Assembly (NCBI GenBank): GCA_036986115.1
Contig: BTQY01000003.1
Span: forward strand, 9,091-73,090
Origin: Gammaproteobacteria bacterium
GTDB taxonomy: Bacteria > Pseudomonadota > Gammaproteobacteria > BTQY01
Direction: 5' to 3'
DNA length: 64,000 bases
Shown here one piece after another: positions 1 through 64,000 of this stretch. Every line of letters starts with the position of its first letter. Positions within the stretch are counted from its first letter, which is position 1. The notes under the pieces were generated by a model. That model worked only from the letters and a program-made list of their open reading frames with translations, was not told the origin of the DNA and searched no databases. A program made the translations under genes and the position numbers.

Positions 1-702
1 CAGGCTACGGGCCTGTAATTGTACATCCAGATCATCAATTGTTTCGGCCATGGCGATGCGGCCCTTGTTGATGATCAAGAAGCGATCGCAGACCGCCTGT
101 ACTTCGGGCAGGATATGGGTGGAGAGAATCACGCCGTGCTCTTTGCCAAGGTCATGGATCAGCTCGCGGATCTCACGGATCTGAATCGGATCCAGTCCCA
201 CGGTCGGCTCGTCGAGGATAATGACGGCAGGATTGTGGATGATCGCCTGGGCGATGCCGACCCGTTGCTGAAAGCCTTTTGACAGGTTGCCGATTAATCG
301 ATCACCTGCCTCGTCAAGACCGCAGCGCCGCCTGGCGCGGTGCACCGCATCGGCAATGTCTGTCTTTTTGACGCGATTGAGTCTGGCGCAATAGCTCAGG
401 TACTCGTTGACACTTAATTCTTTGTACAATGGCGGTTGCTCCGGCAGATAACCCAGTTCTGCCTTGGCCTTTTTGGGGGAATCCAGAATATCGATACCAT
501 TGATGCGCACCTGGCCAGTGCTCGGTGCCAGGTTACCGCTGATGATTTGCATCGCACTGGTCTTACCTGCGCCATTGGGTCCCAGCAGTCCGACAACTTC
601 GCCGCGATCGACATGGAAACTGACATCATTGACTGCGCAGGTGTCGCCGTAATAACGGCTGAGATGGTCGACCTGGATGAGTGTTTCTGTATTGATGGTC
701 AT
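1..702 (-). CDS. ABC transporter ATP-binding protein (ABC-2/NatA-like); C-terminus runs off the window
   Basis: My own minus-strand translation from the ATG at 702-700 gives MTINTETLIQVDHLSRYYGDTCAVNDVSF..GLLGPNGAGKTS (Walker A), LSKGFQQRVGIAQA (ABC signature) and IILDEPTVGLD (Walker B). It is missing from the ORF track because no stop lies in the window. Confidence 0.85.
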   Translation of the reverse strand, partial: MTINTETLIQVDHLSRYYGDTCAVNDVSFHVDRGEVVGLLGPNGAGKTSAMQIISGNLAPSTGQVRINGIDILDSPKKAKAELGYLPEQPPLYKELSVNEYLSYCARLNRVKKTDIADAVHRARRRCGLDEAGDRLIGNLSKGFQQRVGIAQAIIHNPAVIILDEPTVGLDPIQIREIRELIHDLGKEHGVILSTHILPEVQAVCDRFLIINKGRIAMAETIDDLDVQLQARSL

Positions 703-869
703 TGGGCCCATGAATATTCTATGCGTTGTTTATTCTATGCGATTCTGACCACCCAGTGCCACTCTGGTTCTATTGCCGTTCTATTCGGGTGCCGTGCCGG
801 TATGAAATTATTATGTGTTAATCTCGGCATCCATGAGCAGCCGGGATGAAGCAGACAGGATAATTCACT

Positions 870-2864
870 ATGTTGCTCGGTGTTGATACCGGGGGGACCT
901 TTACCGATTTTGTCCTCTATGATGGTGAGCGTCTGCGCATACACAAGGTATTATCTACGCCGGCCGCCCCTGAACAGGCCATCCTCCAGGGGATAGACGA
1001 TCTGCAACTGCGCGATAAGGGCCAGATACGGCAGGGGCTGATCGTCGTGCATGGCTCTACCGTGGCGACCAATGCGGTGCTGGAAGGCAAGGGTGTTCGT
1101 ACTGTCTATATCACCAATCGCGGACTCAGGGACGTTCTGAGTATTGGCCGCCAGGCCCGCCGCGAACTGTATAACCTGCAGCCACCGCCGCTGCAGGTCC
1201 CGTTTCCGAGGGAATTGTGTCTCGAAGTGGGCGGGCGTCTCGCTGCCGATGGCAGTGTGGTGGAGGCGTTGACCGAGTCCGATCTGGACAGTCTTGTCGA
1301 GGCCATTGCCTCTCTCAAGCCGCGCGCGGTCGCCATTAATCTCCTGTATTCATTCCTGGATGCTCGTCATGAGCAGGCGCTGGCTGCCAGGCTGCAAGCG
1401 AGCTTTGATGGCATCTTCGTGTCGTGTTCATCGCGGGTGTTAGCCGAATACAAGGAGTATGAGCGCGGCCTGGCGACCTGGCTGAATGCCTATGTGGGGC
1501 CGCTGATGCAGGGCTATCTGCAACGCCTGCAAGCCACGATACGACCTGCCTCTGTATCGGTCATGCAGGGCAGTGGTCAGACCATCGCGGCGGATCAGGC
1601 GGCGGACCAGGCGGTGCATTTGTTGCTGTCAGGCCCGGCTGGCGGGCTTGCCGGGGCCGCTTATGTTGGTCGTGCCTGTGGCCTCGAGCGCCTGCTGAGC
1701 TTTGATATGGGCGGCACCTCTACCGACGTTGCCTTAGTGGATGGCCAGATGCAGCAGATGCAATTGACCAGTGAGGGCCATATTGGCCCTTATCCTGTTG
1801 CGGTGGCGATGCTGGATATACACACCATCGGCGCCGGTGGTGGCTCTATTGCGCGGGTGGATCAGGGTGGCCTGTTACAGGTGGGGCCTGAGTCGGCCGG
1901 TGCAACCCCCGGTCCTGCCTGTTATGCCCAGGGGGGTCGGCAGGCGACCGTCACCGATGCCAATCTGGTGCTGGGTCGTTTGCGCGCAGAAGCCTTTTTA
2001 GGTGGTGAGATGAGCTTGCAGCTGGCGGCGGCGCGCGAGGCCATCGCGGTGCTCGCCGGGGTGCTGGGCGGCAGTATTGAGCAGACGGCGCTGGGCATCA
2101 TTCAAGTGGCCAATGAGCATATGGTCGGTGCACTGCGGGTCATCTCGGTACAGCGTGGTATAGATCCGGCGGAGTTTACCCTGGCGAGTTTCGGCGGTGC
2201 CGGCGGCCTGCATGTGTGTGCACTGGCAGAGGCCCTCAGGATGGGCTGCGCGCTGGTGCCAATACATGCGGGGGTATTATCCGCCCTGGGGATGCTGGTG
2301 GCCCCACAAGGCAGGCAACTGTCCCGCACCGTGATGGGCCGGCTTGAACAACTGGATCCGTCGGTGTTGCAGCGCGAATTCCAGCTGCTGGAAGATACTG
2401 GCAGGGAGGAACTGCTCCACGAGGGGCTGGCAGACGATGACATCCAGGCTGCTTCCAGTGTGGATTTACGCTATTTCGGCCAGTCCTATACACTGAATGT
2501 CCCCTGGCTGGGCATTAAGGCATCGATACAGGCCTTTCATGAGGCCCATCAAGCCCGTTACGGGCATCGTCTGGACGGGGCTGTGGAGTTGGTGAATCAG
2601 CGGGTCGCGGTCAGCGGTGTCGGGCATGAACTGACGTTGCAGGCGATGCATGCGACGCAGTCGGGCGACGCCAGGCCACAACCGGTACGACTTTACGCTA
2701 TCGAGCAGCAGGTCCCGATGCATACTCGTGAGCAGTTACCGATCAATAAAACCCTCCCGGGGCCACTGCTGATCACCGAGCGGGTATCGACCACCTTTGT
2801 CGCCGTCGGCTGGGCCTGTCGTCGCGACCCTATGGGCAATCTATTACTGACAAGAGAGGCCTGA
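870..2864 (+). CDS. Hydantoinase/oxoprolinase family protein (HyuA-type A subunit)
   Basis: 664 aa. The N-terminus MLLGVDTGGTFTDFVL and the internal FDMGGTSTDV are the two actin-fold ATPase phosphate motifs typical of hydantoinase A/oxoprolinase. Confidence 0.8.
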   Translation: MLLGVDTGGTFTDFVLYDGERLRIHKVLSTPAAPEQAILQGIDDLQLRDKGQIRQGLIVVHGSTVATNAVLEGKGVRTVYITNRGLRDVLSIGRQARRELYNLQPPPLQVPFPRELCLEVGGRLAADGSVVEALTESDLDSLVEAIASLKPRAVAINLLYSFLDARHEQALAARLQASFDGIFVSCSSRVLAEYKEYERGLATWLNAYVGPLMQGYLQRLQATIRPASVSVMQGSGQTIAADQAADQAVHLLLSGPAGGLAGAAYVGRACGLERLLSFDMGGTSTDVALVDGQMQQMQLTSEGHIGPYPVAVAMLDIHTIGAGGGSIARVDQGGLLQVGPESAGATPGPACYAQGGRQATVTDANLVLGRLRAEAFLGGEMSLQLAAAREAIAVLAGVLGGSIEQTALGIIQVANEHMVGALRVISVQRGIDPAEFTLASFGGAGGLHVCALAEALRMGCALVPIHAGVLSALGMLVAPQGRQLSRTVMGRLEQLDPSVLQREFQLLEDTGREELLHEGLADDDIQAASSVDLRYFGQSYTLNVPWLGIKASIQAFHEAHQARYGHRLDGAVELVNQRVAVSGVGHELTLQAMHATQSGDARPQPVRLYAIEQQVPMHTREQLPINKTLPGPLLITERVSTTFVAVGWACRRDPMGNLLLTREA

Positions 2865-2884
2865 ATTGAGCCGGGGGGACTAAG

Positions 2885-3367
2885 TCAGCGCAGCGGGGCC
2901 AGTTGACCACTCTGCAGATAGCGGCGGTAATCGGCCAGAATGACATCATGATCAAACGCCAGTGGCAGCGTGATCTCGTCTGGTGTTAGCAGCTGGATAT
3001 TAATCGCATCATCGGCCGCCCGGGGCGTCCCCATGCCGGGCCGGGCAGAGGCGATGTAGACCACGCTGACCGTGTGAAAGCGGCTGTCCCGATGTGGCGC
3101 TGAATAGCACCCCAGCAATCTGTCCAGGGTGACCTCGAGGCAGGTCTCCTCAAAGGCCTCTCGTCGAGCGGCGTCTTCCAGGGATTCACCTTCATCAACA
3201 AAGCCCCCGGGCAAGGCCCAGCCAAGTGGTGGATTGCGGCGCTCGATCAGCACGATACGGCGGTTATCGGCGGCATCCCCGTTATCCTCGTCATCACCGG
3301 CCTGTATCTCGATAATGATATCCACGGTGACAGGCGGTGTCTGTGGTGGTCTGAAAACCCGGTTCAT
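2885..3367 (-). CDS. NUDIX hydrolase
   Basis: Nudix box [26 protein letters not shown] (GX5EX7REUXEEXGU-like). Confidence 0.8.
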
Positions 3368-3535
3368 GGTGACAGACTATAGCCTCATCATGTATATTCG
3401 GGGAACCACTTTATTGATGGGGTATCGTTCATGTATACCCGCTATTTAACCATTTTACAGAAGTTGAGCTGTGCTGCTCATGCAATGGTGTACATGAGTG
3501 GAAAAAAACCGGGGGGTCTGCACCGGTCATATCGC

Positions 3536-3557
3536 TGGCACATCATTGGCACATCAT
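3536..3557 (+). promoter_or_regulatory. Exact 11-bp tandem repeat TGGCACATCAT x2 that also reads as a sigma-54-like -24/-12 element (TGGCAC-N5-TGGCA)
   Basis: TGGCAC at 3536-3541 and TGGCA at 3547-3551 give GG-N10-GC spacing, with one mismatch to the TGGCAC-N5-TTGCA consensus. It lies about 120 bp upstream of the 3670 start codon. Confidence 0.3.
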
Positions 3558-3669
3558 TAAAGACCGACCGTCTCCGGAAAATGTTTATTGCTGACCACGC
3601 AGGGTAAAGAAAAAGGACTGATATTGGTGCCTGTATCCTTAGTTACTTAATAACTTCAAGGAGAAGAAG

Positions 3670-5112
3670 ATGGAATTATTCCTGGTGCGTACAATGAAAC
3701 AAAGCAATGGGCCACTAAAGTGGGTAGTTACTACCTTTATTAGCGCCTGTATATTTTTCTTATTGACCGGGATAGCTGCGGCGGATATTCCTTACAGGGT
3801 TTCTGTCAAGTTTATTCTCGATTCAAATGGTAACCGGCCAGCTTCAGGAGACATTAATACCAATGCCGAGGTCAATGATCAGATAGATTTGGGGAATGAG
3901 GTACTGAGGAATATGTTCAGTGAACTTGGCATGGGCCTGGTGGAGATAGTGAATATTGCCGGGGTCAGCCAGCATTTTAATGACGCCATAAACGGAACAA
4001 ATAGAGACCAGATACGCAGTGACGCGTTGGGTAACACAGCCCTTTACGCCTGGCGCACTAACGCAATTAATATGTATATAGTGGGTAGCTCCGGCAGTGC
4101 TATAAGCAAATTTCCGCCCAATAATGATATTATTATGGTCGGCCAGAATATACGAACAACTACCGTTATTCACGAATCAGGCCATAGCCTCAACCTTATG
4201 CATACCCATGAAGGCGGCGGCGCCGATGGCTGTGCCGATACCATTCCCGATAACAAGGACTGGACAATTGATCAATTGTCTACAAATCAATATGGCGTTC
4301 CTTACGCCAGTCTAACCGCAGCACAACAAAACGTGGTGGATATGGTCTTTAACAATATCATGTCATACCATGGCCCCAGAGACCGTCTTTCACCCTGCCA
4401 GATGGACAGGATGAGTAACCAGGGTTATTCTGACAGGAGCTGGATGTATTCAAAAATACCGGTTTATGTGAGTACCACCAATCTTTGTCCCCTTCTCTGT
4501 AATGGATCCTGGGTATTTCCGTATAATAATGTTCAGACTGCTCTTAGTGGCGGGGGTCTCACTGGTAAAGGGCTTGTCCTGAAGCAGGGGAACTATTCCA
4601 TAACTCAGAATGCTATCAATTTCGATCTTGAAATTATTAGCCGTTCCGGGACTTCTAAAATTGATAAGGATGAGCCGCTATACACACTGCCAGTAATTAA
4701 TGAATCTCAAGCTCCCGGGGTGAGCACGGCGGCAAAGGCTGCCCAACAGGAAGACACTGCCGCAAGAAAGGTCGTTAGTGCAGGGGAGAAAAATGCAAAA
4801 TCGGCAATGAATAAGGTGGACCGCACCGCCATCCTGAATGCCGCAGAAGTAAAAAGAAAACAACATTCTGATAACGCAATGAATTATCTATTAGAGGCAG
4901 AAAGCTATGCTAGCGGTGATGAGAAGCTTGCCGCGCAATTAGAGCTGGCTCAGAGGTACAGATATGCCGGAAACTGCGGGCTTGCGATTAAATATTACAA
5001 CCTTGTGGCAAAGGGAACCGATCAAAAGCATTTAAAGGCGCGCGCGTTACGGCTCGTGGAAAAATGTAAGCAAGCATCAACGGCCGACAATTCAGCAAAC
5101 ACTGAGAAATAA
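3670..5112 (+). CDS. Secreted or membrane-anchored zinc metalloprotease, M43 (pappalysin/ulilysin-like) metzincin with a C-terminal helical-repeat tail
   Basis: N-terminal hydrophobic anchor WVVTTFISACIFFLLTGIAAA. HESGHSLNLMH (HExxHxxxxxH, nt 4171-4203) is followed by THEGGGADGCADTIPDN and a Met-turn-like NNIMSY. The C-terminus is a TPR-like helical region. AAGGAG SD lies 8 nt upstream. The gene is more AT-rich than its neighbours. Confidence 0.7.
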   Translation: MELFLVRTMKQSNGPLKWVVTTFISACIFFLLTGIAAADIPYRVSVKFILDSNGNRPASGDINTNAEVNDQIDLGNEVLRNMFSELGMGLVEIVNIAGVSQHFNDAINGTNRDQIRSDALGNTALYAWRTNAINMYIVGSSGSAISKFPPNNDIIMVGQNIRTTTVIHESGHSLNLMHTHEGGGADGCADTIPDNKDWTIDQLSTNQYGVPYASLTAAQQNVVDMVFNNIMSYHGPRDRLSPCQMDRMSNQGYSDRSWMYSKIPVYVSTTNLCPLLCNGSWVFPYNNVQTALSGGGLTGKGLVLKQGNYSITQNAINFDLEIISRSGTSKIDKDEPLYTLPVINESQAPGVSTAAKAAQQEDTAARKVVSAGEKNAKSAMNKVDRTAILNAAEVKRKQHSDNAMNYLLEAESYASGDEKLAAQLELAQRYRYAGNCGLAIKYYNLVAKGTDQKHLKARALRLVEKCKQASTADNSANTEK

Positions 5113-5141
5113 ACAATAGGCACGGATCTTTAGTGTGACAC

Positions 5142-5170
5142 AAAAAAGCCCGGTTTATACCGGGCTTTTT
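5142..5170. terminator. Bidirectional rho-independent terminator between the protease gene and rpmG
   Basis: A6-GCCCGG-tttata-CCGGGC-T5: a perfect 6-bp GC stem flanked by an A-run and a T-run, between two convergent genes. Confidence 0.75.
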
Positions 5171-5191
5171 ATCAATAGACTGTACCTAAGT

Positions 5192-5347
5192 TTATTTGAT
5201 CTTGGCTTCCTTGTAGACCACGTGTTTGCGGACCACCGGATCAAATTTCTTGATCTCCATCTTTTCAGGCATGGTGCGCTTGTTCTTGGTGGTGGTGTAA
5301 TAGTGACCAGTGCCGGCACTTGAAACAAGTTTGATTTTCTCACGCAT
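5192..5347 (-). CDS. rpmG: 50S ribosomal protein L33
   Basis: My own translation gives [51 protein letters not shown] (51 aa). It is below the ORF-track size cut-off. Confidence 0.93.
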
Positions 5348-5395
5348 AACGATTTCCCCAATTAAACCTTTTCGCTAATTAAAGCTTTTCGCTGA

Positions 5396-5632
5396 TTAAA
5401 CTTTTTCACCGCGCTTGCGCATGTCTGTCAGAACGGTATCGATACCGTTCTTATCGATGATACGCATGCCCTTGGAGCTCAGACGCAGCTTGATCCAACG
5501 GTTCTCACTCTCCACCCAGAAGCGGTGGGTATGAAGATTGGGCAGGAACCGCCGCCTGGTTCTGTTGTTGGCGTGGGAGACGTTATTTCCCGCCATGGGG
5601 CGTTTTCCCGTTACCTGACACACTCTGGACAT
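5396..5632 (-). CDS. rpmB: 50S ribosomal protein L28
   Basis: [60 protein letters not shown].. is near-collinear with E. coli L28. The second ATG was chosen as the start. Confidence 0.93.
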
Positions 5633-5922
5633 CATATTTCTCCAAAAAATTTAATCTGCCAATAATAATCTGCCAACAATAATCCGACAGCATTCGCCGG
5701 TAGTGCCAATCTGTCGCAGCAATTATCGACAGCTGTCCACAGGCGCGAACCTGTGGGGGGCGAAGGCGGGGCATTGTACTAAAGATGACCATAGAGTTAC
5801 AAGCGGTCGGGTCGTTTGGCGTCGGCAATAATTATTATATTAAAATCAATATGTTAAGAACGTCATTTGGGCTGGCGTGGTGTTCAGGAAGCAGATGGAC
5901 TGTTTCCAGTGGCAAATAACGC

Positions 5923-6597
5923 CTATAACAGCCCCCTTTCAGCAAATGACACGCACTCCAGGTCACCAATCACCAGGTGGTCCAGTACCCGGATATCCAC
6001 CAGACCCAGGGCGTCCCGGAGTCGTCGCGTCAGCTGCTGGTCCGCCTGGCTGGGCTCGGCAATCCCGGACGGGTGATTATGCGCCAGGATGACGGCCGCC
6101 GCATTGTGCTGCATGGCCCTGCGCACGACTTCGCGGGGATGGACGCTGGCGCCATCAATCGTGCCGCGAAACAGTTCTTCGTAATCAATGACCCGGTGAC
6201 GGTTGTCCAGGAACAGGCAGGCAAAGATCTCCTGTGGATGGTGTCGGAGCCTGGCCATCAGGTAATTGCGGGTATCCAGCGGACAGCTGATGACGTCCTC
6301 GCGCTGGAGTTTCTCTGCCAGGTGCCGGCGCGTCAATTCCAGCGCGGCCTGCAATATCACATAGCTGCTCTGACCCACCCCCTTGGTCTGACACAATACG
6401 TCCTCAGGGGTCTCCAGGACACGGCGCAGACCACCGACGTCGATGAGTAATTGTCTGGCGAGATCCAGTGCGGTGACACCGGGTCGGCCGGTGCGCAGGA
6501 AAATGGCCAGTAGTTCGGCGTCAGACAGGGCAGCGGGGCCCCGTTGAAGAAGTTTCTCTCGTGGCCGCTCTGCCAGCGGCCAGTCAGTAATGGGCAT
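5923..6597 (-). CDS. radC: RadC-family JAB-domain protein (UPF0758)
   Basis: [31 protein letters not shown] plus the JAMM motif ILAHNHPSG..PSxAD. The start is set at the internal Met matching RadC N-termini. Confidence 0.88.
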
Positions 6598-6759
6598 TGT
6601 AATGACCTCCATGTCAGTGTGAAGACTGCTTCGCTCGCTACGTCTTCATATACCTCGACCCATACTAGCCGGAATTATTGATGATTTAAATCCCTAATCC
6701 TGCGGGGATGGCCCTACAGGTGGGGAGTGCCGCAGGATATCTGTTAATATTGCCTGTCT

Positions 6760-7983
6760 ATGGAGTCACTGGCGCACAAGAACATATTGCTCGGGGTCAG
6801 CGGCAGCGTTGCTGCCTATAAGGCCGCGGAACTGGTACGTCGCCTGATTGAGGCGGGCGCCAGGGTCCAGGTGGTGATGACCACAGGTGCCCAGGTCTTC
6901 GTCACGCCAATGACTTTTCAGGCCCTGTCCGGCAGGCCCGTCAGGACGGAACTACTGGATACCGAGGCCGAGGCTGGTATGGGGCATATCGAACTGGCCC
7001 GATGGGCCGATGTGATCCTGGTGGCGCCTGCCAGCGCAGATTTTATCGCGCGCCTGGCGCAGGGGCGTGCCCAGGACCTGTTGAGCACGGTATGCCTTGC
7101 CTGCAAGGCACCGTTGGCGGTGGCGCCAGCGATGAACCAGGCGATGTGGGAAGACATGGCGACTCGGGACAATTGCCAGTTATTACAACAACGCGGTATC
7201 AAGCTGTTTGGCCCCGCTGAGGGCAGCCAGGCCTGTGGCGATGTGGGGCCCGGGCGCATGCTTGAGGCCGGGGACCTGGTGGAACTGACCGCCCAATTGT
7301 TTGAAACCGGTTCACTGACCGGTTTGACGGTGGTCATTACTGCCGGGCCCACCCGGGAGGACATCGACCCGGTACGGTTTATCAGTAACCGAAGCTCCGG
7401 AAAAATGGGCTATGCGATGGCAACGGCGGCGGTTGAAGCAGGTGCTAAAGTTATTCTGGTGAGCGGTCCAAGTCATGAAATGGCACCAGAAAATGCCCAA
7501 CTGTCGATGGTGAGAAGCGCACAGCAAATGTATGATGCGGTCATGGCCGTATTGGATGGTTGCGATATATTTATTGCCACGGCGGCGGTGGCCGATTACA
7601 AGCCTTCACAATCGTGTGATCACAAGATTAAACGTGGCAAGGGTGATATGACACTAACCCTTGAACCCACGCCGGACATCCTGGCATCAGTGGCCGCCAC
7701 AGGAAAAGGCATTTTTAGTGTGGGTTTTGCCGCTGAAACAAATGATATGGAGCGCTATGCCAGCGAAAAACGTAAAAGCAAAGGCATTGATATGGTGGTT
7801 GGCAATCAAGTTGGCCAGGGAGAGGACGCTATTAGTGTAGGCTTTGAAAGTGAGGATAATGAGGTTCAGGTGTTCTGGGAGGGGGATCAACAACGCTTTC
7901 CAAAAGAGAGAAAGACCAGCCTGGCTCGCCGCCTGATAGCAACTATTGCAGAGAGGTTTTATGCAAACAAAAATTCAGCTTAA
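6760..7983 (+). CDS. coaBC: Bifunctional phosphopantothenoylcysteine decarboxylase / phosphopantothenate-cysteine ligase
   Basis: 407 aa with a flavoprotein N-domain ([14 protein letters not shown]) and a CoaB C-domain ([25 protein letters not shown]). It sits in the conserved position before dut. Confidence 0.92.
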
Positions 7984-8419
7984 GGTCCTGGATGAGCGTC
8001 TGGGGAAGGACATCCCGTTGCCAGAATACTCAACGGATGGTTCTGCCGGCCTGGATATGCGTGCCTGCCTTGATGAACCTTTGCAGCTTCAACCGGGCGA
8101 AACACATCTGATCCCGACCGGTATGGCAATTCATATCGCTGACCCGGGTCTTGCGGCAGTATTGTTACCACGCTCGGGCCTTGGTCATAAATATGGCATT
8201 GTGCTGGGTAATCTGGTTGGTTTAATAGATTCTGATTATCAGGGACAGGTATTTGTTTCTTGCTGGAATCGGGGCAATGAGGCATTCACCATCGAAATAG
8301 GTGAGAGAATTGCGCAGATGGTTTTTATTCCGGTGGTCCAGGCAGGCTTTGAAATTGTCTCTGACTTTGATGAGAGTCTGCGTGGCGAAGGCGGTTTCGG
8401 ACATTCCGGTCGTCACTGA
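7961..8419 (+). CDS. dut: dUTP diphosphatase
   Basis: [49 protein letters not shown]. The internal Met was chosen to match dUTPase length. Confidence 0.92.
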
Positions 8420-8449
8420 TCCATATCAGGGTGTAACTTTGAGTTCTGC

Positions 8450-10984
8450 ATGAAAATTAAAATGAAATGTAATCTGGCTGGCAGTATAAAAACCATAAAT
8501 ACCTTTATGGTGATCGCCGTCCTGATTTTGACAGGCCCGGTAAAACAGGCAGCCGCAACTGATGAAGATCATAACGATCAGGCCAAGGTAGACAGTATTG
8601 CCAGGCAGGTTGGTGCGACTCTGAAGGAAGCAAGAGACCGGCTTACCGCGATCGCGGGTTACGCTTCCCTGAAAACGAGTATTAACAATAATAAAGATGC
8701 TGAGTTGCGTGTCTTCGAGGATCTTACCCGTGACAGCATCCCGTATGCATTGAAAGTTCGGGTGTTATCTCCGGATGTTAGTGAAATTGATACCAGCAGC
8801 ACTCCCTACTTAAGTTATGCATGTCTGGATATTACCAATAAGGCCGGAGAGACCATGAAGCAAACCCCAATAGAGGTGCATTCTTACGGTTCCCCGCAGC
8901 AACATATCGATATTGCGCAACCAGTGATGAATGAAACAGGCGACAAGGTCATTGCTGTGGTGCTGGTGAGTTTTGATGTTCGATGGTTGAAGTCAATCCT
9001 GTCGGATTACGAAATCTCCGATGGTTATCTTGAGCTACAGCAGGGGCGGCAGAGTATTGCATCACGTGGTGCCGCAGCACACCGCCAGGGTGTAGCGGCC
9101 AAGATCACGGTGATAGGCAGTCGCTGGCGACTGGCTTACTGGCCGGCAGGCGGTAATTTACAGCTGACCGTTGGTACAGATATTACCATGATGATCGCCC
9201 AGATCGTGGTCGTGCTGCTGTTGGTTGGTGTGGTGTTCTATTTGGTACGGATAAGGCGCATCAAACTGCCCCTGGCATCGCTGAAACTGAAACGTAAATC
9301 TTCCAGTTCGGTGTTGATGGGTCATGAGCAGGCCGAGGAAGAACTCACCATTGATAAAGACATAGAAAGTGGTGCCGGTGTTCTGTTTCAGTCCAGCGCT
9401 GATGTGAATGTCGAAGAGATCTCTGAGGACGAAGTTTTTCCTCGCATGGAGGGCCCTGCAGATATAGACATTCTTGCAGATGCTGCAGAGCTGCCGCCCA
9501 TCCAGGTTGATATTGATGAGCCTGCCGATGATACGAAGGTATCTGACAGTGTTGAAGACCGCAATACACAACAACTTGCCAGCGCGGATATGACAGAGGC
9601 AGTCAGTGTCCCCAAGACCATTTTCAGGGCCTATGATATTCGCGGTATTATCGATGACACACTGACCACGGATGCGGTCTATCAAATTGGTCGTGCTATT
9701 GGCAGTGTTGCTGGTGAGCGTCAGCAGCAAACCGTGGTGGTAGGACGAGACGGCAGACTGTCCGGTAAAGATCTGTCCGAAGCACTGATTAAAGGCTTGC
9801 AGGCCTCCGGGCGCGATGTCATTTTTATTGGCACCGTGCCAACCCCGGTGTTGTATTTCGCGACGCACCATTTAAACACCGGTACAGGTGTCATGGTCAC
9901 CGGTAGCCACAATCCTTCGAACTATAATGGCTTGAAGATGGTGATCGATAACGAAACCCTGTCGGGTGAAGCTATTCAGGATCTGCGCTATCGCCTGGAT
10001 AAGGGCAGACTGCTGAAAGGGGAAGGTAGTTTAAAGACCATGGATGTCGTCGATGAATATGTGAAATATATCCGCGATGATGTGTTGTTGTTCCGCGCCC
10101 CCAAGGTGGTAGTGGACTGTGGAAATGGTGTTGCCGGTGGAGTCGCCCCGAAAGTGCTGAGAGAGCTGGGCTGTGAAGTAGTGGAGCTGTACTGCGATGT
10201 GGACGGCCACTTTCCCAATCATCATCCAGACCCGGCCAAGCCTGAGAATCTTCAGGATCTGATCGAGGCAGTTAAAAAGGAAGGTGCATCGCTTGGGTTT
10301 GCCTTTGATGGCGATGGTGATCGTATTGGGGTCGTGGATTCCGAAGGTAATATCATCTGGCCAGATCGTCTGATGATGGTATATGCCAGGGATGTGTTGT
10401 CCCGTAATCAGGGTGCCGAAATTGTGTATGACGTGAAATGCACCAGCAATCTGGGTCGCATCATTATGGAAAGTGGTGGCAGGCCAGTGATGTACAAGAC
10501 CGGACATTCCTTTATCAAGGCCAAGATGAGGGAAAGTGGCGCCCTGCTTGCGGGTGAAATGAGTGGGCATATATTCTTTAAGGAAAGATATTTTGGCTTT
10601 GATGACGCCATATATGCGGCAGCAAGATTACTCGAGGCCATGGTGGTGTTTGCTGATGACCGTAGCACCGCTGAGGCCTTCCGCGAGTTGCCCGATGCCC
10701 TGAATACCCCCGAGCTCAACATTTTGTTTGAAGAGGGCGGGAACTTTAAATTTATGGAACAGCTCTCCAAACATGCACAGGAGTTCCATGGCGGGGTGGT
10801 AACAGCGATTGACGGGATCCGGGTGGATTATCAGGATGGCTGGGGGCTGGTACGCGCCTCGAATACCACTCCGTCGCTGGTACTGCGTTTTGAGGCCAAG
10901 AATGAGACAGCGCTGGCCCGTATTCAGTCACAATTCCGTGAGTTGATGCTGAGCATCCAGCCCGATATTAAGTTGCCATTCTAG
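8450..10984 (+). CDS. algC: Phosphomannomutase/phosphoglucomutase with a 380-codon N-terminal extension (TM helix, periplasmic domain, TM helix, acidic linker)
   Basis: The C-terminal 464 aa, from Met381 (nt 9590), read MTEAVSVPKTIFRAYDIRG..TGSHNPSNYNGLK..FDGDGDR..GEMSGH, a canonical alpha-D-phosphohexomutase. The upstream 380 in-frame codons encode two hydrophobic helices (FMVIAVLILTG; IAQIVVVLLLVGVVFYLV), a domain of about 210 aa between them, and a D/E-rich linker. Confidence 0.85.
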   Translation: MKIKMKCNLAGSIKTINTFMVIAVLILTGPVKQAAATDEDHNDQAKVDSIARQVGATLKEARDRLTAIAGYASLKTSINNNKDAELRVFEDLTRDSIPYALKVRVLSPDVSEIDTSSTPYLSYACLDITNKAGETMKQTPIEVHSYGSPQQHIDIAQPVMNETGDKVIAVVLVSFDVRWLKSILSDYEISDGYLELQQGRQSIASRGAAAHRQGVAAKITVIGSRWRLAYWPAGGNLQLTVGTDITMMIAQIVVVLLLVGVVFYLVRIRRIKLPLASLKLKRKSSSSVLMGHEQAEEELTIDKDIESGAGVLFQSSADVNVEEISEDEVFPRMEGPADIDILADAAELPPIQVDIDEPADDTKVSDSVEDRNTQQLASADMTEAVSVPKTIFRAYDIRGIIDDTLTTDAVYQIGRAIGSVAGERQQQTVVVGRDGRLSGKDLSEALIKGLQASGRDVIFIGTVPTPVLYFATHHLNTGTGVMVTGSHNPSNYNGLKMVIDNETLSGEAIQDLRYRLDKGRLLKGEGSLKTMDVVDEYVKYIRDDVLLFRAPKVVVDCGNGVAGGVAPKVLRELGCEVVELYCDVDGHFPNHHPDPAKPENLQDLIEAVKKEGASLGFAFDGDGDRIGVVDSEGNIIWPDRLMMVYARDVLSRNQGAEIVYDVKCTSNLGRIIMESGGRPVMYKTGHSFIKAKMRESGALLAGEMSGHIFFKERYFGFDDAIYAAARLLEAMVVFADDRSTAEAFRELPDALNTPELNILFEEGGNFKFMEQLSKHAQEFHGGVVTAIDGIRVDYQDGWGLVRASNTTPSLVLRFEAKNETALARIQSQFRELMLSIQPDIKLPF

Positions 10985-11068
10985 CCACAGTGATATGGGC
11001 AGTGTTCTGGTTATACAGTTGTAAATCGCTGCTTGCCTGCTAGGATGACGGCAGAGTTAAATAATTAA

Positions 11069-11974
<906 letters not shown>

Positions 11975-12022
11975 TACATACGGATAAACGCAAATACACA
12001 GGATAGTATGGGAGGGATGGTT

Positions 12023-12625
12023 ATGGCACAGGTTTCTTCAGATGATAAACAGCAACGCCCTTCACGAAAACGACATATCCTTGAGTGCCTGGCACGGGAG
12101 CTTGAAGGGCATCCGGGGGAGAAAATTACAACGGCTGGTCTGGCCAGGGCAGTGGGAGTTACTGAGGCCGCCCTGTATCGTCATTTTCCAAGTAAGGCCA
12201 GAATGTATGAGGGCCTGATCGAATTTATTGAGGATTCTGTATTTGGTCTGATAACAAAAATCCTGGATGAGGAAACTGACGCAATGACACGTTGTGAGAA
12301 AATTATGCGTATGTTGCTCGGATTTGCCGAACGTAACCCTGGCATGACCAGGATCCTGGCAGGTGATGCCCTGGTGGGTGAGAACCCCCGGCTACGAACC
12401 CGCACAGGACAATTTTTTGATCGTATAGAAACTCAATTTAAGCAGATTCTTCGAGAAGGTGAAATGCGAGGAGAAGGGACGGGTAATACTGTGCAGATAT
12501 CTGCGAACCTGATGCTGGTTGTAATAGAAGGCAAGTTTCACCAGTTCGTACGCAGTGAATTTTCGCGCTCACCGCTAATGAACTGGGATAATCAATGGGC
12601 GCTATTGAGAAGCAGTTTTTCCTGA
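12023..12625 (+). CDS. slmA: Nucleoid occlusion factor SlmA (TetR family)
   Basis: ITTAGLARAVGVTEAALYRHFPSKARMYEGLIEFIEDS..LLGFAERNPGMTRIL..FVRSEF is collinear with E. coli SlmA. GGGAGGG SD lies before the ATG at 12023. It has the expected dut/pyrE neighbourhood. Confidence 0.85.
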   Translation: MAQVSSDDKQQRPSRKRHILECLARELEGHPGEKITTAGLARAVGVTEAALYRHFPSKARMYEGLIEFIEDSVFGLITKILDEETDAMTRCEKIMRMLLGFAERNPGMTRILAGDALVGENPRLRTRTGQFFDRIETQFKQILREGEMRGEGTGNTVQISANLMLVVIEGKFHQFVRSEFSRSPLMNWDNQWALLRSSFS

Positions 12626-13258
12626 GACAGGTGTAACAGTTTTACCGGTGAGTTCATTGAAGCGAGATATTTTCGCCTTATAATCCGCTTTCATTTCCTC
12701 ACGTTCCCTGGTTTTTTTGTCTACAAAGGCCTGATACTTCCGGATTTGTGCCTTTGTTGTTTTGATGGCGTCCAGTTGCTTTTCAGACACCTTTCTGCCA
12801 TTACGTTCATTGTTGGCAGCGTTCTTACGCAGGCCCTTTAAATTTGCCTGTAATTTACCGATGTTTCCCCTGGTTATTTTAATCTCGTTGTTGAGCAGGT
12901 TGATTTTACCATCCCGTGTCATGATGATCTCATCTATATTGCTGAAAGTATCCAGCAGCACACGATCGTTTTTCTGCCGTTCTTCAGCGGCGCGTAATTT
13001 TTGTCTTTCCGCAGATTTTTCCTTTGCCAGTGCGTCGAGTTCTTCCCTGGTCTTTGCGCGTTCCACCCGGTTGGTAACAATACCCCCACTACTGATTTCC
13101 TCGTGCCCCTTTTGTGCAAATTCAGGTGGCACCACGTTACCGCATTCGCGGACCCCTTCGTTGTTGGTCCAGCACTTAAAACCCGCCACGGCAGGATGAC
13201 TTGAAAAAACAAATATGCCCGCAATCAGTATAAAAAAAGTCTTAATGGCTCTGGTCAT
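12602..13258 (-). CDS. DUF4124-type periplasmic coiled-coil protein
   Basis: A signal peptide is followed by GFKCWTNNEGVRECGN (DUF4124-like) and then a K/E/R-rich coiled coil. Confidence 0.65.
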   Translation of the reverse strand: MTRAIKTFFILIAGIFVFSSHPAVAGFKCWTNNEGVRECGNVVPPEFAQKGHEEISSGGIVTNRVERAKTREELDALAKEKSAERQKLRAAEERQKNDRVLLDTFSNIDEIIMTRDGKINLLNNEIKITRGNIGKLQANLKGLRKNAANNERNGRKVSEKQLDAIKTTKAQIRKYQAFVDKKTREREEMKADYKAKISRFNELTGKTVTPVSGKTASQ

Positions 13259-13349
13259 TTTTATATTCCGTTATATCTGCGTTGTCGGCTACAGTATAGC
13301 CATACATGTTATGTTAGTCACTTGAGTGCTTTATAAGTTCTGACTAAAA

Positions 13350-14105
13350 ATGCAGCCATTAGAACAACTTATACTGTTTATTATCTCGTTGATAGCAAAT
13401 ATATTTTCCGCCTTCGCCGGCGGCGGGGCCGGGTTGCTGCAACTGCCAGCCTTGATTTTTCTGGGACTTGGCTTTTCAGTGGCACTGGCAACCCATAAGG
13501 TTGCCAGTGTGGCGCTTGGCGTTGGTGCCACAATCAGGCATTTGCGTGAGAAGAGTCTGGAGCGATGGTTTGCATTGTTTATTCTTGCCACAGGTATGCC
13601 AGGAGTGATCCTGGGCGCACATATTATTCTCAAGGTGCCTGATCGGCATGCCCGCACCGCATTAGGTATTCTGACGCTGATGTTGGGTGTGTACTCATGG
13701 TCAAAACATGATCTTGGGCTTGAGCATAAGCCCGTACACCGTGATTCCACTGGTTATCTATACGGGGGTGTAGCGTTATTTATGATCGGCGCACTGAATG
13801 GATCATTGACATCAGGTACAGGGCTGTTTGTCACCATGTGGCTGGTCAGATGGTTTGGTCTGGATTATAAACGTGCGGTGGCCTATACCCTGATTCTCGT
13901 CGGTATGTTCTGGAACGGCACCGGTGCCATCACCCTTGGATTGTTGGCAGACATCAAATGGAGCTGGCTTCCGGTACTGTTGCTGGGATCTCTGCTGGGG
14001 GGCTATACGGGAGCCCACCTGGCGATTAGCAAGGGGAACAAATGGATCAAGCATGTATTTGAGGTGTTAACAGTCTTTGTTGGCATCGCCTTGATTACCA
14101 CCTGA
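13350..14105 (+). CDS. TauE/SafE family sulfite-exporter-like membrane protein
   Basis: 251 aa polytopic membrane protein with the two-fold repeat and GGGAGLL motif typical of TauE/SafE. Confidence 0.75.
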   Translation: MQPLEQLILFIISLIANIFSAFAGGGAGLLQLPALIFLGLGFSVALATHKVASVALGVGATIRHLREKSLERWFALFILATGMPGVILGAHIILKVPDRHARTALGILTLMLGVYSWSKHDLGLEHKPVHRDSTGYLYGGVALFMIGALNGSLTSGTGLFVTMWLVRWFGLDYKRAVAYTLILVGMFWNGTGAITLGLLADIKWSWLPVLLLGSLLGGYTGAHLAISKGNKWIKHVFEVLTVFVGIALITT

Positions 14106-14131
14106 ACCCGGATAATATTCCAGTGAATAAC

Positions 14132-14860
<729 letters not shown>

Positions 14861-14862
14861 TT

Positions 14863-15636
14863 ATGCGTGTCATCAGTATCAATGTGAATGGTATCCGGGC
14901 TGCGGAGAAAAAGGGCCTGTTACAATGGTTATCCAGACAGCGTGCGGATGTCATTTGCATCCAGGAAACCAGGGCTCAGGAATCTCAGCTCGATCCCGAA
15001 ACGCATTGTCCGAAGGGTTATCACTGCCATTTCCATGATGCGGAGAAAAAGGGCTATAGCGGTGTTGCCATCTACAGCAGGCGGGAGCCTGACAAGATTA
15101 TCTGTGGTCTTGGTAAAGGCTTTGAAGATATGGATGCCGAGGGCCGTTTCATTCAGGCTGATTATGGCAAGCTCAGTGTCATTTCAGTTTACCTGCCATC
15201 CGGCTCATCTGGTGACGAGCGCCAGCAGGTCAAGTTCAGTTTTATGAAGAGATTCACCAGGACACTCAAATCCATGCGGCGCAAGCAGCGCGAATTCATC
15301 ATCTGTGGTGACTGGAATATTGTGCATAAGGAGATTGATATCAAGAACTGGAAAAGTAACCAGAAAAATTCCGGGTGTTTGCCGGAGGAACGTGCCTGGC
15401 TGGATCAGGTGTTTGGCCCGATGGGTTTTGTGGACGCATTTCGAGTGGTTGATCAGAGACCACATCAGTATACCTGGTGGTCAAATCGCGGCAATGCACG
15501 GGCAAATAATGTGGGATGGCGTATCGATTATCAGATCATCACTCCGGCGCTGGAGAGCAAGGTCATCAGGGCTTCCATATACAAGGGCAAGTGGTTTTCT
15601 GATCATGCGCCCCTGACTATCGACTACGATCTCTAA
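14863..15636 (+). CDS. xthA: Exodeoxyribonuclease III
   Basis: MRVISINVNGIRAA..DVICIQETR..SDHAPL. The start is set at the internal Met. Confidence 0.9.
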   Translation: MRVISINVNGIRAAEKKGLLQWLSRQRADVICIQETRAQESQLDPETHCPKGYHCHFHDAEKKGYSGVAIYSRREPDKIICGLGKGFEDMDAEGRFIQADYGKLSVISVYLPSGSSGDERQQVKFSFMKRFTRTLKSMRRKQREFIICGDWNIVHKEIDIKNWKSNQKNSGCLPEERAWLDQVFGPMGFVDAFRVVDQRPHQYTWWSNRGNARANNVGWRIDYQIITPALESKVIRASIYKGKWFSDHAPLTIDYDL

Positions 15637-15726
15637 CGGTAACATTTGATATTCCCCCGGGAATTTTTACCATCAGATGTTCCTTTGGTGTTAAATTACC
15701 GGCATAGAGTGTGATATGGACGAGCT

Positions 15727-17106
15727 ATGCCGCAATACGATAATTCATTAAAACCCCAGGTCAGTTGGCGCCAGGCCTTTCTTGTCTATAAACATCACCG
15801 TGTCATTACCATGTTCTTCCTGGGTTTCTCGGCGGGGCTGCCGTTTCTACTGGTGTTTACGACCTTGTCCTTTTGGCTCAAAGAGGCGGAAGTCAGTCGA
15901 TCGGTGATTGGTTTTTTCAGCTGGGTGGGCATTACTTATTCTATCAAGGTGATGTGGGCACCTGTCATTGACCGCTTACAGATACCGTTATTAAGCAAAT
16001 GGCTGGGTCGTCGGCGTGGCTGGATGATCCTGGCGCAATTGGGCATTGCGGCAGGTCTCATCGGCATGGCGATGACCGATCCTCGTACAGAGTTATTCTG
16101 GCTGGCTGTGTTTGCGTTGGTGGTGGCCTTTAGTTCTGCAACTCAGGATGTTTCGGTAGATGCATTTCGTATTGAGGCAGTGAAAAAAGAACTACAGGGA
16201 GCAATGGCGGCCACCTATGTATTTGGATACCGTGTCGCGATACTGGTTACAGGTGCTGGTGCACTAATACTTTCGGATCTGATCCCCTGGTCCCAGGTTT
16301 ATTTGATAATGGCCTCACTGACCCTTGTGGGGATGATAACCGTACTGATTATTTCTGAGCCGCAGGTGAGCATCAGTAAAGACACCAATGTTCAGGAAGA
16401 ACGAGTTGTACACTTTCTTCAGGGCAGCCACCATTGGAACCCGTACTTCAGGCGTATCTCCGCATGGTTTCTTGGTGCTATCGTGTGCCCCTTTGTGGAC
16501 TTCTTTGAGCGAAATGGCACGCTAGCACTGGTCATACTGTTACTGATCAGCATGTACAAGATCAGCGACATTACCATGGGTGTCATGGCCGGTCCTTTTT
16601 ATCTTGATATGGGCTTTACCAAGACACAAATCGGTGAAATTACCAAGATATTCGGTTTCTTCATGACCATCCTGGGCGCCGCCGCAGGTGGGGTATTGGT
16701 GGTGCGTTATGGCGTGATGCGTCCGCTGCTGGCCGGTGCGATCCTGACGGCGGTGACCAACCTGTTGTTTGCCTATCTTGCCAGTGTCGAGCCGAGCCTG
16801 ACATTGCTGGCGGCCGTGATTGCTGCGGATAACCTCAGTGGCGGCTTCGCGACCTCGGCATTTATCGCCTACCTGTCCAGCCTGACCAATACCGCCTATA
16901 CGGCGACGCAGTATGCGTTGTTCAGTTCCTTAATGACCTTGTTGCCAAAGATCATTGCTGGTTTTTCCGGGGTAGTGGTGGATGCCTATGGCTATATCGT
17001 GTTCTTTACTTATGCCTCGGTGGTGGGGATCCCGGCGATCTTGCTGGTGTTATACCTGATGGCCCGCGCAAACAGCGCGGCCCGGTCTGTAATCCATGAC
17101 AGGTAG
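15727..17106 (+). CDS. ampG: AmpG-family muropeptide MFS permease
   Basis: 459 aa MFS protein. The N-terminal FLGFSAGLPFLLVFTTLSFWL and WGRRRGWM-type motifs are typical of AmpG. Confidence 0.8.
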   Translation: MPQYDNSLKPQVSWRQAFLVYKHHRVITMFFLGFSAGLPFLLVFTTLSFWLKEAEVSRSVIGFFSWVGITYSIKVMWAPVIDRLQIPLLSKWLGRRRGWMILAQLGIAAGLIGMAMTDPRTELFWLAVFALVVAFSSATQDVSVDAFRIEAVKKELQGAMAATYVFGYRVAILVTGAGALILSDLIPWSQVYLIMASLTLVGMITVLIISEPQVSISKDTNVQEERVVHFLQGSHHWNPYFRRISAWFLGAIVCPFVDFFERNGTLALVILLLISMYKISDITMGVMAGPFYLDMGFTKTQIGEITKIFGFFMTILGAAAGGVLVVRYGVMRPLLAGAILTAVTNLLFAYLASVEPSLTLLAAVIAADNLSGGFATSAFIAYLSSLTNTAYTATQYALFSSLMTLLPKIIAGFSGVVVDAYGYIVFFTYASVVGIPAILLVLYLMARANSAARSVIHDR

Positions 17107-17109
17107 GAG

Positions 17110-17523
17110 CTAGCCAGGAAAGAATTGCCGGCTGAATTTAATCTCGGTGGCCCTGTCCTGCCCCTGAGGCGTGACCTTGATGTTGAATTTCAGTGTTTCC
17201 TCATTGCTGAAGCGGAAGTCGCCAATATAGTAAATTGCACTACCATCAATTACCTTACGCATGTTTATGGTGCGCATCTGGCCATTCAGATTGGTGGCTG
17301 TGGCGCTGACACTGGCCTGGGCCGAGTCCTTACGGCCTTTTTTTACGACCACATTCAATACGGCAATCTTGTTACTGCGGGGGATCCCGAACGCCTTGGC
17401 GATATTTGGTTGTAATGTGCTGCTGTTGAATGTGTTGTAGTGAATGGTGTGATCGCCAACGGTGACCGAGTAATCATTATTTGCCGCCGCCGCGAAAGTC
17501 AGAATAAAGCCGAGGCTGAACAC
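17110..17523 (-). CDS. DUF4426-type periplasmic protein
   Basis: Small beta-rich secreted protein immediately downstream of metW, the position the DUF4426 gene occupies in pseudomonads. The start codon is uncertain (GTG). Confidence 0.6.
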   Translation of the reverse strand: MFSLGFILTFAAAANNDYSVTVGDHTIHYNTFNSSTLQPNIAKAFGIPRSNKIAVLNVVVKKGRKDSAQASVSATATNLNGQMRTINMRKVIDGSAIYYIGDFRFSNEETLKFNIKVTPQGQDRATEIKFSRQFFPG

Positions 17524-17673
17524 CAGTAATTGTCTGATTATTTTTATCGCCGTTCTCCTTGCGTGCCTATATCGTAAGTTTAGACAAACTTTGGTATCTA
17601 TAGGTTCTTGTGGGGTCCTGCAGGTGAAACAGTCATATAGAACAGCTAAATCCAGTTACCCGCATAACCTTAG

Positions 17674-18270
17674 TCATTTTCTCTGGAAGCGATAGATGGC
17701 AATTTCGCCGAGAAGGTTTGGCAGTATACGCATGCCGATACTTGAGCGGTGCCTGTGATCCACCACGGTCCGCTTCAGAATTTTTATTCCTCTATCCTTG
17801 CACAGGCGCTCAAAGTCTATCAGGGTACACAGGTGGATATTTTCGGTGTTGTACCATTCTGATGGTAACGCCGCTGTGACAGGCATGTGCCCCATCAAAA
17901 GATGCAAGCGTGAACGCCAGTGACCAAAGTTCGGAAATGTCACTATACCCTCCCGGCCAACCCGGAGAATTTCGTCCAGTAACTTGTCGGGATGACGGGT
18001 GGCCTGCAATGCCTGCGTCATGATGACATAATCGAAAGAATCTTCATCAAAATCCGAGAGACCCGCATCTACGTCCATCTGCAGCACGTTTACGCCACTG
18101 GCCACACACTCGATAATATGCTGGGTCTCGATCTCCAGGCCATAGCCACTGACCTGCTGATGAGTCTGCAGGTGATGTAATAAGGTGCCGTCACCACAGC
18201 CAAGATCCAGTACCCGGCTGCCTGGCTCTATCCATTCACTGATGATTTGCATATCGGTGCGCAGACTCAT
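17674..18270 (-). CDS. metW: Methionine biosynthesis protein MetW
   Basis: SAM-methyltransferase fold (VLDLGCGDG). It overlaps the metX stop by 4 nt. Confidence 0.9.
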
Positions 18271-19415
18271 GAGACTTCACCGTCCAGTGCCCTGTTCATA
18301 TAGGCACGAAAAACATCCAGATAATAGGGAATGGGCAACAGGAAGGCATCGTGTCCCTGCGGGGACTCGATTTCTGCATAACTGACTACCAGGCCATTGT
18401 CATGTAATGCCTTGACTATTTCTCTGGAGCGTTCCGGGTGAAAACGCCAGTCACTGGTAAATGACATGACAAAGAATTCCGCCCTGGCGTGTGATAGCGC
18501 GATCGACAAGCTGTCGTTGAAATCACGTGCCGGGTCGAAATAGTCAAGGGCCTTGGTCATCAGCAGGTAGGTGTTGGCATCAAAGCGATCCACAAATGAC
18601 TCGCCCTGGTAACGCAGGTAGCTTTCCACCTGGAATTCCACATCAAATCCATAATTCAGCTTGCCTTCACGCAGTTCACGACCAAATTTCGCGCGCATTG
18701 AATCATCCGACAGGTAAGTGATGTGGCCCAGCATGCGGGCCAGCATCAGGCCTTGACGCGGTAAGGTATTTTTCTCCAGGTAGCGACCCTCATGAAAATC
18801 GGGATCCGACATGATCGCCTGCCTTGCTACCTCGTTGAAGGCAATATTCTGTGCAGATAATTTGGGTGCGGCGGCGATCACCAGCGCATGACGCAGCAGA
18901 TCCGGGTAGTCGATACTCCATTGTATGACTTGCATACCACCGAGGCTCCCGCCAACGATCGCTGCCCATTGTTTTATCCCCAGTATATCACCGAGGCGCT
19001 TCTGGCTACGTACCCAGTCCTTGACGGTGATGATTGGAAAATCCGGACCATAGGGTTTGCCAGTATCTGGATTGATGGAGGATGGTCCGCTAGAGCCACT
19101 GCAGCCACCGAGATTATTCGCACAGACCACATAAAAACGATTGCTATCAATAGGTTTTCCGGGGCCGACACATGCCTCCCACCAGCCGGGTTTTTTATCT
19201 TCCATGCTGTGGTAACCGGCGACATGGTGATCCGAGCTAAGCGCATGGCAGATCAATATGGCGTTACTGGCCGAGGCGTTCAGTTCTCCATAGGTCTCAT
19301 ACACCATCTCGTACCGACCCAGGCTGCGGCCACAGTCCAGCACCAATGGCTCATCAAAGTGAGCTGTCTTCGGTGAGACCAGTCCAACAGAGTCAGCGGG
19401 GATGGATTCAGGCAT
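18267..19415 (-). CDS. metX: Homoserine O-acyltransferase (MetX)
   Basis: 382 aa alpha/beta hydrolase. GGSLGGMQ is the nucleophile elbow, and the collinear MetX motifs are present. Confidence 0.92.
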
Positions 19416-19528
19416 GAGTGCTTATAGTTCCTGCATTAGATCAATTCAAAGTAGTCTAAAGAGTGCATTACTGGATCGCAACATTGACGGCAGGCAGGCC
19501 AGCCAGCACAACAAAATAATGCTTGTTG

Positions 19529-21487
19529 TCAGGCAGCCTCGTCAGAACTGTCTTTGGTAAGGGGGCGGTTAAAGACATCCAGCATTTGTTGCAAGGTATC
19601 CTTCTGCTTGTTCAGGGTGTCCCGGGCTGCCTCAAGCTCACTCATCTTGCCTTTCAGTGTTTCCCTGGACTCGCTGATCTTGCGCAGGGTTTCCAGGCGT
19701 TTCTCGATTTCTTTCTTATGATCCCTGACCTGGGTGATCAATGGTGACATAACAGTCTTGGCCCATTTTTCAGCGTCATGATAGGCATTAAAGAAAATAT
19801 TTCTCGCCTGACTGACCAGCGTAATAAAAAACTTCTTAACCACAAAACTTTGCTCCGTCATGGTCGTTACCGGACTGCTACGAAACATCTCGGCCTCTTC
19901 ATATAACAGATCAAACAGCTGTTGATAACGCCTGGTAGTATAGGTCTTCGGCTTGATATCGGCGAAGCCGTGTTTTTCATGAAACATCCTGTATATCGTA
20001 TGCACCAGCTTGTGGGTCTTGTCTGCCTGTTCAGACGCTTCGGTCAGTGACTGACGAATGCTGTCGAAGAACATGCTCATGCCTTTTTTCATGCCGGCGG
20101 TGGTCCAGCTCTTGCTCATTTCCTTGCGGGTCAATGACACCAGCTCATCCATCGACTTCGGACTCAGTTTGTTCAGGATGGCATTTGCGTTTTGTGACAA
20201 GGCACGGCGACTTCTCTGCAGGCTTTCGACATTTTTCAGATAGACGTTTTGTTCTTCGCGGGTCTTGGTCAGAAGGTGTTCGATCACATCTTTATTTTTT
20301 CCACTCAGGGATTGCAGTTCCTGAAACTGGTCGTCGATCCTGGAGAGACGATTTTTGATGATATCAAGTGAGCTTTCCACCATGCCACTGATGTCGGCTA
20401 CGACGTTATCGTGGATGATGGCATGCTTGACCGGCAGGATATCTTTCATCAACGTGTTTTGCAGTATGGGCACGCCGCTTTTTTCCAGCAGTGCCGCATC
20501 GTCTCTGATCTTTGCGACCAGGGCCTTTTGCGCTGATACCGGGAAAACATTTTCATTGGGGACATTCAGCATCTGGGCAGTTTTTCGGACCTGATCTGAG
20601 AGGCTCTTTCGATAGGCCTCATCAGATTTCAGCTCATCCCACATGGTGTCGATCTTGTTGAGTACCACCAGCAAGCCTTTTTTCCTGGCACTGCGATAGG
20701 GCTGGATATGGTTTTTCCACATATCCAGCTCGGATTTGGTGACACCGGTATCGGCCGCCAGCAGAAACACCACCGCCTGGGCATTGGGTAACATGTTCAG
20801 CGTCAACTCGGGTTCGGAACCGAGTGCGTTAAGTCCAGGTGTATCCAGCACTATCAGACCCTGTTCCAGCAACGGGTGGGGAAAGCTGATCAGGGCATGG
20901 CGCCATTTAGGGATCTCAACTTCAGCTGGCGGGTTACTGTCGCTGCCGGTATTGCTATGCAGCCAGTCGTCAAACAGTCGTAGTCGCCTGGCTTCGGCTG
21001 TCGGCACCATTTTTACCTTAGTGACTTCCTGCAAGGACTCGGCCAGGCTGTCGGCAGAGGATATGTCCAGATCGATCCTGGTCCACATGGAAGGGGAACG
21101 TTTGTATTCGTTGATACTGACGTCTTCGAGCCGGGTTTCGATCGGTAATAAACGTATATACGGATTATCTTCTTTTTTGTCATACATCAGTTCTGTCGGA
21201 CACATGGTGGTTCGACCGGCATCTGACGGCAGCAGACGACGTTTATAGTCGGCAAAAAAAATCGAGTTGATCAATTCAGTCTTGCCGCTGGACACCTCGG
21301 CGACAAAGGCGATGGTAATATGATCGGACTTCAGCGCATCCAGCATGTCGATCAGTCGCAGGCTGATCTCGGCATCCGCCATTTCATTGTCATCCAGCCA
21401 CTCGTCGTAAGTCTGAATTGACGAGATCAGGTCGGATTTCCATTCGGCATAGGCAGAGATTTGCTGTTTGAATTCCTCGGTATCCAT
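19529..21487 (-). CDS. Bacterial dynamin-like GTPase (dynamin family protein)
   Basis: G1 AEVSSGKTELINS (about nt 21278-21301), G3 VLDTPGLNA (about 20829-20850) and G4 LNKID (20648-20662), followed by about 350 aa of helical stalk/coiled coil. The start is set at Met31 of the track ORF (the ORF extends to 21577). Confidence 0.75.
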   Translation of the reverse strand: MDTEEFKQQISAYAEWKSDLISSIQTYDEWLDDNEMADAEISLRLIDMLDALKSDHITIAFVAEVSSGKTELINSIFFADYKRRLLPSDAGRTTMCPTELMYDKKEDNPYIRLLPIETRLEDVSINEYKRSPSMWTRIDLDISSADSLAESLQEVTKVKMVPTAEARRLRLFDDWLHSNTGSDSNPPAEVEIPKWRHALISFPHPLLEQGLIVLDTPGLNALGSEPELTLNMLPNAQAVVFLLAADTGVTKSELDMWKNHIQPYRSARKKGLLVVLNKIDTMWDELKSDEAYRKSLSDQVRKTAQMLNVPNENVFPVSAQKALVAKIRDDAALLEKSGVPILQNTLMKDILPVKHAIIHDNVVADISGMVESSLDIIKNRLSRIDDQFQELQSLSGKNKDVIEHLLTKTREEQNVYLKNVESLQRSRRALSQNANAILNKLSPKSMDELVSLTRKEMSKSWTTAGMKKGMSMFFDSIRQSLTEASEQADKTHKLVHTIYRMFHEKHGFADIKPKTYTTRRYQQLFDLLYEEAEMFRSSPVTTMTEQSFVVKKFFITLVSQARNIFFNAYHDAEKWAKTVMSPLITQVRDHKKEIEKRLETLRKISESRETLKGKMSELEAARDTLNKQKDTLQQMLDVFNRPLTKDSSDEAA

Positions 21488-21680
21488 CTTATTATATTTG
21501 TATGTATTTGTTATTAATTGATTTTTTAAATTAGTGCGGTGAAAAGAGCTCGCCTCCATGGCGAGGTTAATCATCAATAATATAGCGTATTTTCAATGGT
21601 TTGTATCAATCGGCTCGATTGTTTTATACAACGGCAGTGCGGAATGGGAAGGATCCGGCACCGATTCACCCGGCACCGAT

Positions 21681-22247
21681 TCACCTAAGCAGGCCCTGCA
21701 GTGGTGGTAATATCAGCATTTGTAGCAGCTGTATAAAGATAAGCACCACGATTGGCGACAGGTCCATGCCACCGATGGGTGGAATAAGTCGTCTTGCCGG
21801 TCGCAGTAAGGGCTCACTCAGGCTGTAGAGCAGGCCTACTACCGGATTATATGAGTTGGGGCTTACCCAACTGAGTATTACCTGGATGATGATGGTCACA
21901 AAGAAGATATTCAGTACCAGGGAAACCAGTTGCGCGATCGACATAATGAGCAATGTCATAAAGGTGAAGCTGGCACCATAGACCAGGATAACCAGTGTCT
22001 GGGCGATCATTTGCAATATCAGCATGATGGCAATCGAAGCAACATCGAGGCCACCCCAACCAGGGATAATACGCCGGGCAGGGACAAGCAGTGGATTAGT
22101 CACTTTGACCAGAAATTGTGACAATGGATTATAGAAATCTGCCCGCACCAGTTGCAGCAGGAAACGCAACATGAAGGTCAGGATATACAACCCGAACAGG
22201 GTGTTAATTAAAAAAGCCATCGGGTTGGAAAGATAAGCACCGCCCAT
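21681..22247 (-). CDS. yggT: YggT family membrane protein
   Basis: 188 aa with a duplicated YGGT repeat, sitting downstream of proC. Confidence 0.85.
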   Translation of the reverse strand: MGGAYLSNPMAFLINTLFGLYILTFMLRFLLQLVRADFYNPLSQFLVKVTNPLLVPARRIIPGWGGLDVASIAIMLILQMIAQTLVILVYGASFTFMTLLIMSIAQLVSLVLNIFFVTIIIQVILSWVSPNSYNPVVGLLYSLSEPLLRPARRLIPPIGGMDLSPIVVLIFIQLLQMLILPPLQGLLR

Positions 22248-22250
22248 ATC

Positions 22251-23078
22251 TCAAGTATCTCCAAGTTGGTCTGATATTTCCCTGGCGCGATCACGCGCCG
22301 CTGTCAGGGCATTCCTGAATAGTTGTTCCAGTTGAGCATCGCGCAGGCTGGCAATGGCGCGCTCAGTGGTGCCACCCGGGGAAGTGACCCGTTGCCTCAA
22401 GGTGGCCGGATCAGCATCGCTCTCGATGGCCAGCCTGGCCGCACCCAGCGCTGTTTGTAATGTCAGCAGGCGGGCGACCTCGGCAGACAGGCCCAGAGAC
22501 TGGCCAGCATTGATCATGGCCTCCATCACCAGGAAGAAGTAGGCTGGCCCGCTTCCCGACAGCGCAGTCACCGCATCTATCAGTTCCTCGTCATCCAGCC
22601 ACAGGGCCACCCCAACGGCGCGCATAATGGATTCGGCCAGCTCACGTTGTTCATCACTGACTTCACGATTGGCAAACAACCCGGTGGCACCGGTCTGCAC
22701 CATGGCCGGGGTATTGGGCATGGTGCGTACCAGCGGGGCCGGGCCGCCTAGCCAGTTCTGGATCGTATCAATGCGTATTCCGGCAACAATGGAGACCATC
22801 AGCAGCGGCTGTTTGTTGATGCTGTCGGCGATTTCCTCAATGACCTGCCGCAGGATCTGCGGCTTTACGGCCAGCACTACCACATCGGCCCCTTGCAACA
22901 CCTGGGTATTGGAGCTGGTTGTGTTCACGGAAAATGCTTCTTGCAAGGACTGTCGCTGATGCTCGTGTGGATCACTGACGTGAATATTTGCGGGTTCACA
23001 ACCGTCGCTGATGAGCCCGGCAATCAGGCTACGAGCCATGTTGCCACCACCAATAAATGCAATCTGACGGGTTTTCAT
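22251..23078 (-). CDS. proC: Pyrroline-5-carboxylate reductase
   Basis: MKTRQIAFIGGGNMA (Rossmann fold) .. SPGGTT. The internal Met was chosen as the start. Confidence 0.92.
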   Translation of the reverse strand: MKTRQIAFIGGGNMARSLIAGLISDGCEPANIHVSDPHEHQRQSLQEAFSVNTTSSNTQVLQGADVVVLAVKPQILRQVIEEIADSINKQPLLMVSIVAGIRIDTIQNWLGGPAPLVRTMPNTPAMVQTGATGLFANREVSDEQRELAESIMRAVGVALWLDDEELIDAVTALSGSGPAYFFLVMEAMINAGQSLGLSAEVARLLTLQTALGAARLAIESDADPATLRQRVTSPGGTTERAIASLRDAQLEQLFRNALTAARDRAREISDQLGDT

Positions 23079-23135
23079 GATTGCTAAGATACCTGATGCG
23101 GCCGGGCTTTCACAGGAGTGGAGCAAGGATGGCCA

Positions 23136-23867
23136 TCATAAGGGGGCCCGTGGCCCGAAAATATCGCTGCCGATCCGTACCATGGTCGCGCCTTCGGCGA
23201 TGGCGGCCTGCATATCGCCTGACATCCCCATCGACAGGGTGTCCAGTGGTATGCCCTGCTCTATCAGGGATTGTTGCAGTTGCGCAAGGACATGAAAGGG
23301 CCGGCGCTGGGCGGTAAAATCGGATTGTGGTGCCGGGATGGTCATCAGCCCGCGTAGCCGCAGGCGTGGTAACTCAATGATAGCGCTGGCCAGTTCGGCG
23401 AGTTCGGCGGCATCGATACCGGATTTGCCGGTTTCCCGGTCTATCATGACCTGGATAGTCAGGTTCAACGGCATTAGATGGTCTGCTCGCTGGTCGCTCA
23501 GACGCTGTGCAATTCTAAGCCGGTCAACCGTGTGTAACCAGTCAAAATGCCGTGCCAGTTCACTGGTCTTGTTACTTTGAACATGGCCAATAAAATGCCA
23601 TTCGACAGGACCTGGATCCTCATGCCGATTTTTGTCAGATGTCCTGATATTGTTGATTTTAGTTATTTTCTGCAACGCCTCTTGCAGATAGTTTTCACCG
23701 AAGCAATGTTGACCGGCACTTGCCGCGGTCAAAATGTCATCAACAGAGCGGGTCTTGCTGACGGCCAGTAAGCGGACGCTGGCAGACGGCCTGCCGTGAT
23801 CCTGCTCGGCCTGCCGGATCCGTTGCCGTACTGCCAGTAGCCGCTCAATCAGTGGATTCGTAGTCAT
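23136..23867 (-). CDS. yggS: YggS-family PLP homeostasis protein
   Basis: LLAVSKT (PLP lysine), HFIGHVQSNK and the alanine-racemase N-domain fold, in the yggS-proC-yggT order. Confidence 0.9.
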   Translation of the reverse strand: MTTNPLIERLLAVRQRIRQAEQDHGRPSASVRLLAVSKTRSVDDILTAASAGQHCFGENYLQEALQKITKINNIRTSDKNRHEDPGPVEWHFIGHVQSNKTSELARHFDWLHTVDRLRIAQRLSDQRADHLMPLNLTIQVMIDRETGKSGIDAAELAELASAIIELPRLRLRGLMTIPAPQSDFTAQRRPFHVLAQLQQSLIEQGIPLDTLSMGMSGDMQAAIAEGATMVRIGSDIFGPRAPL

Positions 23868-23977
23868 ATCAGGTGTTTGCGCTATACTTGCATCAGGGTA
23901 ACCGCATCGACTGCATAATGCCTCATAACATACTAGAAAACATGCAGATTATAACCGGATTCTAATCGGAGGATTAC

Positions 23978-25015
23978 ATGGATATAGCCGAATTGCTTGC
24001 ATTTGGGGTCAAAAATAATGCATCTGACCTGCATCTATCGGCGGGCTTGCCTCCCATGATTCGGGTTGACGGTGATATCCGCCGCATCAATGTGCCATCG
24101 CTGGAGCACAAGGAAGTCCACAACATGATCTATGACATCATGAACGATAAACAGCGTAAAGATTATGAAGAGTTCTTCGAGACCGATTTTTCTTTCGAGA
24201 TCCCCGGTCTGGCCCGTTTCCGGGTTAACGCCTTTAACCAGCAACGCGGTGCCGGTGGCGTGTTTCGAACCATTCCCTCCAAAATACTGACCATGGAAGA
24301 ACTGGGTTGTCCGGCGGTATTCCGCGATGTGTCGGATCAGCCGCGAGGCGTGGTACTGGTGACAGGACCAACCGGTTCCGGTAAATCCACCACACTGGCC
24401 GCGATGGTCGATTACATTAACGAAAACAAACACGAGCATATATTGACTATTGAAGATCCCATCGAATTTGTGCACGAGAGTAAAAAGTGCCTGATCAACC
24501 AGCGTGAGGTACATCGTGATACGCTGGGTTTTAACGAGGCACTGCGCAGCGCACTGCGTGAAGACCCGGATATTATCCTGGTGGGCGAGATGCGCGATCT
24601 TGAGACCATTCGCCTGGCGTTGACGGCGGCAGAAACGGGTCACCTGGTGTTTGGCACCCTGCATACCAGCTCGGCAGCCAAGACCATTGACCGTGTGGTA
24701 GACGTGTTTCCGGCCGCAGAAAAGGATATGGTACGTGCGATGTTGTCCGAATCCCTGCGCGCAGTCATTTCGCAGACGTTGTTGAAGAAAACGGGCGGTG
24801 GTCGAATTGCTGCCCACGAGATCATGGTGGGTACTCCGGCAATTCGTAATCTGATTCGTGAAAACAAGATCGCGCAAATGTATTCCGCGATCCAGACAGG
24901 TCAGAGCCTGGGAATGCAGACGCTGGACCAGAATCTGCAGCAATTGCTGGCCAAGGGTATTATCAGTAAACAGGATGCAAGATTGCGTGCAGCCAATAAA
25001 GAGACCTTTGCATAA
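23978..25015 (+). CDS. pilT: Type IV pilus retraction ATPase PilT
   Basis: MDIAELLAFGVKNNASDLHLSAG..GPTGSGKSTTLA..AHEIM. 345 aa. Confidence 0.95.
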   Translation: MDIAELLAFGVKNNASDLHLSAGLPPMIRVDGDIRRINVPSLEHKEVHNMIYDIMNDKQRKDYEEFFETDFSFEIPGLARFRVNAFNQQRGAGGVFRTIPSKILTMEELGCPAVFRDVSDQPRGVVLVTGPTGSGKSTTLAAMVDYINENKHEHILTIEDPIEFVHESKKCLINQREVHRDTLGFNEALRSALREDPDIILVGEMRDLETIRLALTAAETGHLVFGTLHTSSAAKTIDRVVDVFPAAEKDMVRAMLSESLRAVISQTLLKKTGGGRIAAHEIMVGTPAIRNLIRENKIAQMYSAIQTGQSLGMQTLDQNLQQLLAKGIISKQDARLRAANKETFA

Positions 25016-25038
25016 TTACTAATTGAGGTAATCAAGAC

Positions 25039-26181
25039 ATGGAATTCGATGCGCTTTTAAAATTGATGGTGCAAAAGAATGCTTCTGACCTGTTCATTAC
25101 TGCGGGGGTACCACCCAGCATGAAAGTACATGGCAAGCTGTCACCCGTGACCAAGGAATCACTCACCCCGATACAGGCCCGTGACGTCGTACTCGGCATT
25201 ATGAGCGACAAACAGAAGGAAGAATTCGAACGGGACCTCGAATGTAACTTTGCGATCAGTGCCTCTGGCATTGGTCGTTTTCGTGTCAGCGCCTTTCAGC
25301 AACGCAACAATGTCGGTATGGTGCTGCGCAAGATTGAAACCAAGATCCCCACACTGGAAAGCCTGACTCTGCCGCCGATTATCAAGAATCTGGCCATGAC
25401 CAAGCGTGGCCTGATTCTATTTGTTGGTGGTACCGGTACCGGTAAATCGACATCACTTGCCGCCATGATCGGTTATCGTAACCAGAACAGTACTGGCCAT
25501 ATTATTACCATCGAAGACCCGATCGAATTTGTGCACCAGCATTCGGGTTGTATTGTGACCCAGCGTGAAGTCGGTATCGACACCAATAACTTTGAGGTCG
25601 CGCTGAAGAACACCCTGCGTCAGGCACCCGATGTCATACTCATCGGTGAGGTGCGTTCTCGCGAGACCATGGATTATGCGATTGCGTTTGCCGAGACTGG
25701 TCACCTGTGCCTGGCCACCTTGCACGCCAACAACGCCAACCAGGCACTGGATCGCGTGATCAACTTTTTCCCGGAAGACCGTCGTGATCAATTATTGATG
25801 GACTTGTCGTTGAACCTGAAGGCCATTATTGCACAGCAACTGTTACCGACACCGGATGGCAAGGCACGTGTACCGGCAGTAGAAGTATTGATCAATACCC
25901 CGCTGGCGGCAGACTTTATCCGCAAAGGCGAGGTCCATAACCTGAAAGAGCTGATGAAGAAGTCTACCCAGCAGGGCATGCGCACTTTCGATCAGGCCCT
26001 GTATGAACTGTTCCGTTCTGACATGGTGACCTACGATGATGCATTACGCGCGGCTGATTCTACCAACGAACTGCGGCTGATGATCAAACTTGGTGACGAA
26101 CATGCCCTGGAGAAGATGGGCGAAGAAGCCGATGGCCTGAGTCTGATGGATGATGAAGCGGATTCCGGAATGCTTCGCTAG
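25039..26181 (+). CDS. pilU: Type IV pilus ATPase PilU
   Basis: 380 aa PilT paralogue (GGTGTGKSTSLA) directly downstream of pilT. Confidence 0.92.
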   Translation: MEFDALLKLMVQKNASDLFITAGVPPSMKVHGKLSPVTKESLTPIQARDVVLGIMSDKQKEEFERDLECNFAISASGIGRFRVSAFQQRNNVGMVLRKIETKIPTLESLTLPPIIKNLAMTKRGLILFVGGTGTGKSTSLAAMIGYRNQNSTGHIITIEDPIEFVHQHSGCIVTQREVGIDTNNFEVALKNTLRQAPDVILIGEVRSRETMDYAIAFAETGHLCLATLHANNANQALDRVINFFPEDRRDQLLMDLSLNLKAIIAQQLLPTPDGKARVPAVEVLINTPLAADFIRKGEVHNLKELMKKSTQQGMRTFDQALYELFRSDMVTYDDALRAADSTNELRLMIKLGDEHALEKMGEEADGLSLMDDEADSGMLR

Positions 26182-27056
26182 TCGCTGAACACCGTGGCGG
26201 CATCAAACACCGGGCCATCAACGCACACCCGCTTCATCGCAACACCGTCGGCCGTGTGCACCCGTACGGCGCAACCAGCACAGCCTCCCACGCCACAGGC
26301 CATGAACTCTTCCAGTGAGACCTGACACGCCAGTCGGTATTCTCTGGCCAGTTTTGCAACGGCCTGCAGCATCGGCCGGGGCCCACAGCTGTAGATTATG
26401 ACCTCGGTGCGTTGCGCATCATCCAGTGCCTCAAGCCAGAGTCGCGCAAGATCGGTGACATAACCTTGATGACACCCCGGGTAGCCCTGCAGACTGGTCA
26501 GACGGCCTGGGATCCCCCAGTCCTCGAGTAACGGCATACTGGCAATAACTCCGTCCGGCATTCCCGGCACCAGCATCTGTGAGGGGCTGGCCTGGAACGG
26601 GAAGGGCACTTCTGAGCCCATGAGGGCAAAGGGATGGTATTGCTGTTTGTGGTCCTTTAGATGATCTGCCAGGAACACCATTGGCGGGATGCCGACACCA
26701 CCGCCTATTAATAGTGGTCGGGTATGTGGTGGGCTGAGGCTAAACGGTTTGCCGATCGGCCCCATGATGCTGATGCTGTCGTCACACTGGCGCTTCGCCA
26801 GCAAGCCGGTGCCATGACCCACTACCTTGTACAGGAAATCAACCCAGCCAGCAGATGCATCGACGCGCATGATAGATAGCGGACGCCGCATCGGAAGCTT
26901 GTCATCACATTGCAGGTGGGCAAAGCTACCGGGCTGCGCGCTGCCTGCACACTTCGGTGCATGCAGCCGCAGCACGTACTGATCCCCCTGGTAGGCCTGC
27001 TGGGATATTACCCTGGCATCTTCAACAAAAATGCGATTAGGCTGCTGTTCAGTCAT
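26178..27056 (-). CDS. PyrK-like ferredoxin-reductase-type FAD/[2Fe-2S] protein (homologue of the dihydroorotate dehydrogenase electron-transfer subunit)
   Basis: RRPLSI (RxxS FAD motif), LLIGGGVGIPP (NAD fold) and the C-terminal CGVGGCAGCAV...VCVDGP cysteine cluster. Its ATG lies 3 nt after the pyrC' stop. Confidence 0.7.
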   Translation of the reverse strand: MTEQQPNRIFVEDARVISQQAYQGDQYVLRLHAPKCAGSAQPGSFAHLQCDDKLPMRRPLSIMRVDASAGWVDFLYKVVGHGTGLLAKRQCDDSISIMGPIGKPFSLSPPHTRPLLIGGGVGIPPMVFLADHLKDHKQQYHPFALMGSEVPFPFQASPSQMLVPGMPDGVIASMPLLEDWGIPGRLTSLQGYPGCHQGYVTDLARLWLEALDDAQRTEVIIYSCGPRPMLQAVAKLAREYRLACQVSLEEFMACGVGGCAGCAVRVHTADGVAMKRVCVDGPVFDAATVFSD

Positions 27057-27059
27057 GGG

Positions 27060-28343
27060 TCAGTCATCATTCAGCTCGTACACAGGTCGTCCGGCCAGCA
27101 GGGTGTGGGTAACGCGCCCCTTCAGGTGCCAGCCCAGGAAGGGGGTGTTCAGGCCATGGCTTACCAGGGTGTCTTCATCCAGGATCCATTCCCGCTCGGG
27201 GTCAAACACACAGATATCGGCCACATTGCCGGCACTGAGGTTGCCGCTGTCGATGCCCAGTACACTGGCGGGTTGTGAACTAATGGTGGCGATGGCATCG
27301 CCAAGGTCAAGCACACCATCGGTCACCATCCTTAGCGTCAGCGGCAGTAGCGTCTCAAGCGCGCTGATTCCAGGTTCGGTACTCGGAAATGGTGCGAGCT
27401 TGGCATCTGCCTCATGTGGCTGATGATCCGAGCAGATACACTGGATCACGCCCTGGGCCAGCCCATCTCGCAGTCCATCGCGATCCCGATCGCTGCGCAA
27501 TGGCGGGATCACATGACACTCGCTGTTGAATTGCCAAATATCGTGCTCGGTCAGGAACAGCTGATGGGCGGCGACATCGGCCGTGATGGGCAGGCCATCA
27601 TAGCGGGCACGGGAAATCATTTGTGCCGCGCGGGCACTGGAGAGTCTGGCGAAGTGTGCGCGGACCCCGGTTTGTTCGATGATGACCAGGTTTCTGGCGA
27701 CGGCCATGGTCTCGGCGGCCTCGGGTATGCCGGTGAGTCCCATGCGGGTGCAAATGGCGCCTTCATGGGCACAGCCACCTGCGGCCAGGCCCTGATCCAG
27801 CGGATGAATAAAGATGCTCAGACCAAAGGTCGCGGCATATTCAAATGCCCGACGCTGTACCTGGGTACTGGAATAGGGCTGCATGATATTGCTGACCGCG
27901 ATACAACCGGCCTCTTTCAGGGCGGCGATCTCGCTTAGCTGTTCGCCCTTCAGCCCCTGGGTGATGGCGCCTGTCGGAAGTATCCGCGCCATACCGGCCT
28001 GCTCGGCGGTGGTGTGTATCAACTCGATCACCGCAGGCGTATCGGCCACCGGGTTGGTGTCCGGTGGGCATATCAGCGTGGTGATACCCGCGCTGGCGGC
28101 GGCCGCTGTCTCTGAAGCGATGGTGGCCTTGTGCCGGTCGCCGGGTTCTCTGAGACGGGCACCGAGGTCGATAAACCCCGGACAGACAATTTGCTCGCTG
28201 ACATCAATAATACGGTTGGGCGTGAAGCCGTCGGGGGCATTGCCGAGGGCGGCGATCTGCCCGGCCGCGACATGTACGTCCATTCGTTCATCAATCTTGT
28301 TGGCCGGGTCAATGACGCGCCCCCCCTGCAAGGTGATTTTCAT
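27060..28343 (-). CDS. pyrC': Dihydroorotase-like protein lacking the N-terminal HxH metal ligands (PyrC'-type, probably non-catalytic)
   Basis: 427 aa amidohydrolase. The canonical GFID-LHVH-LREPG reads [13 protein letters not shown] (nt 28140-28178), so both His are replaced by Gly and Arg. It overlaps pyrB by 4 nt. Confidence 0.85.
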
Positions 28344-29335
28344 CCTTCTCCCCCGCCACCACCGTCAGCCCGGGAGGCCATGCACATCGACATCACGGCC
28401 ATGCGTACCGCGATGCCATTGGTGACCTGCTCCAGAATGACGGAGCGCTCGCCATCGGCCACCGCTGAGTCCATTTCGACACCGCGGTTGATGGGGCCGG
28501 GATGCATCACTATCGCATCCGGCTTAATACATTCGAGTTTTTCCTCGGTCAGGCCGTACAGGTGAAAATACTCATGTTCACTGGGCAGAAAGGCCCCCTG
28601 CATGCGTTCGCGCTGCAGGCGCAGGGTAATGACAACATCGACGTCTTCAATACATTCGTTGAGGTCCGCACAAACATGCACACCAAGGTTTTCGGCGCCA
28701 CCCGGTATCAGGGTACGGGGCGCCACTACCCGGATCTCAGGGACCCCGAGGATATTCAGCGCGTGGATTTGTGAGCGGGCGACACGCGAGTGGTAGATGT
28801 CACCGACGATGGCGACCTTGAGGGCGGTAAAGTCAGGCTTGTGGCGGCGAATCGTGAACATGTCCAGCATCGCCTGGGTCGGGTGGGCATGGCGGCCATC
28901 GCCGGCATTGATCACGCTGACATGCGGGGCCACATGCCCGGCGATAAAATGCGCCGAGCCGCTGTCATTGTGTCGCACTACGAACATATCGACGTACATG
29001 GCCTCCAGGTTGCGTAGCGTATCCAGCAGGCTTTCCCCCTTCGAGGCACTGGAGGAGGTGATGTTGATGTTCAGGACGTCGGCAGAGAGACGTTTGGCCG
29101 CCAGCTCAAAGGTGGTGCGGGTGCGGGTGGAGACCTCGAAAAACAGGTTGGCAATGGTCTTGCCGCGAAGCAGCGGGACCTTTTTGACCGTTTGGGCAGT
29201 GACACCGGCAAAGGATTCGGCGGTATCCAGTATATCGAGTAATAATTCTCGCTTAAGGCCTTCAATAGTTAGGAAATGGCGGAGGGCTCCTTGTTCATCC
29301 ACCTGATTTTGCCTGGGATTCTGGCTCGTACTCAC
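28340..29335 (-). CDS. pyrB: Aspartate carbamoyltransferase catalytic subunit
   Basis: [27 protein letters not shown]. Confidence 0.93.
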
Positions 29336-29844
29336 TAGGTCTCCATTATGCTGAGGCTAAGTATATCAGCTTCGGTGAGTTTTATATGCTCTTTTGACTT
29401 AAGAACCAGTTGTTTACCGACGACATCGGCAGCCACCGGCAGTTCCCGACCGCTGCGTTCTACCAGTACCGCCAGCAAAACGGATGCCGGGCGTCCGTAA
29501 TCGAATATTTCATTGAGGGCGGCGCGGATGGTCCGGCCGGTGTAGAGTACGTCGTCGACCAGGATGATGTGCCGATCATCAATACTCATCGGTATCTGTG
29601 ACGGCCTGACCTGGGGATTCATGCCGATACGACTAAAGTCATCACGGTAGAAGGAGATATCCAGGCTGCCAAGTGGCTCGGCGATCCCCAACATGTCATG
29701 CAGACGGGAGGCGATCACTACGCCACCGGTATGGATGCCGATCATGATGGGATCCGGCCGCGAGGCCATTTTGCCACGTAGTTTGGCCGCCATGTCTTCG
29801 AGCATCTCATCGACGTTGCCCGGATCTTCAGTTTTTGTCGTCAT
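29335..29844 (-). CDS. pyrR: PyrR bifunctional pyrimidine regulator / uracil phosphoribosyltransferase
   Basis: 169 aa with PRTase motif [12 protein letters not shown]. It lies upstream of pyrB with a 1-nt overlap. Confidence 0.9.
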
Positions 29845-30321
29845 ATATTAACCTGGCCTTATGGATAGATATTGCCCAGCCCGTCTTCGCTGATTTCCTA
29901 TAGTATAAGTGACAGTGGGTCTTTATGAACACCCTGTCACAAGGGTGTGCCCATGTTGCCGTTATTCGCTGGCTTGTTCGGCAGGGCCGAAGCAAACCAA
30001 CCCAACCCCATCAATTCAAATGGCGGCTGCCCAGGGGCAAGCGGTAGATTGCGCCAATTAATCTTGTTAAAAAACAGGTAAAAATACCATATCGTTATAA
30101 TAAGCTATCCAGTTGAAAATATGTGTTGGCTCATGATTATTGTCCGCTCATCAGTCAAGCTGATCCTGTTGACACACTAATAAATTTAATATACAAAACC
30201 TGATGATATTAATGGAATTAATCGGGAGTAATCACATGGAACATGTAAAGAAATAATAAAAGGAGGCTTTATGCCCCCTTTTTTATATAGACAAGCCTTT
30301 CTTTAATTAAATCGGTAAATC

Positions 30322-30527
30322 GGTGCCAAGTACGAATGGCACTTAGTTAAAAACTGTCATTCCGGGCGCAACGAAGTGGAGACCCGGAATCCAGGGTGTT
30401 TACATCATGCGCTTTCTGGATTCCGGCCTTCACCCCAAGGGCACTTGGTCACTTTGTTCGGGCGCGCCGGAATGACGGCATTTACTGCATTATAGGTCTT
30501 AACTAAGCGCCATTCGTGCCAGGTACC
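30322..30527. mobile_element. About 206-bp nested-palindrome (MITE/REP-like) element
   Basis: The outer arms GGTGCCAAGTACGAATGGCACTTAGTTAA (30322-30350) and TTAACTAAGCGCCATTCGTGCCAGGTACC (30499-30527) are imperfect inverted repeats. The inner arms are GTCATTCCGGGCGC / GCGCGCCGGAATGAC and CCCGGAATCCAG / CTGGATTCCGG. No ORF is present. Confidence 0.6.
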
Positions 30528-30687
30528 ATTTAATTCCAAATATTAGCGAAAAACGCCGCCTGGTAACGATTTCCCCCGATTTCTGCAATCAAATGCCTGT
30601 CTCGCTCGTTTCTATAGGTGAAGGCCGGTTGCGGCGTTGTTTCAGGGCCGGTCCCACACAAGCTACGATTCATGAGAGGATAAAAAC

Positions 30688-31092
30688 ATGAGAAATCAAA
30701 TCAAACAAATGCTGATCACGGCGGCACTGGTGCCCCTGTTCCTGGCGAGTCTGCCCAGCTGGGCGGCGAACGATCCGTCGATCAAGGGAAATCTGCGCAC
30801 CAATATCAAAGCGAGCATGTCTGAATTCATCAACGGCCAGACCGTCGGTCAAACCTTTCGCATCTATGATCCAGTGGAAGACAAAATGTATAAACTCAAG
30901 CTCGATAAGCTGCATGATGGCATTGTCAAGAAGGGAGACTTCTACGTCAGCTGCGCCGATCTCGTGGATGCGAAGGGACGCAAGTTCGACCTGGACTTTT
31001 TGGTCCTCTCAGACGGTAACAAGCTGGTCGCCACCCAGGCGGTGATCCACTCTGTGGACGGCAAGAAACGCAAATATCATCTGGAAAACTGA
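30688..31092 (+). CDS. Small secreted protein of unknown function (first gene of the ECF module)
   Basis: Signal peptide MRNQIKQMLITAALVPLFLASLPSWA with AGAGGA SD. It ends 19 nt before the ECF sigma gene. Confidence 0.6.
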   Translation: MRNQIKQMLITAALVPLFLASLPSWAANDPSIKGNLRTNIKASMSEFINGQTVGQTFRIYDPVEDKMYKLKLDKLHDGIVKKGDFYVSCADLVDAKGRKFDLDFLVLSDGNKLVATQAVIHSVDGKKRKYHLEN

Positions 31093-31111
31093 CCTCGGTC
31101 GGGAGAACGAA

Positions 31112-31618
31112 ATGCGGGATCCCTCTGATGATATTCAGGAACTTCTCCAGAGTGGATTCCGCTACGCCCTCTCTCTAACACATGATGCATCCCGTGCCGA
31201 GGATCTGCTGCAGGAGGGGTGGGTCTCCGTGCTCCAGGCAAAGGGCCCGCATCAGCGCGGTTATCTGTTTGCCGCCATTCGAAGTCGTTTTATCGACGCT
31301 TGCCGCCGCGAGCGACGGGTGGTCTTCGAGGCGTTGACTGACGCCAATGAGCTCGGTATGGAAGGCGATCTGCAGTCTACCGGCAGCGAGGCCCCGGTCT
31401 TCGCCGACACAGCAACGCTGAACCGCGCGCTTGCCACACTGCGGCCCGCAGAGCGGGAGATGTTGTTCCTTGCGGACGTGCAAGAATATACCGCACAGGA
31501 AATCGCCGATCTGACGGGACGTCCGCGCGGGACGGTCCTGAGCCTGATTCATCGGGCCCACCGCAAACTGCGTAGTCTTCTGAAACAAGGAGAAGGAGGA
31601 AGGTCTTGTCGTGAATGA
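31112..31618 (+). CDS. ECF (group 4) RNA polymerase sigma factor
   Basis: Region 2 is DLLQEGWVSVL..RGYLFAAIRSRFIDACRRE. Region 4 is EREMLFLADVQEYTAQEIADLTGRPRGTVLSLIHRAHRKLR. Confidence 0.85.
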   Translation: MRDPSDDIQELLQSGFRYALSLTHDASRAEDLLQEGWVSVLQAKGPHQRGYLFAAIRSRFIDACRRERRVVFEALTDANELGMEGDLQSTGSEAPVFADTATLNRALATLRPAEREMLFLADVQEYTAQEIADLTGRPRGTVLSLIHRAHRKLRSLLKQGEGGRSCRE

Positions 31619-32261
31619 ACAACGCTTAAGTGAACATCTTAGTCAGTATTACAACAGCAAGCGGCTTTCGTCCGAGACGCTTGCACGCCTGACGGCGATG
31701 GTGGAGAGCAGCTCAACGGGCGTGGACAGGAAAATGAAAGCGCCACCCACTGCCTGGCGTCTCTGGCCTCGAATCTGGACCAGCGGTGGTTTGCTCGCCA
31801 CCACGTTAATTCTCCTGATTGCCTTTATCGGTGTGTTTTCGCTCGGGCGCATGATTGGGGAGGGACCGGGCCCCGGGTTGACGGGCGCGAGCCTGACCGA
31901 GGCGATCGCCAAAGAGATTGCACGCAACCACCATAAGCAGGAGAAGGTGCAGTTTGCTGTCAGGAGTTACGCGGAATTGCGCAAGAAGATGCCGAGGCTC
32001 AATTTCCCTACCATTGCCTCAGCCCGGGTTGATCCTAAACGACTGCGGCTACTCGGCGGGCGTTACTGCTCAATCCGCGGTCAAATCGCCAATCAAATCA
32101 AATTGAGGGATGAGAAGGGCCGGATCCATACTTTGTATGAAACCCGTGCCTCTGATGCCGTCGCCGGATTCACCGAAGGGGAGTTGCAAATTGACGGCCT
32201 TCGAATCTCGATATGGCGCGAGTCGGGGCTGTTGTTCGGGCTTGCCAGCCCGCAGGATTAA
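31611..32261 (+). CDS. Putative single-pass anti-sigma factor
   Basis: GTG start overlapping the sigma stop by 8 nt. It has a short cytoplasmic N-domain, a TM helix LLATTLILLIAFIGVFSLG, and an extracytoplasmic domain of about 130 aa. No HxxxCxxC ZAS motif is present. Confidence 0.6.
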   Translation: MNEQRLSEHLSQYYNSKRLSSETLARLTAMVESSSTGVDRKMKAPPTAWRLWPRIWTSGGLLATTLILLIAFIGVFSLGRMIGEGPGPGLTGASLTEAIAKEIARNHHKQEKVQFAVRSYAELRKKMPRLNFPTIASARVDPKRLRLLGGRYCSIRGQIANQIKLRDEKGRIHTLYETRASDAVAGFTEGELQIDGLRISIWRESGLLFGLASPQD

Positions 32262-32282
32262 AATGCGGCCTGATACCGGTTT

Positions 32283-32888
32283 CTATGCCAGTAACATGGC
32301 GGGCGAGTGTTCCAGTTGTAATTTAATTATTCTCAACCACATTGCCAGCTTGGGTTGCAGATGGGTGACGAGTTCCAGTTCTTCCTGTATGAGAGATTCC
32401 GGGGGTTGTCTAATAACTTTATTATCGCCAAATATCAGGCGAAAGAACTTACCGGTTAAACCATCCGCGGTGGGGATCGGCATCACAAACGGGCTCAGTT
32501 CAAAGCTCTCTTCCTGTGTCAGGCGTGCCCCGCCAAGGATTGGATCGACGGTAAGCCGGACTTTAAAGCGCGGATCGGTATCCGATTCAGTCTCAAGTAT
32601 GTTTCCCGGTACGTACTCCGTACAAATACTGCGATGCTCACTTAAGTGACCTTCAATTATCTGCCGATGACAAAAAGTGGTTCCGATTGAAATCGGTCCC
32701 CGGGTCTCTTTTATTAAATCAAGCACACGAGCATACGGATTCAGCCTTGATCGAAACCCAACATTTTCAACAAGCATGAAAACGAAAAAGGGTTCCACCA
32801 TAATGTCTACAGACGCTGCAAAATGAACCATTCTATATCCCTCCATGGCAATAACTTTATTGCGCCAAACCAGACCTGTCACTATCAA
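32283..32888 (-). CDS. Hypothetical protein, possibly SRPBCC/START-fold
   Basis: 201-codon ORF in a lower-GC stretch with balanced composition. The opposite-strand ORF is Ser/Cys/Arg-rich and looks spurious. The fold assignment is only an impression from the sequence pattern. The start could be Met15 (32846). Confidence 0.4.
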   Translation of the reverse strand: MIVTGLVWRNKVIAMEGYRMVHFAASVDIMVEPFFVFMLVENVGFRSRLNPYARVLDLIKETRGPISIGTTFCHRQIIEGHLSEHRSICTEYVPGNILETESDTDPRFKVRLTVDPILGGARLTQEESFELSPFVMPIPTADGLTGKFFRLIFGDNKVIRQPPESLIQEELELVTHLQPKLAMWLRIIKLQLEHSPAMLLA

Positions 32889-33011
32889 TTAATGGAGGTC
32901 TACTCAGGGCATCGACCAGTTTGTTTAGAACTTTAGGCAATGGGCAGATGCCCTGATTAAATTCTGTAAAAAACTCAGAATTAATAGGGTCTATAAATAA
33001 AGGGGTTTATG

Positions 33012-33110
33012 GTGTTGGCCGCCCTGATCCCCGGGCCAGAAGTCAGGCTGATCCGTTTCCATGGGCGTGTTCGTCCCCAACAGCAAACAGCGCAAGCCGG
33101 CTTGTCGGGA
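33012..33110 (+). pseudogene. Remnant of the C-terminus of an IS91-family (rolling-circle) transposase, with a frameshift
   Basis: It reads VLAALIPGPEVRLIRFH, then after a +1 shift GVFVPNSKQRKPA. Together these resemble the conserved ..LAALIPxPRxxLxRFHGVFAPNSKxR.. C-terminal block of IS91-type transposases as I recall it. No upstream transposase body is present. Confidence 0.5.
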
Positions 33111-33135
33111 TGGTATTAATGATACGGGAGTACAC

Positions 33136-33168
33136 CGGGTCTCCACTTCGTTTCGCCCGGAATGACAG
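33136..33168. repeat. 33-nt hairpin repeat, an inverted copy of 30353-30385
   Basis: GGGTCTCCACTTCGTTTCGCCCGGAATGACAGT matches the reverse complement of ACTGTCATTCCGGGCGCAACGAAGTGGAGACCC (30353-30385) at 32 of 33 positions. Confidence 0.8.
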
Positions 33169-33231
33169 TGTTAATTGATTGTGGTAATTGATGGGCGTCT
33201 GTAATTTCGCTGCCCGGTGACGGTGCCGGCC

Positions 33232-34410
33232 TTAGCCGCTGACCAGGGCACCATCTTTCCCCTTGAGAATTTGCCGATACAGGCGCTGGGTCTCGTGCAG
33301 GGGTTCCGTGCCAAACTCCCGGGCCAGGACCTGTTCACAGTGGCGGTACTGGAGCAGCGCCAAATCGGGGCGACCGTCCTTCACCAGGTACTCCATAAGT
33401 ACACAATGGATGTTCTCCCGGCAAGGATCGAAAACCAGGGCCTTGCGACAGATGTGTATCGCATGAGCATACTGGCCAAGTTCAGCGTAGCATTCCGCAA
33501 CCCTGGCCAGCATCTCCAGATAAAGTTCATGAAGCCGCGCCCGCTCTTCGGCGCACCAGTCCGAAAACATTTCTTCTTCCATGTAATCGCCCTGATATAG
33601 ATGTCGTGCCTCTCTGTAGCGGCTCAAGGCATCGCACCATTGCCCTTGTTGTTGTAATGCTTGTCCCTCGGCGACGAGCCGTTCAAAGACATCTTTGTCC
33701 ACCCAGATCACATCGCGTCTGAGCAGGTAGGCATTTTCGATCGTTTTCACGGCCTCATCGCTTACGCCATTAATACGCAACTCGCGCCGTAGACAATACA
33801 TGGTAACTTTGAGGCGGCCCCAGCCATGCTTTTCATCGACGCCCGGCCACAGACAGTCGATCAGGCGTTCGCGATGTACCGGGCGGTCAAGCTGAGTAAT
33901 CAGGTATTTCAACAATGTCACGGCCTGTTTGCGCTTCCACTTGCCGACATCAATGCTGTGTCCACCCACCACGATACCGAAACCACCGAGGGTAAATATC
34001 TGCAGCGTATTTTGCTGTGGCTCGGGAGTTGCCGCCGCCCCATCACGGAGAAAAATGATGGCCATGACTTTGTCGGCATACAGACGGCGGGCCCGTCCCG
34101 ACATGGCGACCGAGGCGATACTGGCCATAACCCATTTGCCGCTACGGTGCCGCAAACGGCAGCTGGGCACGCCGTAGGGTATGCAGTTTCGGAAAGACCG
34201 GCAGATATCACAATCGGGGTGACACAGGGGCTCGCCGCCGGGCAGGGTGGCCTGCAGCACATCGCCACAGTACCTGCCAATCGCCTCGGATGCGGTATAG
34301 CCAAGCAAGCGTTGCGCGGGGGCATTCCAGGCCACGATCCTGGCATCGGCGTCGATAGCGAAGGCGGCATCGGAGGCGAATTCAATCAAATCAGCGGCAT
34401 GTGTAATCAC
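33232..34410 (-). CDS. One-component transcriptional regulator: Cys-rich PAS domain + OmpR-type winged helix + BTAD (SARP family)
   Basis: The PAS domain is FAIDADARIVAWNAPAQRLLGYTASEAIGRYCGDVL.. with Cys48/63/67/70/76/84. The winged helix is LQIFTLGGFGIVVGG..KRKQAVTLLKYLI..RERLIDCLWP. The BTAD is VDKDVFERLV..ALSRYREARHLYQGDYMEE..LMEYLVKDGRPDLALLQYRHCEQVLAREFGTEP. GTG start with GAGGG SD. Confidence 0.8.
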   Translation of the reverse strand: MITHAADLIEFASDAAFAIDADARIVAWNAPAQRLLGYTASEAIGRYCGDVLQATLPGGEPLCHPDCDICRSFRNCIPYGVPSCRLRHRSGKWVMASIASVAMSGRARRLYADKVMAIIFLRDGAAATPEPQQNTLQIFTLGGFGIVVGGHSIDVGKWKRKQAVTLLKYLITQLDRPVHRERLIDCLWPGVDEKHGWGRLKVTMYCLRRELRINGVSDEAVKTIENAYLLRRDVIWVDKDVFERLVAEGQALQQQGQWCDALSRYREARHLYQGDYMEEEMFSDWCAEERARLHELYLEMLARVAECYAELGQYAHAIHICRKALVFDPCRENIHCVLMEYLVKDGRPDLALLQYRHCEQVLAREFGTEPLHETQRLYRQILKGKDGALVSG

Positions 34411-34473
34411 TTCGCCTGACCCTCAACAATAAAAAGTCCCTTTTATTCTATAAAGGAAAAAATTGTTCATGCA

Positions 34474-34487
34474 TTGATACACATCAA
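34474..34487. promoter_or_regulatory. Perfect FNR/ANR/Dnr-type box TTGAT-ACAC-ATCAA
   Basis: Exact match to the palindromic consensus TTGAT-N4-ATCAA. Its centre is about 70 bp upstream of the regulator GTG (34410). A TATAGAAT -10-like sequence on the minus strand (about 34446-34453) is spaced roughly as expected for a class II promoter. Confidence 0.6.
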
Positions 34488-34853
34488 TAATTAATATTTA
34501 CTTAGCTAAGCTAATGTTTTTACTAATTTATTCAGGAGCAGACAGCGAGGCTAACAGTTTTATCGAGTGCATACCAGAGGATGATGAAATCGGCAGTGAC
34601 GCGTCAAATTACCCCCCAGACTCCCGCCCCGCCTGTTTCACCAGGGCGGACCATAGTTAATGGAATTCGGCATGTATATCAATAGTCTAAGCCTGTATAA
34701 CGGTCGTTATCTGCGGCGGTTGTGTCACCGGTTGCCCCTGAACACGAATCCCTCACGAAATATGCGGGTTAAAGCGTCAGGCAGGTATCGCGGCGCCGTT
34801 GGCACCATCGTCGCCGGGCCGGCAACTTATCTTCTCCCCCTTCTCACTATTTT

Positions 34854-34872
34854 GTGTCACCGGAGTGTCACC
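34854..34872 (+). promoter_or_regulatory. Tandem direct repeats GTGTCACC-N3-GTGTCACC (11-bp register), a candidate SARP operator at the nar-operon promoter
   Basis: GTGTCACC occurs at 34854-34861 and 34865-34872. A third identical octamer lies at 34722-34729, 132 bp (12 x 11) upstream. TATACA (34882-34887) lies 9 bp downstream of the last repeat. The start codon of the first operon ORF is at 34939. Confidence 0.45.
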
Positions 34873-34938
34873 AGCGCGTGCTATACAGGATCACACTTTG
34901 AGGACAAGGCTGGATTAGGCGCTATGGCCGGAGAACAT

Positions 34939-35181
34939 ATGAAGGTGTCTTTCGTGGCACGTATCTGGCTGGAGCCTGGAAATAATGGGGCCGCAACGTG
35001 GCGCGGGCACATTCAGCATGTTCAGGGCAAAGAGGAAGAGTATTTTCAGGACTTGATGGAAATGCGCGAATTTTTAGGCCGGGTGAGTGGGACAGCGGGG
35101 CCGCCAGTGTCTGCACAACCGCTCAAGGACGTCACGAAATCAGAGCCGGGCACAGTCACTAACATGAAACAGAAGGATTAA
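34939..35181 (+). CDS. Small (80 aa) hypothetical protein, first ORF of the nar operon
   Basis: GGAGAA SD lies 5 nt before the ATG. The product is MKVSFVARIWLEPGNNGAATWRGHIQHVQGKEEEYFQDLMEMREFL.. The longer track ORF (from 34660) would run through the promoter-like repeats, so it was trimmed. Confidence 0.45.
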   Translation: MKVSFVARIWLEPGNNGAATWRGHIQHVQGKEEEYFQDLMEMREFLGRVSGTAGPPVSAQPLKDVTKSEPGTVTNMKQKD

Positions 35182-35317
35182 TCAGAGATACAAATGCACT
35201 TTGATAGAGCAACCAGCATAAGCGGAAAATGGTTTTTTAAAATGGCATGTAAGCACAGCGGGTGCTGGATTCATTTGTTACACGGATCGGGGTCTTAGGC
35301 TTGAAAGGTTGGCAAAT

Positions 35318-36184
35318 ATGATTATCGAACTTACTACGGGTAGATGGCAACTCCCTGCTTTGGGAGCCCTTTTAATGGTTGTCTGGTTGGGGCCGGTACA
35401 AAACAGCAGCGCGGCGGAGCCTGGCGAACGAATTTTTCAAAGTACCTGCTCGGGATGCCATTCTATCGGGGGTGGCAGCATCGTTGGCCCCGATTTGGCG
35501 GGTGTCCATGACAGGCGATCGCAGGCGTGGCTTGAGAAATTTGTAAAATCATCACAATCAGTGATTGCAGGCGGTGATCCCGATGCAATCGCCGTATATG
35601 AAAAATTCAACAAAATCCCCATGCCAGACAGTCCGATAACAGCAGGGCAAATCAAGGAAGTACTGGCATATATTAAAGTGGCGAATACGCCGGGCGAAAT
35701 TCAAGAGGAGGCGAAGGAGCAGGAAAAGGTCGCGTCCAAAGAAGACATAGTCCTGGGACAGAAACTTTTTCAGGGTAAAATCCGTTTTGAGAACGACGGA
35801 CCAACCTGTATCTCCTGTCACGATGTAAAAAATGATGCCGTAATAGGCGGTGGTGTTCTGGCCAGGGAATTAACCACAGTATTTTCTAAAATGGGTGGCA
35901 CCGGGGTACGGGCCATCTTGGGTAAGGCCCCCTTTCCTGTGATGGAGCACGCCTACAAGGACAAGGCATTAAGCGAAACCGAAATATTTTCCCTGGTCGC
36001 TTTTTTGCAGGATGCCGATGAACAACATGCCTATCAACAGCCAAGAGATTACGGCACGGGGCTTCTCCTCAGTGGCATAACAGGCGCATTCATTTTATTT
36101 GGATTTTACTCCCTGCTGTGGTTGCGACGGAGAAAAGATTCGGTAAACCAGAAAATATATGATCGACAGGTCAAGTCTGAATAG
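35318..36184 (+). CDS. Membrane-anchored periplasmic dihaem c-type cytochrome
   Basis: A signal peptide (..VQNSSAAEP), two CxxCH motifs (CSGCH, CISCH) in two class-I-like domains, and a C-terminal TM helix GLLLSGITGAFILFGFYSLLWLRRRK. The gene ends 64 nt before narG. Confidence 0.8.
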   Translation: MIIELTTGRWQLPALGALLMVVWLGPVQNSSAAEPGERIFQSTCSGCHSIGGGSIVGPDLAGVHDRRSQAWLEKFVKSSQSVIAGGDPDAIAVYEKFNKIPMPDSPITAGQIKEVLAYIKVANTPGEIQEEAKEQEKVASKEDIVLGQKLFQGKIRFENDGPTCISCHDVKNDAVIGGGVLARELTTVFSKMGGTGVRAILGKAPFPVMEHAYKDKALSETEIFSLVAFLQDADEQHAYQQPRDYGTGLLLSGITGAFILFGFYSLLWLRRRKDSVNQKIYDRQVKSE

Positions 36185-36248
36185 AAATATAGTTTCACGA
36201 TTTTAGGCTGCGATTAAGCAAGTTTAACCAAAAGAACGGGTATCTATT

Positions 36249-39200
36249 ATGGGCTGGATAAAAGACATTATTTCACCAGAAACTCGGCAGTGGGAAGAGT
36301 TCTACAGAAATCGTTTCCAACACGACCGTATTGTCAGGAGCACGCATGGCGTGAATTGCACAGGTGGTTGTTCCTGGCAGATCCATGTCAAAGACGGGAT
36401 TGTGGTTTGGGAAACACAGCAGCTGGACTATCCGCTGCTTGAAGATTCACTCCCGCCTTATGAACCCCGGGGATGTCAGCGAGGAATATCCTATTCCTGG
36501 TATCTTTATAGTCCACTACGCATCAAGTATCCGTTGATCAGAAGCTCACTGATTGAAGCCTACCGTGAAGAAAAGGAAAAGACGGGTGACCCGTTACTGG
36601 CATGGGAGTCTTTGCAGGCCAATACCGAAAAACGCCGGAAGTATCAAAAGGCGCGTGGTATGGGTGGTTTCATGCGCGCCAGCTGGGATGAAGTGCTCGA
36701 ACTCATGGCGGCCGCGAATATCTATACCGCCAAGAAGTACGGGCCCGACAGGCTTTTCGGTTTTTCGCCGATCCCGGCCATGTCCATGCTCAGTTACGCG
36801 GCAGGCGGACGCTTCCTGCAACTGTTCGGTGGGATCAACCTGAGTTTCTACGATTGGTATTGCGACCTGCCGACCGCCTTCCCCGAGATCTGGGGTGAGC
36901 AGACGGACGTTTGTGAAAGCGCAGACTGGTATAACTCAAAAATGATCGCCGATATGGGGGCGTGTCTGAACATGACGCGCACACCGGATTGCCACTTTTT
37001 TGCAGAATCCAGGCATAACGGCACCAAGGCGGTGGTGTTCTCTCCCGATTTCTCCCAGGTCTGCAAATATGCAGACCAGTGGGTCCCCCTGCATGCCGGC
37101 AGCGATGGCGCGCTCTGGATGGCGGTCTCGCATGTCATCCTGAAAGAATTCCATCATGACAAACAGACCCCTTATTTCCTCGAGTATGCCAAGCAATACA
37201 CCGACAGCGCGTTCCTGGTAAAACTGGAAAAAGACGGCGACCACTATAAACCGGGCCGGCTGCTGCGTGCCAAAGAGCTTGCAGAATATAGAGACATCAG
37301 CAATGGTGACTGGAAATTCGTCAGCTTCGACGAAAATGACAAGCGCCTGGTGGTCCCCAAGGGTTCGATGGGTCATCGCTGGGACAAAGAGCCCGGCAAA
37401 TGGAACATGAAACTCGAAAACACGGTGGACGATAAGCCTTATGATCCCGCGTTGACGTTCCTGAATAACAATGATGCCGTTCTGCAAACTGAGTTTGTTG
37501 AGTGGGGACTCGATAGCAAATCGCTAAGGGGGGTCCCGGTCAAACATGTCAATACCACCTCGGGGACTGAGGCGGTTACCACGGTCTATGATTTGATCAT
37601 GGCCCAATATGGCGTGGGTCGTGGTCTTGAGGGAGATTATCCCGACGACTATACCGACAAGGACGCCGCCTATACCCCCGCATGGCAGGAAATATTTACC
37701 GGCGTGGATTCTAAAACAATTCTTCAGTTTGCCAGGGAATGGGCCAATACCGCCAATATAACCAAGGGTAAATGCATGATTATCATTGGCGCTGGTATTA
37801 ACCACTGGTATCACGCCAACCTGATGTACCGCTCCGGGGCGATGGCCCTGATGTTAAGCGGTTGTGTCGGTCGTAACGGCGGTGGGCTTAACCACTATGT
37901 GGGACAGGAAAAACTCGCGCCGATGGACTCCTGGGGTACGATTGCTTTCGCCAAGGACTGGCACGACGCGGTTCGGCTGCAGCAGGCACCGTTGTGGCAT
38001 TACATCAATACCTGCCAGTATCGTTATGATGGCCAGTATTCCCGATACAACACTGTACCGGACAACGAAATGACCCGCATGCATACGGCGGACACGATCT
38101 TCAAGTCGGTGCGCAACGGCTGGATGCCTTATTACCCGCAGTTTAAAGCCAATCCACTTGAACTTTGCAAAGACGCAATTAACAATGGTGCCACGGATAA
38201 CGAAGGCATCAAAAAGGCCGTCCTGGAAAAACTGAAATCCAAGGAGCTCGAATACTCAATCGCCGACCCCGAGGCCCCGGAAAACCATCCGAGGGTCTGG
38301 TATATCTGGCGAGGCAATGCGATTACCGGCAGCATGAAGGGCCATGAATACTGCTTTAAGCATTACCTGGGTACGCACTCCAATGATATCGGCAAGGATT
38401 CGGAAGATCACACCGAAGAGGTGAAGTGGCATGATGTGGCCCCGGTCGGGAAAATGGACCTGGTGGTGGACCTGAATTTCCGCATGGATTCCTCGGCGCT
38501 GTATTCCGATATCGTGCTGCCGGCGGCTTCCTGGTACGAAAAAGCGGATATGAACAGTACGGATATGCATTCCTTTATCCATCCGTTGTCGGCGGCTATT
38601 GCCCCGGTGTGGGAATCCAAGACGGATTGGGATATTTTCAAGGCACTGGCAAAGGCCACCAGTGAACTGGCGAAGACCCACTTCTCTGAACCACAGAAGG
38701 ACATTGTTGCCGCCCCGTTGGCCCATGACACGGCCGATGAGATAACCCAGCCGGAGATCAAAGACTGGTATAAGGGCGAATGTGAGGCGATCCCCGGCAA
38801 GACCATGCACAAGCTTGCCATCGTCGATCGTGACTACACCAAGCTCTACGAGAAGTACATCACCCTGGGTGACAATATCAGGAAAAAAGGCCTGGGTGCG
38901 CACGGCAATCATTTCATGTGCGAGGCAGAGTACGATGAGATGATTGAATCTAACCATTTCCCGACGCGGGAGTTTGAAGGCAAGATCTACCCCTCTATCG
39001 AGGAGGATGAATGGGCCTGCAATGCGGTGCTCCATCTCTCTACCCTGACCAACGGCAAGTTGACGGTCCGGGCCTATGAAAATATGGAGAAGAAGACCGG
39101 CCTGGATCTGGTCCATCTGGGAAAAGGCAGTGAGGACGTGAAGATTCGTTACGCGGATCTGCAGGCGCAGCCGAGGCGATACAACACCTCTCCGCTGTGG

Positions 39201-39863
39201 TCCGGCCTGATGAATGAGGGCAGGGCATACTGTGCCTATACCTATAACTACGACATGCTGGTGCCGTGGAGGACCTTGACCGGTCGCCAGCATTTTTATC
39301 TCGACCATGAAATGTACATTGGTTATGGCGAGAATCTCCCAACCTACAAACCGGCACCAAAGCCGGAGGTTTACGGAGATTTGAAGGAAACCCTGAAGAA
39401 TGGTGATGCCCTGATACTTAACTATCTCACCCCCCATGGTAAATGGCATATCCATTCAACCTATATGGAGAACCTGCGCATGCTGACGCTGTCCCGCGGT
39501 TGTGAGCCCTGCTGGATGAGCGAAGTCGATGCCGAAACGATGGGTATACAGGACAACGACTGGGTCGAGGTGCATAACGACCACGGTGTCTATTGTACCC
39601 GGGCGGTGGTGAGTGCACGCATTCCTCGCGGGGTCTGTATTGTGTATCACGTACCGGAAAGGACCGTGGGCATTCCGAAATCTCAACTTCGTGGCGGCCG
39701 GCGTGGTGGTGGCCATAACAGTGTGACGCGAATTCATCTGAAGCCCAATTACCTGTCTGGTGGCTATGGTCAATTCAGCTATCACTTTAATTACTGGGGC
39801 CCGATTGCTCCACAAAGGGACACTCACGTAGTTATTAAGAGAATGGATAAAGTGGTTTTTTAA
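36249..39863 (+). CDS. narG: Respiratory nitrate reductase alpha subunit (cytoplasm-facing, no Tat signal)
   Basis: 1204 aa. [26 protein letters not shown] is the FS0 H-x3-C-x3-C motif. The protein is collinear with E. coli NarG through [18 protein letters not shown]. Confidence 0.95.
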
Positions 39864-39899
39864 ATTCTTTAAAGTCAAATATTAAGTAGGAAAAAAAAG

Positions 39900-41453
39900 A
39901 TGGATATACGATCACAGATTTCTATGGTGTTTCATTTAGATAAATGCATCGGTTGCCATACCTGCTCGATTGCCTGCAAGAATATCTGGACAGACCGCAA
40001 AGGCGCCGAGTACATGTGGTGGAACAATGTAGAGACCAAACCGGGTACCGGCTATCCGGGAAAATGGGAAGATCAGGATATCTATAAAGGCGGCTGGGAA
40101 AAGAAGGGTAACGATATCAAATTAAGAGGGGCGGGCAAGAAAAAAGGCCTGAGCAATATTTTTCACAATCCCCATCTGCCGGTAATCGATGATTACTATG
40201 AGCCCTTTACCTATAAATATCTGGATCTGATTGAATCACCCGCGAGTGAAGATCAACCGACGGCCCGTCCGGTTTCCCTGATTACCGGTCAACCCATGGA
40301 CATCAAGATGGGTCCAAACTGGGATGACGATTTAAGTGGCACGCCGGATTATGCCAGGAATGATGTCAACATGAAGAATCTTACGCCTGCAGAGCAACAG
40401 GCGATGTTTCAACTGGAGAAGATGGCTTTTTTCTACCTGCCCAGAATTTGTAATCATTGTTTGAATCCAGGCTGTGTTGCATCTTGTCCTTCAGGTGCGA
40501 TATATAAGCGAGGGGAAGACGGCATTGTTCTGATTAACCAGAAGGTCTGCCGTGCCTGGCGCATGTGTGTCACTGCCTGCCCTTATAAAAAGGCGTATTA
40601 CAACTGGCATACCGGTAAGTCCGAGAAATGCATACTTTGTTATCCTCGCATTGAGGCGGGTTATGCGCCTGCCTGCATGCACTCCTGTGTCGGTCGTATC
40701 CGTTACCTGGGTGTCATGCTTTATGATGCTGACCGGATCCATGAAATTGCATCAGTGGACAAGGACAAGCTGATCGATCAGCAGTTGGACATGCTGATGG
40801 ATCCTTTTGATGAGGAAGTCATTGCATCGGCCAAAAAGAACGGCGTCGCAGATTCAACCATCAGGGCAGCGCAAAAATCACCTATTTACAAGTTCGTGAA
40901 AAAGTGGGGAATGGCCCTGCCGCTGCATGCCGAATTCCGCACCTTGCCGATGCTGTTCTACGTGCCACCATTGCTGCCTGTCATGGCATCACTAACTACT
41001 GTCGATAATTCTGAACAGGCGGAAAAACTGGGTGATATTTCCAAGTACTGGCCGGATAAATGGCTTTACGATACCAGTACCGAAGAACTCTGGGGGACCG
41101 TTGAACAGGCCCGTTTCCCCATGCAGTACATGGCCAATCTGTTTAGTGCGGGCGATACGGAAATGATCAAATTGCGCATCAAAAAATTAATGGCGGTAAG
41201 AATACACCGGAGATGGAAAACAGTCGGAGATATACCTGAAGAAAGGGCCAGGCAGGTACTGAAAGACGTCGGGCTTACGCCAGAGAGTGCAGATGAGATC
41301 TATTATTTGACCTCGCTTGCCAAGTTTGATGATCGGTTCGTGGTGCCTGCAGCGCATAGGGAACATGCCATCGAAATGATGGAAAACACAGGCGATGTAA
41401 AGGGAAGCACCGGATTTGGTTTCAAGGAAGGTACGGCAAAGAGGGGATTGTAA
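39900..41453 (+). CDS. narH: Respiratory nitrate reductase beta subunit
   Basis: Four Fe-S cysteine groups are present: CIGCHTCSIAC, CNHCLNPGCVASCP, CRAWRMCVTACP (Trp-containing 3Fe-4S group) and CILCYPR..CMHSC. Confidence 0.95.
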   Translation: MDIRSQISMVFHLDKCIGCHTCSIACKNIWTDRKGAEYMWWNNVETKPGTGYPGKWEDQDIYKGGWEKKGNDIKLRGAGKKKGLSNIFHNPHLPVIDDYYEPFTYKYLDLIESPASEDQPTARPVSLITGQPMDIKMGPNWDDDLSGTPDYARNDVNMKNLTPAEQQAMFQLEKMAFFYLPRICNHCLNPGCVASCPSGAIYKRGEDGIVLINQKVCRAWRMCVTACPYKKAYYNWHTGKSEKCILCYPRIEAGYAPACMHSCVGRIRYLGVMLYDADRIHEIASVDKDKLIDQQLDMLMDPFDEEVIASAKKNGVADSTIRAAQKSPIYKFVKKWGMALPLHAEFRTLPMLFYVPPLLPVMASLTTVDNSEQAEKLGDISKYWPDKWLYDTSTEELWGTVEQARFPMQYMANLFSAGDTEMIKLRIKKLMAVRIHRRWKTVGDIPEERARQVLKDVGLTPESADEIYYLTSLAKFDDRFVVPAAHREHAIEMMENTGDVKGSTGFGFKEGTAKRGL

Positions 41454-41454
41454 A

Positions 41455-42177
41455 GTGAAGTTATTAGCCCACTATCACTCGATGGCAGATTTGTTTGTAT
41501 ATCCTGATCTTGAGTTTCCGAAAAAGGTCAGGAAGACAATAAATCTTCTAAATGGAAATTACCCGCAAGCGGTCGCCGAGCTTGAGCGGTTCCTGGATCT
41601 CCTTCCGGAAAAGGAATTGAGGACAATGCAGGAATTATTTACCCGCACATTTGATGTCCAGTCAGCCACTACTCTGGATATTGGTTATGTCCTTTTTGGA
41701 GACGACTACAAAAGGGGTGAACTACTGGCCAATCTGAACCGGGAACATCTTGCTGTCAATAATGATTGCCGACACGAACTGGCTGACCATCTTCCCAACC
41801 TTTTACGACTGATGGGGAAATTGAAAGATGATGAGCTGACCGACGAACTGGTGCAGGAAATCATTGCGCCTGCTCTTTCAATGATGATCAGTGAATTCGT
41901 TCCGGAACGTGTAGAAAAGAAGAATGAGGCCTACAAGAAACACTTCAAGACCCTGATTGAATCGCCTTCTGAACGACGGGAGGTTACAACGCTTTACCAG
42001 TACGCACTAAAGGCATTATACGCTGTGCTTAAGCAGGATTTCTCATTTAACGAAGAGACCATGTCGAAACCGACGAGTGATTTCTTACAATCGGTAATAA
42101 AAGAAAATGAGATAGAAGTAAGAGCAGAGAAATCTGGCGCCAGTTTTTCAGACACTTGTACTATAGGACAGAGGTAA
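41455..42177 (+). CDS. narJ: Nitrate reductase molybdenum-cofactor assembly chaperone
   Basis: Its position between narH and narI, a size of about 240 aa and its acidic helical character. A GTG start 1 nt after the narH stop was chosen over the overlapping upstream start. Confidence 0.8.
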   Translation: MKLLAHYHSMADLFVYPDLEFPKKVRKTINLLNGNYPQAVAELERFLDLLPEKELRTMQELFTRTFDVQSATTLDIGYVLFGDDYKRGELLANLNREHLAVNNDCRHELADHLPNLLRLMGKLKDDELTDELVQEIIAPALSMMISEFVPERVEKKNEAYKKHFKTLIESPSERREVTTLYQYALKALYAVLKQDFSFNEETMSKPTSDFLQSVIKENEIEVRAEKSGASFSDTCTIGQR

Positions 42178-42181
42178 TATC

Positions 42182-42910
42182 ATGACTTCAATGAACAACT
42201 TCCTGTTTATTGCATTCCCCTACATCGCCATTGCTGTTTTTATTGTTGGGGTGATCTACCGCTATAAATCGAACTCATTTAAATATTCGAGTTTGTCCTC
42301 ACAGTTTCTCGAGGGAAAAATCGTTTTTTGGGGTATCGTTCCTTTCCATTTTGGAATAATACTGATATTCCTCGGACATTTACTGGTCTTTTTATTACCG
42401 GAAGATGTGTTGCGATGGAACAGTAATCCTGTCCGCCTCATCCTGCATGAAGGGATCGGCTTTACCTTCGGCATATCCATATTGCTAGGGTTGACGATCT
42501 TGATAGTCAGACGATGGTCTAATGCAAGATTGCAAATGGTCACCAATCGGATGGATGTTGCCATCGAAGTAATATTACTGGCTCAAATTATCCTGGGTCT
42601 CTGGATTGCACTGGGTTATCGTTGGGGGTCATCGTGGTTTGCGGCCGATCTCTCGCCTTATTTATGGTCTATTTTCAAGTTTGACCCACAGATCGAGGCA
42701 GTCAGTGCCCTGCCTGTTGTGATCAAGCTTCATATCATCGGCGCGTTCCTGATTTTTCTTTTAATCCCCTTCACGCGTTTGGTGCATTTTCTGGTAGCAC
42801 CTTTCCATTATATCTGGCGCCGGTATCAGGTTGTTATGTGGAATTGGGACAAGGATCGGGTCCGCAAACCCAGCACAGCATGGCAGGCTACCCGGCCAAA
42901 GAATAACTAG
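42182..42910 (+). CDS. narI: Respiratory nitrate reductase gamma subunit (dihaem b, quinol oxidising)
   Basis: 242 aa with five TM helices and conserved His-containing helices (GIVPFHFGI, KLHIIGAF, RLVHF). Confidence 0.9.
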   Translation: MTSMNNFLFIAFPYIAIAVFIVGVIYRYKSNSFKYSSLSSQFLEGKIVFWGIVPFHFGIILIFLGHLLVFLLPEDVLRWNSNPVRLILHEGIGFTFGISILLGLTILIVRRWSNARLQMVTNRMDVAIEVILLAQIILGLWIALGYRWGSSWFAADLSPYLWSIFKFDPQIEAVSALPVVIKLHIIGAFLIFLLIPFTRLVHFLVAPFHYIWRRYQVVMWNWDKDRVRKPSTAWQATRPKNN

Positions 42911-42935
42911 AGTGATGGCCTGATAAGGTATCATC

Positions 42936-44417
42936 GTGGAACAAATTGCAACTGCCAAGTCACATAAGGCCCTGTTTTTAAACACCACGGCATTTACCAT
43001 TTGTTTTGCGGTATGGATGCTGAATGGCGTGCTGGTGACTTTTCTGGCCTCCAATCAGGTATTTGACTGGGGGCCCGTGGAAATCGGCTGGTTGATGGGT
43101 ATCCCGGTACTGACGGGTTCGATATTTCGCCTGCCTGCGGGAATGCTGACGGACAAGTTTGGCGGCAAACCTGTTTATTCGTCATTGCTCTTCATAGTCG
43201 CTGTACCGATGTATATGCTGTCTTATGCAGACAGTTTTTGGGAATTTGCCGTTCTTGGTTTTGGTTTTGGCTTGGCCGGGGTGAGTTTCGCCATTGGCAT
43301 TGCCTACACCTCCGTATGGTATCCGCAAAAAAATCAGGGCACGGCCCTGGGCATCTTTGGTGCGGGAAACGCGGGGGCGGCATTGACCCTGGTCTTTGCA
43401 CCAACGCTGTTGAACATGTTTACTGATAATGGCACCAATATTGAAGGCTGGCGTGAGTTGCCCAAATATTATGCCTACATGCTGATCGTCATGGGCACCC
43501 TGTTTTTAATCTTTGCCGAAAATAAAAAACCCGCCTCCCATGGAAAAAGCATGAAAGAAATGTTGCGGCCATTAAAAGATCTGCGGGTGTGGCGTTTTGG
43601 TCTGTATTATTTTCTGGTCTTTGGCTGCTTTGTCGCCTTTTCGCAGTGGCTGGTGCCCTACTTCGTCAATGTGTATTACATGCCCCTGGTGACGGCTGGT
43701 ATCCTGGCCGCCCTGTTCAGCTTCCCCTCCGGGGTGATCCGGGCCGCAGGAGGCTGGGCGGCCGACAGGTGGGGTGGCCGGGCGGTGATGTACTGGGTCC
43801 TGGGCCTGTCCGTGGCCATTAGTTTCATGTTGATTGTACCGAAAATGGACATCTACTCCCCCGGCAAGGGGATTATGAACAAGATTCCAGGTACGGTGAC
43901 TGAAGTCACCAAGCAATATGTCACTGTCGGCGAGAAAAAATATCCCCTCAAGATTAACGACCGGTCATTTGAAGAACTGGACGATGACATTGTGGTCTTT
44001 CCAACCAAATCCACCTGGCAGGAACCCGTTGTGGAGGTAGGCCAACAGGTCAAGCGCAGAGAACTGCTCGCCAAGGGTGTCACCCGGATCTACTTCCAGG
44101 CTAATGTGTGGATCTTTGCGGGCTTTGTGCTTGTATTAGGCAGTGTCTGGGGGGTTGGTAAGGCCGCCGTGTACCGGCTTATCCCCGATTACTATCCTGA
44201 GGAAGTCGGTGTAGTCGGCGGGATGGTGGGCGTGCTTGGCGGCCTGGGAGGGTTTTTCAGCCCCATTATATTCGGATATTTATTAGAGTATACGGGCCTG
44301 TGGACCAGCGCCTGGATGTTTATATGGGTCCTCTCGGTCGTCTGCCTGTTCTGGATGCACAATACGATTATGCGTATGGAGCGTAAGGAGCACCCGGAGG
44401 ATGAATTCAAGATCTGA
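42936..44417 (+). CDS. narK1: NarK1-type MFS nitrate/nitrite transporter with a hydrophilic insertion of about 85 aa between TM9 and TM10
   Basis: NNP-family motifs (GIFGAGNAGAALT; GGMVGVLGGLGGFF). The insertion is IYSPGKG..KGVTRIYFQAN at nt 43845-44099. Confidence 0.85.
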   Translation: MEQIATAKSHKALFLNTTAFTICFAVWMLNGVLVTFLASNQVFDWGPVEIGWLMGIPVLTGSIFRLPAGMLTDKFGGKPVYSSLLFIVAVPMYMLSYADSFWEFAVLGFGFGLAGVSFAIGIAYTSVWYPQKNQGTALGIFGAGNAGAALTLVFAPTLLNMFTDNGTNIEGWRELPKYYAYMLIVMGTLFLIFAENKKPASHGKSMKEMLRPLKDLRVWRFGLYYFLVFGCFVAFSQWLVPYFVNVYYMPLVTAGILAALFSFPSGVIRAAGGWAADRWGGRAVMYWVLGLSVAISFMLIVPKMDIYSPGKGIMNKIPGTVTEVTKQYVTVGEKKYPLKINDRSFEELDDDIVVFPTKSTWQEPVVEVGQQVKRRELLAKGVTRIYFQANVWIFAGFVLVLGSVWGVGKAAVYRLIPDYYPEEVGVVGGMVGVLGGLGGFFSPIIFGYLLEYTGLWTSAWMFIWVLSVVCLFWMHNTIMRMERKEHPEDEFKI

Positions 44418-44470
44418 TGTGTGAAAACACGCCGACAGAAATACAAAATAACTTATGAGCAGGCTAAATA

Positions 44471-46075
44471 ATGAGTAATATCACAAAGTGGGAAGTCGAA
44501 GATAATGAGTTCTGGGAATCCACCGGAAAGAAGATAGCAGCGCGAAATCTCTGGATCTCCATCCCCAGTCTTTTGTGCGGATTCGCCGTCTGGCTGATGT
44601 GGGGCATCATCACCGTACAGATGCTCAATCTGGGGTTTCCGTTTTCAAAAGTAGAACTGTTTACGCTCATGTCTATTGCCGGTTTGACCGGTGCCACCCT
44701 GAGGATCCCCAGCACTTTCTTCATTCGCATCGCTGGTGGTAGAAATACGATTTTCTTCACCACGGCCTTGTTGATGATTCCCGCCATTGGCGCCGGCATT
44801 GCGCTACAGGATAAAGATACACCGCTGTGGGTTTTTCAGATCCTGGCCCTGCTCTCCGGCTTTGGTGGCGGCAACTTTGCCTCTTCCATGTCAAACATCA
44901 GCTTCTTTTTCCCGAAACGCGTGCAAGGGACCTCCCTGGGACTCAATGCGGGGTTGGGAAACTTCGGCGTTACCACCATGCAGATCCTGATACCGTTGAT
45001 GATGACCGTCAGTGTGTTTGGCGGTGATGCAATGGTCCTGGTCAACAGCAGTGGCACCCTGATTGGAAAAATTGCCGCCGGAACCGACACCTATATTCAA
45101 AATGCCGGATATCTCTGGCTGCTGTTCCTGGTTCCGCTTGCCTTTGCCGGCTGGTTTGGCATGAACAATCTTGTCACCGAAACCGTTACGCCGCACCCGG
45201 GTTCACCCATTTCCGCGTTCATGAAAATCTCCGGGCTACTATCTATTGCCCTGGTGACTGCCGCCGTGGGCCTGTATCTGCTTCTGCCTGCCCCGACCGG
45301 GATAGGACTGCTAAGTAAGTGGATTGTGTTACCGCTGGTGATTATCGCGACAGTGTTGCTGATGCGCTATCTCACCACGGGCGGACTGCAGCAAAACCTG
45401 AAGCGACAATATAAAATCTTTAACAATAAACACACCTGGGCCATGACGGTGATTTATACTATGACCTTTGGTTCGTTTATTGGTTATTCGGCGGCCTTCC
45501 CGTTGGCGATCAAGGTAATCTTCGGGTATACCCACGTGGCGGGACCTGATGGCGTACTCGTACATGATGCCGTTAATCCTAATGGGCCCAGTGCCCTGAT
45601 GTATGCCTGGATGGGCCCGTTCATCGGTGCCTTGATCCGGCCAGTGGGAGGCAAGATTGCCGATAAGATCGGGGGCGCGAAGGTCACCCAGATCGTTTCC
45701 ATCGTCATGATCGCATCCGCCCTGGGCGTAGCTTATTTCATGGCCGCGGCCTACAAATCGGCCACCCCGGAGCAATATTTCTGGCCATTCTTTGGTTTGT
45801 TTATTGTTTTATTCACCGCCACGGGCGTAGGTAATGGCTCAACGTTCAGGACCATCTCCCAGGTATTCAATGCAGAGCAGGCGGGACCGGTACTGGGCTG
45901 GACATCGGCCGTTGCCGCCTACGGTGCCTTTATTATCCCCAAGGTCTTTGGTGAACAAATCAAGGCCGTGACTCCGGAATATGCATTGTATGGATTTGCC
46001 ATATTCTATGCTATTTGTCTCGCGCTGAACTGGTGGTTCTATATGCGGCCCAATGCCTATGTTAAAAACCCCTGA
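44471..46075 (+). CDS. narK2: NarK2-type MFS nitrate/nitrite antiporter
   Basis: MSNITKWEVEDNEFWESTGKKIAARNLWISIPSLLCGF is the typical NarK2 N-terminus. GLNAGLGNFG and GVGNGSTF are the nitrate signature motifs. Confidence 0.9.
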   Translation: MSNITKWEVEDNEFWESTGKKIAARNLWISIPSLLCGFAVWLMWGIITVQMLNLGFPFSKVELFTLMSIAGLTGATLRIPSTFFIRIAGGRNTIFFTTALLMIPAIGAGIALQDKDTPLWVFQILALLSGFGGGNFASSMSNISFFFPKRVQGTSLGLNAGLGNFGVTTMQILIPLMMTVSVFGGDAMVLVNSSGTLIGKIAAGTDTYIQNAGYLWLLFLVPLAFAGWFGMNNLVTETVTPHPGSPISAFMKISGLLSIALVTAAVGLYLLLPAPTGIGLLSKWIVLPLVIIATVLLMRYLTTGGLQQNLKRQYKIFNNKHTWAMTVIYTMTFGSFIGYSAAFPLAIKVIFGYTHVAGPDGVLVHDAVNPNGPSALMYAWMGPFIGALIRPVGGKIADKIGGAKVTQIVSIVMIASALGVAYFMAAAYKSATPEQYFWPFFGLFIVLFTATGVGNGSTFRTISQVFNAEQAGPVLGWTSAVAAYGAFIIPKVFGEQIKAVTPEYALYGFAIFYAICLALNWWFYMRPNAYVKNP

Positions 46076-46123
46076 CCTGGCTTGTGCTAATTCAGGGTCG
46101 TTGCCCAAGAGTCAAATAGAGCA

Positions 46124-46501
46124 TTGGACAAATCTAAATATTTCTATCGAACGGTAGTCTTTGCCATGCACAAAGATAAAGTGATGCTGGTGGATCTGGA
46201 TAATCCCAAGGAGGAGACGCCGCCACTAGAGTCCTGGCTGGGCGTGGTTGTCTCGTTGGCCGATGGTCAGCATACTATTCAACAGCTTCTCGATTATATG
46301 TCAGAACATTATGGTGGTAAGCCGCCTGATAATCTCGAGGAAACCATCGAATCTGTTATAAAACGACTTACCCAGGGTGAAGTCATCAAACTGGCCGATG
46401 AAGCATTCAAGCTACCATATTATTTATCACGTTCGGCAGACAAGCTGGATATTGAAATGGCCAAACAGGCAATGGCCGATGATGGTTATCGTCAGAGCTA
46501 A
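46124..46501 (+). CDS. Hypothetical small protein with a PqqD/RRE-like winged-helix pattern
   Basis: LESWLGVVVSLADGQHTIQQLLDYMSEHYGG..LEETIESVIKRLTQGEVIKL resembles the PqqD-family pattern. The start is uncertain (TTG at 46124 or ATG at 46166). Confidence 0.45.
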   Translation: MDKSKYFYRTVVFAMHKDKVMLVDLDNPKEETPPLESWLGVVVSLADGQHTIQQLLDYMSEHYGGKPPDNLEETIESVIKRLTQGEVIKLADEAFKLPYYLSRSADKLDIEMAKQAMADDGYRQS

Positions 46502-46505
46502 ATAA

Positions 46506-46838
46506 TTGCAAGGCTCGCAGTTACAACAGAGTCTGAAGTACGCTTCAAGGGAACTCGGTATTGATACTGAGATCCCGTTTACCCTGGACCTTCCCTGTGG
46601 TCGTATTGAGGCCGAAGCACTGCTGAAAGACTTTGGTTACGAATGTGGTGTTGTTATCAATATAAATACCAGCGAACTGGGGGATCTATATAAACATCTT
46701 GCGGACTTTGGCTATGGTGCTACCACATTATCAGAGCCAGGCCATTACGATGAGTATGATTCCGCGAAATGGATGATGCTTTGCAGAGAATGGGGATGGA
46801 GAGGTAATGAAGCCCCACCGGACTGGTATAAAGCGTAA
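46506..46838 (+). CDS. Hypothetical small protein (110 aa)
   Basis: The ORF starts (TTG) 4 nt after the preceding stop. I see no recognisable motifs. Confidence 0.4.
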   Translation: MQGSQLQQSLKYASRELGIDTEIPFTLDLPCGRIEAEALLKDFGYECGVVININTSELGDLYKHLADFGYGATTLSEPGHYDEYDSAKWMMLCREWGWRGNEAPPDWYKA

Positions 46839-46892
46839 GAAGAAGTTGCTTGTCCCCAGATAATTACTATGTTATCAAATAGTTAGATGGTT

Positions 46893-47081
46893 TTACTCCG
46901 CCGGAGGCCCATCAGCGGAGACAAAGCGAATCACTCCGGCCACCAGTATTACCACCCAGCCTACCGCGGCAATCGGGTAGCCAACCCAGCTGCCGAGTGC
47001 AATGCCGGTGGCAACACCACCAATAAACATACACAATCCGCTGAAAATGGCCAGGTTGAGTTTTAATTTTAAGTTAATCAT
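46893..47081 (-). CDS. Small two-helix membrane protein (62 aa) translationally coupled to ruvX
   Basis: ATGATTAA overlap with the ruvX stop. The product is MINLKLKLNLAIFSGLCMFIGGVATGIALGSWVGYPIAAVGWVVILVAGVIRF... Confidence 0.45.
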   Translation of the reverse strand: MINLKLKLNLAIFSGLCMFIGGVATGIALGSWVGYPIAAVGWVVILVAGVIRFVSADGPPAE

Positions 47082-47523
47082 TATTTTTGGAAATGGGGTG
47101 TTTATGCGTTCTGTTTTCAGTGAACCAGCCTTCAAGGATGATCTGTGCGGCCACATGATCAACTTCCTCCGCAGGGTTGCCTTGCCCGGCCAGACGGGAT
47201 TTTGCCTCTACCGTGGTCAGGCGCTCATCGACGTGCTGGACCGGAAGATTATATCTGCCGCTGAGCTTGCGCCCAAAGGACCTTGAGCAATCGGTCATCT
47301 CCTGTTGGTTACCCTCCAGGGTGACGGGCAGGCCGACTACCAGCAGGTCAGGATGCCACTCCTCGATTAGGGCACTAATACTTTCCCAGACCGGCTTGCC
47401 ATCATGACAGGCCACGATGGTCAGTGGTCTGGCAGTCCGGGTAATTTCCATACCCAGTGCGACGCCGATCCGTTTCAGACCATAGTCAAAGCCGAGGATG
47501 GTGCGTTGTCCCTCAGCTACCAT
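47074..47523 (-). CDS. ruvX: YqgF/RuvX putative pre-16S rRNA nuclease (Holliday-junction-resolvase-like)
   Basis: ILGFDYGLKRIGVA..DERLTT motifs. 149 aa. Confidence 0.9.
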   Translation of the reverse strand: MVAEGQRTILGFDYGLKRIGVALGMEITRTARPLTIVACHDGKPVWESISALIEEWHPDLLVVGLPVTLEGNQQEMTDCSRSFGRKLSGRYNLPVQHVDERLTTVEAKSRLAGQGNPAEEVDHVAAQIILEGWFTENRTHKHPISKNND

Positions 47524-47580
47524 GCTTGATGATAATCGTGGTGATGGCTGACACGGGTGTTGTTCTGCATTGGGGAAAGA

Positions 47581-48141
47581 TCATGAATGACCCACTTCGT
47601 CAGACAGCAGGTCCAGATCAACGCCGAGTAACGCGGCCGCTGCCTTCCAGCGTTCCTCGATACCGACATTGAACAGGATCTGGGCATTCGCCGGGCCGCT
47701 CAGCCAGTCATTGGCGGTCATCTCCGCCTCCAGCTGGCCCGGGCCCCAGCCGGCGTAGCCGAGAGTGATCAGGCAATCCGCCGGGCCCTGTCCTTCGGAA
47801 ATGTCCACCAGGATATCTTTTGATGTGGTGATGGCGATCTCATCGGTGATTTGCAGCATTGATTCCCACTGCCCTGTCGGGCTGTGTAACACAAAGCCGC
47901 GATTCTGCTGCACAGGCCCACCAGTAAATACCTCGGTGGCACCAATCCGGTCGTTGACTGGAACGATGTCCATTTGTGCCAGCACTTCGATCAGCTGGAC
48001 CCCCATCGGTCGATTGATCACGATGCCCATCGCACCATTCTCATCATGCTCACAGATATAGGTCACACTGCGGTGAAAGTTCGGATCCATCAGCGAGGGC
48101 ATGGCTATCAGGAAATGATTGGCCAGCGAGTTCATGCCCAT
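47581..48141 (-). CDS. yqgE: YqgE/AlgH family protein
   Basis: LANHFLIAMPSLMDPNFHRSVTYICEHDENGAMGIVINRP. 186 aa. Confidence 0.9.
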   Translation of the reverse strand: MGMNSLANHFLIAMPSLMDPNFHRSVTYICEHDENGAMGIVINRPMGVQLIEVLAQMDIVPVNDRIGATEVFTGGPVQQNRGFVLHSPTGQWESMLQITDEIAITTSKDILVDISEGQGPADCLITLGYAGWGPGQLEAEMTANDWLSGPANAQILFNVGIEERWKAAAALLGVDLDLLSDEVGHS

Positions 48142-48183
48142 GGCCGGCCCTTGTGGCGAGTGCTGGGCTGATGACAGGCCGCG

Positions 48184-49083
48184 CTATTTGGAGAACAGTT
48201 GGTTGCCATTTTTGAATATCCAGGTCCGGGTGATGTAGAGGACGTCTGTATCATCGCTGATGTTCTTCGGTAGCCGCGCAAACGGTGCCGATATCCGGAT
48301 GATATGGATGGCGCCGGCATCAATTAGCTTGTTGCCCGAGGATCTTTTCAGGATGATTTCCTTGATGCTGCCATCGGTATTAATGCCTGCCGAAATGACC
48401 GGCGCCCCGACAATACGCTGACGCTTGGCCTCGGCAGGATAATTTATTACCCCAATGCGTTCGACCTTCTTGCGCCAGGCATCCATGTAAGCGGCATATT
48501 TATATTCCCTGGTATTTGCCGAGATATAGGTTACTCGGGGTAACTTGGCATAAGCTTGACGCTGTTGTTGTAATTGGGCATCCAGGCTGGCGATCTCCAT
48601 GCTGTTGCGGATAATGTCTTTGGCGGTGAGCTTTTTCCGCCGTACTGATTTTCTGGGTTTGGGCTGGGTCTTCACCTGATAGCTTGACTGCTGTTGCGTC
48701 AGCAATTGTCGGGTACTCCTTTGCGGCCGACGTTTTTTGCTGACAGCCAGTCTTTTTTCTGTCGTCATTCCCGGCTTTGGGTTGACCATGGCGGAAGATT
48801 GCCTTGAATCGGTCGAGGCACGTACCTTTTCTCTGGTATTGCCGGCACCCTTATGATCAGCCTGTGCCAGGTACTGGGCATCGTCCGGGGCCTCCAGGCT
48901 GCGTTTGCTTACCAGTGTGACTTCAAATTTCTGGCTGTTGTCATTGTTGAAAGGTTTCCTGAAGTCGAAACTCAGGCCCAGGATCACTATGGTGTGCAGT
49001 ACCACGGCAAAGAACAACGTCAGACTGAAGCGGTCTGCGGCAGATATATGTGGCGGTTGCGCGTAGGCAGTCATGGTGTTCAT
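48184..49083 (-). CDS. tonB: TonB-family energy transducer (TonB C-terminal domain)
   Basis: An N-terminal TM helix, a basic/Pro-poor linker, and a C-terminal YPAEAKRQRIVG..G..I..SSG..LD.AA TonB_C pattern. The start is set at Met12 to remove the overlap with the upstream gene. Confidence 0.75.
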   Translation of the reverse strand: MNTMTAYAQPPHISAADRFSLTLFFAVVLHTIVILGLSFDFRKPFNNDNSQKFEVTLVSKRSLEAPDDAQYLAQADHKGAGNTREKVRASTDSRQSSAMVNPKPGMTTEKRLAVSKKRRPQRSTRQLLTQQQSSYQVKTQPKPRKSVRRKKLTAKDIIRNSMEIASLDAQLQQQRQAYAKLPRVTYISANTREYKYAAYMDAWRKKVERIGVINYPAEAKRQRIVGAPVISAGINTDGSIKEIILKRSSGNKLIDAGAIHIIRISAPFARLPKNISDDTDVLYITRTWIFKNGNQLFSK

Positions 49084-49087
49084 TGGG

Positions 49088-49624
49088 TCAGGTACCCTGA
49101 TCCGTTTGTACTCCAAGTTGCTTGATAATCATACAACTTATTATACCGTTGATTAGCCCAAACAGCAGCGCCAACGACAGCAAAATCGGCAAAAGGCGCA
49201 ACATTCCGGGATGGGGGATAAACAGCCAGTAGGCGACGCTGAACTGTCCTGCCGTATGGGCCATGGCGGCCAGTACGCTGTAGCCGATCGGACCAAAGTG
49301 CCCCAGGCCGGTGCGAGTCAAACGTATGGCGAGCCACAGCACCGATATGCTGGCAATGGCACCCGTCAGACTCATCAGAAAGGTTGGACTTAAAAAAGTT
49401 CCGATCAGCAGGCTGCCGCCCAGTACTCGCAGCATGCTTACCCAGGCGGCCGTCGACCAGCCAAACTGCATCAGGGCAATAATCGTGATGAGGTTGGCGA
49501 AGCCAGGTTTCATGCCGGGTATCGGGCTTGGTAGTGCCGCTTCGGCGATATGAATGGTGATGGCCAGGGCCGCGAGTGCGGCGATGCGATGGTCTTTACG
49601 GGTTGTCTGGATGGCTGTGCCCAT
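49088..49624 (-). CDS. Gx transporter family membrane protein (heptaprenyl-diphosphate-synthase-component-I-like)
   Basis: 178 aa with five hydrophobic helices, and it is paired with ApbE as this family often is. The assignment comes from pattern and context only. Confidence 0.55.
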   Translation of the reverse strand: MGTAIQTTRKDHRIAALAALAITIHIAEAALPSPIPGMKPGFANLITIIALMQFGWSTAAWVSMLRVLGGSLLIGTFLSPTFLMSLTGAIASISVLWLAIRLTRTGLGHFGPIGYSVLAAMAHTAGQFSVAYWLFIPHPGMLRLLPILLSLALLFGLINGIISCMIIKQLGVQTDQGT

Positions 49625-49664
49625 GACATTCAGGGTAGTTAGTAATTGATAGCATCATAATCGA

Positions 49665-50732
49665 TCAGAGTGGCTCACTCAGGATTATTTTCGGCTCAGG
49701 TGATGCAGTCAGTTTCATCCGCCTGGCCATGGCAGGGTTCATATGTATACGGTTATTTTCGTCAATTAACATGACAAACTTGATATCCATTGACCTGGCG
49801 ATTTCATGCCACTGACCCGGGCCAGCCACAAACAGGGCAGTTGCGGCGGCATCGGCGACGGCGGCAGAAGAATGTATCACGGTCACAGAGCGCGTGCCTC
49901 TGGCAGGATAGCCGGTACGCGGGTCGATGATGTGATGGTAACGTTTACCTTCATATTCAAAATACCGCTCATAGTCTCCGGAGGTGACTATCGCTTCACC
50001 GGCACGCAGATCGATGCTGGCGATGACCGCACTGGCATTACTGCTGATCGGATTACGTATGCCGATATGCCAGGGCTTGCCGTTCTTGTTGCCTATCGCA
50101 CGCATATCCCCACCGGCATTGATGATGGCATTTTTCACCCCGAGTTCCTGCAGGTGGGCGATGGCCATATCGATACCAAAGCCCTTGGCAAAGGCGCCAA
50201 GGTCTATCTGCACCGCCGTGTTACGGCTGCGTATAGTCATTTGGCCATCATATAAAATATCCGACATTTCTGGATTTAACGCGACCAGCCTGGCGACCTC
50301 GTCAGGCCTGGGTGGCCGGGCGGGTTCCTCATCGCTTTGAAATCCCCACAGGGCGATCAACTTGCCAATGGCAGGATTGAACAACCCCTGGCTTTTGGCT
50401 GACAGGTCCGTGCTGGCTTCAATCAGGGGCTGTATTGATGGCACCAGTGAAAAGTTCCTGCCAAGGCTCAGCAGGTAGTTGGTGCGGCTCAGGCCACCTG
50501 GTCGCCATGCGTGCCAGGTGACCTGCATATAGGCAAAATCGTCCTGCAGGGAGGAGAAGGCCGTGTCTGCGGTCGTCCTGTCGACCCCGACGATGGTGAT
50601 ATCAATAATGGTACCAAAGGACAGTACCGTTTCCTGGTAGATATTGGCGGGTGGCGGTGGTGTACAGGAGCTCAGTGATGCGAATAATAACAGAACCGGC
50701 GTAATGAACTGCCTGCGTCGCATGATATTCAT
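49665..50732 (-). CDS. apbE: FAD:protein FMN transferase (ApbE), lipoprotein
   Basis: Lipobox LFASLSSC. GFAKGFGID, AIINAGGD and VTSGDYERYF..HHIIDPRTG are ApbE motifs. Confidence 0.88.
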   Translation of the reverse strand: MNIMRRRQFITPVLLLFASLSSCTPPPPANIYQETVLSFGTIIDITIVGVDRTTADTAFSSLQDDFAYMQVTWHAWRPGGLSRTNYLLSLGRNFSLVPSIQPLIEASTDLSAKSQGLFNPAIGKLIALWGFQSDEEPARPPRPDEVARLVALNPEMSDILYDGQMTIRSRNTAVQIDLGAFAKGFGIDMAIAHLQELGVKNAIINAGGDMRAIGNKNGKPWHIGIRNPISSNASAVIASIDLRAGEAIVTSGDYERYFEYEGKRYHHIIDPRTGYPARGTRSVTVIHSSAAVADAAATALFVAGPGQWHEIARSMDIKFVMLIDENNRIHMNPAMARRMKLTASPEPKIILSEPL

Positions 50733-50735
50733 ATT

Positions 50736-51683
50736 TTATTTGTTCAGCCGGGTTTCAATAACATCCAGTAAGGTTGCCGAAATATTCAGGGCATAGATTT
50801 TATCCAGTTCCCGGATACAGGTAGGGCTGGTAACATTTATTTCAGTAAGAAAATTCCCGATTACATCAAGGCCAACGAACATCAGCCCCATTTCTTTAAG
50901 TTTTGGTGCGACACGGGAGACAATGAATCGATCCCGTTCGGTCAGTTCCACGCCAACACCGTTACCACCGGCGGCGAGATTACCACGGGTTTCACCTTTG
51001 GCGGGGATCCGTGCCAGTGCATATGGTACCGGCTCACCATCGATGAGCAGAATACGCTTGTCACCTTCACTGATCTCGGCGATGAATCGCTGTGCCATCA
51101 CTGCCTCACGACCGTGCGCGGTCATATTTTCAAGAATCACCGAGATATTGGGGTCACCTTGCCTGATGCGGAAGATACTGGCACCCCCCATCAAACCCAG
51201 TGGCTTGATAATGATATCACCCTGTTCGTCGATAAAACGGCGGAACCGATCGACATCACGTGACACCAGGGTGGGGACACAACAATCCGGGAACCACGCG
51301 GTAAATAATTTTTCGTTGACATCACGCAGGCCCCTTGGGTCGTTGACCACCAGTGGGCCCTTGTCTGCCGCCAGTTCCAGCATATGGGTGGTATAATGAT
51401 ATTCAGCATTATAGGGAGGATCCTTGCGCATCAGCACCACATCGAGCGTGTCCAGAGATGCCTCGCTGATATCACCCGACTGATACCAGTTGTCCGTGTC
51501 GTCCTGGACCGTTATCGCCGTCATTCGTGCACAGGCCACCCCGTCACGCAGGAACAGATCGCCCAGTTCCATATACGCAATGCTCCAGCCCCGCCTCTGG
51601 GCCTCGAGTAGCATCGCAAAGCTGCTGTCTTTGTACGGCTTGATTGACCCGATCGGATCCATGACGATGCCGAGTTTGATCAT
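50736..51683 (-). CDS. gshB: Glutathione synthetase
   Basis: MIKLGIVMDPIGSIKPYKDSSFAMLLEAQRRGW plus an ATP-grasp C-terminal half. 315 aa. Confidence 0.93.
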   Translation of the reverse strand: MIKLGIVMDPIGSIKPYKDSSFAMLLEAQRRGWSIAYMELGDLFLRDGVACARMTAITVQDDTDNWYQSGDISEASLDTLDVVLMRKDPPYNAEYHYTTHMLELAADKGPLVVNDPRGLRDVNEKLFTAWFPDCCVPTLVSRDVDRFRRFIDEQGDIIIKPLGLMGGASIFRIRQGDPNISVILENMTAHGREAVMAQRFIAEISEGDKRILLIDGEPVPYALARIPAKGETRGNLAAGGNGVGVELTERDRFIVSRVAPKLKEMGLMFVGLDVIGNFLTEINVTSPTCIRELDKIYALNISATLLDVIETRLNK

Positions 51684-51697
51684 TGGCTGTTTTCCGT

Positions 51698-53005
51698 TCA
51701 GATTGTCCCGGCAATTTCGCTGATTTCTCTGGCCGCTGCCAGTAACGCCAGCCGGGCGATCACACCGTAGGCATAGAATCGATTTGATTCAGCACCGGGG
51801 GACAACATCCTGTCAGGGAGATTGCAGGAGTCAGCGAATGCCAGTGACTCGAAATGCATCCCGGGAGAGTTCAGATTTTCTATCTCGCTGCGACCAGTAT
51901 GTACGCGGTAAAAACCTCCGACCACAAAGTGATCCATCATGTAAACCACAGGCTCGGCCACTGCCTGTTTATCACCCCAGGATTCAAAGGTATAGACACC
52001 TTCCTGCATAATGACGTTGGAAACCCGGGCACCTCCTTTGTGGGCAGACATCTTGTTGCGTTGTTTACGATTGAGTTCACGGATCTCGTTACTGCTTTGC
52101 ACGGTCATTATGCCCATACCATAGGTGCCGGCGTCCGCCTTGACGATAACAAACGGTTTTTGTTTGATACTGTATTCATCATATTTGCGCTGGATAGAGA
52201 CCAGCAGTGCCTCCACATTTCTTGCCAGGCAATCCTCCCCCTCGCGCTTCTTGTAATCGATCTCGCCACAATTGCGGAACATCGGGTCAAGCAGCCACGG
52301 ATCCAGTTCGGTCAATGTGGCGAATTCATTGGTAACCTGGCCGTAATGGGTGAAATGGGCAGACTTCAGACGATCCTGCCAACCAAGGCCCAATGGTGGA
52401 ACAATTTTCTGCTTCTCCAGATTTTCCAGGATTGCCGGTCGCCCACTGCTGAGATCATTATTCAGTAATACCATGCAGGGGAAAAAATCACTGACGCCCA
52501 CCTGGTTTTTCTCTCGTCGCAGCGGCTCCAGCAGCAGTTGTCCGCCAGAAGGCAGCTCAAAGGGGGTGGCCTCGGTAATGTCCTCCAGCAGGGTGCCGAT
52601 ACGTACTTCGAATCCGGCCTGCTGCATGATGTGTTGTAGTGCGGCGGTGCTCTCAAGGTAGTAGCTATTCCGTGTATGCGACTCAGGGATCAGTAATACC
52701 TTCACCGCCTTTGGGCAGACACGCTCGATGGCTGATTGCACCGCCTGGATACACAATGGGTGAAAGGCGGCATTCAGGTTATTAAAGCCGGCCGGGAACA
52801 GATTGGTATCCACTGGTGCCAGTTTAAAACCGGCATTGCGCAGGTCCACCGAGGCATAGAAGGGTGCCGGGGTGGCTAGCCATTGACTGCGAAACCAGGA
52901 CTCGATTCGAGGCTGATTTTCGAGCAATGTTGACTCAATCGTGATGAGCGGCCCGGTGGGCGCCATGGTCAGATGGGGAACAGCATGTAAGTGTTTGATT
53001 TTCAT
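51698..53005 (-). CDS. gshA: Glutamate-cysteine ligase (Acidithiobacillus ferrooxidans-type GshA family)
   Basis: 435 aa. FYASVDLRNAGFKLAPVDTNLFPAGFNNL is characteristic of this GshA family as I recall it, and the gene is adjacent to gshB. Confidence 0.7.
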   Translation of the reverse strand: MKIKHLHAVPHLTMAPTGPLITIESTLLENQPRIESWFRSQWLATPAPFYASVDLRNAGFKLAPVDTNLFPAGFNNLNAAFHPLCIQAVQSAIERVCPKAVKVLLIPESHTRNSYYLESTAALQHIMQQAGFEVRIGTLLEDITEATPFELPSGGQLLLEPLRREKNQVGVSDFFPCMVLLNNDLSSGRPAILENLEKQKIVPPLGLGWQDRLKSAHFTHYGQVTNEFATLTELDPWLLDPMFRNCGEIDYKKREGEDCLARNVEALLVSIQRKYDEYSIKQKPFVIVKADAGTYGMGIMTVQSSNEIRELNRKQRNKMSAHKGGARVSNVIMQEGVYTFESWGDKQAVAEPVVYMMDHFVVGGFYRVHTGRSEIENLNSPGMHFESLAFADSCNLPDRMLSPGAESNRFYAYGVIARLALLAAAREISEIAGTI

Positions 53006-53435
53006 AGGTTTTTGCTAATCATTGCAGTCCATGCCACTGCCATTACACTGAAGGCGTCATGATGCACTAGACTTGTATCTTAGGGTAACCTATTTATATG
53101 GTTAAAGATAAGTGAACGCTTATTTTTCTTCCATTGACGTAACTTGTGCCCCTGGGTGTTAAAAGGCGCTGATATGCGCAATTTGCTGGCATTCCGGCAT
53201 GCATATTGACTAGTCGTTGCTGAAATACGTGCTTAACTATATATGGGCATCCGATACAAATCTGATGCAAGGGGACTTCTTGGTGGGGTTGGCCTGGATA
53301 ATATGGCCATCATTGAAAAAGTAGATTTATTACAGGTAATTAGTTGGAATTCTTGAAGTTTCAACTAAGGTTATAACGGTAACTTTACAAGATTACTTTA
53401 TAATTATTCATCAACAAATCAATAAGTTAAGGTAG

Positions 53436-53858
53436 GTGTGGGTAACAACGGTGGCAAATAAAGACGCAAACGGAAGCTTTTCTGACCTTACGGTCATGGT
53501 AATTGATGATAGTAAGACCATCAGGCGGACGGCTGAAACCCTGCTAAAGAAGGCCGGGTGCAGTGTGATCACCGCCACGGATGGTTTCGAGGCGTTGTCG
53601 ATGATTGCAGATAATCATCCGGACATCATTTTCGTGGACATCATGATGCCAAGACTGGATGGCTACCAGACATGTGCCCTCATAAAGAACAACCAGGTTT
53701 ATAAGGATACACCGGTCATCATGTTATCCAGTAAGGATGGCCTGTTCGACAAGGCGCGGGGCAGGATTGTTGGTTCTCAACAATATCTGACCAAGCCATT
53801 TACCAAAGACGAATTACTGGGTGCTATCAAAAAGCACGTTATAGAAATAACCGGGTAG
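53436..53858 (+). CDS. pilG: Twitching-motility response regulator PilG (CheY-like)
   Basis: VMVIDDSKTIRRTAETLLKKAGCSVITATDGFEALSMIADNHPDIIFVDIMMPRLDGYQTCALIKNN.. is nearly collinear with P. aeruginosa PilG. The exact start is uncertain (GTG). Confidence 0.9.
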   Translation: MWVTTVANKDANGSFSDLTVMVIDDSKTIRRTAETLLKKAGCSVITATDGFEALSMIADNHPDIIFVDIMMPRLDGYQTCALIKNNQVYKDTPVIMLSSKDGLFDKARGRIVGSQQYLTKPFTKDELLGAIKKHVIEITG

Positions 53859-53917
53859 ATAGATTGTTATCGATTTACCTAATTCAGATCAGTTTATGTT
53901 AAGACGGAGAGAAGAAA

Positions 53918-54277
53918 ATGCCACGGGTATTAATAGTTGACGATTCACCAACAGAGATTCATGTACTGAAGACCATGTTGGAGAAACATGGTTTTGAGAT
54001 CATATCAGCTGAGAGCGGCGAGGATGGCATCGCTCTGGCCAAGTCAGACAAGCCAGATGCCATCCTGATGGACGTTGTGATGCCAGGACTGAATGGGTTC
54101 CAGGCGACCCGTCAGTTAACCAACGATCCTGATACAGCCAATATCCCGGTCATTATAGTGACCACCAAGAACCAGGAGACAGACAGGGCCTGGGGACTGC
54201 GTCAGGGGGCCAGAGACTACCTGACCAAGCCGGTTGCAGAAACAGATCTGGTAACAAAAATTAATGCAGTCATATGA
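53918..54277 (+). CDS. pilH: Response regulator PilH (CheY-like)
   Basis: 119 aa receiver domain (ILIVDDS..DAILMDVVMPG..K). Confidence 0.9.
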   Translation: MPRVLIVDDSPTEIHVLKTMLEKHGFEIISAESGEDGIALAKSDKPDAILMDVVMPGLNGFQATRQLTNDPDTANIPVIIVTTKNQETDRAWGLRQGARDYLTKPVAETDLVTKINAVI

Positions 54278-54305
54278 ATAAGGACTAACTCAAGACAACA
54301 GCACT

Positions 54306-54860
54306 ATGGCAACAAAAGCAAAAAAACAATCAGCTAGCCCATTGTATTTGTTGCGCGATATTGAGAAACGCGCAATATTAAATGCGGCCGGACTACCTCA
54401 GCAAGATGAGGCCAAGACTGGCTGGGTTGGTATTGGCTTCAAACTGGGTGACCTGAAGCTGGTGGCGCCTTTGGACGAGGTTGTGGAGCTGCTTACCTAT
54501 CCAAGCCTGTCTCGAGTGCCTGGTACAAAAAAATGGGTAAAGGGTATCGCCAATATACGTGGCAACCTGTTACCCATTATGGATTTAAGCGGCTATCTCA
54601 CCAGGAAGCCGACAGCCCTGACAGCAAGCAGTCGAATTCTGGTGGTCAGACATGCAGGTATTTACAGTGGTTTGCTGGTGGATGAGGTGTTGGGATTGAA
54701 GCATTTTCTGGATGAAGAGCGTAGTAGAACAGTTCCAAACGTGGACAATTTTATAAAAACTTATTTACGAGGTTCATGTACGCAGGATGCACAGCAATGG
54801 GGCATCTTCAGCATGTACTCGCTGGTTGAAAGCCCGCTGTTCATGCAGGTGGCAGTGTAA
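54306..54860 (+). CDS. pilI: CheW-like coupling protein PilI
   Basis: 184 aa CheW domain located between pilH and pilJ. Confidence 0.85.
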   Translation: MATKAKKQSASPLYLLRDIEKRAILNAAGLPQQDEAKTGWVGIGFKLGDLKLVAPLDEVVELLTYPSLSRVPGTKKWVKGIANIRGNLLPIMDLSGYLTRKPTALTASSRILVVRHAGIYSGLLVDEVLGLKHFLDEERSRTVPNVDNFIKTYLRGSCTQDAQQWGIFSMYSLVESPLFMQVAV

Positions 54861-54947
54861 ACAGGATTTAGAGCAAGACAACATACATTTATGTCCAGGA
54901 GACGGACAATCGATCATCAGATTTACGCAGTACGCTAGGAGAGGGTT

Positions 54948-56987
54948 ATGAAGAAATTAGGTGTCCAGGGCTTTTTTAGGCAGGATATAAAAAACATCAA
55001 GTTTGAGGCCTTGCACAGGAGGATCTTTGCTGTTGGCTTCCTGGTTATTGTCACGGCAATCACCGCATTCATGGTATTCAAGGATTCTGCACATGATGCT
55101 GAATACGTGAACCTGTTGGGTGAACAGCGTGTGTTGTCTCAACAAATGTCTAAAAACGCTCTCGAAGCGGCGCAAGGTGAATCGGGTGGTTTTGAACGCC
55201 TGCAAACCCAACGCGGTGACTTTGAAGCCAAATTCAACCTGATGTCCAGCGGTAATCCTGAAACGGGCCTGCCAGCGTCACCTGCCAGCGTCAACGATCA
55301 ACGAAAAGCAGTTGAAGAACAATGGGACAGCTATCGCGAAAATGTTGATGCTATCCTGGCACGTCGCGAAAAGATCCTGTCACTGGGTGTCTCTGTTCAG
55401 GCAATTGGCGAGAACCTGCCAAACTTGTTGGCCCTCTCTGATGAGGTGGTAGGTATTCTGATCGAGATCGGCGCATCACCGCAGCAAATCTATATTGCCG
55501 CTCGCCAGCTGATGTTGACCCAGCGTATTGCAAATAACGTGCAAAAGGTAATCCAGGGTGGTCAGGGCGCCGCTACAGCAGCTGACCGGTTTGGTCGTGA
55601 TACCCTGCTGTTTGGTCGCGTCTTGAAAGGTATGATCAGTGGCGATCGACGACTTCGAATTCAGAAGGTCACCGATGAAGATGCGGTCTCCAAGCTGGAA
55701 GAGGTGGATGAAGTCTTCAAGGCGGTGAGTGATCTTATCGGTAGCGTGCTTGAGAATTCACCGGAATTATTCATGGTGCACGATGCGGCGGCAAAGATTT
55801 CCGCTACCAGCCTGGTGATGCTGGGCAATCTGTCTGAATTACTTGACGGTTATAACAGTTATGTCTCCTCTCGTTCAATGCCGCTCTTTTCTGGTGGCCT
55901 GGCAGTGGCATCTATCCTGATGATCATTGTGTTTGGCTGGCAGATGTTGCAGGAAGCACAACAACGTCAAAAGACGGCGGAACGCGAGACCCGTCAGAAT
56001 CAGGAAGCTATTATGCGCTTGCTGGATGAAATGGGCGACCTTGCTGCCGGTGACCTGGGTGTTGAGGCAACGGTGACCGAAGATATCACCGGGGCCATCG
56101 CCGACTCTATTAACTATGTTATCGAGCAACTGCGTAAACTGGTGACCTCGATTACCGATGCCTCTGTTCAGGTGGCATCGGCATCCAAGGAAACCCAGGC
56201 GACGGCGATGCACCTTGCCGAGGCCTCTGATCACCAGGCCCAGCAGATCGTCGGTGCCAGCTCGGCCATTAACGAAATGGCGGTCACCATTGAAGAGGTG
56301 TCCAAGAATGCAGATGCCTCGGCGACTGTGGCGGAACGTTCTGTGGCCACGGCGCGAAAAGGTTCTGCGGCTGTGCAGGATACCATCAGGGGTATGGATA
56401 CCATCCGTGAACAGATTCAGGAAACCTCAAAGCGTATTAAACGTCTTGGTGAAAGTACTCAGGAAATTGGTGACATCGTTGGACTGATCGATGATATTGC
56501 TGACCAGACCAATATTCTGGCGTTGAATGCGGCTATTCAGGCCGCCATGGCCGGTGAGGCAGGGCGAGGCTTCGCGGTGGTTGCTGACGAAGTGCAGCGA
56601 CTCGCGGAACGTTCCAGTAATGCGACCAAGCAAATCGAGGCACTGGTTAAGACCATTCAGACTGATACCAACGAAGCAGTTATTTCAATGGAACAAAGTA
56701 CTGCCAACGTGGTTGCAGGGGCCAAGGTTGCCGAGAATGCAGGTGAATCTCTGAACGAGATCGAGACAGTGTCCAGCGAACTGGCTGACCTGATTCACAG
56801 CATATCGGATGTATCAAGGCAGCAGGCATCTGCGGCATCAAATATTTCCGATACCATGAATGTGATTCAGGAAATCACTACCCAGACCTCTGCCGGTAGC
56901 AATGAAACGGCCACCTCGATTGGTAATCTGGCAGAACTCGCGACCGAACTACAAAAATCAGTAGCTGGATTCAAGTTGCCTGACTAA
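54948..56987 (+). CDS. pilJ: Methyl-accepting chemotaxis protein PilJ
   Basis: Two TM helices, a periplasmic domain, and the conserved MCP hairpin [38 protein letters not shown]. Confidence 0.92.
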
Positions 56988-57015
56988 AGCGGACTAATAC
57001 GTAGAGGCAATCGAT

Positions 57016-57924
57016 GTGGTGATGCAAGATAAAGTTGTCGGTGCCTTATGGGACGCGAGTAAGGGCGTTCTGGAAATGGGCGATGACCAATATGCGAGAT
57101 GGAGGGAACTCCTGGAACAGCGTACCGGTATGGTCTTGCCGGATGAACGTCGCTCTTTCCTGTTGACCAACCTTGCCATTCGTATGCGTGAGATTGGTTG
57201 CCATGATTTTCAGGAATATTATGAACATGTTATGAACGGAGCGAAAGGCGCCATCGAATGGACCACTCTGGTGGATCGTTTGACGGTGCATGAAACACGA
57301 TTTTTCCGTCACTTTAACGCGCTGAACTTCCTGAAAGAGAAAATGTTACCTGAATGGATAGAACAGCCAGGTAAATCACTGAATATCTGGAGCGTTGGTT
57401 GTGCCACTGGCGAGGAACCTTACACCCTTGCGATGGCGGTAGACTATTTTATTCGTCAAAAAGGCATTGAGTATTACCTTGGTGTGCTGGCCTCGGATAT
57501 CAGTATGGCCTCGTTAGCTATCGGCAGGGAAGGTGTGTATGACGCACGTAAGCTTACCGAGATGGAGGCCACCGTATTGCGCCAGTATATGACTCGTGTG
57601 GATGAAGGCCGCTATCGGGTTAATGATGACCTCAAAAAGCGTGTCTGTTTCATGCGTTTGAATGTGCTTGAAATGGATAATATCCCCATTGGCAAGATGG
57701 ATCTTATCTTTTGTCAAAACCTGCTGATTTATTTTAATCGGGAAAAACGCCTTCAGATTCTGAATAACCTGGTTGAGCACCTGCTCCCGGGCGGTTACCT
57801 GATACTTGGATCAGGTGAGATCATCAGTTGGGATAATGGCGTGCTTGAGAAGATTTATTATGAGAACACTCTGGTGTATCGCCGTGCTGGTGACTGGTCA
57901 GATGAGAATGAGGGCAATGTATGA
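57016..57924 (+). CDS. pilK: CheR-type chemotaxis methyltransferase PilK
   Basis: ETRFFRH and IWSVGCATGEEPYTLAM (SAM-binding). It overlaps chpA by 4 nt. Confidence 0.88.
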   Translation: MVMQDKVVGALWDASKGVLEMGDDQYARWRELLEQRTGMVLPDERRSFLLTNLAIRMREIGCHDFQEYYEHVMNGAKGAIEWTTLVDRLTVHETRFFRHFNALNFLKEKMLPEWIEQPGKSLNIWSVGCATGEEPYTLAMAVDYFIRQKGIEYYLGVLASDISMASLAIGREGVYDARKLTEMEATVLRQYMTRVDEGRYRVNDDLKKRVCFMRLNVLEMDNIPIGKMDLIFCQNLLIYFNREKRLQILNNLVEHLLPGGYLILGSGEIISWDNGVLEKIYYENTLVYRRAGDWSDENEGNV

Positions 57925-60900
57925 GTCCGATGGACCATGGTTCCCTGAACTGGGTCAAGGGTGAGATCGATGAGACCCTGAAACAGGCACGGCTGGCGCT
58001 GGAGGCCTTTGTTGGGAATACCGATGACCAGACACAAATGCAGTTTTGTGTGGCCCATCTGCATCAGGTACATGGCACACTGAAACTGGTCGAACTTTAT
58101 GGCGCGGCCCTGGCTGCCGAGGAGATGGAGAAACTCGCCATCGCGCTTTTTGAAAAGACCATCCCCCACAAGGAAGAGACCTTTGAAGTTCTGATGCGGG
58201 CAATCCTGCAACTACCAGATTACCTGGAACGATTGCAGGCCGGACAAAAAGATATCCCGGTCGTGCTGTTGCCACTGTTAAATGATTTACGTGCCAGCCG
58301 TGGTAAAAAACTGTTATCAGAAGGGGCGATGTTCTCGCCTGACCTGTCAGTGGCGCCATCGGCAGTGGTACCTGAACAGGATGACGTTGATATCAGTGTA
58401 CTTGCCAGGAAAAAGCGTCATCCCTATCAAATCAGTTTACTCGGCTGGTTCCGTGGCAAGGATGAAGACAGGCATCTCGGCATACTCGCGGATATCATTG
58501 ATAATCTGCGTATGCACACTACGAATGAATCAGTGGCGCAGCTTTTCTGGGTGACGACCGGGGTCATCAATGCACTGATACAAAAGGGGATTGAGGCCAG
58601 CGTTTCGGTCAAATTGTTACTTGGCCAGGTGGACAGAAAGATCAAGGCACTGATCGATGCAGGTGAAGATGGTGCTGAAGATGGTGCAGAAGACCTTATT
58701 AAAAACCTCTTGTATTACACGGCGAGTTCCAATACTGATGATGGCATTGTTGGTGAAATCAAGGATGCCTTTAACCTGAGGAACATGCTGCCTACGGAAA
58801 ATGAACTGAGCAAGGCGAGGCAGTCCCTGACGGGTATAAATCTTGAGGTGATGGATACCGTGCATTCTGCCCTGGCGGAAGACATCACCTGGGTAAAGGA
58901 TGTTCTGGACATCTATGTTCGCTCGGATAATCGGGAAGTAAAAGAACTTGAGCCAATTGCCGAGGCCCTGAAAAAGGTGGCTGATACGCTGGCCATGTTG
59001 GGTATGGGGGTCCAGCGTAACCGGATTCAGGAACAGGCCGAGGTGATAAACCGCATTCTCGGTGGTGAGGCCAGGGCAACAGATACGGTACTGATGGATA
59101 TCGCCGGTACCTTGCTGGCCGTGGAGTCCAGTTTGAGTGACAGCCGTGCCAGGTTGCCCGAAGATGAGTTGGCCGAAGTCGTAAAAGAAGAAGCGGCACA
59201 CAGGCTTCCTGATGCAGACCTCAAGGATGTCCTGAGTGCGACTATTCGCGAAGCCAAGGTGGATATGGCGAGGGTAAAGGAGGCCATTGTGGCCTTTGTC
59301 ACTGCACCATGGGAATTCAAGTTACTCAAAGAGGTCCCCAGGCTAAATCACAGTATTGAAGGTAGTTTGACGATATTGACGTTACCGCGAGTAGCAAAAA
59401 TGCTGCACACGTGTAATGAATATATTCAAACGGAATTGCTGGATAAGGAAGACATCCCGAACCCTGAGACCCTTAACGCGCTCGCTGACACTATCAGCAG
59501 TATCGAGTATTATCTGGAAGCTGTTGATGAAGGTGGTGTCACTGATCTCGATGCGGTTCTGGATATCGCTGCACAGAGCCTGGCCAAACTGGGATATACC
59601 ATCGCTGATGAGCCCCTGGCTGCGCCTGAAGTTACGCTAGAGACCGGACCCGCTATCGGGACGGCTGATGAAACGGCCGTTGTTGAAAAACTTACACTAC
59701 CTGAAGAGCCGGCCAGGGCACCACTCACAGAGAGGCCGCCTGAGCCTGATACGGCTGCGAAGGAAGCCGCCGCTTCACTGGTCCCCGCCAGAATCTCTGC
59801 ACCCGCCGATGAGATCGATGATGACATCAAGGAAATCTTCCTTGAAGAAGTTGATGAGGAAATGGCTACGATTGCCGAGTATTTACCCAAATGGCGGGTC
59901 AACCCGGATGATAAGGATGCGCTGAGCACGGTACGTCGATCCTTCCATACCCTGAAGGGTAGCGGCCGTATGGTCGGCGCTATCGTCATTGGTGAGTTTG
60001 CCTGGGCATTTGAAAACATGATGAACCGTGTTATCGACGGGACAACTTCGCATAACCCGGAAATGTTTGACTCAATGACTGCGGCACTCAAGGCGATTCC
60101 GGAACTCGTCGAGCATTTTAAACATGGGACCATTCCGCATACCAATGTACAGGCGCTGGCGAACAAGGCCTACGAATTGACCGGCAAGACGGAGTTCATT
60201 GAACTGGATTTTGGCGCCGCACCCCCGGCGTCTGATACAGGGACTGCCGTTGAGCCGCTGGTGCCGATGCCAGCTGCAGAGGAACCAGCTGTAGAGGAGC
60301 CAGTTGTAGAGGAACCAGCCGCAGCGCCGGAACCGGAACAGCCATCGTCTGAATTGCCGCTGCCTGAAGAAGATATTTCTTCTTTGTATGAAGAACCTGC
60401 CCCTGTCATCCAGGAGCCCGGGATAACTGATGGCGAAATTGACCCGGTACTGCTGGAGATCTTTAGCAAGGAATCGATCGGACATATAAAATCGATCAAT
60501 GATTACCTGGCAAATGCCAGGGAAGTGGATGAACCGCAGGTGACAGATGACCTGCTCAGGGCATTGCATACGCTTCATGGGAGTGCCCATATGGCGGATA
60601 TCATGGATATCGCCGATATCAGTAATGCACTGGAGCGCTATGCAAAGCTGTTACTGGATAATGGTGTTGGCGTTCCCGGGGAAGCCATCAGCTTCATTGA
60701 ACAATCCGTGGGTATAATTACTGACGTTATTCCTCGCCTGAATTCGGGTGATACCCAGATGCATCACAAGCAGATGCTGATAGACGAGATTAACAAGCTC
60801 CATGATGACCTTGAAATGGAACTGGAACAACAGGAAGAGGCAACCACCGCTGATACTCCCCCGCCTGCTGCCGGACTGGCTGCGCATACTGAGGCCGGGG

Positions 60901-63311
60901 CCAGTGAAGATTATGATGATGAGTTGCTTGAAATCTTCCTCGAAGAGGGCGATGAGATCCTGGATGCCAGTGAGATCACACTGCAGAACTGGATCAATGA
61001 TCAGGACAATGATGGCCTGGTGCAACAGCTACAACGAGAATTGCATACCCTCAAGGGTGGCGCCCGCATGGCAAATATTGTTGCTATCGGTGACCTCAGT
61101 CATGCCCTGGAGTCAATGATCATTGCCGTGGTCGAAGGCAGGGTCATGGTTTCACGTCACATGTTTGATCTGATGCAACAATCCCATGATACCCTGGTGA
61201 AGATGCTGAATCAGGTTCGCAGAAACGAGGCCGTGACCCCGGCAGGGGTTTTAATCAGACAGGCCAATCGACTGGTTGAGATGAAGGGTGAAGTGGAAGC
61301 CCTGGATGAGGCACCAGCAGAAGAGGCCGCTGAAGAAGTAACCGAAAAGGTACCGGCAACAGAGGAAGTGGTTGAGGTTGAGGCGGAAGCACCGGCAGCT
61401 GAGGTGGAAGAATTCGTTGAGCTGGTTGAGGCAGAGGCAGAGGCAGAAGAAGTTTCCCGGATTGAGCGGCGACATGGCTCACGCATTCAGCATGAACAGA
61501 TCCGGGTGAAGGCCGACATGCTTGATGGCCTGGTTAACTTTGCGGGTGAGGTGAGTATCTACCGTTCCCGTATCGAGCAGGAGGTCGGTGTCTTTAAATT
61601 CAACCTCACTGAAATGGATGCCACGATCAATCGACTCCGTGAACAGTTACGCCAGTTTGAGATTGAAACTGAAACCCAGATCATGTATCGCATGGAGAAG
61701 GAAAATGAGGACAGTCAGTATGACGAGGATTTTGACCCCCTTGAAATGGACCGCTTCTCCTATATGCAGCAATTATCCCGCAGTCTGATGGAGACGGTGG
61801 CTGACCTGGTCAGTATCCAGGGGCTGCTGGAAGGTCATGCCAGGGAAACAGAAACACTGTTGCTGCAACAGGCCCGGGTCAATACGGGGTTACAGGAAGG
61901 CCTGATGAGCACGCGCATGGTGCCATTGAGTACCCAGCTGCCACGTATGCGCCGCGTTGTCCGGCAGACCTGTAGTGAGCTGAAGAAAGAGGTTGAATTC
62001 GACATTAGCGGTGAGCATGGCGAGATCGATCGTACCGTGCTCGAGCGCATGATGCCCGCGCTGGACCATATGTTGCGAAACGCTATTGACCATGGTATAG
62101 AATCACCCGCGCAACGTAAAAAGGCCGATAAATCTGTCCAGGGTGCGGTTAATCTGGCCTTGAGCAGGGAAGGGTCAGAAGTTGTCATGCAGCTATCAGA
62201 TGATGGTGCTGGCATCGATCTGGCCAAACTACGAAAGAAGGCCATGCAACGGGGTTTGATCAAGAAAGACTCTGACCTGACAGATAATGAGGTAATGCAG
62301 TTTATTCTCGAGTCGGGCTTCAGTACTGCTGACCAGATCACGCAGATCTCCGGTCGTGGTGTCGGTATGGATGTGGTGAGTAGTGAAATCAAGCAGCTGG
62401 GTGGTTCGCTGCATATCGATTCGGAGCAAGGCCAGGGCACCCTGTTTACGATTCGTCTGCCATTGACGTTGTCTGTCAACCGTGCACTGCTGGTACAGGT
62501 CGGTGAAGAAAATTTGGCCATACCACTATCGAGTGTTGAACACGTAGTGCGCGCCGATAGCGATGAGTTGAAAAAATTCCATAGCAGTCCGGGTGCGCGT
62601 TATGAATATGCCGGGAATGTATACCGGTTCATGCATCTTGGTTCGATCCTTGGTGTCAGTGCCCCGCAAATTCCGCAGCCAGGCAAGAAGCTGCCATTGT
62701 TGCTGGTGCGCGCCGGCGACCATCGAGTGGCATTGCAGGTTGATGGACTGATGGGCAGCCGTGAAATCGTGGTTAAGCCGGTCGGGCCGCAGATCAGTAC
62801 AGTGCATGGTATTTCCGGCGCGACGATCCTTGGTGATGGCAGTGTCGCGCTGATCCTTGATATCAGTGCAGTGGTGATCATGGATGTCGCCAAGCATGGT
62901 AGCGTCCTGGAAGAAGAGGCCAAGATAGAGAAAGCCGGGGTGATCACCGTGATGGTGGTGGATGACTCTATTACGGTGCGCCGTGTAACCACCCGATTAC
63001 TGGAAAGAAATAATATTCGTTGTATTACTGCAAAAGACGGGGTGGACGCCGTGGCTGAATTGCAGGAGCATATCCCCGACCTGTTCCTGCTGGATATCGA
63101 AATGCCTCGTATGGATGGTTATGAACTGGCGACGCATATACGGAATAATGACAATACCAAGGATATCCCGATTATCATGATAACTTCCCGAACCGGGGAA
63201 AAACACAGACAACGTGCAGAAGCTATCGGTGTCAACGCTTATCTTGGTAAGCCTTATGTAGAATCTGAGCTACTGGAAAATATACAATCTTTACTAAAGA
63301 AGCCACATTGA
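57921..63311 (+). CDS. chpA: ChpA hybrid multi-Hpt CheA-type histidine kinase with C-terminal receiver
   Basis: 1796 aa. It has an N-terminal Hpt-like helix bundle (HLHQVHGTLKL) and three canonical Hpt motifs (FHTLKGSGRM, LHTLHGSAHM, LHTLKGGARM). It also has the HATPase N/G boxes (HMLRNAIDHG, DDGAGID, GRGVGMD), a CheW domain, and a receiver (VMVVDDS..LLDIEMPRMDG..K). Confidence 0.92.
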   Translation: MSPMDHGSLNWVKGEIDETLKQARLALEAFVGNTDDQTQMQFCVAHLHQVHGTLKLVELYGAALAAEEMEKLAIALFEKTIPHKEETFEVLMRAILQLPDYLERLQAGQKDIPVVLLPLLNDLRASRGKKLLSEGAMFSPDLSVAPSAVVPEQDDVDISVLARKKRHPYQISLLGWFRGKDEDRHLGILADIIDNLRMHTTNESVAQLFWVTTGVINALIQKGIEASVSVKLLLGQVDRKIKALIDAGEDGAEDGAEDLIKNLLYYTASSNTDDGIVGEIKDAFNLRNMLPTENELSKARQSLTGINLEVMDTVHSALAEDITWVKDVLDIYVRSDNREVKELEPIAEALKKVADTLAMLGMGVQRNRIQEQAEVINRILGGEARATDTVLMDIAGTLLAVESSLSDSRARLPEDELAEVVKEEAAHRLPDADLKDVLSATIREAKVDMARVKEAIVAFVTAPWEFKLLKEVPRLNHSIEGSLTILTLPRVAKMLHTCNEYIQTELLDKEDIPNPETLNALADTISSIEYYLEAVDEGGVTDLDAVLDIAAQSLAKLGYTIADEPLAAPEVTLETGPAIGTADETAVVEKLTLPEEPARAPLTERPPEPDTAAKEAAASLVPARISAPADEIDDDIKEIFLEEVDEEMATIAEYLPKWRVNPDDKDALSTVRRSFHTLKGSGRMVGAIVIGEFAWAFENMMNRVIDGTTSHNPEMFDSMTAALKAIPELVEHFKHGTIPHTNVQALANKAYELTGKTEFIELDFGAAPPASDTGTAVEPLVPMPAAEEPAVEEPVVEEPAAAPEPEQPSSELPLPEEDISSLYEEPAPVIQEPGITDGEIDPVLLEIFSKESIGHIKSINDYLANAREVDEPQVTDDLLRALHTLHGSAHMADIMDIADISNALERYAKLLLDNGVGVPGEAISFIEQSVGIITDVIPRLNSGDTQMHHKQMLIDEINKLHDDLEMELEQQEEATTADTPPPAAGLAAHTEAGASEDYDDELLEIFLEEGDEILDASEITLQNWINDQDNDGLVQQLQRELHTLKGGARMANIVAIGDLSHALESMIIAVVEGRVMVSRHMFDLMQQSHDTLVKMLNQVRRNEAVTPAGVLIRQANRLVEMKGEVEALDEAPAEEAAEEVTEKVPATEEVVEVEAEAPAAEVEEFVELVEAEAEAEEVSRIERRHGSRIQHEQIRVKADMLDGLVNFAGEVSIYRSRIEQEVGVFKFNLTEMDATINRLREQLRQFEIETETQIMYRMEKENEDSQYDEDFDPLEMDRFSYMQQLSRSLMETVADLVSIQGLLEGHARETETLLLQQARVNTGLQEGLMSTRMVPLSTQLPRMRRVVRQTCSELKKEVEFDISGEHGEIDRTVLERMMPALDHMLRNAIDHGIESPAQRKKADKSVQGAVNLALSREGSEVVMQLSDDGAGIDLAKLRKKAMQRGLIKKDSDLTDNEVMQFILESGFSTADQITQISGRGVGMDVVSSEIKQLGGSLHIDSEQGQGTLFTIRLPLTLSVNRALLVQVGEENLAIPLSSVEHVVRADSDELKKFHSSPGARYEYAGNVYRFMHLGSILGVSAPQIPQPGKKLPLLLVRAGDHRVALQVDGLMGSREIVVKPVGPQISTVHGISGATILGDGSVALILDISAVVIMDVAKHGSVLEEEAKIEKAGVITVMVVDDSITVRRVTTRLLERNNIRCITAKDGVDAVAELQEHIPDLFLLDIEMPRMDGYELATHIRNNDNTKDIPIIMITSRTGEKHRQRAEAIGVNAYLGKPYVESELLENIQSLLKKPH

Positions 63312-63312
63312 G

Positions 63313-64000
63313 ATGATGGAAGCCGCAGAGAAACCCAGGTTGCGAGTATCTATAATTTCTGACTCAGCGCAACAACGATCAAACTTGTTGTCACTATTTC
63401 AAAGCAGTGACATGCATGTTGTGATGGACGGCTCCTTCAAGGAGCATAGCATCGAAGATATACATCCGGAAGAAGCTGACGTCGTTGTTCTGGACCTCGA
63501 TGATGAAGTGGACTATGACCTGGAAATTTTTGATGAGATCCTGAACTCGAAGTTACCGGTGATATTCAACGATAGTGCTGTCTCCAGGGATTATTCGGCT
63601 GACAAAAACAGTCCCTGGGCCAAGAGCCTGATTAACAAGCTGTTGTCCATGGGAAAACCAGCCACCAGCAAAGCAACCACCGAAGTGGTGGCCGAGGTTC
63701 AGCCTGAGGCTGAGACCAGTGAACAGGGGGTCGAGCCAGAGGAAGATGCTGTGTTGGAGATGGCGGAGGCTGTCGACAAAGACGTGCTCCAGCCCGAAGA
63801 GCGCAACGTTGAAATGGTCAGGCGGCACTCTTTATATAATGCTGCCAGACAGGTGTGGGTGCTGGGCTCGTCGATAGGTGGTCCACAGGCAATACGCAGG
63901 TTTCTGGGCGCCATTCCGGGCAATCTGCCCATCGCCTTCGTGCTTGCGCAACATATTGGCAAGGGCTTTGAGGAATTACTTGCCAGACAACTGGATCGTT
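63313..64000 (+). CDS. chpB: ChpB/CheB-type methylesterase, N-terminal part (runs off the window)
   Basis: My own translation gives MMEAAEKPRLRVSIISDS...VWVLGSSIGGPQAIRRFLGAIPGNLPIAFVLAQHIGKGF, which is the start of the CheB esterase domain (GxSxGG). Confidence 0.8.
   Translation, partial: MMEAAEKPRLRVSIISDSAQQRSNLLSLFQSSDMHVVMDGSFKEHSIEDIHPEEADVVVLDLDDEVDYDLEIFDEILNSKLPVIFNDSAVSRDYSADKNSPWAKSLINKLLSMGKPATSKATTEVVAEVQPEAETSEQGVEPEEDAVLEMAEAVDKDVLQPEERNVEMVRRHSLYNAARQVWVLGSSIGGPQAIRRFLGAIPGNLPIAFVLAQHIGKGFEELLARQLDR

Follow-up and report, generated by a model that had tools for sequence, protein, structure and literature searches.

The window, that is, the whole 64 kb stretch of DNA that was analysed, carries a gene for a PAS-SARP regulator and, reading away from it on the other strand, a small conserved ORF, a cytochrome c gene, narGHJI and two transporter genes. 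These features and the sites lying between the two transcription directions are listed in Table 1.

Table 1 Features of the regulator gene, the intergenic region and the nar operon (positions in the window).
Feature	Position	Strand	Basis or remark
Regulator gene PAS-SARP, 392 aa	33232..34410	-	GTG start; Cys-rich PAS, winged helix and BTAD
N-terminal PAS domain, aa 1-125	34036..34410	-	PAS profiles match the N-terminal half only
Cys cluster C48, C63, C67, C70, C76, C84	34159..34269	-	Sequence and homologue alignment
OmpR-type winged-helix DNA-binding domain, about aa 133-232	33715..34014	-	Pfam, PDB profile, AlphaFold2, Foldseek
BTAD domain, aa 237-382	33265..33702	-	Pfam, E 3.8e-29
Possible -10 hexamer TAGAAT for the regulator	34445..34450	-	Inferred from sequence reading only
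Perfect FNR/ANR-type palindrome TTGATacacATCAA	34474..34487	.	Centred about 70 nt upstream of the regulator GTG
Solitary TTGTGTCACCGG copy	34720..34731	+	Same 12 nt as at the beginning of the box region (34852-34863)
Predicted SARP-type operator, tandem heptamers TGTCACC-ggag-TGTCACC, 11-bp period	34855..34872	+	Motif scan
Extended -10 TGcTATACA, 6 nt 3' of the second heptamer	34879..34887	+	Column counts across loci
Conserved 85-aa ORF, first gene 3' of the box	34924..35181	+	Homologue conservation
NarC-like c-type cytochrome, 5' of narG	35309..36184	+	Thermus NarC is 30% identical over 198 aa (E 5e-19)
narG (respiratory nitrate reductase alpha subunit)	36249..39863	+	58% identity to Thermus NarG
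narH	39900..41453	+	NCBIfam-type profile pass
narJ-like chaperone, start codon uncertain	41416..42177	+	Weak match, 40 bits, below cut-off
narI	42182..42910	+	Passes profile cut-off
Two NarK-family MFS nitrate/nitrite transporter genes	42936-44417, 44471-46075	+	Profile matches

The preliminary description of the 392-residue protein as a PAS domain joined to an OmpR-type winged helix and a full BTAD domain was borne out by Pfam and NCBIfam, AlphaFold2 and Foldseek. In the HMM searches that it had proposed, BTAD (PF03704) was covered over profile positions 1-146 of 146 and PAS (PF00989) was matched at aa 8-52 (32.9 bits vs a cut-off of 22.6). Trans_reg_C at aa 162-225 stayed below its cut-off (22.2 vs 26.2 bits); the domain is recorded in most homologues of the regulator in precomputed annotation. 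NCBIfam additionally returned the sensory_box model TIGR00229 (26.8 bits vs a cut-off of 22.9, over the N-terminal half of the profile only) and AfsR/SARP models. The AlphaFold2 model (pLDDT 81.6, pTM 0.68) has a five-stranded PAS topology (strands 15-19, 24-28, 80-87, 93-102 and 117-123), followed by a winged helix-turn-helix (wHTH) and then by a helical BTAD domain. The SARP fold, also proposed for checking by structure prediction, was recovered with Foldseek: the model matched the AfsR SARP module (8hvr/8k60) with a target TM of 0.76-0.79, its DNA-binding and BTAD module matched EmbR (2ff4), and PAS and LOV domains were matched as well (3lyx, target TM 0.69-0.71). EmbR 9-262 (E 2e-10) and AfsR (about E 1e-10) were likewise found by a PDB profile search, and both features of the SARP family, a wHTH and then a BTAD domain, are present. 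No HisKA or HATPase domain was found in the regulator with Pfam, and neither a GAF domain nor the cNMP-binding-like fold with C-terminal HTH of the FNR/CRP family was found with Pfam or NCBIfam; the wHTH follows the PAS domain with nothing in between.

Re-reading of the ORF returned the six-cysteine pattern at residues 48-84 exactly as claimed, with the spacing C48-x14-C63-x3-C67-x2-C70-x5-C76-x7-C84 (codons 48-84, nt 34269-34159). Conservation of these cysteines among orthologues, on which the proposed sensor depended, held for all except C70. In the alignment of close homologues C48, C63 and C67 are invariant (119/119 sequences), C84 is near-invariant (116/120) and C76 is conserved within the subfamily (108/120, 90%). 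C70 is specific to the window, and the family normally has C72 instead, the fifth cysteine of the wider family, which is absent from the window protein. Every one of the 120 close homologues keeps C72 or C76; since the two are never both absent, they show the swap pattern expected for a ligand. C48, C63, C67, C72 and C84 are retained in relatives of only 35-45% identity. On the modelled PAS domain the cysteines are placed on E-alpha, the E/F loop, F-alpha and G-beta, in a segment where AlphaFold2 confidence is only 70-77. Residues 53-90, the E-alpha/F-alpha/G-beta region, form the family-specific Cys-rich part of the domain; the PDB profile matches end at about position 52, with no solved structure for the Cys segment among them. 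A library-wide search with the Cys-PAS profile was swamped by multi-PAS proteins, and the best 150 matches were inspected. All single-stretch, full-length matches with the Cys motif among these 150 are PAS-SARP proteins or fragments thereof, and none is a kinase or GGDEF fusion of the Cys-PAS. The BTAD cysteines C286, C307, C330 and C358 were considered separately as a second metal site and rejected, as conservation of two of them, C307 and C358, does not extend to distant relatives.

The adjoining narGHJI operon is genuine: NarG scored 1465 bits against the TIGR01580 cut-off of 1084, and NarH and NarI were above their cut-offs too. Its divergent orientation, as described previously, is real in the window but peculiar to it, as the regulator gene is co-directional in all relatives examined and inverted in the window alone. 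Inverted repeats flanking the inverted segment, the sign of an invertible switch, were sought and only short pairs at chance level were found. The operon does not begin with narG, as had been assumed; the 85-aa ORF and the NarC-like cytochrome c come first. The 85-aa ORF shows codon-position differences of 240:209:608 and consists of a beta-beta-beta-alpha core and a disordered tail. It gave no Pfam, NCBIfam or PDB fold match, and no homologue of it was found in the Thermus and Deinococcus loci. A gap of 128 nt separates it from the cytochrome c gene, and no terminator above chance level was found after it; on these grounds co-transcription of the small ORF with narC-narG was assumed.

The region of 34700-34900, proposed earlier for footprinting, was found to contain a SARP-type direct-repeat box (34855-34872). 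The consensus TGTYACY-N4-TGTCACY has this one match in the 64 kb window (0.1 expected), and 38 exact matches were observed in 30 of 37 related loci, all in target orientation. In the window and in the related loci the box adjoins the conserved 85-aa ORF on its 5' side, and the distance from the box to TGnTAnAnn is fixed at 6 nt across loci. The classical SARP site is defined by direct repeats of a heptamer that recur every 11 bp and overlap the -35 region (PMC10972967), and the predicted box fits this geometry, with its heptamer repeats, 11-bp period and fixed distance to an extended -10. No ordinary -35/-10 promoter ahead of the small ORF or the nar genes was found in the window, promoter-like sites in this region being at chance level (4 found vs 3.6 expected). 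The solitary TTGTGTCACCGG copy lies inside a 416-nt spacer specific to the window; it may have been left behind by a rearrangement or serve as an additional half-site.

Upstream of the regulator itself, TTGATacacATCAA is the only perfect TTGAT-N4-ATCAA copy in the window (0.13 expected per window). With TAGAAT as the -10, this FNR-type box would be placed near -42.5, as in a class II promoter. In seven fetched relatives, too, the regulator is preceded by such a box, either perfect or with a single mismatch; the loci with a cytochrome-bd-like cluster have none. The preliminary description had stated that the usual controllers of nar operons are not encoded here. The window ORFs of 150 aa or longer indeed include no gene of the NarXL, NarQP, FNR, Dnr or NsrR type, but the perfect FNR box upstream of the regulator indicates that the statement cannot be extended to control by such factors. 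A site upstream of the regulator itself suggests a cascade in which FNR acts above the regulator and is not replaced by it.

More than 500 close homologues of the regulator were found, in Gammaproteobacteria and Burkholderiales MAGs. The small ORF adjoins the regulator in essentially all loci, whereas the genes behind it vary. Cytochrome c-narGHJI-narK follows the 85-aa ORF in 15 loci, and in 11 loci a cytochrome-bd-like/cytochrome-c cluster stands behind the same regulator, small ORF and box. The predicted co-occurrence with narG was thus observed in 15 of 29 informative loci, while about half of the family is not beside nar. The earlier designation as a dedicated nar activator has to be given up, since 11 loci pair the regulator with the bd-like/cytochrome-c cluster and its putative universal first target is the 85-aa ORF. 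The bd-like loci have a further copy of the box directly 5' of another cargo gene; this suggests that the box serves the respiratory genes themselves. The recurrence of regulator, box and small ORF before either nar or the bd-like cluster suggests that the family switches on low-oxygen respiratory modules generally, and the regulator is best read as a putative respiratory-module activator that is not strictly nar-dedicated.

The preliminary description knew of no described PAS(Cys)-SARP regulator of nitrate respiration, yet DnrS of Thermus thermophilus is a described relative and resembles the regulator in its SARP output as well as in its Cys-PAS. DnrS is an O2-sensitive GAF-BTAD protein with an O2-labile conformation, and it is required for transcription of narCGHJIK (PMC5748679, PMC7694296). 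It is described as GAF plus BTAD with sensing ascribed to the GAF domain, and a Cys-PAS N-terminus is not mentioned (PMC5748679, PMC7694296); the sensor is given as "not known, likely the GAF domain" (PMC7694296). DNA binding by DnrS is likewise putative, and its expression needs DnrT, a member of the CRP/FNR family (PMC5748679, PMC7694296). DnrS-type proteins are the best matches of the regulator in the plasmid collection. The SARP part of the regulator aligned with Thermus DnrS at 27% identity over 210 aa (E 7e-15) and with a Deinococcus GAF-BTAD protein at 35% over 248 aa (E 7e-31). For the N-terminus, pairwise comparison with the single Thermus DnrS sequence was suggestive only (E 0.005; hhalign 46%), and strong evidence of homology was obtained once a DnrS-family profile replaced it (hhalign 97.8%, E 1.1e-12). 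In this alignment C48, C63 and C67 pair with DnrS C33, C48 and C51, with a fourth cysteine nearby, and the DnrS cysteines are kept in 58-61 of 62 DnrS homologues. Judged by these profiles, DnrS begins with the same Cys-PAS, followed by its GAF domain, and the regulator is assigned as a shorter, GAF-less, uncharacterised proteobacterial relative of DnrS.

The two proteins also share a narC-narGHJI-narK neighbour of the same type, and DnrS too is divergent from its nar operon in Thermus, as the regulator is in the window. The dependence of DnrS on DnrT has its counterpart in the FNR-type box that precedes the regulator gene. They differ in that the regulator lacks both the GAF domain and a second Cys-rich linker, and with 392 aa it is about 210-260 aa shorter than DnrS (about 600-650 aa). 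The regulator occurs in proteobacterial MAG lineages and DnrS in Deinococcota. No CRP/FNR gene is co-encoded with the regulator, whose locus has the 85-aa ORF and the TGTCACC-N4-TGTCACC box; the Thermus locus has neither, and the TGTCACC box was absent from its nar/dnr intergenic region. Half of the regulator family, unlike DnrS, is tied to the bd-like oxidase cluster instead of nar.

The wHTH and BTAD fold is common to the regulator and the actinobacterial SARPs AfsR, ActII-ORF4, DnrI and EmbR. Their heptamer repeats, with a period of 11 bp, replace the -35 in the same geometry as the predicted operator, and the adjacent small-protein gene afsS, as the first target of AfsR, is comparable to the 85-aa ORF. 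Differences lie in the heptamer sequence and in the N-terminal part, which is a PAS sensor in the regulator and is absent or of the FHA or NB-ARC/TPR type in actinobacterial SARPs. A 2024 review describes SARPs as "exclusively found in actinobacteria" (PMC10972967); the definition by actinobacterial host and secondary metabolism does not fit the regulator, whose hosts are Gram-negative Gammaproteobacteria and Burkholderiales and whose predicted targets are respiratory genes. By its cysteine pattern (C48, C63, C67) the regulator resembles OrpR of Desulfovibrio vulgaris, a one-component protein with an N-terminal C...C-x3-C PAS domain that holds a [4Fe-4S] cluster (C52, C61-x3-C65) and senses redox potential (PMC8359166); the output of OrpR is AAA+/sigma54 as opposed to SARP/sigma70, and the regulons differ. 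The cytoplasmic PAS domain of NreB binds an Fe-S cluster through cysteines and controls nitrate/nitrite respiration or sulfide-oxidation genes, and in B. licheniformis the cluster is a sulfide-sensing [2Fe-2S] (PMC13478379). The analogy to NreB drawn in the preliminary description holds for function and fails for cysteine spacing and output domain: NreB of staphylococci and Bacillus is a histidine kinase that acts through NreC, its spacing is C-x2-C-x11-C(-x2-C) rather than C-x14-C-x3-C...C, and the PDB profile search of the regulator gave no NreB-like match beyond the generic N-terminal half of PAS. FNR/ANR can be likened to the proposed regulator in wiring a Cys-ligated, O2-labile cluster directly to DNA binding and nar activation, but it has a CRP fold and a palindromic TTGAT-N4-ATCAA site where the regulator has a SARP fold and direct repeats.

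Taken together, the regulator is probably a one-component activator of the DnrS type that responds to redox conditions, and it most likely switches on transcription of the adjoining nar operon. For its cofactor, signal, DNA binding, activation and FNR cascade we infer the following sequence of events. A metal or iron-sulfur centre would be held in the N-terminal PAS domain by C48, C63, C67 and C84, with a further ligand cysteine from segment 70-76, the ligand residues lying on structural elements around the cofactor pocket of the PAS fold. SARP output would be controlled by the state of this centre, most likely by whether an O2/redox-labile Fe-S cluster is present or intact. In the active form, two wHTH/BTAD protomers would occupy the TGTCACC-N4-TGTCACC operator, the heptamer site standing in place of a -35 9 nt upstream of the extended -10, and RNA polymerase would be recruited as by AfsR. 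Transcription would then run on through the 85-aa ORF, the NarC-like cytochrome c gene, narGHJI and the two narK genes. The regulator gene is itself probably controlled by a factor of the FNR/ANR type whose gene lies elsewhere and which would use the box at 34474-34487. The outcome would be a two-tier anaerobic cascade such as DnrT to DnrS in Thermus or ANR to Dnr in Pseudomonas.

The chemistry of the cysteines could differ with the same architecture and DNA target: they might form a structural Zn(Cys)4 site or act as a reversible thiol-disulfide switch in place of an Fe-S cluster, and any sensing would be by thiol oxidation or by a small ligand elsewhere in the PAS pocket. Zinc ribbons and redox switches just as typically have four or five conserved cysteines with C-x3-C spacing, the C72/C76 interchange is compatible with a swap of disulfide partners, and no solved PAS structure matches the Cys segment. 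This reading is nevertheless unlikely, given that both characterised Cys-bearing PAS sensors, NreB and OrpR, hold Fe-S clusters (PMC13478379, PMC8359166), that the homologous DnrS is O2-labile in conformation (PMC5748679, PMC7694296) and that the predicted targets are anaerobic or micro-oxic respiratory operons. The small ORF could also be the sole direct target, as in AfsR to afsS, with nar having its own promoter and regulators and the linkage reflecting co-inheritance of an island. The small ORF is the universal neighbour while the downstream cargo varies, and the 128-nt gap contains a weak promoter-like site at 35201-35230. Such sites are at chance level in the region, however, no above-chance terminator follows the small ORF, the bd-like loci have a second box directly before another cargo gene, and nar transcription in Thermus needs DnrS (PMC5748679, PMC7694296), so that restriction to the small ORF is considered highly improbable.

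The signal is a separate matter. If O2 is already reported by an FNR-type factor, the PAS domain may respond to another cue, such as NO, nitrite, sulfide or quinone/redox state; NsrR, for instance, senses NO through nitrosylation of an Fe-S cluster. The PAS-Cys centre would then report NO/nitrite or sulfide below the FNR-type O2 sensor and couple nitrate respiration to the donor or to intermediates in sulfur-oxidising denitrifiers. The relatives are found in sulfur oxidisers, including Acidiferrobacterales, Woeseiaceae, Sulfuricaulis and Thiogranum; nirS, nosR and H-NOX genes stand beside the regulator in some of them, and in two loci (L001 and L002) a DsrC/TusE-like gene lies between the FNR box and the regulator. 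The perfect FNR box of the window, the FNR-type boxes of the seven relatives and the sulfide-sensing cluster of NreB (PMC13478379) point in the same direction. Against this, the homologue DnrS is described as an oxygen sensor (PMC5748679, PMC7694296), and the bd-like loci have neither an FNR box nor an obvious link to N-oxides; a second-signal role of this kind is regarded as rather improbable. An O2/redox-labile Fe-S centre in the PAS domain, as proposed above, is the preferred reading. A broader proposal, namely that throughout the DnrS superfamily O2/redox sensing is in fact done by the four-Cys PAS-like module with a labile Fe-S cluster, and that PAS(Cys)-SARP proteins are a widespread, so far unrecognised class of one-component switches, FNR-independent or FNR-subordinate, which connect interchangeable nar and bd-like modules to sigma70 promoters via the SARP box outside Actinobacteria, is put forward tentatively, as conceivable but with the balance slightly against it.

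For the oxygen sensing of DnrS, to which the Thermus papers give no firm answer (PMC5748679, PMC7694296), the Cys-PAS offers a concrete, mutable candidate: because the GAF-less relatives retain only this domain, C33, C48, C51 and C77 of DnrS are indicated as the candidate sensing site. The predicted operators would place SARP-type activators with 11-bp direct repeats on core respiratory operons in Proteobacteria, against the textbook view of SARPs as actinobacterial regulators of secondary metabolism. The cassette of regulator, box and small ORF appears to be a portable promoter module that is reused before different respiratory cargo. The hosts, sulfur oxidisers of the Woeseiaceae, Acidiferrobacterales and Sulfuricaulis-like groups, are abundant sediment denitrifiers. 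Knowledge of the switch and its operator would allow their regulons to be predicted and would aid the reading of nar and bd-like oxidase expression in metatranscriptomes.

The preliminary description had proposed a PAS protein with six cysteines, a winged helix and a BTAD output domain, and its ORF, length and cysteine positions were all confirmed. The three domains were recognized by Pfam at the levels listed in the table, and all three are seen in the structural model. NCBIfam returned a sensory-box model above its cut-off as well as matches to AfsR/SARP models. An AlphaFold2 model built with 120 homologues as input (pLDDT 81.6, pTM 0.68; pLDDT 70–77 in the Cys segment) shows a PAS topology and, C-terminal to it, the winged helix and the helical BTAD domain. 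The C-terminal 260 residues superposed by Foldseek on the SARP module of AfsR taken from RNA-polymerase complexes (8hvr and 8k60; target TM 0.76–0.79) and also matched EmbR; a PDB sequence-profile search agreed on the SARP module.

Features of the regulator, its promoter region and the DnrS proteins (window coordinates unless a locus is named; cysteine counts for the regulator are from the best 120 of >500 homologues)
Feature	Position	Strand	Remarks
Regulator gene	33232–34410	minus	GTG start, 392 aa
PAS	aa 8–52		Pfam, above gathering score; N-terminal half of PAS profile only
OmpR-type winged helix	aa 162–225		Pfam, sub-threshold
BTAD domain	aa 237–382		Pfam, full-length match, E 3.8e-29
Cys 48, 63, 67, 70, 76, 84	codons nt 34269–34159	minus	translated ORF
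C48, C63, C67			119/119 sequences covering the region
C70			2/120; present in window protein
C72			104/120; absent from window protein
C76			108/120
C84			116/120
Inverted segment	~33194/33229 to 34426		relative to ~30 related loci
Putative -10 TAGAAT	34450–34445	minus	
Perfect FNR/ANR-type palindrome TTGATacacATCAA	34474–34487		~70 nt 5' of regulator start codon
SARP-type box	34855–34872		1 exact match in 64-kb window
Extended -10 TGcTATACA	34879–34887		fixed 6-nt spacing 3' of box
Small ORF	34924–35181	plus	85 aa; always first gene 3' of box
NarC-like dihaem-type cytochrome c	35309–36184		at start of nar operon; homologous to Thermus NarC
Thermus DnrS	L037 11704–13509		
Deinococcus DnrS homologue	L036 11092–12747		
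DnrS C33			58/62 homologues
DnrS C48			59/62 homologues
DnrS C51			61/62 homologues
DnrS C77			61/62 homologues

When the DNA 5' of the first gene downstream was compared over 28 genome loci, a direct tandem repeat of a heptamer emerged, TGT(C/T)AC(C/T)-N4-TGTCAC(C/T), with an 11-bp period. About 0.1 matches would be expected in the window even with one mismatch permitted; across the fetched loci, 38 matches were found in 30 of 37, all reading in the same direction as the target genes. Six nucleotides past the box, at fixed spacing, lies an extended -10 of the form TG-n-TA-n-A-n-n, and the box promoter region of the window has no canonical -35/-10 pair. Classical SARP binding sites are heptameric direct repeats in 11-bp units that overlap the -35 region (PMC10972967). 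The box is a candidate SARP operator to which the protein presumably binds, and the window protein probably acts there as an activator. As a single heptamer, TGTCACC has 20 copies in the window (8.4 ± 2.5 expected), a count that no shuffle reached; three copies lie at 34723–34872 and the rest are scattered within genes.

The small ORF is protein-coding, since it has 203 homologues (among the best 120, nearly all of 72–111 aa and most of exactly 85), its nucleotide differences at codon positions 1:2:3 are distributed 240:209:608, and its product is modelled with a beta-beta-beta-alpha core (pLDDT 76–90 at residues 11–60) and a disordered tail. W15, E17, R27, G28, H32, F41 and F50 are invariant in the family, and Pfam, NCBIfam and PDB-fold searches with the protein gave no match. 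A 173-aa mechanical ORF from 34660 was rejected as an artefact that takes in upstream in-frame sequence, box included. The arrangement of regulator and small ORF recalls that of AfsR and afsS.

The genes behind the small ORF differ among loci. Fifteen (L001–L005, L007–L010, L016, L027, L029, L030, L034 and L035) have narGHJI and narK together with a c-type cytochrome gene; in those from genome contigs, the regulator shares 64% or more identity with the window protein. Eleven others, with regulators 52–59% identical, encode a 625-aa membrane protein resembling cytochrome bd subunit I (Cyt_bd_oxida_I-like), a cytochrome c, an 825-aa multihaem c/EB_dh protein and a cupredoxin-like/CarboxypepD_reg protein, and most have a second SARP box directly 5' of the gene for the last (L013, L017, L018, L020, L021, L022, L024 and L032; e.g. 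L018 11942–17923). The same eight loci have cytochrome c genes and a gene for a 400-aa protein without Pfam match 5' of the regulator. Among the remaining loci, three carry other cargo and five are too short for judgement. The protein had been proposed as a dedicated nar activator; the linkage to narG holds in 15 loci, but the bd-like cluster in 11 speaks against dedication. Judged by this cargo, the PAS-SARP family would be a switch that turns on low-oxygen respiratory modules, and the nar-linked subgroup, window included, is one branch of it.

In the window the cargo is, as had been proposed, a genuine respiratory nitrate reductase operon, on the plus strand. NarG, NarH and NarI score above the NCBIfam equivalog cut-offs, the NarJ match is weak, and two NarK-family transporter genes follow. 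A NarC-type cytochrome at the operon start has been called absent from mesophile nar operons (Thermus review). The reported absence of NarXL, NarQP, FNR and Dnr was also borne out, and no NsrR type was found either, among the ORFs of 150 aa or more in the window. Two NarG lineages, ~94% and ~43% identical to window NarG, lie behind the regulator cassette in different relatives, and both pass the narG equivalog model. Just 3' of the second narK are two small ORFs without Pfam match (46124–46501, 125 aa; 46506–46838, 110 aa); their 78% identical homologues in L004 lie divergently 5' of the regulator with an FNR-type box between, and the pair therefore travels with the nar island. An ECF-type sigma factor gene (31112–31618) lies ~1 kb past the regulator 3' end and overlaps a 216-aa ORF without Pfam match, possibly an anti-sigma factor; between this pair (31112–32261) and the regulator is a stretch without annotated function (32283–33230). 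In other nar-linked loci, a nosR-like gene and the cd1 nitrite reductase gene nirS (L029 5405–9053) or an H-NOX (HNOB) protein gene (L030 7778–8329) lie 5' of the regulator. L011 and L012 have an identical promoter region and near-identical tblastn coordinates and identities over the regulator region; their MAGs are assigned to different phyla, Acidiferrobacterales and Rhodothermales, probably a binning conflict.

The FNR-type box is unique in the window as a perfect copy (0.13 expected). With TAGAAT as the -10, it would be centred near -42.5 in the style of a class II promoter. Seven relatives have FNR-type boxes 5' of the regulator or of a preceding DsrC/TusE-like gene (perfect in L002, L003, L004 and L026, with one mismatch in L001, L006 and L009), and none was found in the bd-like loci. 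These boxes suggest a cascade: FNR/ANR, from a gene elsewhere, would act on the regulator, and the regulator on the small ORF and nar genes. The DsrC/TusE-like gene adjoins the regulator in L001 (7800–8138), L002 (9558–9920) and L004 (8357–8698), and its product ends in ...KQACKIAGMRRPRAWSTG. In the first two loci it sits between box and regulator, a placement that suggests a connection with sulfur metabolism.

All ~30 related loci have regulator and targets in the same direction; the window alone has the regulator inverted. The divergent layout in the preliminary description therefore stems from this inversion and is real but peculiar to the window. The FNR-type box lies within 416 nt (34427–34842) without counterpart in relatives, a stretch that also has a solitary 12-nt copy of the SARP-box start (34720–34731 = 34852–34863). 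In this region (33194–34842), no inverted repeats above chance flank the inverted segment. In the case of a trans-acting factor, the inversion should have no effect on function.

Conservation of the cysteines was assessed in the best 120 of >500 homologues, all full-length and 55–84% identical to the window protein; the hosts are MAGs named Woeseia, Acidiferrobacteraceae/-ales, Thiogranum, Sulfuricaulis, Burkholderiales and 'Gammaproteobacteria'. The six-Cys cluster first described stood up at C48, C63, C67, C84 and C76 but not at C70. No sequence among these 120 lacks both C72 and C76. More distant PAS-SARP proteins, 35–45% identical and recovered when the whole library was searched with an N-terminal-domain profile, keep C48, C63-x3-C67-x4-C72 and C84, and C76 is usually missing. 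In the model, C48 is on E-alpha, C63 and C67 on the loop before F-alpha, C70/C72 and C76 on F-alpha and the following loop, and C84 on G-beta. In PAS domains such as FixL, LOV and PYP, E-alpha, F-alpha with its flanking loops, and G-beta line the cofactor pocket. Such a pattern is what one would expect of residues that ligate a metal or Fe-S centre, a fifth position being flexible.

The closest system already described is DnrS of Thermus thermophilus, a GAF and BTAD protein encoded immediately 5' of narCGHJIK(T). DnrS is needed for nar transcription and has an oxygen-sensitive conformation, and the co-encoded CRP-family protein DnrT is needed for its expression (PMC5748679, PMC7694296). The proposed FNR/ANR step parallels that of DnrT on DnrS. 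Searched by tblastn against a plasmid collection, the regulator matched Deinococcus GAF-BTAD proteins with the lowest E-value (1e-23), better than it matched Streptomyces SARPs. Pairwise, its SARP module is 35% identical to a Deinococcus protein (248 aa, E 7e-31) and 27% to Thermus DnrS (210 aa, E 7e-15). Thermus dnrS is divergent from narC-narG-narH-narJ-narI-MFS, the layout of the window itself; the two NarG proteins are 58% identical, and NarC and the window cytochrome c are homologous (198 aa aligned at 30% identity, E 5e-19).

The similarity extends to the N-terminus. In 62 full-length DnrS homologues from Thermus, Meiothermus, Calidithermus, Marinithermus, Truepera and others, a ~95-aa PAS-like domain with four conserved cysteines precedes the GAF domain. 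Profile-profile alignment matched this domain to that of the window family (97.8% probability, E 1.1e-12, 55 columns), pairing window C48/C63/C67 with DnrS C33/C48/C51 in the common motif G-x-x-C-x2-[LV][LV]-Q-x3-P-x-G-x-P-L-C-x2/3-C; the fourth DnrS cysteine is in the strand region corresponding to window C84. By these alignments, the window protein is a GAF-less DnrS homologue at both ends. DnrS-type proteins also have a second conserved Cys-rich stretch between GAF and winged helix (C-x4/5-C-P-A-[LW]-R-G ... C ... C-L-P-[LV]-W); those of Deinococcus keep this stretch, lack the N-terminal Cys domain and are encoded beside NarK/NasA and molybdopterin oxidoreductase.

Overall, the observations are best explained, with reasonable though not high probability, by a SARP activator of the small ORF and narC-narGHJI-narK that is gated by its PAS centre. 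Gating of the SARP module would come from a metal or Fe-S centre within the PAS pocket; two protomers would bind the tandem heptamers, standing in for the -35, and would draw in RNA polymerase in the manner of the AfsR complexes. The cysteines could alternatively form a structural Zn site or a thiol switch, and judged by sequence their conservation fits Fe-S, Zn or a disulfide switch alike. Cys-bearing PAS sensors with Fe-S have precedents in the one-component sigma54 activator OrpR (C52, C61-x3-C65; [4Fe-4S]) and in NreB, and the chance that the centre is specifically Fe-S is evenly balanced. The signal might be NO, nitrite or sulfide rather than O2, for which the FNR box and the sulfur-oxidising hosts can be cited. 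As to targets, the small ORF may be the only direct one; under the favoured PAS-gated activator, transcription would run via the 85-aa ORF on into narC-narGHJI-narK.

SARPs were stated to be exclusive to Actinobacteria in a 2024 review (PMC10972967), and database names of the PAS-SARP family are generic. No PAS-SARP regulator of respiration was found in the literature searched, in line with the preliminary description as regards a Cys-PAS-SARP regulator of nitrate respiration, but DnrS, a relative with the same role, has been described and studied experimentally. The finding is best seen as a GAF-less, proteobacterial, Cys-PAS-only branch of DnrS-like regulators. What is new is the defined operator, the universal 85-aa first gene and the modular reuse of the regulator cassette before nar or bd-like clusters. 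The Cys-PAS module common with DnrS is also new. As it is the only possible sensor of the GAF-less family, it, and not the GAF domain, would be the prime sensor candidate in DnrS too, which makes the DnrS sensing mechanism directly testable in Thermus.
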